In this document: piece by piece, positions 1 to 64,000 of the stretch
How the letters are laid out: each line of letters opens with the position of its first letter
How positions within the stretch are numbered: the first letter of the stretch is position 1
Source: Octopus sinensis
Taxonomy: Eukaryota
Length of the DNA stretch: 64,000 nucleotides
Assembly: GCF_006345805.1 (NCBI RefSeq)
Contig: NC_042997.1
Location: 193,378,001-193,442,000 of the forward strand
Reading direction: 5' to 3'
The notes under the pieces: model-generated
Seen by the model: only the letters and a program-made list of their open reading frames with translations
The model's database searches: none
What the model was told of the DNA's origin: nothing
Program-made: the position numbers and the translations under genes

Positions 1-320
1 GTCTAGATGTCTTGCGACTGCCACTCCTGAGGAAAACATTCGTCACATGCACCACATGGTGATGGATGACAGGTGTTTGACTATAAATCAAATAGCTATT
101 AACATACCCCATGAGAGAGTTGAGAATATTCTGCACAATGAACTTGGCATGATGAAGGCTTCTGTTCAGTGGGTGCTACATCTTCTGACACCTGATCAAA
201 AGTGCACCAGGCTGATTAGATCGTGGGAAAATCTGACATCATTTGAGGCAGATCCATCTGGTTTCCTTGAATGTTTTCGAACCCAGGATAAGCGTTGGCT
301 TCATCACTTTGAACTGAAGA

Positions 321-733
321 TAGGTGCAGGAGTGGCTGTGTAGTAAGTAGCTTGCTTACCAACCACATGGTTTCGGGTTCAGTCCCACTGTGTGGCACTT
401 TGGGCAAGTATCTTCTACTATAGCCTCGGGCCGACCAAAGCCTTGTGAGTGGATTTGGTAGATGGAAACTGAAAGAAGCCCACCGTATATATATATGTCG
501 TATATATATGTCGTATATATATGTTTGTGTGTCTGTTTGTCCCCCCCAACATCGCTTGACAACCGATGCTGGCGTGTTTACGTCCCCGTAACTTAGCGGT
601 TCGGCAAAAGAGACCGATAGAATAAGTACTAGGCTTACAAAGAATAAGTCCTGGGGGGGTCGATTTGCTCAACTAAAGGCGTTGCTCCAGCATGGCCACA
701 GTCAAATGACTGAAACAAGTAAAAGAGTAAAAG
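321..733 (+). mobile_element. tRNA-derived SINE family A, full length
   Basis: A-box-like TGGCTGTGTAGT, B-box-like GGTTCAGTCCC, CCTTGGGCAAGT-like core, internal (TA)n, tail TGACTGAAACAAGTAAAAGAGTAAAAGAG. Removing it rejoins the mariner frame. More than 15 related copies occur in the window. Confidence 0.85.
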
Positions 734-1214
734 AGACAATTCATGCAGTGGAAACACCCCTCCTCACCTGCTCCAAAGAAGACCAAGGGCGTTTCATCTG
801 ATAGCCTCAGTTTTTTTTGGATGCAAAAGACATTGTATTTATTGACTATCTTCAAAAGGGCCATGCCATCAATGGTGATTACTATGCCAACTGCTGAGGC
901 AGTTATGAAAGCTGTCAAGACCAAACACCTTGGAAAACTGACAAAAAGGGTCTTGTTTCACCAGAACAATGCTCCAGCATACAAGTCCCTGGTTTGAATG
1001 GCTGCTGTGCATGACTGTGGCTTTGAACTGGTTGATTATTTCACCTGTTCTTCTGATTTTGCCCCCACTTGACTATCATCTGTTCTTCAAATGGAATAAC
1101 ACTTGGCTGGGAACCAGTATCACAGTGAAGATGATGTCATATCTGCTGTTGATGGCTTTTTTGAGCAAAAGCATGAAATCGTCTTCACGAATGAGAATCC
1201 AGCACTGCAATACC

Positions 1215-1460
1215 TATTTCTTTACTACCCACAAGGGGCTACACACAGAAGGGACAAACAAGGACAAACAAGGACAAACAAACGGATTAAGTTGATTACA
1301 TCGACCCCAGTGCGTAACTGGTATTTAATTTATCAACCCCGAAAGGATGAAAGGCAAAGTCGACCTCGGCGGAATTTGAACTCAGAACGTAACAGCACAC
1401 AAAATACAGCTACGTATTTCACTTGGCGTGCCAACATTTCTGCTAGCTCACCACCTTATG
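1215..1460 (-). mobile_element. tRNA-derived SINE family B inserted in mariner
   Basis: Minus-strand head with GAGTTCAAATTCC B-box and core GTCGACTTTGCCTTTCATCCTTTCGGGG. Flanked by direct repeat CAGCACTG(C/T)AATACC at 1200-1214 and 1461-1475. Confidence 0.85.
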
Positions 1461-1630
1461 CAGCACTGTAATACCAATGGAAGAAGTGTGTTGAGAAGTA
1501 AACCTCATTTGGTCACATATCATGAAAGTATTTTGGTCAGCCTAGGAACTTTTCAGCCAACCCTCGTATAATGAAGGAATTGAGGTTTTAAAAGTACAGT
1601 TAAATGATTTAGTGGCCTTGTGATTGCCTA

Positions 1631-1812
1631 CTCTTTACTCTTTTACTTGTTGCAGTCATTTGACTGTGGCCATGCTGGAGCACCGCCTTTAGTCAAGCAA
1701 ATCGACCCCAGGACTTATTCTTTGTAAGCCTAGTACTTAGTCTATCAGTCTCTTTTGCCAAACTGCTAAGTTACGGGGACGCAAACACACCAGCATCGGT
1801 TGTCAAGCGATG
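1631..1812 (-). mobile_element. SINE family A, 3' half
   Basis: Reverse complement of the 3' part of the 321-733 element, including the tail. Confidence 0.8.
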
Positions 1813-1832
1813 TAACCCCTCTAATATTAACC

Positions 1833-1878
<46 letters not shown>

Positions 1879-1879
<1 letters not shown>

Positions 1880-2068
1880 CAAAAACACAAGGACTTACAA
1901 ATATATATAACATACAGAAAATTGCACAACTGGGCACTGCACACATCCTACTCAAAACACTTTCAATACAGTAACCATCGGAGCATCACAACAAATAACA
2001 ACACATACCCAAGGCACACAGAGCTGCGCTCAGTAGTGAAGTGAAAGCACGCTATAAAAATAAAACTA

Positions 2069-2071
<3 letters not shown>
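1879..2071 (+). mobile_element. 3' end of RLE-clade (R4/Dong-like) LINE between (TAA)n tracts
   Basis: Encodes TQGLTNIYNIQKIAQLGTAHILLKTLSIQ*, which aligns by eye with the C-terminus of the adjacent RLE fragment. (TAA)n on both sides. Confidence 0.65.
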
Positions 2072-2161
<90 letters not shown>

Positions 2162-2164
2162 AAA

Positions 2165-2628
2165 GACCAAAACAATAAAGTTTGCTTATTGATCGACATG
2201 AGCATCCCCTGTGATCATAATATCTCGACAAAAGAGTTTGACAAGCTCAGAAAATATAAAGACCTGCTCATTGAAATTGAGAAAATGTGGCATCTCAAGG
2301 CGGTTACAATACCAGTGATCGTAGGAGCACTAGGAATGATCAAGAAGGGAACCGAAAATTATATGAGAATGATCCCTGGCTTACCATCCCTGCAAGAAGT
2401 GCAAAAGATTGTCTTAACTGGTACATCACACGTATTGAGAAGAGCATTGTCGATGTGAGAACTGTTACTACCCATGTATTTTAATTTAACTTAAAAAAAA
2501 AAAAATGAACGAACTAGTGAGTTTAGTTTAATGGCCTACCAATGTATACTATGAGTTTCTTTGCCCTAGGAGTCGGGAAGACACTCGGCAAGAAATGGAA
2601 GCAAATTTGAAAGAAGAAGAAAAAAAAG
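2165..2628 (+). mobile_element. 5'-truncated RLE-clade (R4/Dong-like) LINE, restriction-like endonuclease tail
   Basis: ORF 2189-2458 LIDMSIPCDHNISTKEFDKLRKYKDLLIEIEKMWHLKAVTIPVIVGALG matches the C-terminal PD-(D/E)xK endonuclease region of R4/Dong-type elements. Followed by (TAA)n 2629-2668. Confidence 0.8.
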
Positions 2629-2669
<41 letters not shown>

Positions 2670-2924
2670 CCTTTCTACTAAAGGCACAAGGCCTGAGATT
2701 TGGTGGTGGGAGACTAGTCGATTACATTGACTCCAGCGTTGGTATTTAATTTATCAACCCCGAAAGGATGATAGGCAAAGTCGACCTCGGCAGAATTTGA
2801 ACTCGAGACTGGAAAGCAAAAAAGTAATCCGAAAGAAGTTAAAGGAGTTATCTCCCTTATACCATAAATTATAAGGCTGAAATATAAAAATTAATATCGA
2901 GGCCAATCTCACCACCGCGGACTT

Positions 2925-3308
2925 ATAATAATAATGAAATTAATGTATAGTGCTCAGGTGCACCGCAACTTGTCAAAAGTGTGTATAAAGAATATGCATT
3001 AATGTAGAAATGTCTGGAAAGTGAACAATGTATGAGTCAGATACATGCTTGCCTGTGTATATGGAGGGGAGAAAATCAGGTGTGGTGTTGGTGAATCTCA
3101 GGAAGCATGGAAGTTTTGAAGGATGCAGTGCTCCGACAACTAACAACTGATGCCGGCAGTCTGTTCCATGCTTCAGCAACTCTTAGTGTGAAAAAATGTT
3201 TCCGAAAGTCATGGGAGCTGTGTTGTTTTCTGACTTTGTAAACATGTCCTCGGTGGAGTTTGAAAAGGTGTTCAGAGTTGTTAGTAAGATGGCTAATAAT
3301 TTTATTAT
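2925..3308 (-). mobile_element. CR1-clade LINE 3' fragment
   Basis: RGHVYKVRKQHSSHDFRKHFFTLRVAEAWNRLP, the CR1 ORF2 C-terminal motif. Same family as 5835-6252 and 52440-53625. Confidence 0.85.
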
Positions 3309-3890
3309 AGACGTCACGCTCGACTTGGGCTCCTGTACATACAGGCCCTACTGCAAGCCAAGTGAGAGGTTGACATACATAAACACAGCCTCCTGCCACC
3401 CACCCATCGTGTTCAGAAACTCTGGAGAAGGGTGTCAGCAAGACGATTACGAATTTTTCGTCTTGTCGAGAGATTCTTGACGCAGCAGCCCCCTATATAA
3501 AGAGACACTAGTTGCTGGCGGATTTTGTGACCGCATCTTCTACGCGCCGGGTTCTAACACCCGCAGAAGGAAGTGCTGCAGAAATATTATTTGGTTTTCC
3601 CGTACCCTTCTTCTTCAAAGTTAAAACGTGGAAAGGTAGAATATTCCCTAGGCTTGTAGATAAACACTCCACACGTTCACATAGGTACGGATGCATTTTC
3701 AAAGGACACAACCCGAGAGTCTCTTTTAGCCGCGCCCTTAATATTAAGAGCATTCTTATTAATACTCCAAGGCCACGAGTGGAGGCGGGATGCTCATGCA
3801 GGGACAATATTAGATGCCTAGTGGGAAGCCATTGCGAAACCAAGGGAGTCATCTATGAAGCTGGGGTGGTAGCCGACCTTTGCAGCAGCA
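3309..3890 (+). mobile_element. Penelope-like element fragment (RT thumb to start of GIY-YIG)
   Basis: DVTLDL..TYRPYCKP..LTYINTASCHPP; VKTWKGRIFPRLVDKH..VSFS..NIKSI; CSCRDNIRCLVGSHCETKGVIYEA. These are typical PLE motifs; frameshifted. Confidence 0.85.
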
Positions 3891-3989
3891 GGTTTCCAAT
3901 AATTATAGATGGACACTAAAGAGGGAACGGTTTTGTTATCCAGCTCTGTTTACGAGTGACCCCTCAGTTTATGGCCACAGGGTATCTTT

Positions 3990-4270
3990 TTTTCTCATAA
4001 ATAACAGTGACACATTGATATGACACCGCCAGAAAATGTTGTTGACAAACTACGGCAGAAATTGTATTCACCTCAATAGACGTCATTGATTGGTTGAAAT
4101 TGCCGAAATGCAAGAAATTAAACAACAAATAGCTTACAAACTACAGAATTTTCTCAAGAAAGCCCCCCCCCCAAAAGATGCTTTATGTAACATACTACCA
4201 GTATACGAAGTTTAAAAGTGTTTAGTTACAAATAAATTATCTTAAAAATCTGCCGGTCAAAGCGAAAAGA
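3990..4270. mobile_element. Partial MITE of the GGATCTTTTC-terminus family
   Basis: Internal similarity to 10390-10742 and terminus ...CCGGTCAAAGCGAAAAGATCC at about 4270. Confidence 0.6.
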
Positions 4271-4439
4271 TCCAAAACTTTCGTTGTCGTAATATATTGC
4301 TTTCGTTTTGTTTAATAGAATGTATCACACAGAAAATGCTAGCTTCCAAATTCTGTTTTCTGATTTAGCGTAAATAATCAAAAACTTAAACTTCTATAAC
4401 ATTTTTTCAAAAAGGCAAAGTTTCGTTTGTAGTAGCACA

Positions 4440-5390
4440 CGTTTCCGTCGATTTCCTCCGTCGATTGTCGATTTCCTCCGTCGATTTCCGTAAAAAATGT
4501 AAACACTGAATCGGCCATACATACATACATACATACACACATATATACACAGACACATACATACACACACACACATACATAGATACACACACACACACAT
4601 ACATGCAGACATACATATACACACACACCGAGTAAAAAATTACACTGAATCGGCCATACATACATACATACACACACACATACATAGATACATACACACA
4701 CACACATACATGCAGACATACATACACACACATACACAGATACATACACGCATACATACATATACACATACACCGAGTAAAAAATTACACTGAATCGGCC
4801 ATACATACATACATATATACACACATACACACACACATACATACACACACACACACATACATGCAGCCATACATATACACATAAACCGAGTAAAAAATTA
4901 CACTGAATCGGCCATACATACATACATACTCACACATACACAGATACATACACGCATACATTCAGACATACATATACACATACACCGAGTAAAAAATTAC
5001 ACTGAATCGGCCATACATACATACACACACACACATACATAGATACATACATACATACATACACACACACATACATAGATACATACACACACACACACAT
5101 ACATATACACATACATATACACATACACCGAGTAAAAAATTTCAGTTATCTCTCTCTTTCACACATTACTCTCTCTGTCTCTTCGCACACACTAACAGAA
5201 GCACTTCACTTACACAACATACTGTCTGTCTCCCACACCCCATCAATCACACACACGGGGACTTCAAAAAGAAATTCCCTCGTCATAAAATCGCTTCCTC
5301 TTAGTCTCTTTCGCTCTCATTATTTCAAATATTCCCGCAAAGCCATATGTAAAAAAATAAAAGTTTTTTACGGAAATCGACGGAACCTTC
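4440..5390. repeat. Element with subterminal inverted repeats and a central tandem array (HINE/DINE-1-like organisation)
   Basis: CCGTCGATTTCCGTAAAAA (about 4478-4496) is inverted at about 5365-5385. Between them is a head motif ACCGAGTAAAAAATTACACTGAATCGGCC at 4627, 4772, 4885 and 4984 (partial at 4501 and 5127), each followed by (CATA/CA)n. Confidence 0.65.
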
Positions 5391-5834
5391 AAAAATTTTC
5401 CTAGAACAAGTGAATATCGGATTGAACGGGCAATCTTGGCAACGAGCGATCTTAAATAACAGACAAATCTCCCTAAACGTCACTCGCTAACGGAAAATAC
5501 ACTTGCGCGTACGGGCCCCCTATAAAAGAACTTCCTGTTTTCCTCTCCTACCAGTTTGTCTGTCTCTCCCTCATTTACTCCTCCCTATTTTCCTATTTGC
5601 ATCTCACTTTCTCTCACTGAACTCTCTCCTTCCTATAATCTTTCCCCTCTATTCCCCGCTTTCCTTCTCTGTCACGCATGTAGCTATTTGACAGCCATGT
5701 ACCCCAATGTATTGCTTTGTATGTCCTTGTGCTGTCTCCGCTAAGTTATGGCCGTAGTGCCAAAATAAAGAAAGAAATGTTTATTATACATGCATTTACG
5801 AGATGGCGCTAAGGACGATATCGCAGGGTGAGAG

Positions 5835-6252
5835 CTTGGCAGACACCCATAAAATTATCAACCATCGTACAAACAATAACTCTGAGTACCTTTTCAAACT
5901 CCACCCATCTAACACCCGTGGACATATTTACAAAGTCAGAAAACAGCACAGCTCCCATGACTTCAGGAAACATTTTTTCACGCTGAGAGTTGCTGAAGCA
6001 TGGAATAAACTGCCGACATCAGTTGTTAGTTGTCGGAGCACTGCATCCTTCAAAACTTCCATGCTTCCTGAGATTCGCCAACACTACACCTGATTTTCTC
6101 TCCTCCATACACATGCAAGCATGTATCTGACTCATACATTGTTCGCTTTCCAGACATTTCTACATTACTGCATATGCTTTATATGCACTTTTGACAAGTT
6201 GCAGTGCATCTGAGCACTGTATACAATAATTTCATTATTATTTTTATTATTA
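5835..6252 (+). mobile_element. CR1-clade LINE 3' fragment with (ATT)n tail
   Basis: ADTHKIINH..NTRGHIYKVRKQHSSHDFRKHFFTLRVAEAWNKLP; 3' UTR and ATT-rich tail. Confidence 0.9.
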
Positions 6253-6260
6253 TAAAACTC

Positions 6261-6770
6261 TGTATCCTCCCTTCCACTTTTACAGAAAACCCAAGGTATA
6301 TGCGGTAGTACTAGCGAACAGTGGTCCCGGTGCGCGCACTCGCACATCCGCGCTAGCTAGTCGTAAGTAGTCGATCCTACAACGACTTGCGCGTATGTTT
6401 GTATTTCAAGGCTGAATACATATCAAAGAAAATTAAATAATATTTTTCGAACAAAGTAAATAATTTTTTAAACTAAGTAAATAAATTATTTTTATAAACA
6501 AACTAAGGTTAGGGTTAAAAAATTAGGTTTACGGTTAGGGTTAGGCTTAGGTTTACGGTTAGGGTTAGGGTTAAGAAGTCGTTGTAGGATCGACTACTTA
6601 CGACTATCTAGCACGGATGCGCGCACCGGGACCACTGTTCGCTAGTAGTACCGGTATATGCATGAGAGCACACTGGCTTTGATTGCTATGACTTATGTTC
6701 GTAATAATGGACGTCCTGATCTTTTCATCACTTTTACTTGGAATCCTAAACAGGACGAAGTTCAGAGATA
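6261..6770 (+). mobile_element. Helitron Rep-domain fragment interrupted by a MITE
   Basis: Removing 6304-6661 gives CILPSTFTENPRYMHESTLALIAMTYVRNNGRPDLFITFTWNPKQDEV. This matches the Helitron Rep segment LPS(S/T)F.G.PRYM...DAM.YV...G.PDLFITFT.NP. Confidence 0.85.
6304..6652. mobile_element. MITE with GGTA termini, 9-bp TSD and internal TTAGGG-like repeats (Merlin- or MULE-like)
   Basis: TIR GGTA(G/C)TACTAGCGAACAGTGGTCCCGGTGCGCGC; TSD GGTATATGC at 6295-6303 and 6653-6661; TTAGGG-like run about 6505-6573. Confidence 0.9.
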
Positions 6771-6871
6771 TTTCCAAGGCAGTTCTACACCAGTTGGATT
6801 GATCTAATAGCAAAACTATAATTTAGCGGATCCAGTATCAATATGGCTAAAACACATGATCTGGAACAATA

Positions 6872-7259
6872 TCTTTATATATAAAAGAGAAGTTGTGTGT
6901 CTGTCTCCTACGATTTAGATTCCTAACTACTCCCACATTTTGCGGTGCAGTTTAACCAAAACCGGGTATCTTATAGTCGTGATTCATATCGAGCCCTTCT
7001 GGGCATTAGCGCGCGTCTACGATGAGTATACGATTTAAAAAAAAATTTACCATCATTTTTTTCCATTTTAATGCATTTTTTCGCTATTATATAAGGGAAG
7101 TAACTCTCTTAAAATGTCTACGATGAGTCAACGATTTAAAAAAAATTTACCATAATTTTTTTCCCCATTTTTAATGCATTTTTTTGGCTATAACTCTCTA
7201 AAAATGCTTATATAGTTATTTCCCTTACAAACCCGAGCAACGCCGGGCGATACTGCTAG
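6872..7259 (+). mobile_element. Non-autonomous Helitron
   Basis: 5' TC start, 3' hairpin CCCGAGCAACGCCGGG, CTAG end, inserted between A and T, no TSD. Confidence 0.9.
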
Positions 7260-7370
7260 TTATAAATAAAACTGCAATGTCCTGGTAGGAATTATCAATT
7301 CTGTTATTTAAAATGTTACAGTTTAACACCTTTTCTAATATTTTAATCCACCTATAAACGTAAATGTGCA

Positions 7371-7670
7371 GGCGCAATGGCCCAATGGTTAAGGCAGCGG
7401 ACTTGCGTTCGTAGGATCGCGGTTTCGATTCCAAGACCGGGCGTTGTGAGTGTTTATTGAGCGAAAACACCTAAAGCTCCACGATGCTCCAGCAGCGGAT
7501 GGTGGCGAACCCTGCTGTACTCTTTCGCCACAACTTTCTCCCACTCTTTCTTCTGATGGCCTGCTCGCTTAGCCAGCGGGGTGGCGTCATTTGAAGGCTA
7601 AAACAATGCGAAGCGCATTGTGACCAGCGATGTGTAGCAACCTCTGATAGCCTGGTCGGTCACGGTGATA
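7371..7670 (+). mobile_element. tRNA-derived SINE family D (Arg-like head)
   Basis: GGCGCAATGGCCCAATGGTTAAGGCAGCGGAC..GGTTTCGATTCC head continues into 230 bp of non-tRNA body. A second copy lies at 21980-22259 (-). Confidence 0.85.
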
Positions 7671-7874
7671 CAAGTAAATATTTATTTATTTACATGTCTA
7701 TCTATTCGTCTCTATGCCAATCAATATGGCTAAAATACATTATCTGGAACAATATTTATAAATAAAACTGCAATGTCCTGGTAGGAATTATTAATTCTGT
7801 TAAACATGTTGATTGATATACATAGAGACTAATAGATACACATGTAAATAAACCGCGAAACATTTATAGATATA

Positions 7875-8411
7875 CTAGCAGTATCGCCCGGCGTTGCTCG
7901 GGTTTTTAAGGGAAATAACTATATAAGCATTTTTAGAGAGTTATAGCAAAAAAATGCATTAAAAATGGAATAAAAAATGATGATAATTTTTTTTTTTAAA
8001 TCGTTGACTCAGTGTCTTCAAGCCATGAAGTCGTTGTTCTAAAAGAACGCTGGTCTCCTTGACAACGCTTTACGACGTTGATTTCTTTACACTCCCTTCC
8101 CCACAGCTTCACGAGGGAGGGAAGAAGGGGGAGAAGCAAACACAGGTGCAGGTGTTTGAGCGTGGACGCCAACTCCGCCGCCATCGACACACGAAATATT
8201 ATGCATTAAAATGGAATAAAAAATTATGTTAAATTATTTTTAAAATCGTAGACTCATCGTAGACGCGCGCTAATACTCAGAAGGGCTCGATATTAATCAC
8301 GACTATAAGATACCCGAATTTGGTTAAACTGCACCGCAAAATGTGGGAGTAGTTAGGAATCTAAATCGAAGGGGACAGACACTCACACAACTACAGTTTT
8401 ATATATATAGA
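7875..8411 (-). mobile_element. Non-autonomous Helitron, long variant
   Basis: Reverse complement of 8463-8978: CTAG and hairpin at the low end, TC start at 8411. Confidence 0.85.
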
Positions 8412-8462
8412 TATATATATATATATATGTAAAATATAATCTCGTTCAGAGATTTATTATTG

Positions 8463-8978
8463 ATATATATATAAAACTGTAGTTGTGTGAGTGTCTGTCC
8501 CCTTCGATTTAGATTCTTAACTCCTCCCACATTTTGCGGTGCAGTTTAACCAAATTCGGGTATCTTATAGTCGTGATTCATATCAAGCCCATCTGGCTAT
8601 TAGCGCGCGTCTACGATGAGTCTACGATTTTAAAAATAATTTAACATAATTTTTTATTCCATTTTAATGCATAATTTTTCGTGTGTCGATGGTGGCGGAG
8701 TTGGCGACCACGCTCAAACACCTGCACCTGTGTTTGCTTCTCCCCCTTCTTCCCTCCCTTGTGAAGCTGTGGGGAAGGGAGTGTAAAGAAATCAACGTCG
8801 TAATGCGTTGTCAAGGAGACCAGCGTTCTTTTAGAACAACGACTTCATGGCTTGAAGACACCAAAACAGAAATGGCTAAGAAAGCCCGAATTGGCATCTA
8901 TAAAGGAAGTAACTCTCTAAAAATGCTTATATAGTTATTTCCCTTACAAATCCGAGCAACGCCGGGCGATACTGCTAG
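8463..8978 (+). mobile_element. Non-autonomous Helitron, long variant
   Basis: Same termini as 6872-7259 plus an extra internal segment of about 200 bp (about 8682-8870). Confidence 0.85.
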
Positions 8979-9364
8979 TCTTTATATATAAAAGTGAAGT
9001 TGTGTGTCTGTCTCCTACGATTTAGATTCCTAACTACTCCCACATTTTGCGGTGCAGTGTAACCAAAAGCGGGTATCTTATAGTCGTGATTCATATCGAG
9101 CCCTTCTGGGTATTAGCGCGCGTCTACGATGAGTCTACGATTAAAAAAAAAATTTACCATCTTTTTTTTCCATTTTAATGCATTTTTTCGCTATTATATA
9201 AGGGAAGTAACTCTCTAAAAATGTCTACAATGAGTCAACGATTAAAAAAAAAATTACCATCATTTGTTTTCCATTTTTAATGCATTTTTTGGCTAGAACT
9301 CTCTAAAAATGCTTATATAGTTATTTCCCTTACAAACCCGAGCAACGCCGGGCGATACTGCTAG
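8979..9364 (+). mobile_element. Non-autonomous Helitron, head-to-tail with the preceding copy
   Basis: TCTTTATATATAAAAG starts immediately after CTAG of the previous copy; ends with hairpin and CTAG at 9361-9364. Confidence 0.9.
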
Positions 9365-10389
9365 TTTAGATATAAAACTTGAATATTCCCTTCACTGGAA
9401 GCCATAAAGATTTTAACGCATTTTTAAAGACATAGGAAACGTAAACATCTCGAGTTATTTCCCTTGCACCATTAGATTTTTGTCTTATTTTTGCATTCAC
9501 GGAATTTATATCTTTTATCTTTGTCTCTCTCTGTCATTCATTGTTCCACTATGGTCGAGACAATTGAATTTACTATTTCATATTGTGTTGGATTTTTTTT
9601 ATAACCAATGATTTTCATTTCCTCACACAATCTCATTATGTCAGTTCATTATTTGTTAGTTCTGTTGACTGATTCTAAAAAATTCCAACTGATGGTCTTT
9701 CTTTATTTTGATAAAAATAACATCATCATCATCATTGTTCGACCGTGGTCGAGACAATGGAATTTACTATGTTACGCCAGACTTCACGGTCCATCATAGC
9801 ATTACGGAGGTCCTGTTGCTGGATGCCTGTATCCCTGGAGATTACATCAGGTTAGGAGAGTGTGCGCCCTCTGGTATCGCGAGCAGATGGCTTCCAGAGG
9901 AGAAGAGTAGAAATTACCCCGTTTTCAGCCCTACAACAATGTCCAGCAAACTGGACTCTTCTACCTTTCACAAGAGATGATACAGGTGGTAGTTTCCCAT
10001 ATATTTGTACTTTGGTTGGATGACGCTTCCACGAGAGATTTTGAGCTCTTTATGAGAGCTCAAAATCTCTCGTGGAGTGTAAGTTCCATCCAACCGCTCA
10101 GTCATTGCTGGGGGAACTGCCTTGAAAGGTGTAGTCGAACAAATCGCCTCCAATACTTATTCTTAAACATGGTATTAATTCCACCGGGGACGTAAATAAA
10201 CCAACACTGTGGAGAACTAACACAAACAGACACACAAACATACATACGACAGTCTTCTTTCAGTTTCCGCGTGTGAAATTTACTCACAAGGCTTTGGTCG
10301 GACTGAGGCTATAGCAGAAGACACTTGGCGGAGGTAAAGACAATGGACCGCACCCCCTTTAGGATGCTTATTATTTTTTTTTTTTTTTA

Positions 10390-10742
10390 GGATCTTTTCG
10401 GTTTGAACGGCAGTTTTTTCTCGCGGTGTCATATGAAATTGTCACATAGTATCGATCTATTGCATTTCAATCTGTTTTAGGGTTAGGGATGGGGGAAGGG
10501 TATCTTTTTTCTTCACAAATGTAAATAAACCCAATCTGTTTCTTAAACGAGGGACATATTCATACGGCACAGAATGTTTTCACCTCAATAGACGTCATTG
10601 ATTGGTTGAAATTGCAGAAATTGAAGAAAACAACAACAAATATCTTACAAACTATAGAATTTTCTCAATAAAGTCAAGAGAAAAAGATGTTTAGTTACGT
10701 GAAAATTATTTTAAAAAACTGCCGTTCAAACCGAAAAGATCC
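10390..10742. mobile_element. MITE with GG termini (Merlin-like family)
   Basis: TIR GGATCTTTTCGGTTTGAACGGCAGTTTTTT at both ends. Related copies in the DCTD spacers carry an 8-bp TSD TAAAGTTT. Confidence 0.85.
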
Positions 10743-11540
10743 GACACTTGGCGGAGGTAAAGATAATGGACCGCACCCCCTTTGTCATGTTTATTTTATT
10801 TTTTTTATACTTACAGGAACCACTATATCGAGTGCGGAGATTCCGAATCTGCAAAAAAATCTCCATTTCAAAATTTAGATCCCCCTCCCCACTAAATTTC
10901 TTAAATTTTCACTTAAAATTTTTTTTTTACGAAATATGTAGAAAAATACAGAGATTATGGATTCTGAATAAAAAATTCTGTAAAATTTTTCAAAATAATA
11001 AATAGAATAAACATCCCTCCCCTCTCCACTATGACAAGAAGTGAAATTAAAGTGTTTTCCCTACTAATGTTTAATGACGAACATAACCCAACATGTTGTG
11101 GTCAGGGTCTTTTGGAATTAAGAGGGGTCATGTAAAAATTAAATTTTTTGCTCACACACACGCATATGTTTTTCTCCGTCACAACATATGAGTGTGAAAG
11201 GAAGGGGTGATGAAAACTCTACGGTGAACCCCCCCCCCCAATCAAACAGCGTTTCAATTCTGCGAGAGTATATGTGTGTGTATGTACAAGGGAGGTATGT
11301 GAATGTTTGTGTGTGCAACGGAAGTGGGATGGTGAGCATTCAACGCTGAAAAGAAAAATCAAACAGCGTTTCAACTCTGTGTATTTGGTATTTACTTGCC
11401 AGCTCACGTGTGTAGTCACGGTCAGCTTTATGTGGCCTTAAGTCAAGCAAGGAGGAAGGAAAACTTGAAAATTCTTTTGAAGGAAACAAGCAGTCAATGG
11501 ATGTTAGTTGCGAATAGATTTTTCACAAAATATTTGGTTA

Positions 11541-11942
11541 TAGGCGCAGGAGTCGCTGTGTGGTAAGTAGCTTGCTTACCAGCCACATGGTTCCGAGTTC
11601 AGTCCCACTGTGTGGCACCTTGGGCAAGTGTCTTCTAATATAGCCTCGGGCCGACCAAAGCCTTGTGAGTGGATTTGGTAGACGGAAACTGAAAGAAGCC
11701 CGTCGTATATATATATATACATGTGTGTGTGTGTGTGTGTTTGTCCCCCCAACATCGCTTGACAACCGATGCTGGTGTGTTTACGTCCCCGTAACCTAGC
11801 GGTTTGGCAAATGGGGCCGATAGAATAGGTACTAGACTTCCAAAGAATAAGTCCTGGGGTCGGTTTCCTCGACTAAAGGTGGTGCTCCAGCATGGCTGCA
11901 GTCAAATGACTGAAACAAGTAAAAGAGTAAAGAGTAAAGAGT
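11541..11942 (+). mobile_element. SINE family A, full length
   Basis: Complete head, core, microsatellite and (GTAAAGA)n tail as in 321-733. Confidence 0.85.
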
Positions 11943-12865
11943 TATAAAAGAATTATTAAACTAAAAACCTGGTTTTGTACCTTATTTATATACAAAATAC
12001 TACAATTAACCGTCAGTTTTGATGGTACGGGGTCAGCTAGTCCACTAATATATAATTCTCTTGTTCTTTTGTCTATCATAAGAGATGACTGACGAAAGAA
12101 GGGTTAGGGTTAGGGGTGGGAGAAAAGGTGTTCTGTTATCTTTAGAAATGTAAACAAAGTCACGTGTGTACCTATACCGAAGGATCACTAAAATATAAAC
12201 ATAAATGAGGATCGGATGAGTTTTGGGTTCGGGTTAGTGAGTTAACCCGCCCGTTGGTTATCCCTTTTTGGGAATCTTTTTCCTTCCTTTTATGCTCCGA
12301 CCGACCGCGCAAGCACAGCCTCGTGCATTCTCATCTTTCTTACCACTGCCGTCCATCTTTTTCCAAACGCTCTTTGCGGCACACTCCTCCTCTCCAGACG
12401 GATCTACATGCAAGTTCTGAGAAAGGACGGAATAATGTTATTTTGTTTATCTTTTCCCATATTCACCGCTTGAATTATCTGCCCTTCCTATCTGACACGC
12501 GGTGTCTTAGATTAACTCGAAGCACATGTTTCAGTTAATTTGATGAAATGATCGTTTTAAAAAAAGCATAACATTTCTCTAATATATTAAATCAGTATAT
12601 TGAAATATATCTCTTGAACTAATCCACAGACAAGAATCTTTTGAATTTGTCATCAACATCTCCGAGAGGTATTGTATTTCTTTTTTTATTCTCTACATCG
12701 TCTCGACTTACAATACTTTTCTCTCGATATGTTTTAAATATTTATTATATTATTATTAGCTTATTTTCCTCACGTTCTTCTGCTTTGTATTTTGTTTTAT
12801 ATTCATGAACCAAGAAATTTTACGCTAAAACACATTTAAAAGCAGAAATATAAGTTGATCTATAT

Positions 12866-13066
12866 CAGTGCTTTTCAAACTTTTTGCTGGAGTGGAACCC
12901 CAAGGAAACATTCCACTGGCTCGAGGAACCCCTGTGCAATAATTTAATAGTCTTATGCACACATATCTGCACAGGAGAATGAAAAATTACTGCCGATTTT
13001 AGCAGTTTTGTAACTTCTTGCGGAACCCCTGGACTGTACTGGCGGAACCCTGGTTGAAAACCACTG
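12866..13066. mobile_element. hAT (Charlie-like) MITE
   Basis: CAGTG..CACTG termini; 8-bp TSD ATCTATAT at 12858-12865 and 13067-13074. Confidence 0.9.
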
Positions 13067-13309
13067 ATCTATATGAACGCAAAACGACAGGTATTCGTCT
13101 AATATTAAGTATAACACAGTCACATTGCCCAGTCCCACTGCTTTGACGCGATGAAATTATCGAATATTATAATTCATTGTTATTACTTATTAAAGTCTCC
13201 CTTGCGATGTTACTTTGGGTTGGCCATTTCTATATTTTAGCAAATCATTACTCGTTTCTGTCCATAAACTTTCATGGTAACTACATATCCGCAAGAACTA
13301 AAACTGAAT

Positions 13310-13527
13310 GGTACTACTTAAGAACAGTGATCCCGGTGCGCGCACTCGCTCATCCGCGCTAGCTAGTCGTGACTAGTCGATCCTTACTTTGTTTTAAAAA
13401 ATTATTTACTTTGTGTTTTTGTGTTTTATTTACTTTGCTAGGTAGTCGTTCTAGAATCGACTAGTCACGACTAGCTAGCGCGGATGCACGACTGCGCGCA
13501 CCGGGACCACTCTTCTTAAGTAGTACC
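13310..13527. mobile_element. Short MITE of the GGTA/9-bp-TSD family
   Basis: TIR GGTACTACTTAAGAA..TTCTTAAGTAGTACC; TSD AAACTGAAT at 13301-13309 and 13528-13536. Confidence 0.9.
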
Positions 13528-13814
13528 AAACTGAATTCTAGAAGTTACGTTTTCTCTTGAAAACCAGAAAATACTCAATTCCTGATCAGCTTCTAATCCT
13601 CTGTAAAACTCAGGTGTTGCTTTTATAATTTAATCATTGCACACATGCTACAACCTCCATCTCACTATTTTAATGGCCTCTGCTCCTCACAGCTTGTTAG
13701 GCTCATGCTTCACCTACTCAGATATTCTCAACTCTTATGTTGTTCCCCTGATATCATCCTTGGGCGGACGTCAGACTTACGAAGCACCAATAGGTTGGAA
13801 TTTCTCCTTTTTCA

Positions 13815-14560
13815 CGAAGATTCTTCAGATTTTTTTTTATGGTACCCTTGAAAATGTTCTGGAGCATCTTTCAGCAAAAAGAAAAAAAAAATGCAAAAAA
13901 TGATGTCCTCGCCCCATCTTCCCCCCTCCAGATCGATTTTGGTGGCACCTCGCATTCACAAACTGTAAGAGAAGCCTTTTCGGTAAAAACAAAAAAAGAA
14001 AGAAAAGTAAAATATTTTCAGACGGAAAAGTGTAATTTAAGGGAAGTTTGGCTGTTGTTTCAAGCATATCCCATGGCCGGTAAGGTTTAGGGGTTGATAA
14101 AAATCATAAATTTTCAAAAAACTTATTTTTAATAGCATAAAAATGAGTTTATGCTATTAATGGGGAGAAAATATTGAAAAAAACATTAATACAAAGAATA
14201 AGTCCTGGGGTCGATTTGCTCGACTAAAGGTGGTGCTCCAGTATGGCCGCAGTCAAATGACTGAAACAAGTAAAAGAGTACTTGTCAGAGTGAGAAGGAA
14301 ACGAAAGTGGCCATGGGATATGCTAGAAACAACAGTCAAATCTCCCTTTAATCACATTTTTCATTTAAAAGTATTTCCTTTTTTTTCTTTTACTGTAGAG
14401 GCTTCTCTTATAGTTTTGAAGTGGATAGTGCCTCAAAAAAAATCATCGTATGTAGTGCCCACAAAATCAGTTAGGGGGCATAATTTTTTGCAAATTCTTT
14501 TTGCTCAAAAGATAGTCTAGAGCCTTTCCCAGGGCACTGCGAAAAGCATCTAAAAAATCC
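13815..14560. repeat. Diverged long inverted-repeat (foldback-like) element with a SINE A tail in its centre
   Basis: About 14031-14078 is inverted at about 14308-14355, and weaker inverted similarity extends about 250 bp on each side. SINE A tail at about 14189-14280. Confidence 0.55.
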
Positions 14561-15279
14561 CTGTCAAAACAGAAATTCCAATTTGGTGCTTCCTAAGTCC
14601 GACATCTGCCCATCCTTGTGTCTACCTCACAGGCAACATACTATTCATTGCACCTGGTCCTTCCTTCCTAGAACAGTTCTCTGGGATTTCATTTGCTTAT
14701 GTCTTTTCCTACAAGTGTTGACTAACTCAGTTCAAGAGGAACATTAATAACATCAATCCCACCATTTTAATTAAGCCTGTGAATGCCATGGGCACTGCTC
14801 CCAACTCCAGATCCAGTTTAGCCCCTCCCGATGTATTCCCTTATCATTATTCCTACTGTGTCTTATCTCAATTGCTCAATCCTTTCTCCTGAGAACCACA
14901 GCCCTCTAATCGTCCTTCACCACCCATTTACAGGTATCAACTTACAGAAGTTCAAATTGAAATTACTTTGACTATACCAGTCTGTTGGGCCTGCAAGAGC
15001 CATTGAAATCTACTACACTGGCTAACTATAGAAAAAAAACTGCCTCAACTTCTTCCATCTTTATCTTCTTTCCACCTACTCCCTCCTGCTCTTTTATAAT
15101 GCATGGTTAACATGTATCTCCTCTATAGAAAAAAAAACACCTGTATTTGTCCTCCTATTATACTTCAGCCTCTCAACATGGGATCATCATCATCATTTAA
15201 CATTCACTTGCCCATGTTTGCAGTACAGAATTTGTACATGAATAACGAATTGTTAGTCATAATATGTTTTGTAATGTTA

Positions 15280-15577
15280 GGCGATGTTGGTAACCATTCG
15301 AGCATGCCTTACTGGCACCTGTGCTGGCGGCATGTGTAAAGAGATTCGCACAAGGCCATTGCCGGTACCGCCTGACTGGCCCCCGTGCTGGTGGCACGTA
15401 AAAAACATCCACTACACTCTTGGAGTGGTTGGCGTTAGGAAGGGCATCCAGCTGTAGAAACTCTGCTAGATCAAGATTGGGGGCCTGGTGCAGCCATCTG
15501 GTTCGCCAGCCCTCAGTCAAAATCGTCCAACCCATGCTAGCATGGAAAGCAGGCGTTAAACGATGATGATGATGATG
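15280..15577 (+). mobile_element. 5'-truncated RTE 3' UTR (family C) with (GAT)n tail
   Basis: GGCACGTAAAA subrepeats, GGCGTTAGGAAGGGCATCCAGCTGTAGAAAC, CATGCTAGCATGG, GATGATGATG. Related copies at about 15880-16128, 20145-20342, 24925-25260, 26255-26400, 37848-38200 and 53700-54015. Confidence 0.75.
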
Positions 15578-16128
15578 TTAGGGGCTAGTACCAATGGGAG
15601 AGGAAAAGGTAAGGAGGTTAGATCTCAGAATGCAGGACTTCACATGTGAGATGATAAAAGACTGAGACAGCATAAAATTATCCTCATCTACTTCAGCTGG
15701 CTTGGTTTTACATATCACCATCATTGCTTTTTAAGTGGCACCAGTACCCACAACAATGCTTTGCATGTGGCGTTTTGGTTTTAGGATCTCAATTCTGTTG
15801 TGGTGGGCGGGTCTTCTTGAGTACAGCAATGCACCACATACCTCAGTCCTCTGTTATTTCCTTTGTAAGGTTTAGTGCCGCCTTGACTGGCTTCTGAGCT
15901 GGTGGCACGTAAAAAGCACCAACCAATCGTGGCCGTTGCCAGCCTCACCTGACACATAAAAAGCACCCACTACACTCACGGATTGGTTGGTGTTAGGAAG
16001 GGCATCCAGCTGTAGAAACACTGCCAGATCAGACTGGAGCCTGGTGCAGCCTCCTGGCTTCCCAGACCCCAGTTGAACCGTCCAGCTCGTGCTAGCATGG
16101 AAATCAGACGTTAAAAGATGATGATGAG

Positions 16129-16670
16129 ATCATCCTTCAGTACTTCATCCCATGTCTTCCTGAGTCTTCCTCTTCCACAACTTCTCTCCACTTTTTGCAA
16201 CTGTCCTCATCCATCCACATCACATGACCAAACCAGCACAGTCTCCTCTCTTGCACACTACATATAATTCCTCTTATGCTTAACTTTTCTCTCTATACAT
16301 TAGTGCTCTGTCCCCCATGTACACTGATATTGCACATCTAGTAGTGCATACCAGCATCATTCCTTTTTAGTCTTTACTACCCACAAGGGGCTAAACACAG
16401 AGGGAACGAACAAAGACAGACAAAAGGATTAAATTGATTATATTGACCCCAGTACGTAACTGTACTTATTTAATCGACCCTGAAAGGATGAAAGGCAAAG
16501 TCGACCTCGGTGGAATTTGAACTCAGAACGTAGCGGCAAACGAAATACCTGCCTTAGCATTATTCCTTTTTAGTCTTTGCATATCCTCTGCATTCACTGC
16601 CCATGTCTCACTACCATGTAGCATCACCATTCACTCACATGCATCCTATAATCCTGCTTTCACTTGGTAA
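16129..16670 (-). mobile_element. RTE LINE ORF fragment interrupted by SINE B (16376-16555)
   Basis: Minus strand reads MLHGSETWAVNAEDM..VQERRLCWFGHV. The SINE is flanked by AGCAT(C/T)ATTCCTTTTTAGTCTTT at 16353-16375 and 16556-16578. Confidence 0.8.
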
Positions 16671-16840
16671 AGTAGATGTAAATGTCCAACATGAAGTGTT
16701 TGTAAGGTTTTACAAGTTCATTTTGTTTCATTTATGGAAATGAATTTTTCTAAACTGTTGAAGTAATGCAGAATAATTTGCTACATTATTATATTTATTT
16801 TATCTTTTTCCCTTCTTTGTATACAGTTCATCAATTAAAA

Positions 16841-19800
16841 ATGCCAGAAAATTTGAAAATAAAAAAGAAAGCTACCAAAATGGATAAAAGTCTTGTGAAG
16901 GAGGAATCTGATGAAATTGTCTCTGATGTACAAGCATTTATAAAAGATCTCGGCCTCAATACATCAGTTCCATCTAGTATGAAAAGTAATGTATCTGCAC
17001 AACCACTGCCTGAGGATTTTAACTGGGGTGACATGATGCCAAAGAAAAAAGGAACCGTGCCGCCTTCTGCATCCCAAACTGAAAAAGTGTCAGCTGATAC
17101 ATCAAAGGATGCTGCAGACAGTAAAGGACCAAGTAAAAAAAAATCAAAGAACAAATATAGACCTCAAACAGATGAGGGTGTTGTGGGATTAAATAAAGTT
17201 TCTTCTGAGAAAGTCCAAGATGATGAGATTTCGAGTACCACAAAATCAGTTAAAAAAAAGAAAACTGGCGAGAAAAGTGGTAAGAAAGAATTTATAAAAT
17301 TAGTTGTTGAAGCAGGGACCGTTTGGTATGATTACCTAGAAAAGAAAAACATGGACAACAAGAGTAGAGACAACACCAATAAGACCAAGCGTACCAGTGC
17401 GAAACCTTTGGAGTCGGAAGCTGCAGAAATTTTCCAGAAGGATGTAGAAAATTATAAGAACCTGAGAGCTAAACGGGAACCTTCTGAAAGCAGTTGGTTT
17501 GAAAAGGTTATTGCATCTGGAACTTTGAGCGACAAAGAAGCAGCTTTCCAGCTTTATGTGACTCAATCACCTGTCCACAATCTCGATTCTTTGGATAATC
17601 TTATTGCTATGACACAGAAGAAAAGTCGCCATGTTAACATTAAAGCTGCACTTGTTTTGAAAGATCTTTTTATCAAATATATTTTGCCACCGGACAAAAC
17701 TCTAATGTCATTTCATGAACACAAAACTGATGAATTAAGTAATTCTAATCGAAAGAAGCAACTTGCCTTGTGGTACTTTGAAAACGAATTGAAGAAACGT
17801 TTTGGTGTTTTCGCTGAGTCATTAGTTAGAATGCTACAAGACAATGTCGATGCTTGCAAAGAAAAAGTATTGGCTATTATTAGTGAAATTCTTGTTTACA
17901 CTTCTGAACAAGAGACTATTTTACTGTCATCTCTTGTAAATAAAATTGGCGACCCTAGTTACAAAGTAGCATCAAAAACAATATACGTCTTGTCTAAATT
18001 TTTGAAACTTTGTCCATTGAAAAAATTAAAGGTTATCGATGAGGTAGAAATGCTTCTGTGCCGTTCTGGCATGAAAGAGAGGGGCCTCTATTACGCCTTT
18101 TGCTTCCTCTCTAATCTTCGGTTAAAAGAAGGCGAAAGCAAAATAGCTGAGAAACTTGTCAATGTTTACTTGAAATTCTTCCAGAAATACATTCAAAAAG
18201 GGGAAATGGACAATCGAATGCTTAGTGCTATTCTTTGTGGTATCAATTTTGCTTTTAAAATTATACATGAAAATCGAGAGTTCATTGCAGAACATACTGA
18301 AATACTGTACAAAACTGTACATCTTGTGAACTTTAATACTAGCTTACAGGTAATGATGTTGCTGTATCAAATAATGGAATCAGAAAGTTTATCTGATCGA
18401 TTTTATATGGTTCTTTATCGTAAAATGTGTGACCCTGCCTTGAAGAGTTCAAACCGACACATGCACTTCTTAAATCTTGTCTTCAGAGCCATTAAGAATG
18501 ACCACTCGGAAGCCAGAATAAAAGCTTTTATTAAAAGACTTCTTCAGATATGTCTTTATCAGTATCCTCCTTTCATCTGCGGTTCTCTCTGTCTCTTATC
18601 TGAAGTCTTTCGTGAGAAGCCTAAATTGCTGAACCTGGACCAAAACGCTGAAAACTTGATGGATAGCGAGGATGAGGAATGCTATAAAGATGTTGAGTTA
18701 GACAGTGATACAGAGTCTCCACAACAAGCAGCATCAGATTCAGAGTTGACGAATAAGGATGATAACGAAGAAGATTCCAAGTCATCTGGACAGGTTTCTT
18801 CTTGGGTACATCGTAAAAATTTAAAATATGTTCCCACCAACATATATTATATGCCACATCACCGTAACCCTCTTTATTGTCAAGCAGAGACAACACTATT
18901 TTGGGAATTATACTTACTGTCATTTCATTTTCACCCAACTGTCTCTCTTTATGCTTCGACATTACTAAACAATAAGTTTATTGACCATGAAGGTAATCCT
19001 TTGCAAGATTACACCTTGATACGTTTCCTTGACAGATTTGTATTCAAAAATCCAAAACAAATTAAAGAGAAGTCTTCTGAGCCTAAAAAGAATCGGTATA
19101 TACCAACAGGTATTAAACTAATTCCTGCAAATGATAGAAAATATCTTGAAAAAGCGAATAAAATTCCTGTTGAGGAGAAATATCTCTATCAGTATTTCTT
19201 GCACAAAAAGGCTGTTACTACTGACAAGGGGATTTTCAGTGAGGACGAAGAAGTTAGTGATGATGAATTTGACCAAATTCTTGACCAATATGAAAGAAAT
19301 GCAGATGATAAGGAATTAACAGCATTTGATTTTTATGGGGAACTTGGAAAACAAAGTGCGAAGAAGAGAAGCTTGGAAGCAGATTTTAGTAGCAGTGAGG
19401 GCTCTGATGAGGAGTCAGATGATGAAGTTGACTTAGGAGAAGATTTTATGGCAGAATATAAAGACTTTGGTGGGGAGAGTGATAATGAAAATAGTAACTG
19501 TGAGTTTGATGAAGAAAATATCAAATTTTCTGATGATAGTGATGGAGAGGATGATTATGAGAAATTTTGTAAACCCAAAATTAAAAAACTGAAAAGGCTT
19601 AAAAAGGAATCTGAACAGAATCCTCATGATACGTCTAAGTTTTTCGTGGCTGCCGAGGAATTTTCTCATATGCTAGAAGATAACATTGTGAGTAACATTG
19701 GAAGCCAGGCAGTTGTGAACAAAGACAAATCAAGTGCCAAACAGATGAAATGGGAAATGGCCAGGGAACAGTGGATGAAAAAATCTGATTGGAAACAGAA

Positions 19801-19906
19801 ACGACAGCCAAAATGGAAAAAGAAAAGTGGTAATAAAAGTAAATTTGTTACGAAACCTAAACAGAAAGGAGTAGGGAAAAAACAGAAAAGGAAAAATTGG
19901 AAGTAA
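16841..19906 (+). CDS. CEBPZ: CCAAT/enhancer-binding protein zeta (Mak21/Noc1, CBF domain), single coding exon, about 1021 aa
   Basis: Uninterrupted ORF with family motifs GTLSDK, SSLVNKIGDP, DRFYMVLYRK, RIKAFIKRLLQ, HRNPLYC, HFHPTVSLYA, DYTLIRFLDRFVFKNPK, an acidic tract and a basic C-terminus. Start placed at Met26 of the listed ORF because a polypyrimidine tract plus AG (16825-16826) lies just upstream. AATAAA at 19921. Confidence 0.92.
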   Translation: MPENLKIKKKATKMDKSLVKEESDEIVSDVQAFIKDLGLNTSVPSSMKSNVSAQPLPEDFNWGDMMPKKKGTVPPSASQTEKVSADTSKDAADSKGPSKKKSKNKYRPQTDEGVVGLNKVSSEKVQDDEISSTTKSVKKKKTGEKSGKKEFIKLVVEAGTVWYDYLEKKNMDNKSRDNTNKTKRTSAKPLESEAAEIFQKDVENYKNLRAKREPSESSWFEKVIASGTLSDKEAAFQLYVTQSPVHNLDSLDNLIAMTQKKSRHVNIKAALVLKDLFIKYILPPDKTLMSFHEHKTDELSNSNRKKQLALWYFENELKKRFGVFAESLVRMLQDNVDACKEKVLAIISEILVYTSEQETILLSSLVNKIGDPSYKVASKTIYVLSKFLKLCPLKKLKVIDEVEMLLCRSGMKERGLYYAFCFLSNLRLKEGESKIAEKLVNVYLKFFQKYIQKGEMDNRMLSAILCGINFAFKIIHENREFIAEHTEILYKTVHLVNFNTSLQVMMLLYQIMESESLSDRFYMVLYRKMCDPALKSSNRHMHFLNLVFRAIKNDHSEARIKAFIKRLLQICLYQYPPFICGSLCLLSEVFREKPKLLNLDQNAENLMDSEDEECYKDVELDSDTESPQQAASDSELTNKDDNEEDSKSSGQVSSWVHRKNLKYVPTNIYYMPHHRNPLYCQAETTLFWELYLLSFHFHPTVSLYASTLLNNKFIDHEGNPLQDYTLIRFLDRFVFKNPKQIKEKSSEPKKNRYIPTGIKLIPANDRKYLEKANKIPVEEKYLYQYFLHKKAVTTDKGIFSEDEEVSDDEFDQILDQYERNADDKELTAFDFYGELGKQSAKKRSLEADFSSSEGSDEESDDEVDLGEDFMAEYKDFGGESDNENSNCEFDEENIKFSDDSDGEDDYEKFCKPKIKKLKRLKKESEQNPHDTSKFFVAAEEFSHMLEDNIVSNIGSQAVVNKDKSSAKQMKWEMAREQWMKKSDWKQKRQPKWKKKSGNKSKFVTKPKQKGVGKKQKRKNWK

Positions 19907-20742
19907 TTAAAACTGTTTTCAATAAATATTTTTAATAATACTTTTCTTTTTATGTTAAATTATTAACTGGAATATATTCTTGTGTGGATTTTGGTTTTGC
20001 TGGACCGAGTTGGTTTCTGGTTTTGAATTGCTAAGGTTACAGGTTGAACTCTAATACTTGTAATTTCAATTAGAGGTAAAAAGGGGATTAGGAATGAAGG
20101 GGTACCTGAAGGTAAGAGGGATGCAAGGGATGAATATCTGTTGTAAAAGCACCATCCGTTCGTGGCCGTTTACCAGCTCTGTCTGGCACCTGTGCGGGTG
20201 GCACGTAAAAAAAGGGCATCCAGCCGTAGAAACACTGCCAGATCAGACTAGGCCTGATGCAGCCTTCTGGCTTCACAGACCACAGTTGAACTGTCCAACC
20301 CATGCTAGCATGGAAAACGGACGCTAAATGATGATGATGATGAATCATAGGGGAGAATGAGAGGGAAACAGATATAGCTAAATGACTAGTTGTTCTGAAA
20401 ACATAAGGAATTAATCCTAGGAGGTTAAAGTTAATGATTATTAAAAATAATGATGAAATAATTAGTGAAAAGCCTCCTAGATTGTTTCTAAAAGATCGAG
20501 TAATTTGAATGTTAATGATTTGTTTTGGGATTATTAAAGAGGAATTTTAAAAAATGAAGGGAAAATTCAAAATGAAGAATTAATGAAAAAATAAGAGATC
20601 ATAGGGACAGAATTCATGTTAGAGAATGAAGATATAAGGTTGTTGAATTATGATCATCAAATGAAGAAAAAATATCTACTATCATTTTATCAGTTATATT
20701 TTGTTTTGTTTTTTTTGTTATTTTTTGGTTTATTAAATTATA

Positions 20743-21160
20743 TTAGAAATATTGAATTTCTAAATGTCTCAGAGAGACATGAGCGGTGGTGGAGCGATAT
20801 AGTGGTTGTATACTGTCAACTCAATGTGACAGTCCTGTAAGGGAATTACACCTCCGCCATTTAGCCCTAGGAAACATCGACGTCTCCTGTCGGCTTTGAC
20901 ACATTTTCTGTGTCCTTATATTTGCAAAGGGGAGGCAATCACCCCCGCCAGCTGGGACTAAGCACCTGAAGACATGCTTCTGAGTGTATTTCTCGTCGTC
21001 AGTTCAGGGTAGCCTGTCTCGTTCGCTGAAATGACTGCAACCTCTTCACAAATATATGCATTTTCAGTAAAATTTATTTACTGATCACCGAAATTAGAAA
21101 TATTGAATTTCTAAATGTCTTGGGACTGTCACATTGAGTTGACAGTATACGACCACTATA
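20743..21160. repeat. Repeat family G (about 350-bp unit) ending in an inverted copy of its own head
   Basis: TATAGTGGTTGTATACTGTCAACTCAATGTGACAGTCC (about 20798-20836) is inverted at about 21122-21160. The same unit is in tandem at 37341-37803. Confidence 0.65.
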
Positions 21161-21849
21161 AATTATATTATTTCATCATATAATAGATGAATTAATAAGG
21201 ATATTTCTTGCTCAGCTGTCATCAATTTATTTTGTTAGTTTACAGATATTCTCTCTTTCTCTTTTACTTGTTTCAGTCATTTGACTGCGGCCATGCTGGA
21301 GCACCGCCTTTAGTTGAGCAAATCGACCCCAGGACTTATTCTTTGTATTAATGTTTTTTTCAATAGTTTCTCCCCATTAATAGCATAAACTCATTTTTAT
21401 GCTATTAAAAATAAGTTTTTTGAAAATTTATGATTTTTATCAACCCCTAAACCTTACCGGCCATGGGATATGCTTGAAACAACATTTGACAGCGGCCATG
21501 CTGGAGCACCGCCTTTAGTCGAGCAAATCGCCCCCAGGACTTATTCTTTGTAAGCCTAGTGCTTATTCTATTGGTCTCTTTTGCTGAACCACCAAGTTAC
21601 AGGGACGTAAACACACCATTGGTTGTCAAGCGATGTTGGGGGGACAAACACAGACACACAAACATATACACACACATACATACATATCTATATCTATCTA
21701 TCTTCTCATCAGGCAAAGAAAGAAGTTAGCAGAAAACTAATAATGGAGAGATATAGAGCGATAGGTGAATTATAATAAAGCTTAAAGGCATGGAAGTAGA
21801 TATATTTAGTGGAAGTGCAATGTAAGAAGACAGTCAAAGGTCGAATTTT

Positions 21850-22640
21850 ATAGAATGGTAGAAATCACTTATAGGAATTAAAGGTATGTTTCTGCCAATG
21901 TTTGCAAAGGGATTCTTTGAGAATAGGATAAAAAACAATTCCCTATTACATAAAGAGCAAAAAGATTTACCTTTGTCATCACCGTGACCGACCAGGCTAT
22001 CAGATGTTGCTGCACATCGCTGGTCACAATGCACTTCGCATTGTTTTAGCCTTCAAATGACACCACCCCGCTGGCTAAGCGAGCAGGCCAACAGAAGAAA
22101 GAGTGAGAGAAAGTTGTGGCGAAAGAGTACAGCAGGGGTTGCCACGTGGAGCTTTAGGTGTTTTCGCTCAATAAACACAGCACTCTGTCTGGGAATCGAA
22201 ACTGCGATCCTACGACCGCGAGTCCGCTGCCCTTAACCATTGGATCATTGCGCCTCCACACCTTTGTCATGTGGTAAAGAAATAGAGAGAATATTCCATT
22301 CCAAATTAAATTGTTTATTATGATCTTTTAGATACCAGATTAATTTAGTAAGTCCAATATTGTTATGTTTATTGATATGTCTAAATGTAGAGTAATGATT
22401 AGATATTCTTTTGGATAACTGAGATGAAGAACTACCTATATAAAAAAAAGACATCAGAACTGGAAATAATTTTACATTGATAAATAGTGTTTCTACTCTT
22501 AGAATTACTGCTAAGAGAAAGAAATGTGATTGGAGTTGACTTCAGAAACAATAACCCCGCTGTTAATAGTATTAAAAGAATGGCTAGTGTTAACAAAATT
22601 AATGATAATATTTTCATTAAGTGGATTTGTATTTAACAAC
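21850..22640 (-). mobile_element. Penelope-like GIY-YIG endonuclease fragment interrupted by SINE D
   Basis: NTIYQCKI..FYIGSSSSQLSKRISNHYSTFRH..LTKLIWYLKD..FNLEWNIL, then KSFCSLCNRELFFIL beyond the SINE. Confidence 0.85.
21980..22259 (-). mobile_element. SINE family D
   Basis: Reverse complement of 7371-7670; TSD ACCTTTGTCAT at 21969-21979 and 22260-22270. Confidence 0.9.
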
Positions 22641-22702
22641 TTATGCGAAGAGATGATTTGTGAAAGATCTTTTTGTGCTAGAAAATCCTATCCTAATCCT
22701 AT

Positions 22703-23295
22703 TTCTTTACTACCCACAAGGGGCTAAACACAGAGAGGACAGACAGATGGATTAAGTCGATTACATTGACCCCAGTGTGTAACTGGTCCTTAATTTATCG
22801 ACCCCGAAAGGATGAAAGGCAAAGTTGACCTTGGTGGAATTTGAACTCAGAACGCAGCGGCGGACGAAATACCACAAAGCATTTCGCCCAGCGTGCTAAC
22901 GGTTCTGCCAGCTCGCCGCCTAATCTGGTGTGAGTTAATAATTAAATAGTATCTTGAATTTTTTTCTATTGCTTCACAAAACTGGTAAGGGAGGTTATTT
23001 ATTTTTATTTTATTTTATCTAGTTTCAGCTCACGAGCTGTGGCCATGCTGGGGCACCACCATTTAAAAATCAGACCTATTTCTTTATTGCCCACAGGGGG
23101 CTAAACAGAGAGGACAGACAAGCGGATTAAGTCGATTATATCGACCCCAGTGCATAACTGGTACTTAATTTATTGACCCCGAAAGGATTAAAGGCAAAGT
23201 CGACCTCAGCGGAATTTGAACTCAGAACGTAAAAACAGACGAAATACAGCAACGCATTTCGCCCGGTGTGCTAACGTTTCTGCCAGCTCGCCGCT
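22703..23295 (-). mobile_element. Two SINE B copies (about 22703-22920 and 23077-23295)
   Basis: Same head, core and tail as 1215-1460. Confidence 0.8.
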
Positions 23296-23559
23296 TGTAT
23301 TTGATCTTTTTACCATATGGAATTATGAAGCAAACAGTTTTGCTAGGACATACCTTGTTATTATGGTAATTAGCTTTAAAGTCCTCAATGTACCTTTATA
23401 ATGAAAAAAAAAGTCTTAACGGTTATCTCCCTTATGCTGCAGAAATACATTACTTGATTTGATATTGTTAATCAAAATAAAATTGTTAATATACCTATAA
23501 ACTTAGATATGTTTCGACCAGAGATTGGTCCAGGCCATGTCTAACTTAATAGCACCACC

Positions 23560-23835
23560 TGATAGGATTATTCGAATCCTGTTTAAGTCAAGTTTTGTTC
23601 AAGTAGTGAGTTCTTGTTGGGTGAGTTGTATCCAGTTTTGTTCAAGTAGTGAGTTGTATCCAATTATGGGTGGCTCATCTGGTATTCTTTGAAGGAATCT
23701 ATCCAGACTCTGTTTAAAGTTGATGGGATCCTTTTCCTCTTTGATCTCCCTCGGGACAATGTTAAATAGGGCAGGGCCTGTTGAGGAAAAGAAATTATGT
23801 TGCAGTGTACATGTATGTTGTGATCTTGAATTTGG
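23560..23835 (-). mobile_element. LINE ORF2 C-terminal fragment
   Basis: FFSSTGPALFNIVPREIK..FKQSLDRFLQRIPDEP..GYNSLL, a common LINE ORF2 end pattern. Clade not assigned. Confidence 0.65.
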
Positions 23836-23889
23836 CAACGGATTAAGTCGATTATATTGACCCCAGTGCATAACTGGTACTTAATTTAT

Positions 23890-24850
23890 TATTGAAAAGC
23901 CAACGGGTACCCTATATCCATTGTAAATCGGCTTAAGTACCCAAGTCAACCAACATGCTGAAAACACAGAAAACCCAGCAACACATACTTCCTTAAAATA
24001 CCCCATTTTAGCGAGAAGGTAACTACAGCCATAAGAAGAGAAGGACTAGATATATAACTAGCCCACTCCGGCCCCTCTCTGAGAAGACACCTCGCAAAGA
24101 AGCGAGTAAGGAACAGCAATTAATGCTAACTAGCAAACTGTCCTAATCTTGAGACAGATTTATGCCAACGGGTAAATATGTAAAAAATGCAACAAGTTCT
24201 AAATGGGTAGCACAAGACCGTTACACATTCGCATCAAAGAACATTAGAGCACGAGAGCCTTCTCCTTCAGGAAACATCTAGACAGATGCCGGAACTCTCT
24301 TACTCTCTCTCTCTTTACTCTTTTACTTGTTTCAGTCATTTGACTGTGGCCATGCTGCAGCACCACCTTTAGTCGAGCAAATCGACCCCAGGATTTATTC
24401 TTTGTAAGCTTAGTACTTATTCTATCAGTCTCTTCTGCCGAACCACTGAGTTACGGTGACGTAAACACACCAGCATTGGTTGTCAAGCGATGTTGGGGGG
24501 GACAAACTCAGACACACAAACATACACACACACACACATATATGTACACATATACAGCAGGCATCTTTCAGTTTCCCTCTACCAAATTCACTCACAAAGC
24601 TTTGGTCGGCCCGAGGCTATAGTAGAAGACACTTGCCGAAGGTGCTATGCAGTGGGACTGAACCCAGAACTATGTGATTCGTAAACAAGCTACTTACTAC
24701 ACAGCCACTCCTACACCAACAAAAGCATAACAATTACAAATTAGGCCAATGAAAGAAATTGTGGGTGATCTAAGAATTAAGGAAGCTTTCCTCATACACA
24801 GACTAGAGCCCCAAATTAACAAGAGGCTGAAGGCTGGCAGTCAGTATATT
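23890..24850 (+). mobile_element. Penelope-like fragment interrupted by SINE A (about 24306-24712, minus)
   Basis: KANGYP..IPHFSEK..CKKCNKF*MGSTRPLHIRIKEH before the SINE; LRIKEAFLIHRLEPQINK after it (GIY-YIG C-terminus). Confidence 0.75.
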
Positions 24851-25700
24851 ATTTAGGTACTTCTAGATGCGTGTAGGTTCATTTTTGATAACATGCTCAC
24901 GTATTATATGAAAAAAGAAAAAAGAGTAGCCAACTGGCTTCCGTCCCAGTGGCACATAAAAGGGCACCATTCGAGCGTGATCGTTACCAACATCGCCTTA
25001 CTGGCACCTGTGCTGGTGGCATTTGTAAAAAGATTCGAGCGAGGTCGTTGCCAGTACTGCCTGACTGGCCCCCGTGCCGGTGGCACATAAAAGGCACCCA
25101 CTACACTCTCAGAGTGGTTGGCGTTAGGAAAGGCATCCAGCTGCAGAAACACTGCCAGATCAAGATTGGAGCCTGGTGCAGCCATCTGGTTCGCCAGTCC
25201 TCAGTCAAAATCGTCCAACCCATGCTAGCATGGAAAGCGGACGTTAAACGATGATGATGAAGGAGAAAAATAGGAAACTGCACGTATAATACATAACTTA
25301 GAAGCAGCTCTACGGATGTGCCAGTACACACGAGCTTGAGACATGGCTGCCCTCATGCACTTCTCATGAGGAATTCCGGAAGGAGCTTCGTGAGACCACT
25401 GCAGGGATGCTTCCGAAAAAAAAAAAGACAGTGGGAAAATCGATCATAGCAGTGACTCGATCAATTCCTAGGGATATCTGATGAAAGAATTTTTATATTC
25501 CGAAATATTATATCAGACTATGGATGATTAAATGACACCAGTTATCATAGTCCGTTGTTGTTATTATAGTGCATTGTTGTGACATTCAAGGCTCATTATT
25601 TTATACATATATATATGTATGTGTGTGCATACACGTATATATATATATGTATGTATGTATATGCCTTTTTTTATTCTCCCTCTGTTTATGTTCTTGTGTT

Positions 25701-25738
25701 CCTTTCTGTTGAAGAGCGTAGGCTCGAAACGTAAAAGA
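25701..25738 (+). ncRNA. Penelope-type minimal hammerhead ribozyme motif (variant core)
   Basis: CTTT | CTGTTGA A | GAGC-GTAG-GCTC | GAAA C GTA | AAAG: stem I, core, stem II, palindromic stem III and a GUA site. Core A6 is T. Confidence 0.6.
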
Positions 25739-25829
25739 CTTTCTCACCTTCCCGAGCGTTAATCTAATACATCTGTTTGTTGTTTACGCATCCGTCTTCT
25801 TCTTTTGTTTTTTTTTTTGTAAATTCCAA

Positions 25830-25869
<40 letters not shown>

Positions 25870-25885
25870 GCATATATACATATAT

Positions 25886-25959
<74 letters not shown>

Positions 25960-26930
25960 GTGTATCTACTCGCTGTATAACCCGGCCTTGCCTGGGATTA
26001 AGTTACGGTTATTAAGCTAATCAAATCCTTCATTTCAAACCAAATTAAGTAATATCGACGTCAAATTTGGGCGAAATCCGTTGAAATTGGTTATATTATA
26101 TATATATTATCATGTGATCACGTGACCGACCAGACCATCAGATGTAGTTATACATCGCTGGTCACAATGCGTTCGCATTGTTTTAGCCTTCGAATGACGC
26201 CATCCCGCTGGCTAAGTGAGCAGGCCGATATATATTATATATATGTATTATATATATTCATCATCATCGTTTAACGTCTGTTCTCCATGCTAGCATGGGT
26301 TGGACGGTTCGACCGGGAATCTGGGAAGCCAGAAGGCTGCACCAGGCTCCAGTCTGATCTGGCAGTGTTTCTACAGCTGGATGCCCTTTCTAACGCCGTT
26401 ATATATTATATATAATATAATATAAATATATATGGGCAACAGACCCGAACACACATACACACACGTACGTGTGTAAGTACACTTATTGCATGTTTTGTGC
26501 ATGCATACATGTTCATAAACAGAATTGAATGGAAAAAATGTTATTAAATTTGTAGATTAACGCTCGCATGATTTTCACTAAGAAAAAAATCTTTTTTTTT
26601 TCTTGGAATCAACTACTCTGGCATCCTAATATGCTACAAAACCCTTTTTGTGGTCCATGAAACGGAGTGGGGTGTGGTGGAAGCCTCGGAAATTGTTACT
26701 CATCTCTCTGTTTCTTTGTTGTTAAATACATGGATTCTCAACAAAACACTTTTTTACCTGGCGTAAAATAAAAACAAAACTCTTTCGCACCCAAAGTAAT
26801 GTGTGTGAGAGATAGAGGGGGAGAAAGATGAACGATTTAAAATAAATATATTGTAATTGTTGTGTGAGAAAGTATATATACTATGATTATAAAATATAGT
26901 GTCTTTCAAAAACATCTTGAATTTGAACAC

Positions 26931-27352
26931 TAGTTAGTTAGTTAGTTAGTTAATTTTTGGCTCAAAAGCAAATAGCAAGGCCATGTAGGGGGACATGGAG
27001 TTAAGTACAGGGTGGTGTTCATGTAAAGAGTTCAGGCCACTTGAGGTCAAGAGAGACTTTGAACAAAGTGGTCGTCGGCATCTTCACCATCTCGTCTGGC
27101 AGCTTGTTTCACGGATCCGCAACCCGGACAGAGAAAGCTCCTCTCCTTCGATTGAGATGAAATCGTCGCAGGTAGAGCTTTTCGGAATGACCCCGCAGCC
27201 GACGCTCTGGAGCAGGAGTGAAGAACAGCTCTTTCGAGAGGTTACACCTTCCGTTTATGATGTTGTGAGCGAGAATGAGATCACCATGGCAGCGGCGTTT
27301 TTCTAGAGAATAAAGGTCGAGCGTCTTCAGCCTTTCTTCATAAGACAAATTT
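26931..27352 (-). mobile_element. CR1-clade LINE 3' fragment (second family) with (CTAA)n tail
   Basis: SYEERLKTLDLYSLEKRR..GDLI..LRGHSEKL..RRGAFSVRV; (TAGT)n at 26931-26950. Confidence 0.88.
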
Positions 27353-28216
27353 TTGAGACCATGAACTATATCTCGTGTTTAAGAAAAAAACAAAACATTT
27401 TGCATTTTATTTTTTATGAACGTCGTCACTTAAACTCTCTCACTTTGTCTTTCCCGTAAAACTCTCTGCCTCCTTCTTCCACTTTTCTTTATCTTATTTT
27501 TTTTTTGTTAGACGCTATCAAAAAGCTATGGTTGATTTTTATGAACGTTGTCCCTTACTCTCTCTCTCTCACTTTGTCTTTCCCTTGAAACTCTCTGCCC
27601 CTCTTCCACTTTTCTTTATCTTATTTTTTTTTTGTTAGATGCCATCAAAAAGCTATGGCTGAAAATAGATTTTACCACTATCCGCGGGTGCCTCGAGGAA
27701 AAAAATAAGTTGACAAAACCCCGGTAGGGTGTTGACAAATGTCCTCCTAAAATTGGAGCGACATGCGTGCTAATTTGTGGACGTACATAAATTACAATCA
27801 CGTACACACACACATCATGCCTTTTATAGATATGATATATACACACACACGTGTATATACACATTTTAGTAAAACTGCAAAATTATCCCAGACTGTTACA
27901 CATTCTTTTTTATTTGTTTTCAGTGATGTGAATGTGGCCATGCTGGGGCTCCTCTTTATGTGTATATATTCAAAAGTGGGTTCATATTTGTGTATAGCCT
28001 TATTTCTATACATACATAAATATGTGTGTATATATATAAACACATGTACATATACTGTATATAAATATATACACACACAAAGAGAGTGTGTTGATGAATG
28101 TTACAACACTGATTGTTAGTCTGTAGAATGCAATATATGTGATGCAGGTTTGATTCCCGAGTAAACCATTTTACAATAATAATAATAAGATCGAAGTTTA
28201 ATATTTCTTAAAATAT

Positions 28217-31200
28217 TTATTTGTCAAAATAAAAAAAAGCAAATGGTTGGCGTCCAGGAATAATTCCAAAAACCATCAAAGAATTTTCTGAAACATCAAA
28301 ACCAAGAACTTCAAAGACTTCATTATCATAATTCCTGAGGATTAAATATTTAGGATTATCTTCAGATATCAGGATTTCATTATCTTCAGATGTTTCCTCT
28401 TCAATATGTTGAGGTATTTCATAAATATTGTTATCTTTATCTGTTATATAAACACATTCACCAATTATAGTTAAATGAGGTCTTGAAATATCATATTCCA
28501 GACCAAAACCTGTTCTTTCTTCTATTCTTATCCTCCTCACCAAAGACTTTTCCCTGAACCATTCCACAAAACACAAATGATCCCAATCTCCAGACTCCTT
28601 CTTGATCTCCCTCCTCAAAACAACAACATCACCAAAAGATGTGACTCCCACATCATGCACTCCTTCATCTGCCTCCAACCTTCCCAATCTCCTCACCTCC
28701 CCGTGACACACTTCATCTTTACATTTCCCATCCTTAATATCAACCACATCCACATAATAAGGGTCAAAGATGTCGGTGTCTTTGCAGTCCTTGTTTTCCC
28801 ATCTTCTTCGGTATTTCTTGTATCTCTCTTCTTGAGTTATGTCTCTAATATAATGACCACCACACACGAGTTGATTGTCGTTGTATTTATAAATCCTCTT
28901 GTAGTATTTCTCAGTTCTGATGGTTTTTAAACGACAGAAATCCCTGTTGAACACCCTCATTTCTCTCCCAAAGGTGACAATGAAACATTCATCTGTCCAC
29001 CGACATATGTCCAGTGGTGGTTGTTGTTGTTGTTCATGTTGAAGTATGTCCACTGTTGTTGTTGTTGTTCTCATTAATGTGACACTTTCTCGAAATATCA
29101 ACACACTCACATTCTCATCTAACTTAATTAGTTTACTACTCTGGTCCCTAATGTCCACATAATCATAATTAACATGTTCCTCGAATGCAGGAATGGAAAA
29201 AGGGACCATTGCTGTCCTATATGGAAGTCTCCTCACTGATATTTCATCAATTCCTGAATTATTAATCTCCGCTATGTAATTACCACATCTCACCTTTAAT
29301 CTACTTTTACTAATTATTTCACCTGATTTACCTCTTCTTCTTCTTCCTCCATCTCCATCTCCATCTCCTCCACTGTATTTCAGTTTATTAATTAATTCAT
29401 TACTGAATATTTCCTTGTTCGTCTCAGATGTAATGGAAGGGAAACGAAGACCAGAATCAAGATTTAATAACGACACAGATTCCAGAATGTTCACTTGGTC
29501 CCCATCAATCTTTATGCAATGACATTCAATCAATTCAGTATGTACACACCAGTAAATACCCCCAACTTTTCTCCATATTACACCATAAGGGATGAGACTT
29601 GGCCAAACTTTAGATGTCTGCAAATCTTCTCCATTCAGTTGAAATATTTCTTTTCTTTTAGGAACCGTGGCCATTATGTGTGATTCTTGTGTAAAACACA
29701 CACCACCAACTAAACTTGCAACATTTCTGTGACATAGCAACTCTCCGTCTTCATCAAATATTTTAACATTTCCATTATTGGCTTTTTCACACGCAACTGT
29801 CTTTCCTTTATCAGAGATATCAAAATCTTTTACTTGAACAGGACATTCGTCTGTTTGTAAACGAGCAACTGGGAAGCTTTCTCGATTCACCATAAACAAC
29901 CCTTCAACATACAATCCTTTCTTTTTTCCCCTCCTAGAGCTTCCAACAAATCTTGGTCCTTTACAGTTTATACTGAAGAAATATACTTCACCTTTATAAA
30001 TTCTTTCATTTAAAAATATTCTCTTGTATTCCCCATTCTGGGTCAAACACAAAATGTTTTGATAATCAGGACAATCTAAATATTTCTCCCACTGACCATG
30101 AATGTACAAAAAACTGTCATCAATTGTCATCCGGTCATCACGAAGTAAGTGCTGCATGTAGTGTCTAACTGAATGTAAATATTGACCATCACTATTTAAG
30201 AAAACGATGAATCTTTCATTTAAGACAATGATGACATCTTCAGCAGTAACATTAATATCCAGGATGGGAGCATAATAATTATTTCCATCTTCTCCTCTCC
30301 CTAATGATGGTTCAGGTATGTGTATTTGTTTTGTTTCCTTCACATTTGAATGTATTTCATCAATATCAACAAAATACAAAAGACTTCTATTTTCGCTTTT
30401 ACTACAAACTAGTTGATTGTTTGATAAAGAAGCCACACATCTATATTCATCTCTTGTCTGGTAAATTACCAACAACAATGGAAATTCCACTTTTAATGTC
30501 AACAGTTGGGATCTATTACCAAAATAATCCCAATTTGTAATAATCAGTGTGTTTGAGTGCCATCGACATATTTTAATAAATCTATAAGCATTCCATTTGA
30601 TTGAATCCACAAGTTGACCATCCAATGTGAATATCTTAATGTTTCCATTCTTCTCGTCCCATCCTGCAATCAGGTTATTTTCTGTAATAACCAAATATTT
30701 AATCCATACTGGTAATTTGTCTTCCAAATTTTGAGGGAGAGGAATATGTCTGGCTTTATCAGAAACTGTCAGGTCTTGTAGATATAAAGTAGAAGACAAC
30801 ATTTCACTGACAGAAATGTTTCTGGAAAATACATCTACCAGATCGATATGATAATTAAGTTGATTATTTATAAATAGATCATTAACCAACAAATTATGAT
30901 CATTTATAGCAAACATACGGCTGTTGTCTATCAGATAAACAAATGTTTGGTCAATAGATCCACTGTAGAGATTTAGGGGATGTTTCACTTGGGACATTAA
31001 AACACTGGGGACCATCTTAATACTATAAAGATGATGACTTACATCACCACCATCAAAAATGAAGAAAGCTTCTGTTTCGTACTCTGAGTCACCGGATACC
31101 ATCTCAATACTACTAATACTACCATCACTACTACTAATACTACTATCACTGCCACCACTTAGTATTGTAAGTATATCACCAGCACTTAGTATTGTACTTA

Positions 31201-33820
31201 GACCACCACCATCTATTGTAGTGTTGTACTGAAAAGCTTTTCCCCTTGTAACAATTAACAGCTTTTGTGTTTCCTTGTCTATTGATAAGGATTTCACAAA
31301 AAAAGGGATTTTAATTCTATGAATTCTTTCAACTTGATTATAATCTTTCCTAATGGCTAAAATATCTAAATATGATGGTTTATCACAATAACAAACAATT
31401 TCACCTTCACCCATCTTACACACCCGTATATAAGGCTGCCTTAATGATACACTTCTCACTGTCTTTGATAGGTTTCCGATGACCCTTAATTGTTTCAGTA
31501 GGGGTAATGTGACACCTATTTGATTAGAATCCCATCGACATATATCTGTAGCTGTAGATGGCAGAGATAATCTAGACACAATGTTTCCTTCATTAGAAAT
31601 GTATAACAAGCAATCATGGTTGATGTCAAACACCACCAACTGTCCATTGGCCAGATTACATATTTCACCAATGACAAGTTTTTTGTCATTCTCCTTTTCT
31701 TTGAGTCGTATATTTAGATTTCTGATATAAGGATTTTTTGTGCGTAAATAACAGCCAGACGACTGGCCTTGATACTTGTAAAGAAGAACCCTGTTGAGTT
31801 GAGTGTCCGGCACATAAACAGTTCCTTGGAAAACAGCAATGTCAGGGTGAACAGGGAAAGGTAGTTTCCATTGCCATTTAATTTCTCCATATATCTCATA
31901 ACATATCAAAATAGAGTGTCTCTTGAAGAGGACATGAAAATAAACATTATCAGAGTAGATGTGATGAGGGTAGCCATAGAATGGAAGGTATTTTTGAAAA
32001 AGTTCTTCACCACATGTGGAATAAAATACCATTTTATTTTCGCTTCCATTTACGACTACAAAATTAATTGGAGTTGCAGCAATGGTGACATTATAATGTC
32101 CCATAGAAATTCTTTCTATAATGTCAACTTTATCTTCGTTGATCAAAAGGATATGGACCTCATTTTTGTTTTCATTGGTGGTCACAGCTAAAAACTTATT
32201 TGATACAATATGACATATTTTCATGTAATCAGTTTGGACCTTTATTAAAGGGCCTTTTCTTAGTTCAGGACAGGTGATATACTGAAATCCTTTAATTTCA
32301 CAATAAAATACCAGGAATCTGTTTGCGTTTATTCTACAAAAGAAAGAAGGAAGCTCAAGGAAAACTAAATTATTTTGGTTAATTATTTCCCCATTATCAG
32401 TGAATAATTTAGCTTCCTTATTTATGTAAATTATTAATATAGAAGATGTAGACATAGGAAGAATATTTGTAATGTTGTAGCAATCCTCAATATAAATATA
32501 GTCTTTTAAACTGGGGGTACGTAGCTGGTGGTTGTATGATAGTTTGGGCCAAAAGTCTTTATTTATTTGAATGGCATGTGGTTTGCCACAATAATCTGTT
32601 ACCAAAATGGTATCTTTACCAACAGAAATAGAGCAGCATTTCCTGCCAATGTCCCTCATTGTTACACCACCTTTAGCCGAAATTTTATAAATAATTTGTC
32701 CCTGGAGGACATAGAAATAGTTTTGGTACTGAGAGATTTTACTTGGGAGGTGCAGAGAATGGGTCTCTACTTCCCATAACTGTTGGCCATCCAGTTTATA
32801 ACAGATTATTCTGTTAATACTGGAAAATGTGATTAAAAGTATATTCTGGACCCCTACAGTAATATCTGTTGGCGTTTCTTTGGTCATGAATTCATATCGA
32901 ATTCTATTATCTTCCCAATCAATTTGGTAAACAGTCTTACCAAACATTTCTACACCTATAAGTGTAGAATGTTCCAAGTAAGCAACCAAATGTAATCCCA
33001 ACTGTATCCTTTTAATCTTGAAAGCTGTGGGGCTGATAATAAGAATCATTTTTTGGAAGGGGAGGGTTGCTAGAACCATGTCTTCACCAATTCTGGTGAA
33101 ACTGGTGACAGAAGATGGACAATGAGCATCATTTCTGTCACCGTTTCTTGTCAGACAACATATTGTCATACAATGGTGGGAATATGTTACTACTCCCTCC
33201 TGTATGACAATAATATTGGATATTATTGTGCTTTTGTCAAATTCTTCCCCAGATTCCTTGATCTTTGCCTCTCTGGTCAGAACTGGCGAAAGAGGCCGAA
33301 ATTTTGTGGTTATTTTTGGTGGCTCAATGGTTTTGTGTTTGTCTTGTAGAATATTTCTCTGTAAATAGTGTTCCAGGAACAATTCTAGCTTTCCAAAAAT
33401 AATAAATTCTTGATTGTAATCGCTTTTTTTAATGTCTTTCATCAAAATTTCTATTCTCTGTGTAAATTCTTTTAGAAAAGTATTTTCATTCATTCCTATA
33501 TTTTTAAAAAAAGTACGTATTTCTTCCCGAGAATTTATCAACAAATTCATTTTGTCTTCATATGCATTGAATCTTGTATAAAATATATGTTTGTCAAAAC
33601 TATTTCGTCTTCGCATTATTTCCCTCTTTTCAGGGTCTCCTTTATGTCTTTTTTGTTTTTTTGTTGGCTCAGATGAAGCTTGTTTCTCTGACATTTCTCT
33701 CCTTGAACTGTCATCTCTCTCATATTTACACCTTTGATGGTCAACTCCTTCTCCATACCATTTTGTTTTTAAGTTACTTAAAGCCCTTTTCTGAGGGGTA
33801 GGTTTTGTTTGGTCTTCCAT
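28217..33820 (-). CDS. 1867-aa protein, single coding exon: basic/helical N-terminus plus about six tandem NHL-like beta-propeller domains
   Basis: 5.6-kb open frame in AT-rich DNA with no transposon motifs. Recurring blade motifs (PTDITVG, HPDIAVF..VYVPDT, TDICRWD, VKDFDISDKG, HDVGVTSFGDVVV). Acceptor TTCATTACAG 7 nt before an ACTATGG start. No signal peptide or TM segment is evident. Domain assignment is by eye. Confidence 0.8.
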   Translation of the reverse strand: MEDQTKPTPQKRALSNLKTKWYGEGVDHQRCKYERDDSSRREMSEKQASSEPTKKQKRHKGDPEKREIMRRRNSFDKHIFYTRFNAYEDKMNLLINSREEIRTFFKNIGMNENTFLKEFTQRIEILMKDIKKSDYNQEFIIFGKLELFLEHYLQRNILQDKHKTIEPPKITTKFRPLSPVLTREAKIKESGEEFDKSTIISNIIVIQEGVVTYSHHCMTICCLTRNGDRNDAHCPSSVTSFTRIGEDMVLATLPFQKMILIISPTAFKIKRIQLGLHLVAYLEHSTLIGVEMFGKTVYQIDWEDNRIRYEFMTKETPTDITVGVQNILLITFSSINRIICYKLDGQQLWEVETHSLHLPSKISQYQNYFYVLQGQIIYKISAKGGVTMRDIGRKCCSISVGKDTILVTDYCGKPHAIQINKDFWPKLSYNHQLRTPSLKDYIYIEDCYNITNILPMSTSSILIIYINKEAKLFTDNGEIINQNNLVFLELPSFFCRINANRFLVFYCEIKGFQYITCPELRKGPLIKVQTDYMKICHIVSNKFLAVTTNENKNEVHILLINEDKVDIIERISMGHYNVTIAATPINFVVVNGSENKMVFYSTCGEELFQKYLPFYGYPHHIYSDNVYFHVLFKRHSILICYEIYGEIKWQWKLPFPVHPDIAVFQGTVYVPDTQLNRVLLYKYQGQSSGCYLRTKNPYIRNLNIRLKEKENDKKLVIGEICNLANGQLVVFDINHDCLLYISNEGNIVSRLSLPSTATDICRWDSNQIGVTLPLLKQLRVIGNLSKTVRSVSLRQPYIRVCKMGEGEIVCYCDKPSYLDILAIRKDYNQVERIHRIKIPFFVKSLSIDKETQKLLIVTRGKAFQYNTTIDGGGLSTILSAGDILTILSGGSDSSISSSDGSISSIEMVSGDSEYETEAFFIFDGGDVSHHLYSIKMVPSVLMSQVKHPLNLYSGSIDQTFVYLIDNSRMFAINDHNLLVNDLFINNQLNYHIDLVDVFSRNISVSEMLSSTLYLQDLTVSDKARHIPLPQNLEDKLPVWIKYLVITENNLIAGWDEKNGNIKIFTLDGQLVDSIKWNAYRFIKICRWHSNTLIITNWDYFGNRSQLLTLKVEFPLLLVIYQTRDEYRCVASLSNNQLVCSKSENRSLLYFVDIDEIHSNVKETKQIHIPEPSLGRGEDGNNYYAPILDINVTAEDVIIVLNERFIVFLNSDGQYLHSVRHYMQHLLRDDRMTIDDSFLYIHGQWEKYLDCPDYQNILCLTQNGEYKRIFLNERIYKGEVYFFSINCKGPRFVGSSRRGKKKGLYVEGLFMVNRESFPVARLQTDECPVQVKDFDISDKGKTVACEKANNGNVKIFDEDGELLCHRNVASLVGGVCFTQESHIMATVPKRKEIFQLNGEDLQTSKVWPSLIPYGVIWRKVGGIYWCVHTELIECHCIKIDGDQVNILESVSLLNLDSGLRFPSITSETNKEIFSNELINKLKYSGGDGDGDGGRRRRGKSGEIISKSRLKVRCGNYIAEINNSGIDEISVRRLPYRTAMVPFSIPAFEEHVNYDYVDIRDQSSKLIKLDENVSVLIFRESVTLMRTTTTTVDILQHEQQQQPPLDICRWTDECFIVTFGREMRVFNRDFCRLKTIRTEKYYKRIYKYNDNQLVCGGHYIRDITQEERYKKYRRRWENKDCKDTDIFDPYYVDVVDIKDGKCKDEVCHGEVRRLGRLEADEGVHDVGVTSFGDVVVLRREIKKESGDWDHLCFVEWFREKSLVRRIRIEERTGFGLEYDISRPHLTIIGECVYITDKDNNIYEIPQHIEEETSEDNEILISEDNPKYLILRNYDNEVFEVLGFDVSENSLMVFGIIPGRQPFAFFYFDK

Positions 33821-34321
33821 AGTGAATCTGTAATGAAATAATGGAAAACATTTAGCTTTGTGAAAATATTAAAGTTTCAGGGAGATGATGTTTACTTCAT
33901 TATTTGAAAAACAAACAAAACATTTATGTATTTCTGTCAGTGAATTAATCTTGTATAATTAATATTTAAACAACTTTCTGTTGTAATAATAATGATTAGA
34001 ATTAAACAACTTATTATAATCTGTTTTAAGATGTATTAATAAGTTTCATTAATTACATGGAGTCTAAATATTAGCAATAATTATATTCACTGGAAATGAT
34101 ATTTGCTCTCAACATCACAAAGTAATAATCATGTGTGGTTTAAATTTATTTAACGATAATTAGTCAAAGAGATTCCCCTGCTCCAAAAGTACTCAATAAT
34201 GAGACACTCTATGCTGTAGAGAAAATTAACTTTAATTGGTATACATGCTATATTATGTCCCAACACACAGCAATCATGTTCAAACTTTGTTAACATGGAA
34301 CAATTAGCAAAACATAGACTT

Positions 34322-35150
34322 TATGTGCTGAAGTGTAACGGCTAGAGTAAGAATAGCCTGGGCAAAGTTTAGAGAGCTCTTACCTCTGTTGGTGACTAAA
34401 GGCCTCTCGCTTAGAGTAAAAGGCAGACTGTATGATGCATGTGTATGAACAGCCATGCTACATGGTAGTGAAACATGGGCCGTGACTGCTGAGGACATGC
34501 GTAAGCTCACGAGAAATGAAGCCAGTATGCTCCGATGGATGTGTAATGTCAGTGTGCATGCTCGACAGAGTGTTAGTACCCTGAGAGAAATGTTGGACCT
34601 AAGGAGCATCAGTTGTGGTGTGCAAGAGAGACGATTGCGCTGATATGGTCATGTGGCGAGAATGGATGAAGATAGGTGTGTGAAAAAGTGCCAATCCCTA
34701 GCAGTTGAGGGAACCCGTGGAAGAGGTAGACCCAGGAAAACCTGGGACGAGGTTGTGAAGCACGACCTTCGAACTTTAGGCCTCACTGAGGAAATGACCA
34801 GCGACCGAGACCTTTGGAAATATGTTGTACGTGAGAAGACCAGGCAGGACAAGTGAGCCCAGCCCACTTATGAATGCCTTTCCTCCCTTGGACACAAAGA
34901 CCTGTTGAGGCAAGCGAAGTCGATATAGAACCTCATTCAACGACAGGCACCCATGCCAACCCCCTTTGCTTGCAAAGACATGTTAGGGCAAGCGAAAGCG
35001 AAATCGAACTGAACCAGCCAGGATCCCTAGTCTGGTGGTACGTAAAAAGCACTATCCGACTCGTGGCCGATGCCAGCGCCGCCTCCACTGGCTTCCGTGC
35101 CGGTGGCACGTAAAATACACCAATCCAACCGTATGACAGGCACACAATTC
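34322..35150 (+). mobile_element. RTE-clade LINE 3' portion (ORF end plus 3' UTR)
   Basis: AWAKFRELLP..KGRLYDACV*..MLHGSETWA..RRLR*YGHVARMDEDR..RGRGRPRKTW. The UTR contains the family C subrepeats. Confidence 0.9.
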
Positions 35151-35199
35151 TGCCAGCTTGTCACAGTATTATTAATAATAATAATAATGATAATAATAA

Positions 35200-35460
35200 T
35201 AATCCTTTCTTACTATAGGCACAAGGCCTGAAATTTGGGGTAAGGGAACTAGTCGATTACATCAGACCCAGCCCCTAACTGGTTCGTATTTTATTAATCC
35301 CAAAAGGATGAGAGGCAAAGTCGAACTTGTGGAATTTGGTGGAATAAGTACCAGTCGAACAACTCCAGTGTGTAACTGGTACTTATTGAATTGACCCCAA
35401 AAGGATGAAAGGCAAAGTCGACCTTGGTGGAATTTGAACTCAGAACGTAGTGGCAAACGA

Positions 35461-35502
<42 letters not shown>

Positions 35503-35708
35503 GTTTCAAATTTTAGCACAAGGCCAGCAGTTTCAGGGGAGCAGGTAAGTTGATTACATCGACCCCAGAATTCAAAAGGTACTTATTTTATTGACCCTGA
35601 AAGAATGGAAGTTGACGCCGGTAACATTTGAACTCAGAACGTAAAGACAACCAAAATGCTGCCAAGCATTTTGCCCAGCATGCTAACTGTTCTGCCAGCT
35701 CACCACCT
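35200..35708 (-). mobile_element. Cluster of SINE B variants with (ATT)n tails
   Basis: Repeated B core GAAAGGATGAAAGGCAAAGTCGACC with two different tail modules, each preceded on the + strand by (TAA)n. Confidence 0.75.
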
Positions 35709-35964
35709 ACATCATCATCATCATCATCATCATCATAATAATAATAATTAATAATAAACAATAACAACAACAACAACCATACTTTTCCTATTTTATATCC
35801 TTCATATGTCCCCTTTTATTTTCATCTCTCTCTCTCTCATTCACTGTCTCCTTTTAAATATCAACTTCAACATTACATTTCCCTACTTTTACATAAACAT
35901 ATATATATTATGTGTGTGTGTGTGAATATGTATATAATATATATATATTATAAATAGGAATAAA

Positions 35965-36214
35965 TAAATGTGCCCTTTTTAAAGCCTAGCCAGGCTCATG
36001 GACCCAGTTTCCTGGTTTCTATGGTGTATGTGTTCCCCAGCTGGACGAGACGCCAGTCCATCGCAGTGTTACTCATTTTTGCCAGCTGAGTGGACTGGAG
36101 CAACGTGAAATAAAGTGTTTTGTTCAAGAACATGTGTCGCCCGGTCCAGGAATTGAAATCACAATCTTACGATCATGATGCTGACACCATAACCACTACG
36201 CTACGTGCCTCCAC
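35965..36214 (-). mobile_element. tRNA-derived SINE family E
   Basis: Minus-strand head GTGGAGGCACGTAGCGTAGTGGTT..GATTTCAATTCC followed by a non-tRNA body. Confidence 0.7.
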
Positions 36215-36988
36215 ATATGTATATTATGTATGTGTATATATATATTCTTTTATTCTTGTAATTGTTTCAGTCATTTGACTGTTGCCATGCTGGAGCACTG
36301 CCTTTAGTCAAACAAATCGACTTCAGGACTTATTCTTTCTAAGACCAATACTTATTCTATTGGTCTCTTTAGCCAAATTGCTACTAAGTTACGGGGATGT
36401 AAACATACCGATATTGGTTGGCAAGCTATGTTGGTGTGACAAACAGAGACACATAAATATATATGAGGGGCTTCTTTCAGTTTCTGTCTACCAGATCCTC
36501 TCACAAGGATTTGGTTTGCCCAAGGTGCCATGCAGTGGGACTGAACCTAGAACCATGTGGTTGGGAAGCATGCTTCTTACCACACAGCCACTCTTGTGCC
36601 CTTGGCCCACTGTTTCTAATTCTTGTCACCTCCCACATTACCACTCCCCCCTCTACCTTGTCTCTCATAATATATATATATATATATATATATGTTATGT
36701 ATGTGTATATATATTGTATACTTTTATTTGTTTCAGTCATTTGACTGCAGCCATGCTGGAGCACTACATGTAGTGCTTATTCTTTGTAAGCCTAGTACTT
36801 ATTCTATCAGTCTCTTTTGCCAAATCGCTAAGTGACAGGGACGCACACATCAAAATCAGTTGTCAAGCGATGGTGGGGGGAACAAACATAAACGCACACA
36901 TATATACATATGTATCTATCTATTTATATTTATATATGTATATAGCTCCTACACGCATTTTTTTTCTCTCCTTGTTTTTTTCTGTGTA

Positions 36989-37026
36989 TCTTTCTGTCGA
37001 AGAGCATAGGCTCGAAACGTAAAAGA
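36989..37026 (+). ncRNA. Penelope-type minimal hammerhead ribozyme motif (variant core)
   Basis: TCTTT | CTGTCGA A | GAGC-ATAG-GCTC | GAAA C GTA | AAAGA; same repeat family as 25701. Confidence 0.6.
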
Positions 37027-37123
37027 CTTTTTGTATTTCTATTCCTGAGCGCTATACTAATACATTTGTTTGTTTGTACTCCACCTGCCTTCATCTTTTG
37101 TTTATTTTCGCAAACCTTCCCGT

Positions 37124-37157
<34 letters not shown>

Positions 37158-37340
37158 TATAGGGCTTCTTTCATTTTACTGTCTACCAAATCCTCTCACA
37201 AGTCTTTGTTTGGCCTGAGGCTAGGCTATAATAGAAAACACTTGCCCTAAATGTCACGCAGTGAAACTGAACCTGGAACTGTGTGGTTAGGAAGTAAGCT
37301 TCTTACCACATATATATATGTGTATATATATATATATATA

Positions 37341-37803
37341 TATAGTGGTTGTATACTGTCAACTCAACGTGACAGTCCTGTAAAGGGAATCACACCACTG
37401 CTATTTAGCCCTAGGAAGCATTGACACTTCCTGTCGGCTTTGACATATTTCCTGTGTCCTTATATTTGCAAAGGGGAGGCAAGCACCCCCGCCAGCTAGG
37501 ATTAGCACCTGAAGGCATGCGTGTTTCTGGGTTAGCAAGGTTAGTCCAAGTTAGCAAGTCCTGCTAGCTGAGATGGCTGCAACCGCTTTGCAAATATATA
37601 ATATTTTCAGTGAAATTTATTCACTGATCACCAAAATTAGAAATATTGAATTTCTAAATGTCTCAGAGATACATGAGCAGTGGTGGGGCGATATAGTGTT
37701 TGTATACTGTCAACTCAACGTGACAGTTCCATAAAGGGAATCACACCACCGCTATATAGCCCTAGGAAGCATCGACGCTTCCTGTCGGCTTTGACACATT
37801 TCT
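37341..37803. repeat. Repeat family G, about 1.3 tandem units
   Basis: The unit restarts at about 37691 with TATAGTG(T)TTGTATACTGTCAACTCAACGTGACAG. Confidence 0.7.
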
Positions 37804-37805
37804 TG

Positions 37806-37839
<34 letters not shown>

Positions 37840-39769
37840 ATCTCATCATCATCATCATCATCGTTTAACGTCCGCTTTCCATGCTAGCACGGGTTGGATG
37901 GTTCGACCGGAGTCTGGGAAGCCAGGAGGCTGCACCAGGCTCCAGTCTGATCTGGCAGTGTTTCTACAGCTGGATGTCCTTCCTAACACCAACCACTCCG
38001 TGAGTGTAGTGGATGCTTTTTACGTGCCACCAGCACAGGTGCCAGGGGAGTCTGGCACTGGCCACGATCGGTTGGTGCTTTTTACGTGCCACTGGCACAG
38101 AAGCCAGTCAAGGTGGGGTTGGCATCGGCCACGTTCAGATGGTGCTTTTTACGTGCCACCAGCACAGAAGCCAGTCAAGGCGGGGCTGGCATCGGCCATA
38201 AATGTGGTAAAAAATTAAACAATTCACAAAACAAAAAAAACCTCACTCCATACAGATTTATAGTGGCAGAGCTGATTCTGGGAATGGCCAATGAGCTGGT
38301 GTTGACAACAACAACAGAAGCACAATGGCAGAGACCAGATGGGTGTCTTTGAGACTGGAGCCTTAAACAGCTGAAAAAGTGGCAGGGACAACTACAGCAG
38401 TTGTTGCAGACTTGATAATATAGAAAAGATGAAGAACGATGAAAGAGGGAGGAAATGGATGAAGAGGAGGCATGTAAATGAAAACTGAGTCAACATTAAT
38501 GGAAAATAAGTTGAAAAACAGCATCAAAAGATCTACAATATTTAAATGTAATTAATAAAAATATATTAAAAATATAATCTTTTAAAATTCAAAAAGATGT
38601 TTAACTTTTATAATTTCAAAATACAATTTATGAAGCTGAAATATTGAAACAATAAATATATTTGGAATAAAAGAAATATATTTGTTTAAAATATATTAAA
38701 ACTATGATTTCTATTTTTGATGTTTAACTAAAAGTTAATTCTTGTCTAGCAATGCTATAGTCAAAAACGCTCTAGCCATGACCCTCCCATAAATTGTCAT
38801 GATTGAATATTATTTTAGGGGCATTTTAGGGACTTTGTTGTTGGTTTGTAATAGAGTTTATAATAATTGCAGACAATGTGAAGTAATTCTTAGAAGCCAT
38901 CCATCTGGTAAATAATATTGAAGATGGTGAGAAAACATATTTAATGGATCGCACATTATGTTTGAAATAAGTCTAATGAATGTTTAGCAATGTAAATGTG
39001 TTGATAAATTGTGTGTTAAATAAATAGAAGAAGAATAATATTTACCAGAGTCGGTTATTTGGCTTTGATTTCGGCTTGAAGTCTTTCTATCTCAGAAATA
39101 TACTGTGAGTCTGCTTCGCTCGAATAGCAATGAAGATATGGCAACAGTTAAGAGGATACTTATAATATATCAGGGAGTAGTAGTTATTGCCTCCTTATGT
39201 GTGTGTATACATCTTTATGTATGTATATATAGATGGATATACACATTCATACATAAATGTCTGTGTGTATATACATTTCTATGTGTGTGTAGGAGTGGCT
39301 GTGTAGTAAGTAGCTTGCTTATCAACCACATGGCTCTGGGTTCAGTCCCACTGTATGGCATCTTGTGCAAGTGACTTCTACTATAGCCTTGGGCCAACCA
39401 AAGCCTTGTAAATAGATTTGGTAGATGGAAAGTGATAGAAGCCCATCTAAGCTACGGGGAGCATATACACACACATACATATATATGTATGTGTGTGTAT
39501 ATCCCCCCCACCATAGCTTAGCAGTTTAGCAAAAGAGACTGATACAATAAGTACTAGGCTTACAAAGAATAAATCCTGGGGTCGATTTGCTTAATTAAAG
39601 GCGGTGCTCCAGCATAGCCACAGTCGAATGAGTGACAACTTAAAACGGTATCAAAACGTGTTAGAAATAATAAAGAAATTTTCCTGAAATAACATACAAC
39701 CTTCTCATAAACACACACACATTTATATATATATATAGATATGCTTATTTTTATATATGTATGTATGTA

Positions 39770-39801
<32 letters not shown>

Positions 39802-40032
39802 CACACATACACACACATTCACATGTTTATATATACACATGTATGTATATAAATGCATGTATGTGTAAAAATCCAGGTTTCATGACAGTAACATAACTAT
39901 GGTGTTACTGTTGTGAATCTGGCATTTTTTATGCTTGAAGAATTTTGGTATTGGTCTGGAATCCAACAGCCCAGAGCTCAGGTTCAGTTTCTCTGGAAAT
40001 AATATACCAAGAACAACTAATATGTATGTATG

Positions 40033-40086
<54 letters not shown>

Positions 40087-40194
40087 TAAAACGGTAAGAA
40101 AACAAAAGAAAGAAAGAGACCTCAATATTATGTAAATAGAGGAAATTTATCTATGCAATTATATGCTGCATTATATCGAGTAATGTAACATATA

Positions 40195-40278
<84 letters not shown>

Positions 40279-41588
40279 ATATATGTGTGTGTGTGTATAT
40301 ATACACATATATATATATGTATGTATGTGTGTGTATATATATATATATATATATAAAATAAGGATAAGATCGTTAATTTAAAATGAAATAACGATTTTAT
40401 CAAGTGGCCAGCATGAAAAAAATAACCTTCAAAGGTAATAATTATTAAAATTATAAATTAGAGTATCTACGAGATACCACCATGCTGAAAATAGCAGCCA
40501 TGATCTGACTCTAAAACCACCTTAATTGTCCATATCGCAAACACAGAGAGGAAGCAAAGAGACATATGAGGCTAGTAAAAAATTACAGGATAATTCTAGA
40601 TCCCGGATTTCTGACTTTGCATTTAGGAATGCTTTGCCGCGTCAGTAGAATACATACAGGTTATTATACATATACATAAAAATATATGTACCTATATATA
40701 TATATACCTATATATATATATGCATTCTTTTATTCCTTTACTTGTTTCAGTAATTTGAATATGGTCATGCTGGAGCACCACCTTTAGTTGAAGAAATCGA
40801 TCTCACCACTTATTCTTTGTTAGCTTAATAGTTTTTCTATTGGTCTTTTTTGCTGAACTGCTAAGTTATAGGGGTGTAAACACAGCAACATTGATTCTCA
40901 AGCGATGGTGAGGGGGGACAGTCACAGATGCACAATCATATATATATGTATATATATATATGTATATATATTTACATATATATATATATGTATATATATA
41001 CATATATATATATATTACAGGAAAGAAAAGGAAGAAAAAATGGATGTATGAGTAATTTATTTGTATCCTATAAAGATTTTGAAAATTTTTTTTTAAACCA
41101 TAACAATATAAATAATTATAAGTTGTAAAGCTGAAAAAATGTGATAGAACCTACATATATGTTTCGGACTATCCCCTAGAAATTAAAATGTTAAACTAAG
41201 TACTATAAGCTCTTAATATCCCTGAAGAAGTTCTACCCCATATAGCTAGACAATGATACCTTTCTTAGCATTTAACCAAATGCTTAGAATTCCTTTTCAA
41301 TGAGGGGATGGTACTGAAACATACATGTAGGTTAATGTGATCGAAACATATGTTGGACAATTATTATGATTAAACCAACTGTTAAATAAACCCAAAGTAT
41401 GAATGTTCAGATTCTTCATTCCCCTTATTATCAATATTGTACTTTACACTCAAAGTAGCCAGGAAAAAACTGTAACATTGGATGAAAGCGAAAGGAAATT
41501 TACCGTAAAATGCATCACCTGAAGGAACCAGCCTTGATATTTCTGTATTTTCCTGGATATTATATCTCACCTCTCTCTCTTTCTTTCT

Positions 41589-41639
<51 letters not shown>

Positions 41640-43243
41640 TACACACACACGTATAGTGAGAGGGAGACAATAATAGATAGCTGGCATTTCTTAAATAGAA
41701 CCCAAATTTTGGCAATTCACTCAAGAACATAGTAATTATCTCTTTAATTACTTCAAATTAGGTGTAATCCTTTGATTTCTGTGTTTAATTTCAGACTTCA
41801 TATATGGGATTAATATTTATGTCTGGAAAGGCATGATTACCCTCTCATTGCATTCATTATCTCAACTTGAATTTTTCTTACAAGTTTTGTAGTCTCTGCT
41901 CTACAGGTTACATAATCCACTGCATTCACATTTATTCATCAACAGACACATACATGCACTAGAACAGATTAAACACCTTCATAATTGCACTCATATATTT
42001 ATCAACACACATGCACATATATATATATATATTAGATAGATAGATATAGATAGATATATACATATACACACAAACATACACTTATATATACATGATGGAC
42101 TTCTTTCTGTTTCTGTCTACCAAATCCACTCACAAAGCTTTGGTTATAGTAGATGGCACTTGCTTATGGTGCCACACAGTGGGACTGAACCTGGAACCAT
42201 GTTGTTGGGACACAAGCCTCTTATCACAAAGACACTCCTGTTGTTATTTGGATTTGATTTTCACTTCCTCCCTCTTAAGATCTAACGATCCATTTTGAAA
42301 TAATTCCAGTTGTTTGCAACTGAGAAAGCATTCATTTACATTTACTCAACAACTCAAGTGTTTTGTTTACACATTGGCCCCCAAAATGCAAATATTCACA
42401 TCCCCACCACCACCACCACCACAAAAACCACTCTCATCGCCATCATCATCTTATTCATTAGTTTCCGTTGTCATTTATTAAAAATATTATTATTTATTTG
42501 TTAAATATTCTCTCCAACTAATTGTTTTGTTTTATTTCCTTTTCTTGTCCACGGAATAAAAAAGTGAAGCAGCAAAGATGTGTGTCTTTTCTATCAGAAT
42601 GATTATCATTTAATGTTTTACGTTTTGCAGTATAAACTTTGTGACCATGCTGGGTCACCACCAACAGCTTCAATTTGGTCTCCATGCCATCCGTCCTCTT
42701 CAAAAATCATGCGCACATTGCATCACAACACCAAGGCAGAACTTTCTCACCTCCAATGACCCTGCTCTCTTTAACATCGTGCCATGACACATAGGACAAG
42801 AGAAAAAAGAAAAAGAAACAATTATTGTATTGAAATGGTTCCTGGGTGAATATCTCCAACAAATTTCAGTTAAACCCTATACACCCAGATATAACAGTGC
42901 AAACTATAACTCTTTACTCGAATGGGTTATGGTACCCACAGAATTACTGTAATGTGAAATATCATTAAATGTTGTTTCCAAGTGGTTTTTATTAAGTTAA
43001 CTTATCTGTGTATCTAAGTATATAAGTACACATACATTAATACATATGTGCGCGCACACACACACACAAACACACACACACACACACACACACCACACAC
43101 ACACACACACAAACACAAACACACACACTACAATCAGCCTAGATTGTTGTGTATTGTTGGTCTTCAAATTTAACAGTCCTCAATGTTTATTGCACACACT
43201 TGCTTTGTGTATTGTTTTTGTTTTTCTGTACACAACCTCATTC

Positions 43244-43281
<38 letters not shown>

Positions 43282-44021
43282 AAATAATCACTCTGAAATC
43301 ATTTGAACCTTGTTCTTTTGATTTCGTTTCCACTCCCTCCCTCTCAACATCTAACAATCCGCTTTTGTGTCACAATGGCTAATCTGCCTTTAGACAAAAA
43401 TAAATATAATTGAAACCTCTTTGCAAACTGATAACCCATTCATTTACAGATTCAGGGTCATCTCAAGGGTTTTGTTTTTAAAACCCTTAGAAACTGTAGT
43501 TTTTCTAATGAATATGCATTGTTCAGTATAAATTTCCCTTTCTTCAGTATGAGTGCAAATACTTACACCAACACCAACACCACCACCACCACCACCACTA
43601 CCACCAATAACAACACTATTATCACCTTCGTCATCATCATCATCATCATCACAATCATTGTATTAATTATTTTGTATTTATTAAAAATAAATTTATTTAT
43701 TCTATTTTTATTTCCTTTGCCATTCACTGATTAAAAAGGTGAAGCAGCACCTTTGGGTTTTTACCTTTTTCCTATCAGAATGCAATCTTGGAGGTTTACC
43801 CGTGGAAAGAAAAGCCTACGGAAAAGACCACGGTAACCTCAGTCAATGAAGTCACATGTTACATTTTTTTACAAATAAGCAACTCTCTGTATTAATTTTT
43901 ACGGTTCATAGGATCATAGTCAAGGTGGCTTCGTCATTCATACGTGCCATAGATAGACAGATTGATATATATATGTATATATATCTATACAGACTGATGT
44001 TTTCTTATATATACATATAGA

Positions 44022-44405
44022 TGCAAGTGTGGCTGTGTGATAAGAAGCCTGCGTCCCAACTATATGGTCCCAGGTTCAGTCCCACTGAGTAGCACTTTGG
44101 GCAAGTGTCTTATACTGTAGCCGTAGTCCAACCAGATCCCTGTGAGTGGATATGGTAGAAGGAAACTGAAAGAAGCCTTTCGTATATATGTATATATTCG
44201 TGTGTCTGTGGTTGTCCCCACACCATCACTTGACAACCGATGTTGGGTTTTTTTACATCCCTGTAACTTTATGGTTCGGCAACAGTGACCGAGAGAATGA
44301 GTACGAGGCTTACATAAATAAAACCTGGGGTTGATATATCTGACTGAAGGTGGTGCTCCAACATGGCCACTGTCAAGTGACTGAAACAAGTAAAAGAGTA
44401 AAAGA
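44022..44405 (+). mobile_element. SINE family A, diverged full-length copy
   Basis: Head, core and GTAAAAGA tail are recognisable. Further partial copies at about 36240-36530, 37160-37310, 39288-39640, 40720-40930, 42090-42240 and 44661-44810. Confidence 0.75.
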
Positions 44406-44568
44406 ACATATATAAATATATATATATGTATTGTCCTCCAGTATAAAGGTCATGGCCATGCAGGGGCACCACAGTATCATCATATTCTCTGTCAGTCTAC
44501 TTATCTATCTTTCTATCTACCTTCCTATCTATCTATCTATCTATCTATCTACCTACCTACCTACCTAC

Positions 44569-44616
<48 letters not shown>

Positions 44617-44831
44617 GTAGCTACCTTTTTATTTATCTTTCTATCTATGTCTGTGAATATAGGCGTAGGAGTGGCTGTGTGGTAAGTAGCTTGCTTACCC
44701 AACCACATGGTTCTGGGTTCAGTTCCACTGCGTGGCACCTTGGGCAAGTGTCTTATACTACAGTCTTGGGCCAACCAAAGCATTGTGAGTGGATTTGGTA
44801 GACAGAAACTATATTATAGTAATTATAATTT

Positions 44832-45218
44832 TTTCTGTAATGAGATAAAAAAAAACCCAAGGCTGTGTAGATTTCGGAACATTTATAAATAGAAGGTCTT
44901 ACAGCTGTTTCTAGGATATTCATTATATCCCTTCAGTGTGAGAAGATGGTTAAGCTATAGTTAATTTAGATAAGATAGAAAGTGAGGTGAATGAATGAAA
45001 ATAGATACAATATCCCAGCATATCTCACATCTATTTTCATTCATCAACCACACTCTCTATTTCGTATCTTATCTAAATTAACTATTGCTTAACCATTTTC
45101 TCACACTGTCTCCGATGAAGGGATATAATAAATATCCTGGAAACAGCTGTAAGACCTTCTATTTATAAATGTTCTAAAATCTACACAGCCTTAATTTTTT
45201 ATCTCGTTACAGAAAAAT
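44832..45218. repeat. Palindromic (inverted) Penelope pLTR-like repeat containing a hammerhead motif
   Basis: The arm at about 44832-45005 is the reverse complement of about 45028-45218. The right arm has GTCT | CCGATGA A | G-GGATAT..ATATCC-TG | GAAA C AGCT GTA | AGAC (45108-45155). The left arm has part of the core deleted. Confidence 0.65.
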
Positions 45219-45615
45219 GTTTTTTATATACACACGCTGATATATGACCTAAGTTGGACCCCTTATACACATAATCACTGAATCTGGAACTTAAGTATGG
45301 TCTATCCATAGCACTTATTCAGCATTATCTGACACCTTTGGGTCTCACTGACACCATTACCTCTCATAACCCCCCTCTCTCTCTATATATATATAAATAT
45401 AAGGGGGAATTTTTTTAACCATTATGTGAAAACCCTTATGCTAGAAGAAGATACGCTATGGTCTCAACCACTAAGAATTGTTCTCCAGAAAATTCCCTCT
45501 TATATTTATGTATGAAATACTATTAACTGAATCTCAGTTTTTTTATATGCTAGACCACTGGTGTTAAAATTGATGTTATCAAATTAATATCCAATTTGTC
45601 ACCCTCATTTTGATT

Positions 45616-45656
<41 letters not shown>

Positions 45657-47135
45657 CCGGAGTAAACAAGGTGGAAAAAAGAGTACTCAAATACCAGTGG
45701 TAGAGTAATATGCTTTAACAGAGTAACAGGTTTTGTTGGATTTTCTGCTGCTTTAAATAAGGTATATATATATATATATGTAGTTAAGTCTATGTCTGGT
45801 TATACAGTAGCTTTAGAGTCTGACAAGCCATCCATGGGGCTAAGCCCTTTGTAGTTGCAAAACAATCGGTCATTCGGTAGTCGGAGGACACAGACTAAAC
45901 CGTATATAAATACATAACTGCCGTTTGCTTTTAGAGTGTTCTTCTTTTTTCGGATATCTGATAGATTGACAATATATGTATGTGTGTGCGTCTTTTTTTG
46001 TTTCACTGCTCGTTGTTTTTTTTTACACAATTGTAGTCTAGATGTTCAATAAAATGATACTGATAGAATAAATCCTAGGCACAAAAGTATTTACTGGGAT
46101 TGATGTCATTGACCAAACCCCTCAAGGCATTGCCCCAGTATGGCCGCAGTCCAGTGACTGGCACAAGTAAAAAAAATTAAACTAACGAAATTCATATTAA
46201 ATTTGTAAATTGACTTCTATTTCCTAGAATCATCACAATTTTGAATATAGACAGACAGGCAGATAGAAAGATAGATAGATAGATATGTTTCTTTGTTAGC
46301 CACACAGGGCTGCACACAGACGGGACAGATTACAAAGTAGAGCTGGGGGGGGGGGGCGAGAAAAAGTGTGGTAGGTTTGCGATCAAAAGGGATTGTGAAA
46401 GGAAAAGAAAGAAAAAAAAGAACGATCAATAGGGATCGTGTATCACAGAAATGTCATGATGTAAAGTGTAAAGGGGGAAGCAGATAAGGTTTATCCGTGG
46501 AAAGAAAAGCCTACGGAAAAGACCACGGTAACTTCGGTCAATAATGTTACATGTTACCACATTTGTTTGCAAATAGGTAACCCTCTGTTTTTAATTTTTT
46601 TGGGTTCATAGAATTATGCTCAAGGCGGTTTCGTCATTCATACGTGCCATCCTTGCTACATTCACCCATCTCTTTTGAAACATTCGCTAGACAAAACTTG
46701 CCTCTCTACTCTCACTTTCCTTTTCAAGTGATACTTGAAGAAGTTGATGAGAGATTGACCAGAGAGGAAAGTGTTTGTTCACTAGATACATTCTTTCGCC
46801 ATAGCCACGAGAATGATAAAAATAGCTCTTCCTTCCCGTTTGAAGGAAGGAGGCGTGACAATATTGACGATAGACTCGGCTGATAAACCGACTCGTCCCA
46901 CACGTGACAGCAGTCGTTCGACATAGATAGATATAGATAGATAGAAAGATAGATAGATAGTGGGTGGACTAAATGTAAGGAACATAAATAGCGCTATATA
47001 AGCAAGGGAGATAACTAGAAGCATATTGCGTTTCTAATAAGCTTGAGGACGTAAGCGGTAAATATTTCCCGCAAAATCTTACGTATTTGAATCACTACGG
47101 CAGAAGGTACTTCAGTTAACGGTGTTGCATCAAGC

Positions 47136-47693
47136 ATGTCTAAAAAGCGGCAAGGTTACCTTGAATGGGATGATTACTTCATGTCAGTGGCTTTCCTCTC
47201 TGCTCAACGTAGCAAAGACCCAAGAACTCAGGTAGGAGCTTGTATTGTTAACGAAGATAGACGTATTGTTGGCATCGGATATAACGGTATGCCTCGTGGT
47301 TGTAGTGACGATGATTTTCCTTGGTGCAATGAAGGTGTCACTGAGCTAGATAACAAAAATCTCTACGTATGTCATGCTGAGCTTAATGCAATTCTCAATA
47401 AGAATTCTGCAGACGTTCGCAATTGCACTATATATGTTGGTTTGTTTCCTTGCAATGAATGTACTAAAGTCATTATACAGTCTGGAATTAAAGAAGTCAT
47501 ATACTATTCGGATAAATATAAGGACCAAATTACCTCTAAAGCTTCTCGAATTATGTTGGATCGTGCTGAAATAAAATATCGCCAGTATCGACCTACAAAC
47601 GGACAAATTGTTATAGATTTTACTTCATTAGAAGAAAAGAAAGACCGGATTATAAGTTCAGTTTTGTCCCCCATTTCTGAACTTTCACTTTAG
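47136..47693 (+). CDS. DCTD: dCMP deaminase copy 1 (A type, HAE intact; upstream ATG mutated to ACG at 47097)
   Basis: [49 protein letters not shown]: dCMP deaminase signature with Zn ligands and catalytic Glu; no introns. Confidence 0.9.
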
Positions 47694-47939
47694 TCAGATG
47701 CGAACATAAACACTTGGAATTCATTATATTGCCAACATTGCCTTTTCATAATGATATCCTGTTATATTTTCTAGTTAAAATTAATGGAACTGGTGAAGAT
47801 TTTCTAATTTTTATATGAAATATTAACTGCTGTATTTTTAACGAAAATTTTTATTCCATTTTGTTTTCGTTTGTGTGTACATAATATTTTAACTGCCTCT
47901 TTCTAAGAAAATGAAACTATCCACATTTGTTCCAATACG

Positions 47940-48100
47940 CAGTAGCGTAGCTGGGGTGGGGTGTGTGTGCATTTTGGGCCGCACTTTTAAAGAGGCACCA
48001 CCTTTGAGTCTGCTGTAGATAATGTTTTTTTTTTGTGATGGTCCGGGGGCAGCAAACAGAAAGGCATCCCCGGGCAGCACAGGTTCTAGCTACGCTAGTG
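47940..48100. mobile_element. hAT-like MITE in the DCTD 3' flank
   Basis: CAGTAGCGTAGCT..AGCTACGCTAGTG termini with an imperfect CCAATA(CG/TT) duplication. Complete again at 55325-55485; truncated at about 58450 and 62360. Confidence 0.7.
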
Positions 48101-48359
48101 CCAATATTCCCTCTAACTCCATCTAATAAAAAGTTATCCGACTTCCACCCAGGATGTTGCGTCATCTCACTAGCTTTTCTACTACATACCCACTATTCAC
48201 TGGAGCTGGTTGATCTCATACCTATTCTACTCAGGATCACCCGACTCCCTCTACCCTCTCGTCTCTTATTCATTTGCATAAAACACTACACCTGATCCTT
48301 CTGAGACGTTAACTCTTGGAATATCTTTTCTGGAGTTGTTCAAGAACATCAGTTACATC

Positions 48360-48687
48360 GGTTCTACTACCGAACTGTGTCCCGGTGCGCGCACTCGCAC
48401 ACTCACGCTAGCAAGTCGTAAGTAGTCGATCCTACAACGACTTTTTAACCCTAACCTTAACCCTAATTTTTTAACCCTAAACCCAACCCTAACTCTAACC
48501 TTAGTTTGTTTATAAAAATAATTTATTTACTTAGTTTAAAAAATTATTTATTTTGTTCGAAAAATATTATTTAATTTTCTTTGATATGTATTCAGCCTTG
48601 AAATACAAACATATGCGCAAGTCGTTGTAGGATCGACTACTTACGACTAGCTAGCGCGCACCCGCACCACTGTTCGCTAGTAGTACC
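48360..48687. mobile_element. GGTA/9-bp-TSD MITE with CCCTAA repeats
   Basis: Inverted copy of 6304-6652; TSD AGTTACATC at 48351-48359 and 48688-48696. Confidence 0.9.
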
Positions 48688-49177
48688 AGTTACATCAACT
48701 CAAACAGTTTCGGAGTTGCCTACGAAAGGTCACCAGTGCAGACCCTCACAGGTCAAACCAAACCATAAAAAAAAAATTAGTTCTATTAGGTTAATTATGT
48801 GTTAATTTCCTTAGTTTTCATTATGTTAGTCCCTGAAATAATTGTGCCTATTTTTAATGTTTTATTCTTGTTTTTTTTCCGTTTAATTCTTAGATTATTC
48901 ACATTGTAGTCTTTGTTTAATTTTCAAGTTTATTTGAATTTTATTCTTTATTTTAAAAAACTATTCATTCAAATCTTGATAAGCATGTTATTGTCTAAAT
49001 TTTTCAACCATAGTTTCAAATTCCACTAATTCTCGGAATTTCCTCATGAATATTTTATTCATAATCTATGTTGTACACACCCCCAAACTGTCAACGTCAG
49101 ATGACCCAAATAAAGCAGAGGAAACAAGCAATGGAATTATTTCTATTCATATCCTAAAAGATACAGAATATCTCTGT

Positions 49178-49432
49178 CAGTGGTTCACAACTGGGATTTA
49201 TATGGACCCTGAGGGGGTCCATGTAAGGTTTTGTTGCTAAAATTTTCATCTACATTAAATTGGTTCTATTTGTTCAACACACAAAATATTTTAGTTTTTT
49301 TTTAATAGAATTCTTCATAATATTATAAAAGTATAATAGGATTTCTTTAAACGACGAACGGCTATGGGCGATTCACCTGTGTAAAATGGGAATCAAAGGG
49401 GTCAATAGGTGAAAAGTGGTTGAGAATCACTG
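49178..49432. mobile_element. hAT (Charlie-like) MITE in the array spacer
   Basis: CAGTGG..CACTG termini; TSD ATCT(C/A)TGT. Repeated in the other spacers. Confidence 0.85.
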
Positions 49433-49459
49433 ATCTATGTAATTAAAGTCTTAAAGTTT

Positions 49460-49608
49460 GGATCTTATCACTTTGACCGGCAGATTTTTAAAATAATTAC
49501 TTTGAGAAAAAGATGTTTTATGTAACACACTACCAATATATGAAGTTTGAAAGTGTTCAGTTACAAAGAAATTATTTAAAATATCTACTGGTCAAAGTGA
49601 AAAGATCT
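49460..49608. mobile_element. GGATCT-family MITE (internally deleted here; about 286-bp palindromic form at 51217-51502 and in later spacers)
   Basis: 8-bp TSD TAAAGTTT on both sides; TIR GGATCTT(A/T)TCA..TGAAAAGATCT. Confidence 0.85.
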
Positions 49609-50573
49609 TAAAGTTTTAACTGTGAGAGCAAATGAAATAATATCAGGTATCATATAAAAGTGATATATAACAAATGTCTAATACTATGAAATATAAAAAT
49701 TAAAAAGTATTGTTTGGAATATGCAATCTTTATAATGTAGTCAGTTGTTCTGTTGATTTATATTTTTCTATCTTGAAATAAATATGTTATCAATTCTTAA
49801 TGTTTTTCTAACTTTACTAATGAACTATCCTCAAAAATTTCATATTCTTACTTCTTCATAACATTTCATTGAAGATATTTTTCTGTGAAATTCACCTGTT
49901 GCAGCCAGAAGTCATATTGTATTTTCCAGCATATATATTTCTTTACTGCCCACAAAGGGCTAAACATAGAGGGGACAAACAAGGACAGACAAAGGGATTA
50001 AATCGATTACACCGACCGCAGTGCGTAAACTGGTAGTTTATTTATCGACCCCGAAAGGATGAAAGGCAAAATCGACCTTGGCGTAATTTGAACTCAGAAC
50101 GTAACGACAGTCAAAATACAGCTAAGCATTTTGCCCAGTGCGCTAACGTTTCTGCCAGCTCGCTGCCTTTTCAATTTTTCCAGCCTATATGTTAACACTA
50201 TATATTGTATAAACATGTAGTGTAAAACATTCAGACATCATCATTATCTTCCCATATCCTGTTATACATTCTTTCGCCATTGCCACAAGAATGATGAAAA
50301 TAGCTCTTCCTTCCCATTTGAAGGAAGGAGGCGTGACAATATTGACGATAGACTCGGCTGATAAACCGACTCGCCCCACACGCGACAGCAGTCGTTCGAC
50401 ATAGATAGATAGAGATAGAAAGATAGATAGATAGACAGTGGGTGGCACAAAATGTAAGGGACGTAAATACCGCTATAAGCAAGGGAGATAACTAGAAACA
50501 TATTTGCGTTTCTCATAAGTCGAGGAAGTAATCTGTAAATATTTCCCGCAAAATCTTACGTATTTGATTCACT

Positions 50574-51062
50574 ATGGCAGAAGGTACTTCTGTTAAGGGT
50601 GTTGCATCAAGCAGGTCTAATAAGCGGCAAGGTTACCTTGAATGGGATGATTACTTCATGTCTTTCCCCTCTGCTCAACGTAGCAAAGACCCAAGAACTC
50701 AGGTAGGAGCTTGTATTGTTAACGAAGATCGACGTATTGTTGGCATCGGATATAACGGTATGCCACGTGGTTGTAGTGACGATGATTTTCGTTGGTGCAA
50801 TGAAGGTGTCACTGAGCTAGATAACAAAAATGTCTGCGTATGTCATGCTGGGCTTAATGCTATTCTCAATAAGAATTCTGCAGACGTTCGCAATTGCACT
50901 ATGTATGCTGCTTTGTTTCCTTGCAATGAATGTGCTGAAGTCATTATACAGTCTGGAATTAAAGAAGTCATATACTATTCGGATAAATATGAGGACAAAA
51001 TTACCTCTACATTAAATTGGTTCTATTTGTACAATACACAAAATATTTTAGTTTTGTTTTAA
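50574..51062 (+). pseudogene. DCTD: dCMP deaminase copy 2 (B type, HAG, 6-bp in-frame deletion, 3' end deleted)
   Basis: CHAGLNAI lacks the catalytic Glu; YFMS--FPS deletion. After TCTA (51006-51009) the sequence jumps into the spacer hAT MITE. Confidence 0.85.
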
Positions 51063-52439
51063 TACAATTCTTCATAATATTATAAAAGTATAATAGGATT
51101 TCTTTAAACGACGAACGGCTATGGGTGATTCAGCTGTGTAAATTGGGAATCAAAGGGGGCCATAGGTGAAAAGTGGTTGAGAACCACTTATCTATGTAAT
51201 TAAAGTCTTAAAGTTTGGATCTTTTCAGTTTGACCGGCAGATTTTTAAAATAATTTCTTTGTAAGTAAATACTTTAAAACTTTGTATACTGGTAGAATGT
51301 GTTACATAAAACATCTTCTCATGGTTTTCTTGAGAAAATTCTGTAGTTTGTAACAACAAATAGCTTACAAACTACAGAATTTTCTCAAGAAAGCCAAGAG
51401 AAAAAGATGTTTTATGTAACACACTACCAATATATGAAGTTTGAAAGTGTTCAGTTACAAAGAAATTATTTTAAAAATCTACTGGTCAAAGTGAAAAGAT
51501 CTTAAAGTTTTAACTGTGAGAGCAAATGAAATAATATCAGGTATCATATAAAAGTGATATATAACAAATGTCTAATACTATGAAATATAAAAATTAAAAA
51601 AATATTGTTTGGAATATGCAATCTTTATAATGTAGTCAGTTGTTCTGTTGATTTATATTTTTCTATCTTGAAATAAATATGTTATGAATTCTTAATGTTT
51701 TTCTAACTTTACTGATGAACTATCCTCAAAAATTTCATATTCTTACTTCTTCATAACATTTCATTGAAGATATTTTTCTGTGAAATTCACCTGTTGCAGC
51801 CAGAAGTCATATTGTATTTTCCAGCATATATATTTCTTTACTGCCCACAAGGGGCTAAACATAGAGGGGACAGACAAAGGGATTAAGTTGATTACATCGA
51901 CCGCAGTGCGTTAACTGGTAGTTTATTTATCGACCCCGAAAGGATGAAAGGCAAAATCGACCTTGGCGTAATTTGAACTCAGAACGTAACGACAGACAAA
52001 ATACCTATTTCTTTACTACCCACAAGGGGCTAAACACAGAGAGGACAAAGAAGGACAGACAAACGGATTAAGTCGATTATATCGACCCCAGTGCGTAACT
52101 AGTACTTATTTAATCAACCCCGAAAGGATGAAAAGCAATGTCAACCTCGGCGGAATTTGATCTCAGAATGTAATGACTGTCAAAATACAGCTAAGCATTT
52201 TGCCCAGCATGCTAACGTTTCTGCCAGCTCGCTGCCTTTTCAATTTTTCCAGCATATATGTTAACACAATATATTGTATAAACATGTAGTGTAAAACATT
52301 CAGACATCATCATTATCTTCCCATATCCTGTTGTATTTCACATAAAAATTTTGGTCCTCCAAAGTCGCCTTTGTGTATAAATTAGCCTAACTATTTTGGT
52401 TGTAAACTTTGGTTTTAAAAATTTGATTTTTATGCTGGA

Positions 52440-53625
52440 AAATGCAGGTGAGTTGAAATTGAAAATACATTGACTTTGCTAAGGCTTTCAACTCTGTGCC
52501 ACACAAAAGGCTTATGGTGAAACTCTCTGCAATAGGTGTGGGGGATGACCTTTTTAACTGGTTGAAATCCTTCATCCTCAGCCGAAAGGAGGTAGTCACA
52601 GTTCTAGGACAGCACTCTACACCATATGAGATGTCATCGGGTGTACCACAGGGATCTGTCCTTGGTCCCCTCCTGTTTGTGGCATACATTAATGACATAG
52701 ATGCCAATTTAAAGAATGCCACAGTATTGAAATATACAGACGACATCAAGCTGTACCTTGAAATCAAGAGGACTGATCCTGATGTCTACAACTCTTTCCT
52801 GCAATCAGACCTACACAATGCAGCAATGGATCACAGACTGGCAACTGAAACTGGCTGTGGACAAGTGTACCACCATGCATTTTGGGAGAAAAAACCCTGC
52901 GTCCACATACTCCCTCCACAACACTGATATCAAGAAATCCTCTTGCGAGCGTGACCTAGGCATCACTGTCAGCAGTGATTTGCGTTGGACAAAGCATATC
53001 TCTAAAATTGTCAAGAAGGCCGAGGGTGTCTTGGCATCACTCAGCAAGACTTTTGTTAGCCGCTCTCCAGCCATCTATTTAAAACTGTATACAGCTATGG
53101 TACGACCACACTTGGAATTCGCATCATCAGTTTGGAATCCCTATCTTGCTCAGAACCTTGACCTCCTGGAATCTGTCCAGAGACGTGCAACCAAACGCAT
53201 ACCCTCCATCAGACACCTACCATATTCTGAGCGCATTGTTTCCCTGGGCATGGATTCACTGGAGCTCCGGCGTCTAGCGACGGACTTGGTAAACACCCAC
53301 AAGGTTATCAACCACCTCACCAACAACAACACTGAACACCTTTTTGATCTCCATGTGTCTAACACACGTGGACATGCCTACAAAGTCAGAAAACAGCACA
53401 GCTCCCATGACTTTCGGAAACATTTTTTCACGCTCAGGGTTGCTGAAGCGTGGAATAAACTGCCTGCATCAGTTGTTGACTGCCATGACACTGCATCCTT
53501 TAAGGCCCTCATGCTTCCCGAAATCCGTCGAAACTACACCTGATTATATATACACTTTAGATGAGTTGTAGTGCACCTGAGCACTGTACACAATTATTAT
53601 TATTATTATTATTATTATTATTTTT
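52440..53625 (+). mobile_element. 5'-truncated CR1-clade LINE with RT domain
   Basis: DFAKAFNSVPH..SGVPQGSVLGPLLF..YINDI..KYTDDIKL, then ERDLGI..VRPHLEF..VQRRATK..RGHAYK; frameshift near 52810; (ATT)n tail. Confidence 0.95.
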
Positions 53626-54481
53626 ATTTTGTTTTCATGACACTGACAAAGCTTGCAAAGGCTAAAGGTATTGTATAATTTCTTCTCTGATTAGGTCATC
53701 ATTATCATCATCATTTAATGTCCCTTTACCATGCTAGCATGGGTTGGACGGTTCAACCGGGGTCTGGTAAGCCATGCAGGCTGCACCAGGCTCCAGTCTA
53801 ATTTGGCAGTGTTTCTACAGCTGGATGCCCTTTGTAATGCCAACCACTACGTGAGTGTAGTGGGTGTTTTTTACGTGCCACCAGCACAGGAGCCAGAGCA
53901 GGCTGGCAAACGGCTACGATCAGTTGGTGCTTTTATGTGTCACCGATATGGACGCCAGTCAGGCGGCACTGGCATCTGCCAAGTTCGGATGGTGCTTTTT
54001 ATGTGTCACTGGCATGGGTTACCACATTTGTTTGCAAATAGGTAACCCTCTGTTTTAAATTTTTTCGGGTTCATAGAATTATGCTCAAGGTGTTTTCGTC
54101 ATTCATACGTGCCATCCTTACTACATTCACCCATCTCTTTTGAAGAAGTTGATGAGAAATTGACCAGAGAGGAAAGTGTTTGTTCACTAGATACATTCTT
54201 TCGCCATAGCCACAAGAATGATGAAAATAGCTCTTCCTTCCCGTTTAAAGGAAGGAGGCGTGACAATATTGACGATAGACTCGGCTGATAAACCGACACG
54301 TCCCACATGTGACAGCAGTCGTTCAACATAGATAGATAGATAGTGGGTGGCACAAAATGTAAGGGACATAAATAGCGCTATATAAGCAAGGTAAATAACT
54401 AGAAACACATTTGCGTTTCTAATAAGCTTGAGGACGTAAGTGGTAAATATTTTCGGCAAAGTCTTACGTATTTGAATCACT

Positions 54482-55045
54482 ATGGCAGAAGGTACTTCTG
54501 TTAACGGTGTTGCATCAAGCATGTCTAATAAGCGGCAAGGTTACCTTGAATGGGATGATTACTTCATGTCAGTGGCTTTCCTCTCTGCTCAACGTAGCAA
54601 AGACCCAAGAACTCAGGTAGGAGCTTGTATTGTTAACGAAGATCGACGTATTGTTGGCGTCGGATATAACGGTATGCCTCGTGGTTGTAGTGACGATGAT
54701 TTTCCTTGGTGCAATGAAGGTGTCACTGAGCTAGAAAAGAAAAATCTCTACGTATGTCATGCTGAGCTTAATGCAATTCTCAATAAGAATTCTGCAGACG
54801 TTCGCAATTACACTATATATGTTGGTTTGTTTCCTTGCAATGAATGTGCTAAAGTCATTATACAGTCTGGAATTAAAGAAGTCATATACTATTCGGATAA
54901 ATATGAGGACAAAATTACCTCTAAAGCTTCTCGAATTATGTTGGATCATGCTAAAATAAAATATCGCCAGTATCAACCTACAAACGGACAAATTGTTATA
55001 GATTTTACTTCATTAGATGAAATGAAAGACCGGATTATAAGTTAA
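54482..55045 (+). CDS. DCTD: dCMP deaminase copy 3 (A type, HAE intact; TCA>TAA shortens C-terminus by 11 aa)
   Basis: CHAELNAI and PCNECAK intact; intronless. Confidence 0.9.
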
Positions 55046-57609
55046 GTTTCGTCCCTTCTTTCTGAACTTTCACTTTAGTCAGATGCGAACATAAACATTT
55101 GGAATTCATTATATTGCCAACATTGCCTTTTCATAATGATATCCTGTTATATTTTCTAGCTAAAATTAATGGAACTGGTGAAGATTTTCTAATTTTTATA
55201 TGAAATATTAACTGCTGTATTTTTAACGAAAATGTTTATTCCATTTTGTTTTCGTTTGTGTGTACATAATATTTTAACTGCCTCTTTCTAAGAAAAGGAA
55301 ACTATCCACATTTGTTCCAATACGCAGTAGCGTAGCTGGGGTGGGGTGTGTGTGCATTTTGGGCTGCACTTTTAAAGAGGCACCACCTTTGAGTCTGCTG
55401 TAGATAATGTTTTTTTTTTGTGATGGTCCGGGGGCAGCAAACAGAAAGGCATCCCCGGGCAGCACAGATTCTAGCTACGCTAGTGCCAATTTTCTTCTAA
55501 CTCCATCTAATAAAAAGTTATCCGACTTCCACCCAGGATGTTGCGTCTTCTCACTAGCCTTCCTACTACATACCGACTATTCACTGGAGCTGGTTGATGT
55601 CATACCTATTCTACTCAGGATCACCCGACTCCATCTACCCTCTCGTCTCTTATTCAAGAAAGTAGCACGGATATTGTGTGTGGACGGAACCGCATGAATG
55701 CAAAACAGGATGAAACCCAGGTATCAGTGTGGAGGCGGGGCTCGTGGGGTCCAAGCTAAACCTGTCCCTCCACTCCATCTGTAATGTTTTCCAGTCTGTA
55801 TTAGCATTCGATTTCTCCGATTTCATTATATGTTTGTAATTATGTGTAAATTTTTAATTTCATCCTTTGTGTAAAATCATTCGTGAATCTGACCCCAAAT
55901 CAGGTTCTTTGTTCGCCCCTTGTGGGTACTAAAAAAACAGGTATGTATGTGTGTGTGTGTGTGTGTTCCCCCCACTCCTCTGCTTGACAACTATGTTTGG
56001 TGAGTTTACATCCCCATAACTTAGTGGTTCAGCAAAAGAGACTGAAGCGATATATACTCAGCTTAAGAAAAAAATTCCTGAGGCTAAAATTCTTCAAAGT
56101 GTATTCCATCATGGCTGCAGTCTAATGATTAAAACAAGTAAAAAATAAGACATAAGTATGTACACACATACGAAATAAGGTCAAAAATTATCTGCACTCT
56201 TGCCATAACAAATCTTTATTGTTGTGACACTGCCTTCAGTGCATGCATACTTATAGTTGGTACTATTTTGGTGACGTGATCAAAGTTTGAGTCTGATTGG
56301 GCCATTTTTCTTTCTGGCATCACAGTGTAAGCATAGTCACTCCACTAGCAATGAGCACCAAAGAATAACAAAGAGCAGTGATCTGAGAGATGGTAATGGT
56401 ATGGTCAGAGGACACAGACTAAACCGTGTATAAATACATTACTGCCGTTTGCTTTTAGAGTGTTCTTCTTTTTTCGGATATCTGATAGATTGACAATATA
56501 TGTATGTGTGTGCGTCTTTTTTTGTTTCACTGCTCGTGTTTTTTTTTTTACACAATTGTAGTCTAGATGTTCAATAAAATGATACTGATAGAATAAATCC
56601 TAGGCACAAAAGTATTTACTAGGATTGATGTCATTGACCAACCCTCAAGGCATTGCCCCAGTATGGCCGCAGTCCAGTGACTGGCACAAGTAAAAAAAAT
56701 TAAATAACGAAATTCATATTAAATTTGTAAATTGACTTCTATTTCCTAGAATCATCACAATTTTGAATATAGACAGACAGGCAGATAGAAAGATAGATAG
56801 ATAGATATGTTTCTTTGTTAGCCACACAGGGCTGCACACAGACGGGACAGATTACAAAGTAGAGCTTTTTTGGTGGGGAGGAAAAAAGTGGGGGTAGGTT
56901 TGCGATCAAAAGGGATTGTGAAAGGGAAGGAAAGAAAAAAAGGGGAAAAAAAGAACGATCAATAGGGATCGTGTATCACAGAAATGTCATGATGTAAAGT
57001 GTAAAGGGGGAAGCAGATAAGGTTTATCCGTGGAAAGAAAAGCCTACGGAAAAGACCACGGTAACTTCGGTCAATAATGTTACATGTTACCACATTTGTT
57101 TGCAAGTAGGTAACCCTCTGTTTTAAATTTTTTCGGGTTCATAGAATTATGCTCAAGGCGGTTTCGTCATTCATACGTGCCATCCTTGCTACATTCACCC
57201 ATCTCTTTTGAAACATTCGCTAGACAAAACTTGCCTCTCTACTCTCACTTTCCTTTTCAAGTGATACTTGAAGAAGTTGATGAGAGATTGACCAGAGAGG
57301 AAAGTGTTTGTTCACTAGATACTTTCTTTCGCCATAGCCACAAGAATGATGAAAATAGCTCTTCCTTCCCGTTTAAAGGAAGGAGGCGTGACAATATTGA
57401 CGATAGACTCGGCTGATAAACCGACATGTCCCACATGTGACAGCAGTCGTTCGACATAGATAGATAGATAGTGGGTGGCACAAAATGTAAGTGACATAAA
57501 TAGCGCTATATAAGCAAGGTAAATAACTAGAAACACATTTGCGTATCTAATAAGCTTGAGGACGTAAGTGGTAAATATTTTCGGCAAAGTCTTACGTATT
57601 TGAATCACT

Positions 57610-58206
57610 ATGGCAGAAGGTACTTCTGTTAACAGTGTTGCATCAAGCATGTCTAATAAGCGGCAAGGTTACCTTGAATGGGATGATTACTTCATGTCAG
57701 TGGCTTTCCTCTCTGCTCAACGTAGCAAAGACCCAAGAACTCAGGTAGGAGCTTGTATTGTTAACGAAGATAGACGTATTGTTGGCATCGGATATAACGG
57801 TATGCCTCGTGATTGTAGTGACGATGATTTTCCTTGGTGCAATGAAGGTGTCACTGAGCTAGAAAACAAAAATCACTACGTATGTCATGCTGAGCTTAAT
57901 GCAATTCTCAATAAGAATTCTGCAGACGTTCGCAATTGCACTATATATGTTGGTTTGTTTCCTTGCAATGAATGTACTAAAGTCATTATACAGTCTGGAA
58001 TTAAAGAAGTCATATACTATTCGGATAAATATAAGGACCAAATTACCTCTAAAGCTTCTCGAATTATGTTGGATCATGCTAAAATAAAACATCGCCAGTA
58101 TCAACCTACAAACGGAAAAATTGTTATAGATTTTACTTCATTAGATGAAATGAAAGACCGGATTATAAGTTCAGTTTTGTCCCCCATTTCTGAATTTTCA
58201 CTTTAG
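57610..58206 (+). CDS. DCTD: dCMP deaminase copy 4 (A type, full length 198 aa, HAE intact)
   Basis: All motifs intact; intronless; upstream 56405-57609 duplicates 45888-47096. Confidence 0.92.
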
Positions 58207-60332
58207 TCAGATGCGAACATAAACACTTGGAATTCATTATATTGCCAACATTGCCTTTTCATAATGATATCCTGTTATATTTTCTAGCTAAAATTAATGG
58301 AACTGGTGAAGATTTTCTAATTTTTATATGAAATATTAACTGCTGTATTTTTAACGAAAATTTTTATTCCATTTTGTTTTCGTTTGTGTGTACATAAAAT
58401 TTTAACTGCCTCTTTCTAAGAAAATGAAACTATCCACATTTGCTCCAATACGCTGTAGCGTAGATGGGGTGGGGTGTGTGTGCATTTTGGGCCACACTTT
58501 TAAATTCTTAGATTATTCACATTGTAGTCTTTGTTTAACTTTCAAGTTTATTTGAATTTTATTCTTTATTTTAAAAATTATTCATTCAAATCTTGATAAG
58601 CATGTTATTGTTTGAATTTTTCAACCATAGTTTGAAATTCCACTAATTCTCAGAATTTCCTTAAGAACATTTTATTCATAATCTATGTTGTACACACCCC
58701 CAAACTGTCAACGTCAGATGACCCAGATAAAGCAGAGGAAACAAGCAATGGAATTATTTCTATTCATATCCTAAAAGATACAGAATATCTCTGTCAGTGG
58801 TTCACAACTGGGATTTATATGGACCCTGAGGGGGACCATGTAAGGTTTTGTTGCTAAAATTTTCATCTACATTAAATTGGTTCTATTTGTACAATACACA
58901 AAATATTTTAGTTTTGTTTTAATACAATTCTTCATAATATTATAAAAGTATAATAGGATTTCTCTAAATGACGAACGGCTATGGGTGATTCACCTGTGTA
59001 AAATGGGAATGAAAGGGGGCCATAGGTGAAAAGTGGTTGAGAACCACTTATCTATGTAATTAAAGTCTTAAAGTTTGGATCTTTTCAGTTTGACCGGCAG
59101 ATTTTTAAAATAATTTCTTTGTAAGTAAATACTTTAAAACTTTGTATACTGGTAGAATGTGTTACATAAAACATCTTCTCATGGTTTTCTTGAGAAAATT
59201 CTGTAGTTTGTAACAACAAATAGCTTACAAACTACAGAATTTTCTCAAGAAAGCCAAGAGAAAAAGATGTTTTATGTAACACACTACCAGTATATGAAGT
59301 TTGAAAGTGTTTAGTTACAAAGAAATTATTTAAAATATCTACTGGTCAAAGTGAAAAGATCTTAAAGTTTTAACTGTGAGAGCAAATGAAATAATATCAG
59401 GTATCATATAAAAGTGATATATAACAAATGTCTTATCCTATGAAATATAAAAATTAAAAAAATATTGTTTGGAATATGCAATCTTTATAATGTAGTCAGT
59501 TGTTCTGTTGATTTATATTTTTCTATCTTGAAATAAATATGTTATCAATTCTTAATGTTTTTCTAACTTTACTAATGAACTATCCTCAAAAATTTCATAT
59601 TCTTACTTCTTCATAACATTTCATTGAAGATATTTTTCTGTGAAATTCACCTGTTGCAGCCAGAAGTCATATTGTATTTTCCAGCATATATATTTCTTTA
59701 CTGCCCACAAGGGGCTAAACATAGAGGGGACAAACAAGGACAGACAAAGGGATTAAATCGATTACACCGACCGCAGTGCGTAAACTGGTAGTTTATTTAT
59801 CGACCCCGAAAGGATGAAAGGCAAAATCGACCTTGGCGTAATTTGAACTCAGAACGTTAAGACAGTCAAAATACAGCTAAGCATTTTGCCCAGTGCGCTA
59901 ACGTTTCTGCCAGCTCGCTGCCCTTTCAATTTTTCCAGCCTATATGTTAACACAATATATTGTATAAACATGTAGTGTAAAACATTCAGACATCATCATT
60001 ATCTTCCCATATCCTGTTGTACATTCTTTCGCCATTGCCACAAGAATGATGAAAATAGCTCTTCCTTCCCATTTGAAGGAAGGAGGCGTGACAATATTGA
60101 CGATGGACTCGGCTGATAAACCGACTCGTCCCACACGCGACAGCAGTCGTTCGACATAGATAGATAGAGATAGAAAGATAGATAGATAGATAGACAGTGG
60201 GTGGCACAAAATGTAAGGGACGTAAATACCGCTATAAGCAAGGGAGATAACTAGAAACATATTTGCGTTTCTCATAAGTCGAGGAAGTAATCTGTAAATA
60301 TTTCCCGCAAAATCTTACGTATTTGATTCACT

Positions 60333-60911
60333 ATGGCAGAAGGTACTTCTGTTAAGGGTGTTGCATCAAGCAGGACTAATAAGCGGCAAGGTTACCTTGA
60401 ATGGGATGATTACTTCATGTCAGTGGCTTTCCTCTCTGCTCAACGTAGCAAAGACCCAAGAACTCAGGTAGGAGCTTGTATTGTTAACGAAGATCGACGT
60501 ATTGTTGGCATCGGATATAACGGTATGCCTCGTGGTTGTAGTGACGATGATTTTCCTTGGTGCAATGAAGGTGTCACTGAGCAAGAAAACAAATATCTCT
60601 ACGTATGTCATGCTGGGCTTAATGCTATTCTCAATAAGAATTCTGCAGACGTTCGCAATTGCACTATGTATGCTGCTTTGTTTCCTTGCAATGAATGTGC
60701 TAAAGTCATTATACAGTCTGGAATTAAAGAAGTCATATACTATTCGGATAAATATAAGGACCAAATTACCTCTAAAGCTTCTCGAATTATGTTGGATCGT
60801 GCTGAAATAAAATATCGCCAGTATCAACCTACAAACGGACAAATTGTTATAGATTTTACTTCATTAGAAGAAAAGAAAGACCGGATTATAAGTTCAGTTT
60901 TGTCCCTGTAG
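60333..60911 (+). CDS. DCTD: dCMP deaminase copy 5 (B type, HAG: predicted catalytically dead but ORF essentially complete)
   Basis: CHAGLNAI with Zn ligands His, Cys, Cys retained. The stop codon comes from the inserted element. Confidence 0.75.
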
Positions 60912-62085
60912 CAATATCGTCTCTCATTGCTATCTTCACTGTTTGAGAAGAGTATTAAGAATGACCTCGGTCGAGATTACAAACAGCTTTGGCTAGTTTA
61001 ACATTGTTGTAAACACTAATTCGATTGGCTGACACGTTGGTCTCTACTACGCTCGCACCGCTGGTTATAACTTGGCGCAAAATGTCTCGACTTATTTTCG
61101 CGCCATAGTCCAAGCAGCCAATCACAGCTTTCCATTTCTGAAGTTCACTGGGAGCCTGGTGAAGCTTATAAAACAAGGTTTCTCAGAAAAATATTCGTCT
61201 TAGGTTTCCAGTCCTTCTCAGGGCGAACCTCTGACCACACAGAGCTCGTCTTAGGTTTCCAGTCCTTCTCAGGCGAACCTCTGACCACACAGAGCTCGTC
61301 GTAGGCTTTTAGTTCTTTTAAGAGCTAAGTCTCTGACCACACAGAGAATACTCGACCAAGTTCCAGTTTCGAGGCAAGCGACCACCATTATACAAGATGT
61401 TACAGATACCTAACATACTGTTAGTGTGAAATATCACCATGAAGAAAACGGTTACAAGATATCTATAACTAGAGAACAATAACCAAGCAGAACATCTGAT
61501 GAAGAAGCAGCAAGAACCAATCGACAAACATCGAAGATTTAAATTGTACACGAGACGACAACAGATTCAACTATAGCGGTTAGGTGAAATTCTCGCCACG
61601 AAGAAAACGGCTACAGTAACATGTCTGGAAGTATATTCATATCAAGAGAAAGAGAAACACAACGAGTGATTCAATTAATCTCAACTGCGACACGCAATAC
61701 CTTGATATAGAACTCTTACAGTGTACCTCATAAACGGTAAATCAATTATCTGTTCTTGGGTTCTAGTTTCTTCTAAGAACTACCTTAAGCCATCTGTTAT
61801 TACCTGTTGCCAAGCCGATACCAACAACATTAACTGTGAATCAAATCCCATCGACAATTCACTGGTCAGTACCTTTTTACGCCTAACGAACACACAGACA
61901 CAAAAACATGCGAACACTTACAACTTCCAACATCAAACATGATTGTAAAATATGTAAAATAAATAATGTATATATCTTAAAAAGAAATCTTGTTGTCATT
62001 ACAAACTTATGTGTATTGCCGCTGCATGTAAAATATAGTCAGTAAAATATATTAATAAGAATAGGATCACGTAACTATTTTTATA
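60907..62085. mobile_element. Probable solo LTR inserted in the last codons of DCTD copy 5
   Basis: 4-bp TSD TCCC (60903-60906, 62086-62089). Starts TGTAGCAATA and ends TATTTTTATA (degenerate inverted end). TATAAAA at about 61167; internal 51-bp tandem duplication 61195-61295. The DCTD 3' end resumes after it. Confidence 0.7.
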
Positions 62086-64000
62086 TCCCCCATTTCTGAA
62101 CTTTCACTTTAGTCAGATGCGAACAAAAACACTTGGAATTCATTATATTGCCAACATTGCCTTTTCATAATGATATCCTGTTATATTTTCTAGCTAAAAT
62201 TAATGGAACTGGTGAAGATTTTCTAATTTTTATATGAAATATTAACTGCTGTATTTTTAACGAAAATTTTTATTCCATTTCGTTTTCGTTTGTGTGTACA
62301 TAAAATTTTAACTGCCTCTTTCTAAGAAAATGAAACTATCCACATTTGTTCCAATACGCAGTAGCGTAGCTGGGGTGGGGTATGTGTGCATTTTGGGCCG
62401 CACTTTTAAATTCTTAGATTATTCACATTGTAGTCTTTGTTTAACTTTCAAGTTTATTTGAATTTTATTTGAATTTTATTCTTTATTTTAAAAACTATTC
62501 ATTCAAATCTTGATAAGCATGTTATTGTCTGAATTTTTCAACCATAGTTTCAAATTCCACTAATTCTCGGAATTTCCTTATGAATATTTTATTCATAATC
62601 TATGTTGTACACACCCCCAAACTGTCAACGTCAGATGACCCAAATAAAGCAGAGGAAACAAGCAATGGAATTATTTCTATTCATATCCTAAAAGATACAG
62701 AATATCTCTGTCAGTGGTTCACAACTGGGATTTATATGGACCCTGAGGGGGACCATGTAAGGTTTTGTTGCTAAAATTTTCATCTACATTAAATTGGTTC
62801 TATTTGTACAATACACAAAATATTTTAGTTTTGTTTTAATACAATTCTTCATAATATTATAAAAGTATAATAGGATTTCTTTAAACGACGAACGGCTATG
62901 GGTGATTCACCTGTGTAAATTGGGAATCAAAGGGGGCCATAGGTGAAAAGTGGTTGAGAACCACTTATCTATGTAATTAAAGTCTTAAAGTTTGGATCTT
63001 TTCAGTTTGACCGGCAGATTTTTAAAATAATTACTTTGTAACTAAATACTTTAAAACTTTGTATACTGGTAGAATGTGTTACATAAAACATCTTCTCATG
63101 GTTTTCTTGAGAAAATTCTGTAGTTTGTAACAACAAATAGCTTACAAACTACAGAATTTTCTCAAGAAAGCCAAGAGAAAAAGATGTTTTATGTAACACA
63201 CTACCAATATATGAAGTTTGAAAGTTTTCAGTTACAAAGAAATTATTTTAAAAATCTACTGGTCAAAGTGAAAAGATCTTAAAGTTTTAACTGTGAGAGC
63301 AAATGAAATAATATCAGGTATCATATAAAAGTGATATATAACAAATGTCTTAAACTATGAAATATAAAAATTAAAAAGTATTGTTTGGAATATGCAATAT
63401 TTATAATGTAGTCAGTTGTTCTGTTGATTTATATTTTTCTATCTTGAAATAAATATGTTATCAATTCTTATGTTTTTCTAACTTTACTGATGAACTATCC
63501 TCAAAAATTTCATATTCTTTCTACTTCTTCATAACATTTCATTGAAGATATTTTTCTGTGAAATTCACCTGTTGCAGCCAGAAGTCATATTGTATTTTCC
63601 AGCATATATATTTCTTTACTGCCCACAAGGGGCTAAACATAGAGGGGACAGACAAAGGGATTAAGTTGATTACATCGACCGCAGTGCGTTAACTGGTAGT
63701 TTATTTATCGACCCCGAAAGGATGAAAGGCAAAATCGACCTTGGCGTAATTTGAACTCAGAACGTAACGACAGACAAAATACCTATTTCTTTACTACCCA
63801 CAAGGGGCTAAACACAGAGAGGACAAAGAAGGACAGACAACGGATTAAGTCGATTATATCGACCCCAGTGCGTAACTAGTACTTATTTAATCAACCCCGA
63901 AAGGATGAAAAGCAATGTCAACCTCGGCGGAATTTGATCTCAGAATGTAATGACTGTCAAAATACAGCTAAGCATTTTGCCCAGCGTGCTAACGTTTCTG

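What the first reader, a model, noticed from the sequence alone, without database searches (positions are those of the whole stretch)
28217..33820. Giant intronless protein of about six tandem, highly diverged beta-propellers
Seen: paired blade motifs recur near aa 238, 495, 760, 1084, 1385 and 1605 (for example TDICRWD..YIRVCKM, IKICRWH..YRCVASL, LDICRWT..YKRIYKY), a period of about 220-320 aa, after a helical N-terminus with no RING or B-box. Known: molluscs have large expansions of TRIM-like proteins with one NHL-type propeller. Inference: a multi-propeller cytoplasmic scaffold or sensor with an architecture I do not recognise; an immune or RNA-binding role is a hypothesis.
Basis: partly seen in the sequence, partly recalled or inferred. 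Interest (0 to 1): 0.7.

Follow-up and report, generated by a model that had tools for sequence, protein, structure and literature searches.

The report
Octopus protein of six NHL propellers
This unannotated octopus gene encodes a 1867-residue intracellular protein made of six tandem NHL-type beta-propellers, one member of a fast-evolving gene family found only in octopods and apparently derived from TRIM-NHL-like proteins that lost their zinc-finger module.

Summary
Window 28217-33820 (-) is one uninterrupted 1867-codon ORF.

- **Repeat:** profile-profile comparison of six units of about 240-330 aa beats column-shuffled controls for 9 of 15 unit pairs.
- **Fold:** AlphaFold2 models of both halves are all-beta after a helical N-terminus, with about 24 four-residue-plus strands (six blades) in units A, B, D and F. 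Foldseek returns only multi-propeller proteins.
- **Propeller type:** each unit matches the propeller of B-box/NHL proteins, one of them from a bivalve mollusc (hhalign 90-99%; shuffled controls at most 0.5%). Those proteins match the TRIM2, TRIM3, TRIM71 and Brat NHL domains at 1e-17 to 1e-28.
- **What is missing:** there is no RING, B-box, signal peptide or transmembrane segment.
- **Family:** about 60 clusters, all from Octopus or Argonauta. O. vulgaris has a tandem cluster. The coding part is a single exon in every locus read. Pairwise dN/dS is 0.37-0.70.
- **This copy:** it lies in Octopus sinensis, away from the main cluster, and is not in the protein database.

Function is untested. My best inference is a non-catalytic, multivalent RNA- or protein-binding platform that is diversifying. 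I rate it a new variant of a known kind.

The parts
28217..33820 (-). Complete coding exon, 1867 codons plus TAA
   Evidence: the ORF listing. Homology to an O. vulgaris paralogue runs from 28033 to 33976 at about 85% nucleotide identity, roughly 150-190 nt beyond each end of the ORF.
33828..33850 (-). Polypyrimidine tract and AG splice acceptor 7 nt upstream of the ATG, indicating a probable 5'-UTR intron
   Evidence: Sequence read. The same 'ttacag|attcactATG' is found in O. vulgaris locus L001 and is used as an acceptor by its gene model.
33230..33820 (-). N-terminal region, residues 1-197: disordered and basic, then helices at residues 63-157 (33350-33634); no RING or B-box
   Evidence: AF2 secondary structure, pLDDT mostly below 60. 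One Cys, and hhalign against B-box/NHL proteins gives 0.1%. Poorly conserved with Argonauta, at 8-22% identity.
32507..33229 (-). Propeller unit A, residues 198-438
   Evidence: 24 strands (six blades), pLDDT about 85. hhalign against the NHL alignment 97.1%, E 7e-11.
31721..32506 (-). Propeller unit B, residues 439-700
   Evidence: 23 strands. hhalign against the NHL alignment 90.4%, E 1.4e-6. Matches units C and D above the controls.
30821..31720 (-). Propeller unit C, residues 701-1000, the most NHL-like unit; carries DICRW at residues 759-763
   Evidence: hhalign against the NHL alignment 99.2%, E 6e-20. The whole-family profile against the B-box/NHL profile gives 98.7%, E 1.7e-16 over residues 707-842. 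18 strands were modelled; my split of the protein for modelling cut this unit.
31016..31219 (-). Copy-specific low-complexity insertion in unit C, about residues 868-935 (G/S/I-rich), built on in-frame 21-nt and 27-nt tandem repeats at 31104-31211
   Evidence: TRF and the repeat finder families D15 and D17. The stretch is a gap in most paralogues.
29942..30820 (-). Propeller unit D, residues 1001-1293; KICRW at residues 1083-1087
   Evidence: 23 strands, pLDDT about 80. hhalign against the NHL alignment 97.7%, E 2.5e-12 over 217 columns.
29216..29941 (-). Propeller unit E, residues 1294-1535; GVCFT at residues 1373-1377
   Evidence: Strongly conserved but only 11 strands modelled and pLDDT at or below 55. 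hhalign against the NHL alignment 95.8%, E 8e-9. Its start matches the start of unit D at 93%.
28220..29215 (-). Propeller unit F, residues 1536-1867; DICRW at residues 1604-1608; charged helical insert at about residues 1663-1675
   Evidence: 25 strands, pLDDT 80-90. hhalign against the NHL alignment 93.8%, E 1.7e-7, although this unit was not in the profile that found those proteins. Best internal match is to unit C, at 95%.

Best explanation
Shown:
- The ORF encodes a large protein with no signal peptide or TM-like segment, so it is presumably intracellular.
- It has a roughly 200-residue, poorly conserved, helical or disordered N-terminus followed by six tandem propeller units. Four are modelled with about six blades; units C and E are incompletely modelled.
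- All six units are homologous to each other and to the NHL-type propeller of B-box/NHL (TRIM-NHL-like) proteins, one of which is from a bivalve.
- It belongs to a gene family seen only in octopods (Octopus and Argonauta). The coding part is a single exon. The family has tandem clusters plus dispersed copies and evolves fast under weak purifying selection.

Inferred:
- The family arose when a TRIM-NHL-like gene lost its RING and B-box module and its NHL propeller was duplicated internally to six copies. This happened before Octopus and Argonauta split.
- With no RING it cannot act as a ubiquitin ligase itself.
- It most likely works as a non-catalytic, multivalent binding platform. Each propeller would offer a face for RNA or protein ligands, as NHL domains do in Brat, LIN-41/TRIM71 and TRIM2/3 (my own knowledge).
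- The paralogues would differ in what they bind, which would suit recognition of variable targets such as foreign or selfish RNA or proteins.
For: - **Architecture:** AF2 models of residues 1-880 and 930-1867 are all-beta blades after the helical N-terminus. The top 50 Foldseek PDB hits listed for each half are multi-propeller proteins such as IFT-A subunits, DDB1, LRP4/LRP2 and UTPs, with E down to 1e-15 (C-terminal half) and 1e-21 (N-terminal half).
- **Internal homology:** unit-against-unit hhalign beats shuffled controls in 9 of 15 pairs, and every unit is linked to another.
- **NHL type, search:** a profile search of 1.84 billion representatives gives, after the family itself and two generic bacterial repeat proteins, a tier at E 3e-5 to 7e-4. 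Eight of the nine tier proteins scanned carry a B-box and/or NHL repeats by Pfam, among them P0072 from the bivalve Potamilus and P0074 with NHL at 36 bits.
- **NHL type, units:** all six units match those proteins at 90-99%, while shuffled units reach at most 0.5%.
- **NHL type, anchor:** those proteins in turn match solved TRIM3, TRIM2, TRIM71, Thin and Brat NHL domains at 4e-17 to 3e-28. The family profile's own best PDB hits, all sub-threshold, are Brat, TRIM71, TRIM3 and TRIM2 NHL domains.
- **Coding gene under constraint:** uninterrupted ORFs of at least 5.4 kb in 5 further loci (a sixth, P0012, is split by a frame change), across 3 species. Pairwise NG86 dN/dS is 0.37-0.70. Strand positions are more conserved than loop positions, with entropy 0.65 against 0.83 and p = 8e-7.
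- **Lineage restriction and expansion:** every family hit whose source was shown is from Octopus or Argonauta; eight short fragment hits (P0053... tier below, P0063-P0069) were not traced. At least 23 O. vulgaris clusters lie on one 29.19 Mb chromosome, and the five located there, counting the 1788-aa neighbour, span 21.87-22.68 Mb.
- **Conserved sister subfamilies:** two divergent subfamilies each group O. vulgaris, O. sinensis and O. bimaculoides proteins in one 90% cluster.
- **Intracellular:** maximum 19-residue Kyte-Doolittle mean 1.44, and a hydrophilic N-terminus.
Against: - The window protein has no Pfam hit at all. The Pfam NHL model is matched by only 1 of 15 relatives, at E 3.7, so NHL membership rests on profile-profile evidence alone.
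- Units C and E are incompletely modelled. Mean pLDDT is only 62-66, and I could not inspect coordinates to count blades or check ring closure.
- There is no expression, binding or localisation evidence of any kind.
- This copy is absent from the protein collection, so it is either unannotated or treated as a non-gene.
- dN/dS of 0.5-0.6 fits relaxed constraint as well as diversifying selection. I ran no site-level test.
- The net charge of the units runs from -17 to +4, which does not point clearly to RNA binding.
Confidence: 0.62

Rival explanations
1. The family is real, but this particular copy is a silent or decaying dispersed duplicate that has not yet picked up a stop codon and has no function of its own.
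For: The exact protein is not in the 15-billion-protein collection, and no hit exceeds 85% identity, although the neighbouring deaminase genes of the same O. sinensis chromosome are annotated. It lies on a 213 Mb chromosome, away from the O. sinensis cluster on CM016888.1. It carries a copy-specific low-complexity insertion made of in-frame minisatellites. dN/dS against its closest relative is 0.63, and 0.99 in unit F.
Against: The 5.6 kb frame is intact in 34% GC DNA, where other frames reach only 117 aa. dS to the closest paralogue is 0.15, so the copy has stayed open over substantial divergence with dN below dS. The splice acceptor and flanking UTR homology are kept.
Confidence: 0.15
2. It is a conserved-function structural scaffold, like the multi-propeller subunits of IFT-A, axonemal or pre-ribosomal complexes, and not a diversifying recognition protein.
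For: The best structural matches are such scaffolds. Two divergent subfamilies each group proteins of three Octopus species in one 90% cluster.
Against: Those Foldseek matches have TM-scores of 0.14-0.24 and 7-11% identity, which reflects only the shared tandem-propeller topology. The subfamily of this gene is expanded, clustered, differs in copy number between species, and evolves at dN/dS 0.5-0.7. There are no relatives outside octopods.
Confidence: 0.13
3. The propellers are not of NHL descent. They would be WD40, YWTD or another propeller class, and the NHL resemblance would be convergent or an effect of composition.
For: No Pfam NHL hit at threshold. Generic bacterial repeat proteins (a delta-60 repeat protein and a WD40 protein) rank above the NHL tier in the profile search, with many short stretches. 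Weak hits to DUF4934 and a WDR90 propeller occur in some relatives.
Against: The NHL-tier matches are long (130-217 columns), colinear with the start of the NHL domain for all six units, and share a specific motif, L.NGQ..V.D..N.CL......G.....L.L.S.P.D.C......V.VTLP..KQ...I. Column-shuffled units score at most 19.2, against 52.8-142.9 for the real ones. No WD40 or Ldl_recept_b Pfam match.
Confidence: 0.06
4. It is the cargo or coding ORF of a mobile element or an endogenised virus, which would explain the single exon and the many copies.
For: Single-exon coding region, many copies on several chromosomes, LINE-like reverse-transcriptase fragments within 1 kb on both sides, and some gene models fused to DUF4371 or zinc-finger domains.
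Against: No transposase, RT, integrase or capsid domain in the protein. Homology between paralogues stops about 150-190 nt outside the ORF. No terminal inverted or long direct repeats flank it; only AT-rich microsatellites do. The homology continues about 150 nt upstream of the splice acceptor, which argues for DNA-level duplication and against retroposition. The viral fold library gives only generic propellers.
Confidence: 0.03

Closest known systems
TRIM-NHL proteins (Brat, LIN-41/TRIM71, TRIM2, TRIM3, TRIM32, Mei-P26, Thin) and the B-box/NHL proteins found here (one from a bivalve)
   Same: The same propeller type. Every unit aligns with the NHL domain of B-box/NHL proteins, and those proteins align with solved TRIM-NHL domains. 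The blade motif 'N.N[IV]KIF..DG.L' in units D and E resembles the NHL repeat consensus (the consensus is from my own knowledge).
   Different: No RING, B-box or recognisable TRIM coiled coil. Six propellers instead of one. Below the Pfam NHL threshold. Restricted to octopods.
LRP4, LRP5/6 and LRP2 (tandem six-bladed YWTD propellers)
   Same: Several six-bladed propellers in one chain. LRP4 and LRP2 are among the top Foldseek hits for the N-terminal half.
   Different: Those are extracellular, separated by EGF modules and carry signal peptide and TM segments (my own knowledge). This protein has no hydrophobic N-terminus and no TM-like segment, and no Pfam domain of any kind, EGF or Ldl_recept_b included.
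DDB1, IFT-A subunits (WDR19, IFT140, IFT122) and UTP tandem-propeller proteins
   Same: Intracellular multi-propeller scaffolds, and the best overall structural matches.
   Different: They have WD40-type seven-bladed propellers, usually two or three, often followed by TPR or helical domains, and are conserved across eukaryotes (my own knowledge). TM-scores here are only 0.14-0.24 and there is no sequence relation.
Lineage-specific expanded TRIM families used in innate immunity (fish finTRIM, primate TRIM5 cluster; my own knowledge)
   Same: Tandem clusters, copy number that differs between close species, raised dN/dS, and a recognition domain that diversifies.
   Different: Those keep the RING, B-box and coiled coil and use a B30.2/SPRY domain. 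An immune role for the octopod family is untested.

Membership tests
NHL-repeat beta-propeller superfamily | Six-bladed propeller of about 40-aa four-stranded blades | tested here: inconclusive
   Strand counts from the AF2 models give 24, 23, 23 and 25 strands for units A, B, D and F, or about six blades each. Units C (18) and E (11) are incompletely modelled.
NHL-repeat beta-propeller superfamily | Match to the curated NHL repeat model (Pfam PF01436) at its gathering score | tested here: not met
   No family at E up to 10 for the window protein. Only 1 of 15 relatives matches NHL, at E 3.7.
NHL-repeat beta-propeller superfamily | Significant profile-level homology to bona fide NHL domains | tested here: met
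   Units A-F against the B-box/NHL alignment give 97.1, 90.4, 99.2, 97.7, 95.8 and 93.8%. Shuffled controls reach at most 0.5%. The family profile against A5 gives 98.7%, E 1.7e-16. A5 against PDB TRIM3, TRIM2, TRIM71 and Brat NHL domains gives 4e-17 to 3e-28.
TRIM-NHL (RING, B-box, coiled coil, NHL) | N-terminal RING and/or B-box zinc fingers | tested here: not met
   No Pfam zinc-finger hit. One Cys in residues 1-199, and 1-8 in relatives. hhalign of residues 1-200 against the B-box/NHL proteins gives 0.1%.
TRIM-NHL (RING, B-box, coiled coil, NHL) | Antiparallel coiled coil before the C-terminal domain | tested here: inconclusive
   Long helices are predicted at residues 63-157, but with pLDDT 25-59, and they show no sequence similarity to TRIM coiled coils.
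TRIM-NHL (RING, B-box, coiled coil, NHL) | A single C-terminal NHL domain | tested here: not met
   Six tandem units.
WD40-repeat propellers | Match to WD40 repeat models | tested here: not met
   No WD40 Pfam hit for the window protein. Only sub-threshold WDR90 or WDR35 propeller hits in 1-3 of 15 relatives.
LDL-receptor class B (YWTD) multi-propeller receptors | YWTD repeats with EGF spacers, a signal peptide and a TM segment | tested here: not met
   No Ldl_recept_b or EGF Pfam hits. Hydrophilic N-terminus and no TM-like segment.

The most novel reading that the evidence does not exclude
The octopod six-NHL-propeller family is an intracellular, diversifying recognition system that octopods built by multiplying the NHL domain of a TRIM-like ancestor. 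It might act as a sensor or restriction factor for viral or transposon RNA or proteins, or as a regulator of the heavily edited octopus transcriptome. It would then be an invertebrate counterpart of vertebrate TRIM immune expansions, with RING-independent, multivalent binding as its mode of action.
Probability: 0.2. Interest if true: 0.75.

Novelty: new variant of a known kind. Interest (0 to 1): 0.55.

Why it matters
NHL propellers are well-known RNA- and protein-binding modules, but they normally occur once per protein, behind a TRIM E3-ligase module. Here an entire animal order carries dozens of genes in which that module has been dropped and the propeller multiplied six-fold. They make a taxonomically restricted, fast-evolving family that no domain database recognises and that I found in no paper.

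It is a clear example of how a new protein architecture and a lineage-specific gene family can arise from an old domain. It also adds a candidate to the short list of octopod-specific gene expansions, of which protocadherins, C2H2 zinc fingers and GPCRs are known (my own knowledge; one search lists a paper on the GPCR expansion). Finally, it gives a concrete set of loci on which an immune or RNA-regulatory role can be tested.

The practical yield is an annotation fix. This O. sinensis locus holds an intact 1867-aa gene that the protein sets lack.

Tried and rejected
- **Self-BLASTP:** run with permissive settings, it found no internal repeat. Profiles were needed.
- **Pfam:** hmmscan of the protein at E up to 10, and of 15 relatives, gave nothing at threshold. 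Single-sequence phmmer against PDB gave only noise, with SMAD3 at E 0.4.
- **Word-indexed homologue search:** with the family alignment it added no non-octopod relatives. The index-free profile search was what reached the NHL tier.
- **Mobile-element reading:** no flanking TIRs or LTRs, and no second copy or fragment of the gene in the window.
- **Viral structure library:** only generic propellers.
- **Synteny:** Argonauta CEBPZ has no family member within 10 kb. The O. vulgaris locus reached from the deaminase array is colinear at about 97% identity but stops about 4 kb short of where the orthologue would start. The presence of an O. vulgaris orthologue is therefore unresolved. The O. bimaculoides CEBPZ protein was not on record for a locus look-up.
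- **Literature:** no paper mentions six LOC identifiers of family members. Keyword searches found nothing on this family. A check of an oyster immune-expansion paper for TRIM or NHL also found nothing.
- **Neutral-evolution idea:** I first read 85% nucleotide against 70% amino-acid identity as implying dN/dS near 1. NG86 gives 0.52, so I dropped that reading.
Full report
**1. The observation**

Window 28217-33820 on the minus strand is one open frame of 1867 codons, from ATG to TAA. No other frame over the same 5.6 kb exceeds 117 aa, and the region is only 33-35% G+C. The frame therefore cannot be open by chance.

DICRW is at residues 759-763, KICRW at 1083-1087 and DICRW at 1604-1608. Degenerate equivalents sit at 493-497 (FFCRI), 1373-1377 (GVCFT) and about 240 (SFTRI). 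From the protein's own composition, the word ICRW is expected about 0.003 times and occurs three times.

Plain BLASTP of the protein against itself sees no repeat. The repeat is real but very diverged.

**2. The internal repeat is statistically real**

I aligned 15 full-length relatives (A1) and compared segments of that alignment with each other by hhalign.

I then defined six units: A 198-438, B 439-700, C 701-1000, D 1001-1293, E 1294-1535 and F 1536-1867.

| Unit pair | hhalign score |
|---|---|
| C-F | 61.8 |
| D-E | 54.0 |
| C-D | 43.1 |
| B-D | 38.4 |
| B-C | 36.6 |
| A-B | 34.1 |
| A-C | 33.5 |
| D-F | 32.1 |
| A-D | 26.8 |

These 9 of 15 pairs all beat the maximum of 24.4 seen in 60 controls in which the columns of one partner were shuffled. 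Every unit is linked to at least one other.

The alignments show a shared core...NG.L.V.D......L.YI...G.IV..L.L.S...DICRW..N.IGVTLP..KQL..I.N......V.L...Y.RV....

**3. The fold**

AlphaFold2 was run on residues 1-880 and 930-1867, each with 30 family sequences. Mean pLDDT was 66 and 62.

- Residues 1-60 and 158-200 are disordered.
- Residues 63-157 are helical, at low confidence.
- Everything else is short beta-strands in groups of four.

| Unit | Strands of 3 or more residues | Comment |
|---|---|---|
| A | 24 | about six blades, pLDDT about 85 |
| B | 23 | about six blades |
| C | 18 | my split for modelling cut through this unit |
| D | 23 | about six blades, pLDDT about 80 |
| E | 11 | poorly modelled although highly conserved |
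| F | 25 | about six blades, pLDDT 80-90 |

Foldseek against the PDB returns only multi-propeller proteins for both halves. Examples are IFT-A subunits, DDB1, LRP4/LRP2, UTP proteins and axonemal WD proteins, with E down to 1e-15 (C-terminal half) and 1e-21 (N-terminal half). TM-scores are low (0.14-0.24), as expected when domain orientations differ.

I could not inspect coordinates. 'About six propellers' is therefore well supported, but exact blade counts are not proven.

**4. What kind of propeller**

- Pfam gives nothing for the window protein and only sub-threshold hints in relatives: DUF4934 in 9 of 15, and NHL in 1 of 15.
- A family profile against PDB sequences ranks the Brat, TRIM71, TRIM3 and TRIM2 NHL domains first, but at E 0.03-0.7.
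- The index-free profile search (residues 251-1450, alignment A4) over 1.84 billion representative proteins gave 40 hits. After the family itself came two generic bacterial repeat proteins, and then a tier at E 3e-5 to 7e-4. Eight of the nine tier proteins I scanned against Pfam carry a B-box and/or NHL repeats. P0072 comes from the bivalve Potamilus streckersoni, and P0074 matches Pfam NHL at 36 bits.
- An alignment of 12 of these proteins matches each of the six units at 97.1, 90.4, 99.2, 97.7, 95.8 and 93.8% (E 7e-11 to 6e-20 for A, C and D). In every case the match starts near the start of their propeller.
- Column-shuffled units reach at most 0.5%.
- Unit F was not part of the profile that found these proteins, so its match is independent.
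- The same 12 proteins (A5) match solved TRIM3, TRIM2, TRIM71, Thin and Brat NHL domains at 4e-17 to 3e-28, and TRIM2, TRIM3 and TIF1-beta N-terminal regions through their B-box and coiled coil.
- Family profile against A5 gives 98.7%, E 1.7e-16, with a shared signature.

The chain octopod units, then B-box/NHL proteins, then canonical TRIM-NHL is thus significant at each link.

**5. What is absent**

Residues 1-199 contain one cysteine and show no similarity to B-box or coiled-coil regions, so there is no RING or B-box. The N-terminus is hydrophilic, and the most hydrophobic 19-residue window scores 1.44 on the Kyte-Doolittle scale. That means no signal peptide and no membrane span.

**6. The family**

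- Two word-indexed searches and the index-free search recover about 60 clusters. Every one whose source was shown is from Octopus vulgaris, O. sinensis, O. bimaculoides or Argonauta hians. All are named 'uncharacterized' or 'hypothetical'.
- Argonauta proteins are 37-38% identical and colinear over all six units. The motif residues are invariant across the alignment. The architecture therefore predates the Octopus-Argonauta split.
- At least 23 O. vulgaris clusters lie on one 29.19 Mb chromosome. The members I located are at 21.87-21.90, 22.02-22.05, 22.16-22.19 and 22.66-22.68 Mb, and two of them are about 5 kb apart.
- Several O. sinensis members share the 15.1 Mb contig CM016888.1; the one I located is at 11.26 Mb.
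- Two divergent subfamilies each group proteins of the three Octopus species in one 90% cluster. They contrast with the expanded subfamily to which the window gene belongs.

**7. Gene structure and selection**

The coding part is a single exon wherever I looked:
- Argonauta P0037 and O. vulgaris P0003 translate directly.
- P0009, P0013 and P0020 have ORFs of 5.4-5.5 kb.
- P0012 is the exception: its reading frame changes near residue 352-363, leaving a 4.5 kb ORF.

A splice acceptor 7 nt before the ATG is conserved between the window and O. vulgaris, and it is used by a gene model there. Homology between the window gene and an O. vulgaris paralogue runs from 28033 to 33976, about 150 nt upstream of that acceptor. 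This points to DNA-level duplication and not retroposition.

NG86 estimates over 7 coding sequences give dN/dS of 0.37-0.70. Window against its closest relative gives dN 0.095, dS 0.150 and omega 0.63. Per-unit omega ranges from 0.2 to 1.0. Per-unit dS ranges from 0.07 to 0.69 within a single pair, which suggests mosaic histories or gene conversion. Strand positions are more conserved than loops. So the proteins are constrained to fold, but they change quickly.

**8. Where the window is and the status of this copy**

Three of the window's deaminase ORFs are exact matches to proteins on the 213.4 Mb contig that also carries an O. sinensis protein, so the window is O. sinensis. The big protein itself is not in the collection, and its best hit is 75-85% identical. 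Orthologous non-coding DNA of O. vulgaris is about 97% identical to the window, so neither species has this gene annotated.

The window gene is a dispersed member outside the main cluster. It carries a private G/S/I-rich insertion (about residues 868-935) built from in-frame 21-nt and 27-nt tandem repeats.

**9. How it probably works**

Shown: a large protein with no signal peptide or TM segment, six tandem NHL-type propeller units, no catalytic or zinc-finger domain, and a lineage-restricted, expanded, fast-evolving family.

Inferred from what NHL domains do in TRIM-NHL proteins, where they bind RNA or protein through one face of the propeller (my own knowledge): the protein is a multivalent binding platform. 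The N-terminal helices may add oligomerisation, and the paralogues would differ in their ligands. Without a RING it cannot ubiquitinate targets itself.

Whether the ligands are viral or transposon products, edited mRNAs or cytoskeletal partners cannot be told from sequence. I put about 0.85 on the structural and evolutionary statement and about 0.3 on the mechanism.

**10. Comparison and novelty**

It works like, and descends from, NHL propellers. It fails TRIM-NHL membership on three counts: no RING or B-box, six domains and not one, and no Pfam NHL hit at threshold. It resembles LRP or DDB1-type multi-propeller proteins only in topology.

I found no paper on it. The proteins are already in databases as uncharacterised entries. 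The novelty therefore lies in recognising the architecture, its origin and its restriction: a new variant of a known kind.

Noticed in passing
window 47136-47693, 50574-51062, 54482-55045, 57610-58206, 60333-60911 (+): Five tandem, single-exon dCMP/cytidine deaminase ORFs of 162-198 aa, spaced about 3.3 kb apart. All match PF00383 at E 1e-22 to 1e-27. The one I translated (47136-47693) has intact HAE and PCNEC zinc motifs. The array is conserved in O. vulgaris: four copies lie within the 10.6 kb of locus L005 from the queried gene onward, at 92-98% nucleotide identity to the window copies. dCMP deaminase is single-copy in most animals (my own knowledge), so a tandem array in octopus is unusual.
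   Followed up: partly
window 16766-19906 (+), probable start at 16841: A CCAAT/enhancer-binding protein zeta (CBF/Mak21, Noc1-like) gene encoded in one uninterrupted ORF (PF03914, E 3e-37). It is 93% identical to O. bimaculoides CEBPZ. The Argonauta orthologue is also a single exon (L003 translates directly). The exact O. sinensis protein is not in the collection.
   Followed up: partly
L001 (O. vulgaris OX597841.1) 20972-22336: The paralogue P0009 is followed by two extra tandem copies of its last 440 bp or so, which cover the C-terminal 82-91 codons plus the 3' flank. The window copy has only one.
   Followed up: no
L002 (O. vulgaris OX597841.1) 10001-11056 versus 11052-15515: The paralogue P0012 changes reading frame near residue 352-363. 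Its N-terminal part is only 58% identical to the window protein, against 82% for the rest. This suggests a chimeric or frameshifted copy, bridged in the gene model by a short intron.
   Followed up: no
window 27000-27400 (-) and 34300-34900 (-): LINE-like reverse-transcriptase remnants lie on both sides of the gene. The downstream one reads ...LSLEKRRCHGDLILAHNIINGR... on the gene's strand. The whole window is peppered with SINE-like repeats of 150-400 bp that are shared with the O. vulgaris loci.
   Followed up: no
proteins P0001, P0002 and P0008 (O. vulgaris gene models): Some annotated family members are 2053-2526 aa long and carry C2H2 zinc-finger or DUF4371 Pfam domains. These are probably gene models fused with neighbouring genes and not real architectures.
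   Followed up: no

Follow-up and report, generated by a model that had tools for sequence, protein, structure and literature searches.

We consider it probable that the five same-strand, intronless genes for deoxycytidylate deaminase (DCTD) found in a 64,000-nucleotide stretch of Octopus sinensis chromosome CM016859.1 (~193.38-193.44 Mb; henceforth, the window) are part of a young, copy-number-polymorphic tandem expansion in octopus, in which duplicates of a housekeeping gene undergo birth-and-death evolution. The net effect would be, at most, a modest and variable rise in DCTD dosage and not a new system.

A tblastn search with the fourth copy (c4) as query detected exactly five copies in the window, all of them on the forward strand, and zero copies between positions 1 and 45000. 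From c1 to c5, the distances between successive start sites are 3471, 3914, 3128 and 2723 bp. A sixth copy (c6) is located at window-equivalent position ~66246, 2.2 kb beyond the window end; the count of at least five genes given in a preliminary description of this DNA was thus correct. Single-copy flanks, colinear with O. bimaculoides, border the array on both sides. The 5' boundary is homologous to the region that precedes the single DCTD gene of O. bimaculoides, and the orthologue of the CBF/Mak21-domain gene of Table 1 is likewise found upstream of that gene; window positions 18385-19999 align to positions 1-1609 of the O. bimaculoides locus (L002) at 95%. Each of the five copies is a single uninterrupted reading frame that matches Pfam PF00383 (E ~1e-27; 94 bits, with a cutoff of 25). 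The zinc-binding PCxxC motif, which reads PCNEC, is intact in 5/5 copies, and so is GYNG, a version of the allosteric G(Y/W)N(A/G) motif of the dCTP/dTTP site defined in PMC12088426.

Table 1. Features of the window, in order of position.
Feature	Position	Strand	Details
CBF/Mak21-domain gene, synteny anchor	16766..19906	+	single ORF, 1046 aa; PF03914, E 3e-37
Native upstream flank, 5' boundary of the array	45767..46270	+	matches O. bimaculoides L002 9359-9865, 88%
c1, type A	47097..47693	+	ORF from Met14 (ATG 47136), 185 aa; HAE 47373-47381, PCNEC and GYNG intact
c2, type B	50574..51062	+	HAG 50844-50852; 2-codon deletion; L34P, P75R, Y90C, K124E
LINE-type reverse-transcriptase fragment, c2-c3 spacer	52496..53543	+	RVT_1, E 5.6e-12
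c3, type C	54482..55045	+	187 aa; HAE 54758-54766, PCNEC and GYNG intact
Duplication junction	56400..56429	.	O. bimaculoides-equivalent 13825 joined to 9498
Conserved promoter-proximal/5' UTR block upstream of c4	57462..57609	+	~145 bp; TATATAA at -103
c4, type C	57610..58206	+	full length, 198 aa; HAE 57886-57894, PCNEC and GYNG intact
c5, type B	60333..60911	+	192 aa; catalytic Glu to Gly (HAG 60609-60617)
1181-bp insertion clipping the 3' end of c5	60906..62086	.	unique in window; 50-bp tandem repeat, x3

Spacers are common to the copies and carry copy-specific insertions and deletions: a 1.29-kb deletion in c2, the 1181-bp insertion in c5 and the LINE fragment between c2 and c3. The insertion is missing from v4, the O. 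vulgaris orthologue of c5. Dispersed copies of the LINE fragment are also present elsewhere in the window. In addition to the duplication junction listed in Table 1, two others were found, joining O. bimaculoides-equivalent positions 12304 and 9856 in one case, and position 12501 and the LINE in the other. Because the breakpoints differ, several duplication events are indicated.

On the basis of their upstream sequence and of fixed substitutions, the copies fall into three types: A (c1), B (c2 and c5, together with O. vulgaris v4) and C (c3 and c4). The promoter-proximal block found upstream of c4 has equivalents at 46951-47096, 50429-50573, 54334-54481 and 60188-60332. Coding sequences differ by 1-6% among copies, and sequences just upstream by 7-13%; the latter range is that found between types in the promoter-proximal block, where divergence within a type does not exceed 1.3%. 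Type-specific divergence is concentrated there and is seen at -100..-1.

The array might also be an assembly artefact, in which haplotigs or mis-joined long reads have inflated one or two real copies. The assembly was made from more error-prone long reads, hemizygosity has been called for segments that contain three of the O. sinensis DCTD genes (bioRxiv 10.1101/2020.09.15.298695), and the 5' half of the array differs from that of O. vulgaris. Such an artefact is, however, highly improbable. The promoter-proximal regions differ by the percentages given above, the array has zero N gaps, and the type-specific substitutions are shared with O. vulgaris copies. Furthermore, an independent assembly of O. 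vulgaris contains an array of five copies at the corresponding site (CAI9716572-76), in which v3-v4-v5 are identical to c4-c5-c6 in junction architecture. Since the copies differ and the independent array shares the organisation of the 3' half, we conclude that assembly error does not account for the array; copy divergence and the O. vulgaris array also bear out the earlier proposal of real tandem duplication with shared spacers and copy-specific indels. The same preliminary description knew of no previous account of these genes. This proved wrong: RefSeq and ENA already annotate them as deoxycytidylate deaminase-like, and Calcino et al. (bioRxiv 10.1101/2020.09.15.298695) listed 'Deoxycytidylate deaminase in O. 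sinensis' among clusters that arose by tandem duplication and are hemizygous in part.

At the syntenic site, O. bimaculoides has one intronless DCTD gene with no assembly gap nearby, although the assembly is based on short reads and an array could be collapsed in it. Argonauta also has one intronless DCTD gene. As both are single-copy, the amplification appears to be restricted to the O. vulgaris/O. sinensis lineage, two species separated by a dS of 0.01-0.03. A second cluster, located 18.7 Mb from the array, contains three copies, two of which (B1 and B3) are pseudogenes, and shares spacers with the array; its content indicates that it is decaying.

DCTD coding sequences without introns were found in O. 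sinensis, O. vulgaris, O. bimaculoides and Argonauta, while those of the scallop Pecten and the abalone Haliotis are divided into five coding exons spread over 6-8 kb. Two earlier statements are supported, namely that the copies are intronless, true DCTD orthologues in a cephalopod and that DCTD is normally a multi-exon gene, the latter for other molluscs. Comparison of the Argonauta and Octopus genes yields dN/dS values of 0.15-0.23 at a dS of ~1 or more. The single-exon gene can therefore be viewed as an old, constrained octopod DCTD, and the comparison indicates that the intronless state is ancestral in octopods and not peculiar to the array. All introns of the orthologous genes are missing at once, as expected of a processed retrocopy, and such a copy probably took the place of a parent gene with introns; because this event would predate the Argonauta-Octopus split, a poly(A) remnant and target-site duplications are expected to have eroded. 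The octopod gene may still have an untranslated 5' exon.

The lack of introns might also suggest that all copies are dead retro-pseudogenes and that the genuine DCTD, with its introns, is located in another part of the genome. Several copies are indeed broken (c2, and B1 and B3 of the second cluster), and, among the transcript-derived contigs of the protein collection, none was found to encode the array proteins. We regard this explanation as very improbable, as it conflicts with the low dN/dS ratios maintained over the deep Argonauta-Octopus divergence and, at 0.19, within type A. Moreover, no second DCTD from the annotated proteomes of three Octopus species was found among the 120 best protein matches, and for this reason the single-exon gene is most likely the working DCTD of the lineage.

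Examination of individual copies revealed different degrees of preservation. The ancestral start codon of c1 has changed from ATG to ACG, and its reading frame therefore begins at Met14. This copy shows zero changes at positions conserved in at least 90% of sequences, and is probably a working DCTD, to judge from its sequence. In c3, the stop codon comes 11 codons early, and a private substitution (C110Y) affects a 98%-conserved position. In c4, G68D lies four residues downstream of the allosteric GYNG motif, and R156H, E158K, Y161H, E179D and K181M are found in the C-terminal part. The HxE codons read CAT GCT GAG in c1, c3 and c4 (from 47373, 54758 and 57886) and CAT GCT GGG in c2 and c5 (from 50844 and 60609). 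The four substitutions of c2 listed in Table 1 fall on invariant positions, thus adding four sites that are at least 95% conserved to E95G and V114A, and the 1.29-kb deletion removes everything after codon 152; these traits identify c2 as a pseudogene. In c5, the insertion replaces the last 7 codons, and V114A, G115A, I112M and L84Q are further changes. The only 'joined' RefSeq model, XP_029642106.2, is a chimera of the type-B copies c2 and c5.

Substitution patterns differ between types. In type A, where all positions conserved at 90% or above are unchanged, 8 nonsynonymous and 11 synonymous changes were counted, below the neutral ratio (P=5e-4; omega ~0.19), a pattern that indicates purifying selection. 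Types B and C together have 32 nonsynonymous and 3 synonymous changes, a ratio marginally above the neutral one (P=0.045) and confounded by gene conversion. The difference between type A and types B and C is supported by Fisher's test (P=1.6e-4). In type C, most changes are found at variable positions, and the catalytic motifs are intact. Positive or diversifying selection may thus have acted on types B and C. The term 'diversifying', used in the preliminary description, holds insofar as three types exist and nonsynonymous changes predominate in two of them; the excess is, however, marginal, and includes clear losses of function, through replacement of HAE by HAG, truncation and alteration of invariant residues. 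Neutral pseudogene decay, mentioned in that description as an opposing scenario, fits part of the array but not type A, which is under purifying selection as far as its substitutions tell.

Type B deserves separate consideration. Its E95G substitution affects a 100%-conserved position, the HAE glutamate being invariant in 105/105 other animal DCTDs, and V114A affects a 99%-conserved one. This glutamate is essential in deaminases as a proton shuttle (PMC12088426), and its loss would therefore leave type B unable to deaminate. The HAG version is also found in O. vulgaris v4 (CAI9716575.1), within a full-length ORF. One interpretation is that all three types persist as isoforms with specialised roles: type B might be a dead subunit that forms heterohexamers with A or C and tunes allostery or activity, and type C might have altered regulation or expression. 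Certain traits agree with this interpretation. Type B predates the O. sinensis/O. vulgaris split, it retains the zinc ligands and GYNG, and its fixed I112M and G115A substitutions introduce residues that are common in other animals. The full-length ORF of O. vulgaris and the differentiated promoter-proximal regions would fit functional or regulatory specialisation, as would the predominance of nonsynonymous changes in B and C. Nonetheless, we consider this interpretation rather unlikely. Of the three type-B copies, two show damage, namely truncation and changes at invariant residues in c2, and loss of the 3' end together with L84Q in c5; V114A is an additional departure from a conserved residue. 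With so low a dS between the species, an intact 600-bp ORF is expected without selection, and the comparison of c5 and v4 (4 nonsynonymous and 2 synonymous changes) involves too few changes to be informative.

Birth and death of a duplicated housekeeping gene, the explanation that we favour, involves three steps: (i). The single-exon octopod DCTD, probably a retrocopy that replaced its intron-containing parent, has been kept under long-term purifying selection. (ii). After the split from O. bimaculoides, repeated unequal crossing-over brought the number of head-to-tail copies to 5-6 in O. vulgaris and O. sinensis. Transposable elements have been inserted, copy order differs between the two species and some segments are hemizygous; one unit was also copied to the site 18.7 Mb away and is undergoing decay there. 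(iii). Type A, which keeps every conserved residue and has a low omega, would be the functional enzyme, an allosteric hexamer that supplies dUMP for the synthesis of dTTP. Type C, whose catalytic and allosteric motifs are kept, is probably active under relaxed constraint. Type B lost the proton-shuttle glutamate before O. sinensis and O. vulgaris split and, as two of its three members are truncated or clipped, is most likely becoming a pseudogene. Each species keeps four copies with intact catalytic motifs, which could reflect either dosage selection or neutral copy-number variation.

The preliminary description had also proposed an antiviral system based on nucleotide depletion. By analogy with anti-phage dCTP deaminases and APOBECs, amplified deaminases might drain the pool of deoxycytidine nucleotides or introduce mutations into viral nucleic acid, and tandem amplification with fast amino-acid change is, in general terms, common in immune genes. 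The octopus copies do share a zinc-dependent CDA-fold deaminase domain with the bacterial anti-phage proteins, with weak domain-level similarity to both PADLOC dCTPase and NF041025, and a sub-threshold, APOBEC4-like Pfam match was detected. However, the bacterial profiles comprise 437-630 positions, include a large N-terminal part and concern enzymes whose substrate is dCTP. The match to NF041025 reaches 72 bits, with a cutoff of 400, and covers profile positions 338-403 of 437 (the deaminase domain only), while that to PADLOC dCTPase is confined to positions 438-509 of 630; the defining N-terminal part is absent from the octopus proteins. These share 64% identity with human DCTD along their full length, keep the dCTP/dTTP allosteric motif of a housekeeping enzyme and have neither added domains nor a signal sequence, and the best conserved type is the canonical one. 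Nothing in the array points to a defence context; the proposal is thus unsupported, and we view a role in defence as very doubtful.

Altogether, the closest relatives are found among DCTDs and DCTD-derived proteins. Human DCTD (P32321, PDB 2W4L, EC 3.5.4.12) is collinear with c4 over its whole length (E 1.4e-66), and residues 16-180 of the query align without gaps to chain residues 4-168 of 2W4L. As in other animal DCTDs, HxE and PCxxC are present in types A and C, G(Y/W)N(A/G) is present in all types, and length is ~185-200 aa. Enzymes of this family are homohexamers that convert dCMP to dUMP, with dCTP as activator and dTTP as inhibitor. Departures from a typical DCTD are the single exon in place of five coding exons, the existence of 5-6 copies in tandem and of three more in a secondary cluster, and the absence of the catalytic glutamate from type B. 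Tandem duplication of the DCTD unit is also observed in the two-domain DCTDs of Hymenolepis, Thrips and Bradysia, in which, unlike in octopus, both units belong to one predicted protein and both have HAE. Another member of the CDA superfamily, the tRNA adenosine deaminase ADAT2/ADAT3 (Tad2/Tad3), includes a paralogue that lacks the catalytic glutamate and acts as an obligatory non-catalytic partner; that pair, however, is ancient, conserved and essential, acts on tRNA, and involves neither a tandem array nor decay.

Vertebrate CDADC1 (PDB 9HFQ-9HFT) offers a more suggestive parallel, as it derives from a duplicated DCTD-like unit and has adjacent active and inactive units, like those of the octopus array. 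Within a DCTD-like ring of six domains, the inactive N-terminal domain of CDADC1 carries exactly HAG in place of HAE (PMC12088426), and type B matches it in this substitution and in the retention of zinc ligands. The units of CDADC1 are, however, fused within one 514-aa chain that includes a linker of over 100 residues. Its active half deaminates (d)CTP, and the zinc of the inactive half is also blocked by a Glu (PMC12088426); CDADC1 is, moreover, an old and conserved protein. The octopus units are, in contrast, separate ORFs situated 2.7-3.9 kb apart and only a few per cent diverged, with signs of decay in type B. That type B might be an unfused, early-stage analogue of CDADC1 belongs to the isoform interpretation considered above, and we regard it as equally unlikely. 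One intriguing point is, nevertheless, that the HAG type is intact in O. vulgaris, paralleling the inactive domain of CDADC1.

By its proteins, the window maps to Octopus sinensis chromosome CM016859.1 at about 193,378,001-193,442,000. Five open reading frames of 162-198 aa (c1 to c5) lie head to tail on the + strand between 45.8 and 64 kb of the window, 2.7-3.9 kb apart, and a sixth copy, c6 (XP_029638125.1), is found 2.2 kb past the window end. No additional DCTD copy was detected by tblastn in positions 1-45000 of the window, and none follows in the 10 kb after c6. c1 and c6 hold, respectively, the native upstream and downstream flanks of the single-copy locus of O. bimaculoides, so six copies make up the whole array. 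Each of the five copies in the window matches Pfam PF00383 (dCMP_cyt_deam_1) at E values of about 1e-27, c4 aligns without gaps to human dCMP deaminase (DCTD; PDB 2W4L, E 1.4e-66), and all copies retain both the PCNEC zinc motif and the GYNG allosteric motif. The tandem intronless array of the preliminary description is thus borne out, and by sequence the copies are true DCTD orthologues, each with one uninterrupted frame. The antiviral role considered for it found no support: profiles of bacterial anti-phage dCTP deaminases match the common deaminase domain only, far below cutoff, and membership in the defence family was rejected on this basis. The predicted octopus proteins are plain full-length DCTDs of the allosteric type.

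Features of the array, its surroundings and the distant cluster (window positions unless a locus is named)
Feature	Coordinates	Strand	Remark
c1	47097/47136-47693	+	ORF
c2	50574-51062	+	ORF
c3	54482-55045	+	ORF
c4	57610-58206	+	ORF
c5	60333-60911	+	ORF
100-bp blocks before the ATG	46997-47096, 50474-50573, 54382-54481, 57510-57609, 60233-60332
CBF/Mak21-domain (CEBPZ/NOC1-like) protein	16766-19906	+	1046 aa, single uninterrupted ORF
Large ORF	28217-33820	-	1867 aa, uninterrupted; between CBF gene and DCTD array
LINE-type reverse-transcriptase fragment (RVT_1)	52496-53543	+	c2-c3 spacer
Spurious IYLS ORFs (examples)	46782-47024, 54187-54522, 57315-57650	-
Second-cluster units	L001 (O. sinensis CM016859.1, ~212.10 Mb) 3874-4492, 10001-10660, 16279-16869

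The CBF/Mak21-domain neighbour of the array also looks intronless, as it reads as one uninterrupted ORF. The 1867-aa ORF, for which neither a Pfam match (E<0.01) nor a PDB chain sequence match was found, is apparently a large intronless gene.

Comparison with other species places the intronless state and the amplification at different times. O. bimaculoides has one intronless DCTD gene (XP_014791316.1), syntenic and downstream of the same CBF/Mak21-domain gene, with no assembly gap nearby, and Argonauta hians also has a single intronless DCTD. The gene is split into five coding exons across 6-8 kb in both Pecten maximus and Haliotis rufescens. Hence, the single-exon form is ancestral for octopods, and it is most simply explained by a processed retrocopy that replaced its parent. 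No second DCTD-like protein of the three annotated Octopus genomes appeared among the best 120 homologues, and no canonical second Octopus DCTD was found in Logan clusters, where matches at 67-72% belong to scallop or probably to other cephalopods. Since O. bimaculoides and Argonauta are single-copy, amplification is confined to the O. vulgaris/sinensis branch. An independent assembly of O. vulgaris contains a complete array of five copies (v1 to v5, CAI9716572-76); its last three units match c4-c5-c6 in order, junction by junction, and its first two are unlike c1-c3. Copy order and copy number differ between the sister species. Tandem duplication of the DCTD unit has occurred in other animal lineages too, either as fusions or as merged models: predicted proteins of 301-338 aa from Hymenolepis (P0004), Thrips (P0005) and Bradysia (P0006) each carry two complete DCTD domains, both of which retain HAE and PCxxC.

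Relative to O. bimaculoides, every unit retains the coding sequence, some 145 bp before the ATG with a TATA-like box at -102, and a 3' flank of about 170 bp; beyond these parts the units diverge in structure. At least three kinds of junction were distinguished (12304|9856, 12501|LINE and 13825|9498, in O. bimaculoides coordinates). Repeats related to the LINE fragment are dispersed near 3074-6095, 15376-16125, 25065-26397 and 37846-38198. The end of c2 was lost through a 1.29-kb deletion, and the last seven codons of c5 are clipped by a 1181-bp insertion (60906-62086) that is absent from the orthologous O. vulgaris copy. This insertion is unique within the window and carries a 50-bp tandem repeat in three copies at 61195-61346. 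The RefSeq model XP_029642106.2 (50574-60911) is almost certainly a chimera driven by homology: it runs from the 5' part of c2 across a 10.3-kb 'intron' that encloses c3 and c4 into the 3' part of c5, and it hides c5 as a gene of its own. Upstream of each copy, minus-strand ORFs of 80-111 aa were discarded as genes because they translate microsatellite-like sequence into low-complexity (IYLS)n repeats. A (TATC)n microsatellite is found at 44502-44648, and similar low-complexity sequence lies upstream of every DCTD copy.

When all eleven copies in the arrays of both species were sorted by upstream sequence and fixed substitutions, three types emerged: A (c1, c6, v1, v2, v5), B (c2, c5, v4) and C (c3, c4, v3). 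In type B the codon of the catalytic glutamate has changed from GAG to GGG, turning HAE into HAG. This glutamate is an essential proton shuttle (PMC12088426). It is invariant in 105/105 other animal DCTDs, and the octopus type-B model is the only one among the best 120 homologues that lacks it. Type B also carries V114A, G115A and I112M/L adjoining the zinc motif, plus N8K and M14R. Type C is marked by R156H, E158K, E179D and K181M, with G68D and Y161H in some copies. Three type A copies have ACG in place of the first ATG, making Met14, the position that corresponds to the N-terminus of human DCTD, the necessary translation start. Type A has no substitutions at sites at least 90% conserved across animals; type B has E95G and V114A, to which c2 adds L34P, P75R, Y90C, K124E and a two-codon deletion, and c5 adds L84Q; type C has G68D, with C110Y in c3 alone.

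Constraint was examined through dN/dS, which is 0.15-0.23 between Argonauta and Octopus and 0.31-0.41 between O. bimaculoides and type A, and through parsimony counts of nonsynonymous and synonymous changes from the site table. Type A yielded 8N:11S (omega ~0.19, below neutral, P=5e-4) and types B and C together 32N:3S (omega ~2.9, above neutral only at P=0.045); the two sets of counts differ (P=1.6e-4). Strong positive selection between types, suggested by pairwise dN/dS values of up to 4.9 that are based on just 0-3 synonymous differences, was set aside. Given so few synonymous differences and a parsimony result of only P=0.045 for B and C together, no claim of positive selection is made.

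Neutral divergence among copies is 1-3%, both at synonymous sites and in the 3' flank, and the distance between O. sinensis and O. vulgaris orthologues (0.9-2.6%) is near that range. Gene conversion restricted to the coding sequence was rejected, as the 3' flank is as similar as synonymous sites; therefore, the odd region is not the coding sequence but the 100 bp before the ATG, where divergence is 7-13% from type to type but does not exceed 1.3% inside any one type. This peak may reflect either escape from homogenisation or fast regulatory divergence.

A second DCTD cluster is found 18.7 Mb away, within an intron of a CTP_transf_1 gene that lies on the opposite strand; its three units are spaced 6.2 kb from one another. 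Of these, XP_036365194.1 is intact, a 219-aa ORF with an internal C-terminal duplication. The other two are pseudogenes with stop codons or a frameshift, and have in common a replaced segment that contains a stop. Spacer sequence of the array is present in the units, so the cluster is a DNA-level copy; it is mostly dead.

The array, of which the preliminary description knew no account, is publicly annotated and appears in one clause of a preprint (Calcino et al., bioRxiv 10.1101/2020.09.15.298695), in which 'Deoxycytidylate deaminase in O. sinensis' is listed as a tandemly duplicated cluster; segments that it calls hemizygous contain three O. sinensis DCTD genes. By elimination, these are probably c1, c3 and c4, as would fit a haplotype of three copies in the C-B-A arrangement also present in O. 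vulgaris. This passing mention was the only one that literature searches on DCTD in octopus, cephalopods or molluscs turned up; the octopod-wide intronless origin, the expansion in the O. vulgaris complex alone, the three types with loss of the catalytic residue, and the secondary cluster were not encountered in the literature searched.

In the array, the gene for a housekeeping enzyme has undergone a lineage-specific expansion in tandem, and the simplest account is birth-and-death evolution. An ancient retrogene would have assumed the housekeeping role and later undergone tandem amplification in one lineage, followed by concerted evolution, copy-number polymorphism and decay. The enzyme at work would then be type A, with type C probably active under relaxed constraint; type B would be catalytically dead and decaying, and c2 is clearly a pseudogene. 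As such, the array is a tidy case of ordinary gene-family dynamics. It also affects octopus annotation, in which a chimeric RefSeq model merges two copies and catalytically dead copies are labelled deaminases, and bears on counts of cephalopod 'gene family expansions'.

Type B admits another explanation: it might be a newborn pseudo-enzyme subunit that joins DCTD hexamers and tunes their activity or allostery. The HAG type is common to both species and still has a full-length ORF in O. vulgaris (CAI9716575.1); however, an intact ORF says little between species so closely related, and damage is seen in two of the three type-B copies. We therefore regard this specific role as improbable, and a non-catalytic subunit role of any kind as unlikely too, if by a slightly narrower measure. 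Were it true, type-specific promoter divergence would represent regulated deployment of active and inactive subunits. A known parallel is vertebrate CDADC1, whose inactive N-terminal domain carries the identical HAG in place of HAE, in a DCTD-like ring where active and inactive units alternate (PMC12088426). The CDADC1 units are fused, whereas the active and inactive octopus copies are not; type B would then be an independent, unfused repeat of the step that yielded the inactive HAG domain. If the HAG type is expressed and enters hexamers, it would offer a very young natural model for the origin of inactive partners of deaminases, among them ADAT3 and the N-terminal domain of CDADC1.

Follow-up and report, generated by a model that had tools for sequence, protein, structure and literature searches.

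ADAT3/Tad3, a CDA-fold paralogue without the catalytic Glu, makes up the dead half of the heterodimeric tRNA A34 deaminase; it is ancient, universal in eukaryotes and essential, and works only as the partner of an active subunit. The N-terminal DCTD-like domain of vertebrate CDADC1 (PDB 9HFQ-9HFT) carries a natural HAE>HAG replacement; catalytically inactive, it retains its Zn ligands and contributes to the architecture of a hexamer (PMC12088426). We have analyzed a window of 64,000 nucleotides of Octopus sinensis DNA (chromosome CM016859.1, ~193.38-193.44 Mb), in which a sequence-only reading had described a catalytically dead HAG subfamily of deaminase genes interleaved with active copies. 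The shared HAE>HAG change is real, yet mostly ordinary.

A tandem array of intronless octopus DCTD genes

By tblastn, the window holds five intronless copies (c1 to c5) of the dCMP deaminase gene (DCTD), all on the plus strand, with a sixth copy, c6, lying ~2.2 kb beyond the window end. DCTD copies number six in O. sinensis, five in O. vulgaris (v1 to v5) and one in O. bimaculoides, where the syntenic locus harbors a single gene reading HAE; the array is a lineage-specific tandem multiplication of an intronless octopus DCTD. The PF00383 domain scored 93.8 bits in c4 and 89.7 bits in c5 (cut-off 25), and the match to human DCTD was near full length (E 1.4e-66, residues 16-180). The PCxxC zinc ligands read PCNEC in all five window copies, with C119 and C122 invariant in 122/122 homologues, while the allosteric motif that PMC12088426 defines as G(Y/W)N(A/G) is GYNG (residues 61-64) in every copy and invariant in the alignment.

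The order of the array in O. sinensis is A' B A A B A', with c6 being of the A' type. Among the HAE copies, c1 (A' type, 47097-47693, GAG at 47379-47381) has lost the ancestral start (ATG>ACG) and has a 185-aa ORF that starts at M14 (47136), c3 (A type, 54482-55045, GAG at 54764-54766) carries C110Y and is cut short to 187 aa by a premature stop (codon 188), and c4 (A type, 57610-58206, GAG at 57892-57894) has a full 198-aa ORF, yet with G68D and L89H. Direct reading of the codons bore out the earlier description of c1, c3 and c4 as HAE copies with IYVGLFPC; their designation as active copies is doubtful for c3 and c4, a lineage with an omega of 1.34 and with changes at near-invariant residues. 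Judged by these comparisons, only the A' copies in the array look constrained.

Between c4 and c5 lie spacer blocks X-Y-Z (58180-60019, plus strand), which recur after c1 (47667-50263) and after c5 (62086-63782) and which would provide the substrate for unequal exchange. A degenerate reverse-transcriptase (RVT_1) retroelement fragment (52496-53543, plus strand) belongs to the repeat unit and recurs in the c5-c6 and v4-v5 intervals. Gene conversion among copies was evident at codons 55, 66 and 142-144, and both the tree and the substitution counts are therefore blurred. According to a preprint, three DCTD genes of O. sinensis are hemizygous tandem duplicates; in the literature naming both octopus and deoxycytidylate deaminase, the HAG copies are unmentioned.

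Origin and fate of the HAG copies

The B copies c2 (50574 to ~51009, plus strand) and c5 (60333-60911, plus strand) share GAG>GGG at the catalytic Glu of codon 95 (E95G; GGG at 50850-50852 and 60615-60617, respectively), together with N8K, M14R (ATG>AGG), I112M, V114A and G115A. Thus the shared loss of the proton-shuttle Glu and of the second Met, as noted by the sequence-only reading, was confirmed, as were the MYAALFPC string, read in both copies, and the distinct upstream region. The homology between A and B begins only ~310 bp upstream of the ATG; this proximal region, common to the A copies, occupies 50264-50573 (plus strand) in c2, which farther out adjoins spacer block Z in place of the long A-type upstream, and 60020-60332 (plus strand) in c5, where block Z lies directly before it. 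Together with v4, the positional orthologue of c5 in O. vulgaris, c2 and c5 carry six derived non-synonymous changes that are missing from all eight non-B array copies of the two species, a pattern of common descent and not chance, and the three copies cluster in the CDS tree as well as in the tree of the proximal 300 bp upstream. The B lineage is present in O. sinensis and O. vulgaris only, being absent from the syntenic O. bimaculoides locus, and there was no further HAG protein among the best 120 database hits. We conclude from these alignments that the B lineage arose once, before the split between O. sinensis and O. vulgaris.

E95 aligns with the Glu in the HAE motif of human DCTD (2W4L), and Glu occupies this position in 120/122 aligned DCTD homologues, with the two exceptions being octopus B-type proteins; replacement of this Glu (E>A) inactivates human CDADC1 (PMC12088426). 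Because the invariant Glu is lost, no deamination is predicted for the B copies; the metal ligands H93, C119 and C122 are kept in c2, c5 and v4. A retro-copy or RNA-editing origin of the lineage (hard-wired A-to-I) was rejected, as A>G accounts for just 2 of the 6 stem changes, and so was rescue by editing, given that a genomic G cannot be returned to A by ADAR. We also discarded the idea that B lacks a promoter: the B copies are without the distal upstream block conserved with O. bimaculoides, but the constrained A' copies c6 and v5 are also short, with ~340 bp of shared upstream only, behind the RT fragment.

The two O. sinensis B copies are damaged in different ways. Copy c2 has a 6-bp in-frame deletion within the MSVAFLSAQ core helix as well as L34P, P75R, Y90C and K124E at four near-invariant sites (each conserved in 116 or more of the 122 homologues); a deletion with a microhomology junction (50997-51009) cuts its CDS off after codon 145 and removes the 3' end, the open frame continuing into the spacer up to 51062. 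As judged by these lesions, c2 is a truncated, decayed pseudogene. It resides in a 5.9-kb block (48272-54140, plus strand) without counterpart in the O. vulgaris array, where v2 follows directly after v1; this block is collinear with the c5 block (97.6% identical) save for an internal ~820-bp deletion with a microhomology junction.

Copy c5 retains the GYNG motif besides its three metal ligands, and has an ORF of 192 aa, the stop of which is supplied by a 1179-bp insertion (60907-62085) flanked by a 4-bp duplication, TCCC (60903-60906 and 62086-62089), and holding a 50-bp tandem repeat (x3). The insertion costs c5 its last 7 codons, a non-conserved tail, and the displaced original 3' end (..PISELSL) is found at 62086-62112 (plus strand), with the original TAG at 62110-62112. 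This insertion is species-specific, being absent from the O. vulgaris orthologue and from any other copy, and no second copy of it was found within 70.9 kb. The earlier statement that copy 5 keeps all Zn ligands and a nearly full ORF was accurate, with the short C-terminus attributable to the insertion. The orthologue v4 has an intact 198-aa HAG ORF with all Zn ligands and GYNG, in a region that is collinear with that of c5 over 6.8 kb (98.0%); the private changes of c5 and v4 fall at variable positions, except for L84Q of c5 at a conserved site (L in 112/122 homologues). Disabling structural lesions are thus found in two of the three known B copies (c2 and c5), with v4 free of them. On the evidence of the 3' insertion and L84Q, we infer that c5 is a dead paralogue in early decay; v4 would still be an open frame simply through youth, and to call v4 a pseudogene is an expectation rather than an observation.

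The RefSeq model XP_029642106.2 spans exactly 50574-60911 and is a chimera of c2 and c5. We considered this model as a real spliced gene and rejected it, there being no collinear GT/GC-AG pair between codons 124 and 142; its "intron" also holds two whole genes, pointing to an annotation artefact. The 90% protein cluster of the octopus copies comprises NCBI genome-derived members only, with no Logan or ENA member.

Selection on the B lineage and competing explanations

In branch codon models (our own GY94-F3x4 implementation, on 186 codons only), omega was 0.24 for the background, 0.165 for A' and 1.36 for B; an omega of 1 for B was not rejected (p=0.61) while equality of B and A' was (p=0.003), and a second topology yielded 1.42 for B (p=0.56 vs. 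1 and p=0.002 vs. A'). The B stem alone had an omega above that of A' (p=0.037), and hand counts of non-synonymous to synonymous changes were ~16:2 in B vs. ~7:10 in A' (Fisher p=0.0045). The sequence-only reading had held that purifying selection across species would bear on the status of the B lineage; none was detectable in the lineage as a whole (omega 1.36-1.42, not different from 1 and above A'). Accumulation of lesions at a near-neutral rate, which the same reading had set against a function, is mostly what we found, with an omega of ~1 and lesions in c2 and c5, but v4 is intact and the terminal branches of c5 and v4 have an omega of 0.445. This last value is indistinguishable from 1 (p=0.38) and also from 0.17 (p=0.29); c5 and v4 alone offer few data, with which weak constraint is possibly compatible.

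Based on these comparisons, we think it likely that the B copies are decaying duplicates of one already dead copy, spread by block duplication and having no selected function. Before O. sinensis and O. vulgaris diverged, one duplicate would have lost its proton-shuttle Glu through a single GAG>GGG transition, and the founder lineage would then have gained the other five shared changes (N8K to G115A). Later unequal exchange between X-Y-Z spacers may have duplicated the B-containing block in O. sinensis; alternatively, the block may have been lost in O. vulgaris. By either route, the order A' B A A B A' would result, which gives the appearance of interleaving. The interleaved dead subfamily described earlier is thus present as an order, but would be a by-product of block duplication, with O. 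vulgaris devoid of 48272-54140. We infer both the exchange mechanism and the absence of a selected B function. Between the two readings offered from the sequence, the fallback, duplication of an already dead copy, agrees with the single origin, the omega of ~1 and the lesions, whereas the favored one, a pseudo-enzyme or decoy, was left unsupported.

It is unlikely that c5 and v4, leaving c2 aside, serve as functional pseudo-enzymes, i.e. dead subunits that fold and bind Zn and allosteric nucleotides, and which would co-assemble with active subunits into hetero-hexamers, tuning activity or regulation in a manner akin to the N-terminal domain of CDADC1. Such a role would fit with the retained Zn ligands and GYNG motif, with the intact ORF of v4 and the loss of the tail only in c5, and with the identical natural HAE>HAG in the structural DCTD-like domain of CDADC1 (PMC12088426). 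However, an intact ORF after ~9 substitutions has an expected chance of roughly 0.15-0.25, taking 4.9% of changes to create a stop and 0.16 indels per substitution. The low omega of the c5/v4 branches, as discussed above, is not different from 1, and the CDS, which diverges between c5 and v4 somewhat less than the orthologous intergenic flanks (6/573 sites, 1.05% vs. 89/5934, 1.5%), does so without statistical significance, its divergence being close to that of the flanks. The omega of ~1.4 for the whole B lineage, L84Q and the 3' insertion in c5, the decay of the sister copy c2 and the lack of the B lineage in O. bimaculoides likewise argue against this role. We give a shade less credence to the proposal that v4, and c5 prior to its insertion, could encode a stand-alone HAG pseudo-deaminase that co-assembles with active DCTD and modulates dTTP/dCTP feedback.

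Around the active site, a stretch of 21 codons (95-115) takes in four of the six changes on the B stem, which counts against the main reading in that it could mean remodelling and not drift. This clustering also bears on whether B is neo-functionalising under positive selection, which we deem quite improbable: E95G, I112M, V114A and G115A would adapt the pocket to a new ligand or to nucleotide binding without catalysis, and the array, fast-evolving and variable in copy number, would behave like a defence or arms-race locus. The B stem has 6 non-synonymous and no clear synonymous changes, the point estimates of omega exceed 1 for both B and A, and the array is hemizygous or variable; nevertheless, the excess over 1 is not significant (p ~0.6), c2 decays, I112M and G115A move toward residues common in other DCTDs (M in 23/122 and A in 82/122), and the three changes at codons 112-115, all inside 9 bp, could have arisen in one multi-nucleotide event. 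The reported hemizygosity or structural variability of the region in the sequenced individual and the lack of the c2 block in O. vulgaris could also mean that c2 or c5 results from mis-assembly of an allele or haplotig of one locus, with no real second B copy. This explanation is the least probable of all, considering that the c2 and c5 blocks are as distant from each other as c5 is from its O. vulgaris orthologue and are separated by large rearrangements, and that the HAG change was confirmed in an independent assembly of another species.

Octopus HAG copies and known deaminases

Should the B copies be no more than decaying duplicates, recognizing them has a practical value, as exemplified by XP_029642106.2, which joins two damaged copies; it would also be wrong to take all three lineages of the array for active DCTD genes. 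Between sister octopus species, the array also shows in compact form how a housekeeping gene of nucleotide metabolism can be gained, lost and left to decay within a short time. Were the minority reading true, a dead-subunit regulator of dCMP deaminase would have been caught at birth, with the same HAE>HAG as the CDADC1 domain; a stand-alone pseudo-deaminase would mean that the dead HAG domain, fixed within CDADC1 in vertebrates, had been re-invented independently and recently in the form of a gene of its own.

Canonical metazoan DCTD deaminates dCMP, with dCTP as its activator and dTTP as its inhibitor. Like this enzyme (human structure 2W4L), the A and A' copies have the HAE/PCxxC zinc site and the G(Y/W)N(A/G) motif, while the B copies differ in reading HAG. 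The octopod DCTD has an intronless CDS, whereas the Lottia gene covers 2.1 kb for 203 aa, and, in contrast to canonical DCTD, that of the O. vulgaris/sinensis lineage has multiplied into a tandem array. ADAT3/Tad3 shares loss of the catalytic Glu with the B copies, but its age, conservation and essentiality have no demonstrated parallel in B. The N-terminal domain of CDADC1 has the same HAE>HAG in a DCTD-like fold, but is fused to an active domain, conserved across vertebrates and additionally blocked by E157, whereas the octopus B copies are separate young genes of two sister species with no detectable constraint, two out of three being damaged. The B copies resemble unprocessed pseudogenes in young tandem arrays in their inherited inactivating change, an omega of ~1, truncation, insertion and presence/absence differences between close species; v4 differs from such pseudogenes in that it still has a full open frame.

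Array layout and the catalytic site

Five intronless deoxycytidylate deaminase (DCTD) copies, every one on the + strand by tblastn, lie in the window, an AT-rich stretch of eukaryotic DNA with retroelement debris at about 193.38-193.44 Mb of the O. sinensis chromosome: c1 at 47097-47693, c2 at 50574-~51009, c3 at 54482-55045, c4 at 57610-58206 and c5 at 60333-60911. With the c4 protein as query, we recovered "deoxycytidylate deaminase-like" annotations in Octopus sinensis, O. bimaculoides and Argonauta hians, then in other molluscs. A sixth copy of the same type as c1 (c6; type A') sits just past the window end, in our extract L003 (GCA_006345805.1, CM016859.1, 193,418,574-193,448,911), the sequence of which is identical to window 40574-64000. 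Elsewhere in the window, 28217-33820 (-) is an uninterrupted ORF of 1867 aa with no Pfam match, a single exon of this length being unusual for an animal genome. A second O. sinensis DCTD cluster of three copies is found at about 212.1 Mb of CM016859.1, within a CTP_transf_1 gene on the opposite strand (L002 3874-4492 and 16279-16869); a small frame-breaking inverted duplication is common to two of its copies, and the third, P0007 (219 aa), is intact and has its C-terminal segment duplicated.

The HAE motif of the array aligns with that of human DCTD (2W4L), and the sequence-only reading that c2 and c5, the B-type copies, carry HAG in its place was borne out, with codon 95 being GGG in c2 (50850-50852) and c5 (60615-60617) vs. 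GAG in c1, c3 and c4. The other features attributed to these two copies were likewise recovered: 1) MYAALFPC vs. IYVGLFPC and loss of the second Met (Met14, ATG>AGG), to which we add a shared N8K; 2) a distinct upstream region, as homology between A- and B-type copies starts only ~310 bp upstream of the ATG, with the B copies adjoining the repeated spacer block Z farther upstream; and 3) Zn ligands H93, C119 and C122 in c5, which are kept, together with the GYNG allosteric motif, in all copies. The ancestral start is lost (ATG>ACG) in c1 (47097-47099), c6 (L003 25673-25675) and the O. vulgaris copy v5 (L004 14765-14767), where the ORF must begin at Met14, the very residue lost in B, and the two subfamilies thus rely on different start codons.

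Position 95 is Glu in 120 of 122 aligned homologues, the sole exceptions being two octopus B-type proteins, and the role of the catalytic Glu in CDA-fold enzymology is established. On both grounds we infer that E95G abolishes the activity of the B copies. The inactivation of CDADC1 by E400A (PMC12088426) argues in the same direction.

Origin of the array and lesions in the B copies

At the syntenic locus of O. bimaculoides there is one intronless HAE gene, with a CBF/Mak21 exon neighbour and spacer blocks X, Y and Z collinear with the window. The window counterpart of this neighbour, a single-exon ORF of 1046 aa with a CBF/Mak21 domain (16766-19906, +), is 95% identical at its 3' end to the O. 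bimaculoides gene upstream of DCTD and serves as synteny anchor. The Argonauta DCTD gene is likewise intronless; that of Lottia extends over 2.1 kb for 203 aa. Among the species compared, only O. sinensis and O. vulgaris carry the array. Given the intronless genes of O. bimaculoides (single copy) and Argonauta, the array arose by multiplication, inside the O. vulgaris/sinensis lineage, of an octopod DCTD gene that was intronless beforehand.

The O. vulgaris array (OX597814.1) comprises five copies, with positional orthology from collinearity of v1 to c1, v2 to c3, v3 to c4, v4 to c5 and v5 to c6. Among these, v4 (CAI9716575.1) is an intact B-type protein of 198 aa with K8, R14, HAG and LYAALFPC. 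The entire 5.9-kb block bearing c2 (48272-54140) is absent from the O. vulgaris array; in build it resembles the c5 block minus ~820 bp deleted internally. Since v4 is B-type at the c5 position and c2, c5 and v4 are roughly equidistant (97.6-98.0% pairwise), the E>G change arose once, before the split of the two species. By block structure, the apparent interleaving of HAG and HAE copies reflects a lone ancestral B locus together with an additional, degenerate copy of the block around it. Independently, three O. sinensis DCTD genes (XP_029637964.1, XP_029639851.1 and XP_029642093.1, possibly corresponding to c1, c3 and c4) are placed in hemizygous, tandemly duplicated regions by a preprint (10.1101/2020.09.15.298695), consistent with continuing unequal exchange in the array.

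The two O. sinensis B copies are damaged in different ways. In c2, a 6-bp in-frame deletion interrupts the conserved MSVAFLSAQ helix, the private changes L34P, P75R, Y90C and K124E fall at sites conserved in 116-121 of 122 homologues, and the CDS is joined to spacer block Y after codon 145, the join showing imperfect microhomology (AAAATT..TCTA), at the cost of the final 50-odd codons; c2 is a pseudogene. In c5, L84Q replaces a Leu found in 112/122 homologues, and a 1179-bp insertion (60907-62085), specific to this O. sinensis copy and absent from the O. vulgaris array, lies 23 bp ahead of the original stop, displacing the 3' end and TAG to 62086-62112. The TCCC on both sides of the insertion is a target duplication; internally it carries a 50-bp x3 tandem repeat (61195-61346), and no further copy occurs within 70.9 kb. 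The RefSeq model XP_029642106.2 (P0003, 190 aa) takes its 5' part from c2 and its 3' part from c5, bridging 9.7 kb in which c3 and c4 lie, and spans exactly 50574-60911, the interval to which the sequence-only reading had assigned its HAG subfamily. The required junction interval contains no collinear canonical splice pair, and the model appears to be an artefact of annotation, "repairing" two damaged copies.

Selection on the lineages and status of the HAG copies

Trees of the CDS and proximal upstream region resolved three lineages, A' (c1, c6, v1, v2, v5), A (c3, c4, v3) and B (c2, c5, v4), with gene conversion among array copies evident at several sites of the variable-site table. We fitted a GY94-F3x4 branch model with our own code rather than PAML or HyPhy to codons 2-187 of 14 sequences; the outgroups were Argonauta, O. 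bimaculoides and one copy of the second O. sinensis cluster. In this short alignment with small counts, omega under topologies 1 and 2, respectively, was 0.24 and 0.24 for background, 0.165 and 0.168 for A', 1.34 and 1.41 for A, and 1.36 and 1.42 for B; fixing B at 1 was not rejected (p=0.61 and 0.56), and forcing B to equal A' was (p=0.003 and 0.002). The B stem alone had an omega of 1.36, above A' (p=0.037), and the c2 branch has non-synonymous changes exclusively. Hand counts of variable sites gave non-synonymous:synonymous ratios of ~16:2 in B vs. ~7:10 in A' (Fisher p=0.0045). The substitution pattern of the B lineage is relaxed, and the purifying selection looked for there across two species did not emerge; constraint is visible in A' only. 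The HAE copies, taken to be active, do all have the motif, but they are not equivalent. In the A lineage, elevated omega is accompanied by changes at near-invariant residues, with C110Y and early stops in c3 (codon 188) and v3 (L004 7282-7851), and G68D in c4 and v3; c4, which also has L89H, retains a complete ORF of 198 aa. This lineage may be decaying as well, its catalytic motif notwithstanding.

The reading with most support is the one originally held in reserve, that an already dead duplicate was copied. One duplicate would have lost its catalytic Glu, with constraint either relaxed by that loss or absent already, and would subsequently have been copied together with its block, as the single E>G origin and the block duplication suggest. 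On this evidence c5 is best regarded as a dead paralogue in early decay. That v4 is still intact can be ascribed to young age: c5 and v4 differ at 6/573 CDS sites (1.05%) and their orthologous intergenic flanks at 89/5934 (1.5%, with 14 indels), and a neutral copy with ~9 substitutions would keep an open ORF with an estimated chance of roughly 0.15-0.25 (stops from 4.9% of single-base changes; indel:substitution ratio of 0.16), making one intact ORF in three B copies unremarkable. We surmise that the B copies have no function under selection. The HAG copies are best accounted for by the usual birth and death of genes in a tandem array of recent origin.

The favored proposal of the sequence-only reading, that B copies act as pseudo-enzyme subunits or decoys, might still apply to the c5/v4 branches, where the data are sparse and omega is 0.445, a value inseparable from both 1 (p=0.38) and A' (p=0.29); we consider a functional pseudo-subunit role for c5/v4 improbable. 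Its feasibility, as distinct from evidence for the octopus genes, comes from vertebrate CDADC1, in which the N-terminal DCTD-like domain is inactive and architectural and carries HAG where HAE would be expected (PMC12088426), the identical substitution to that of the octopus B copies.
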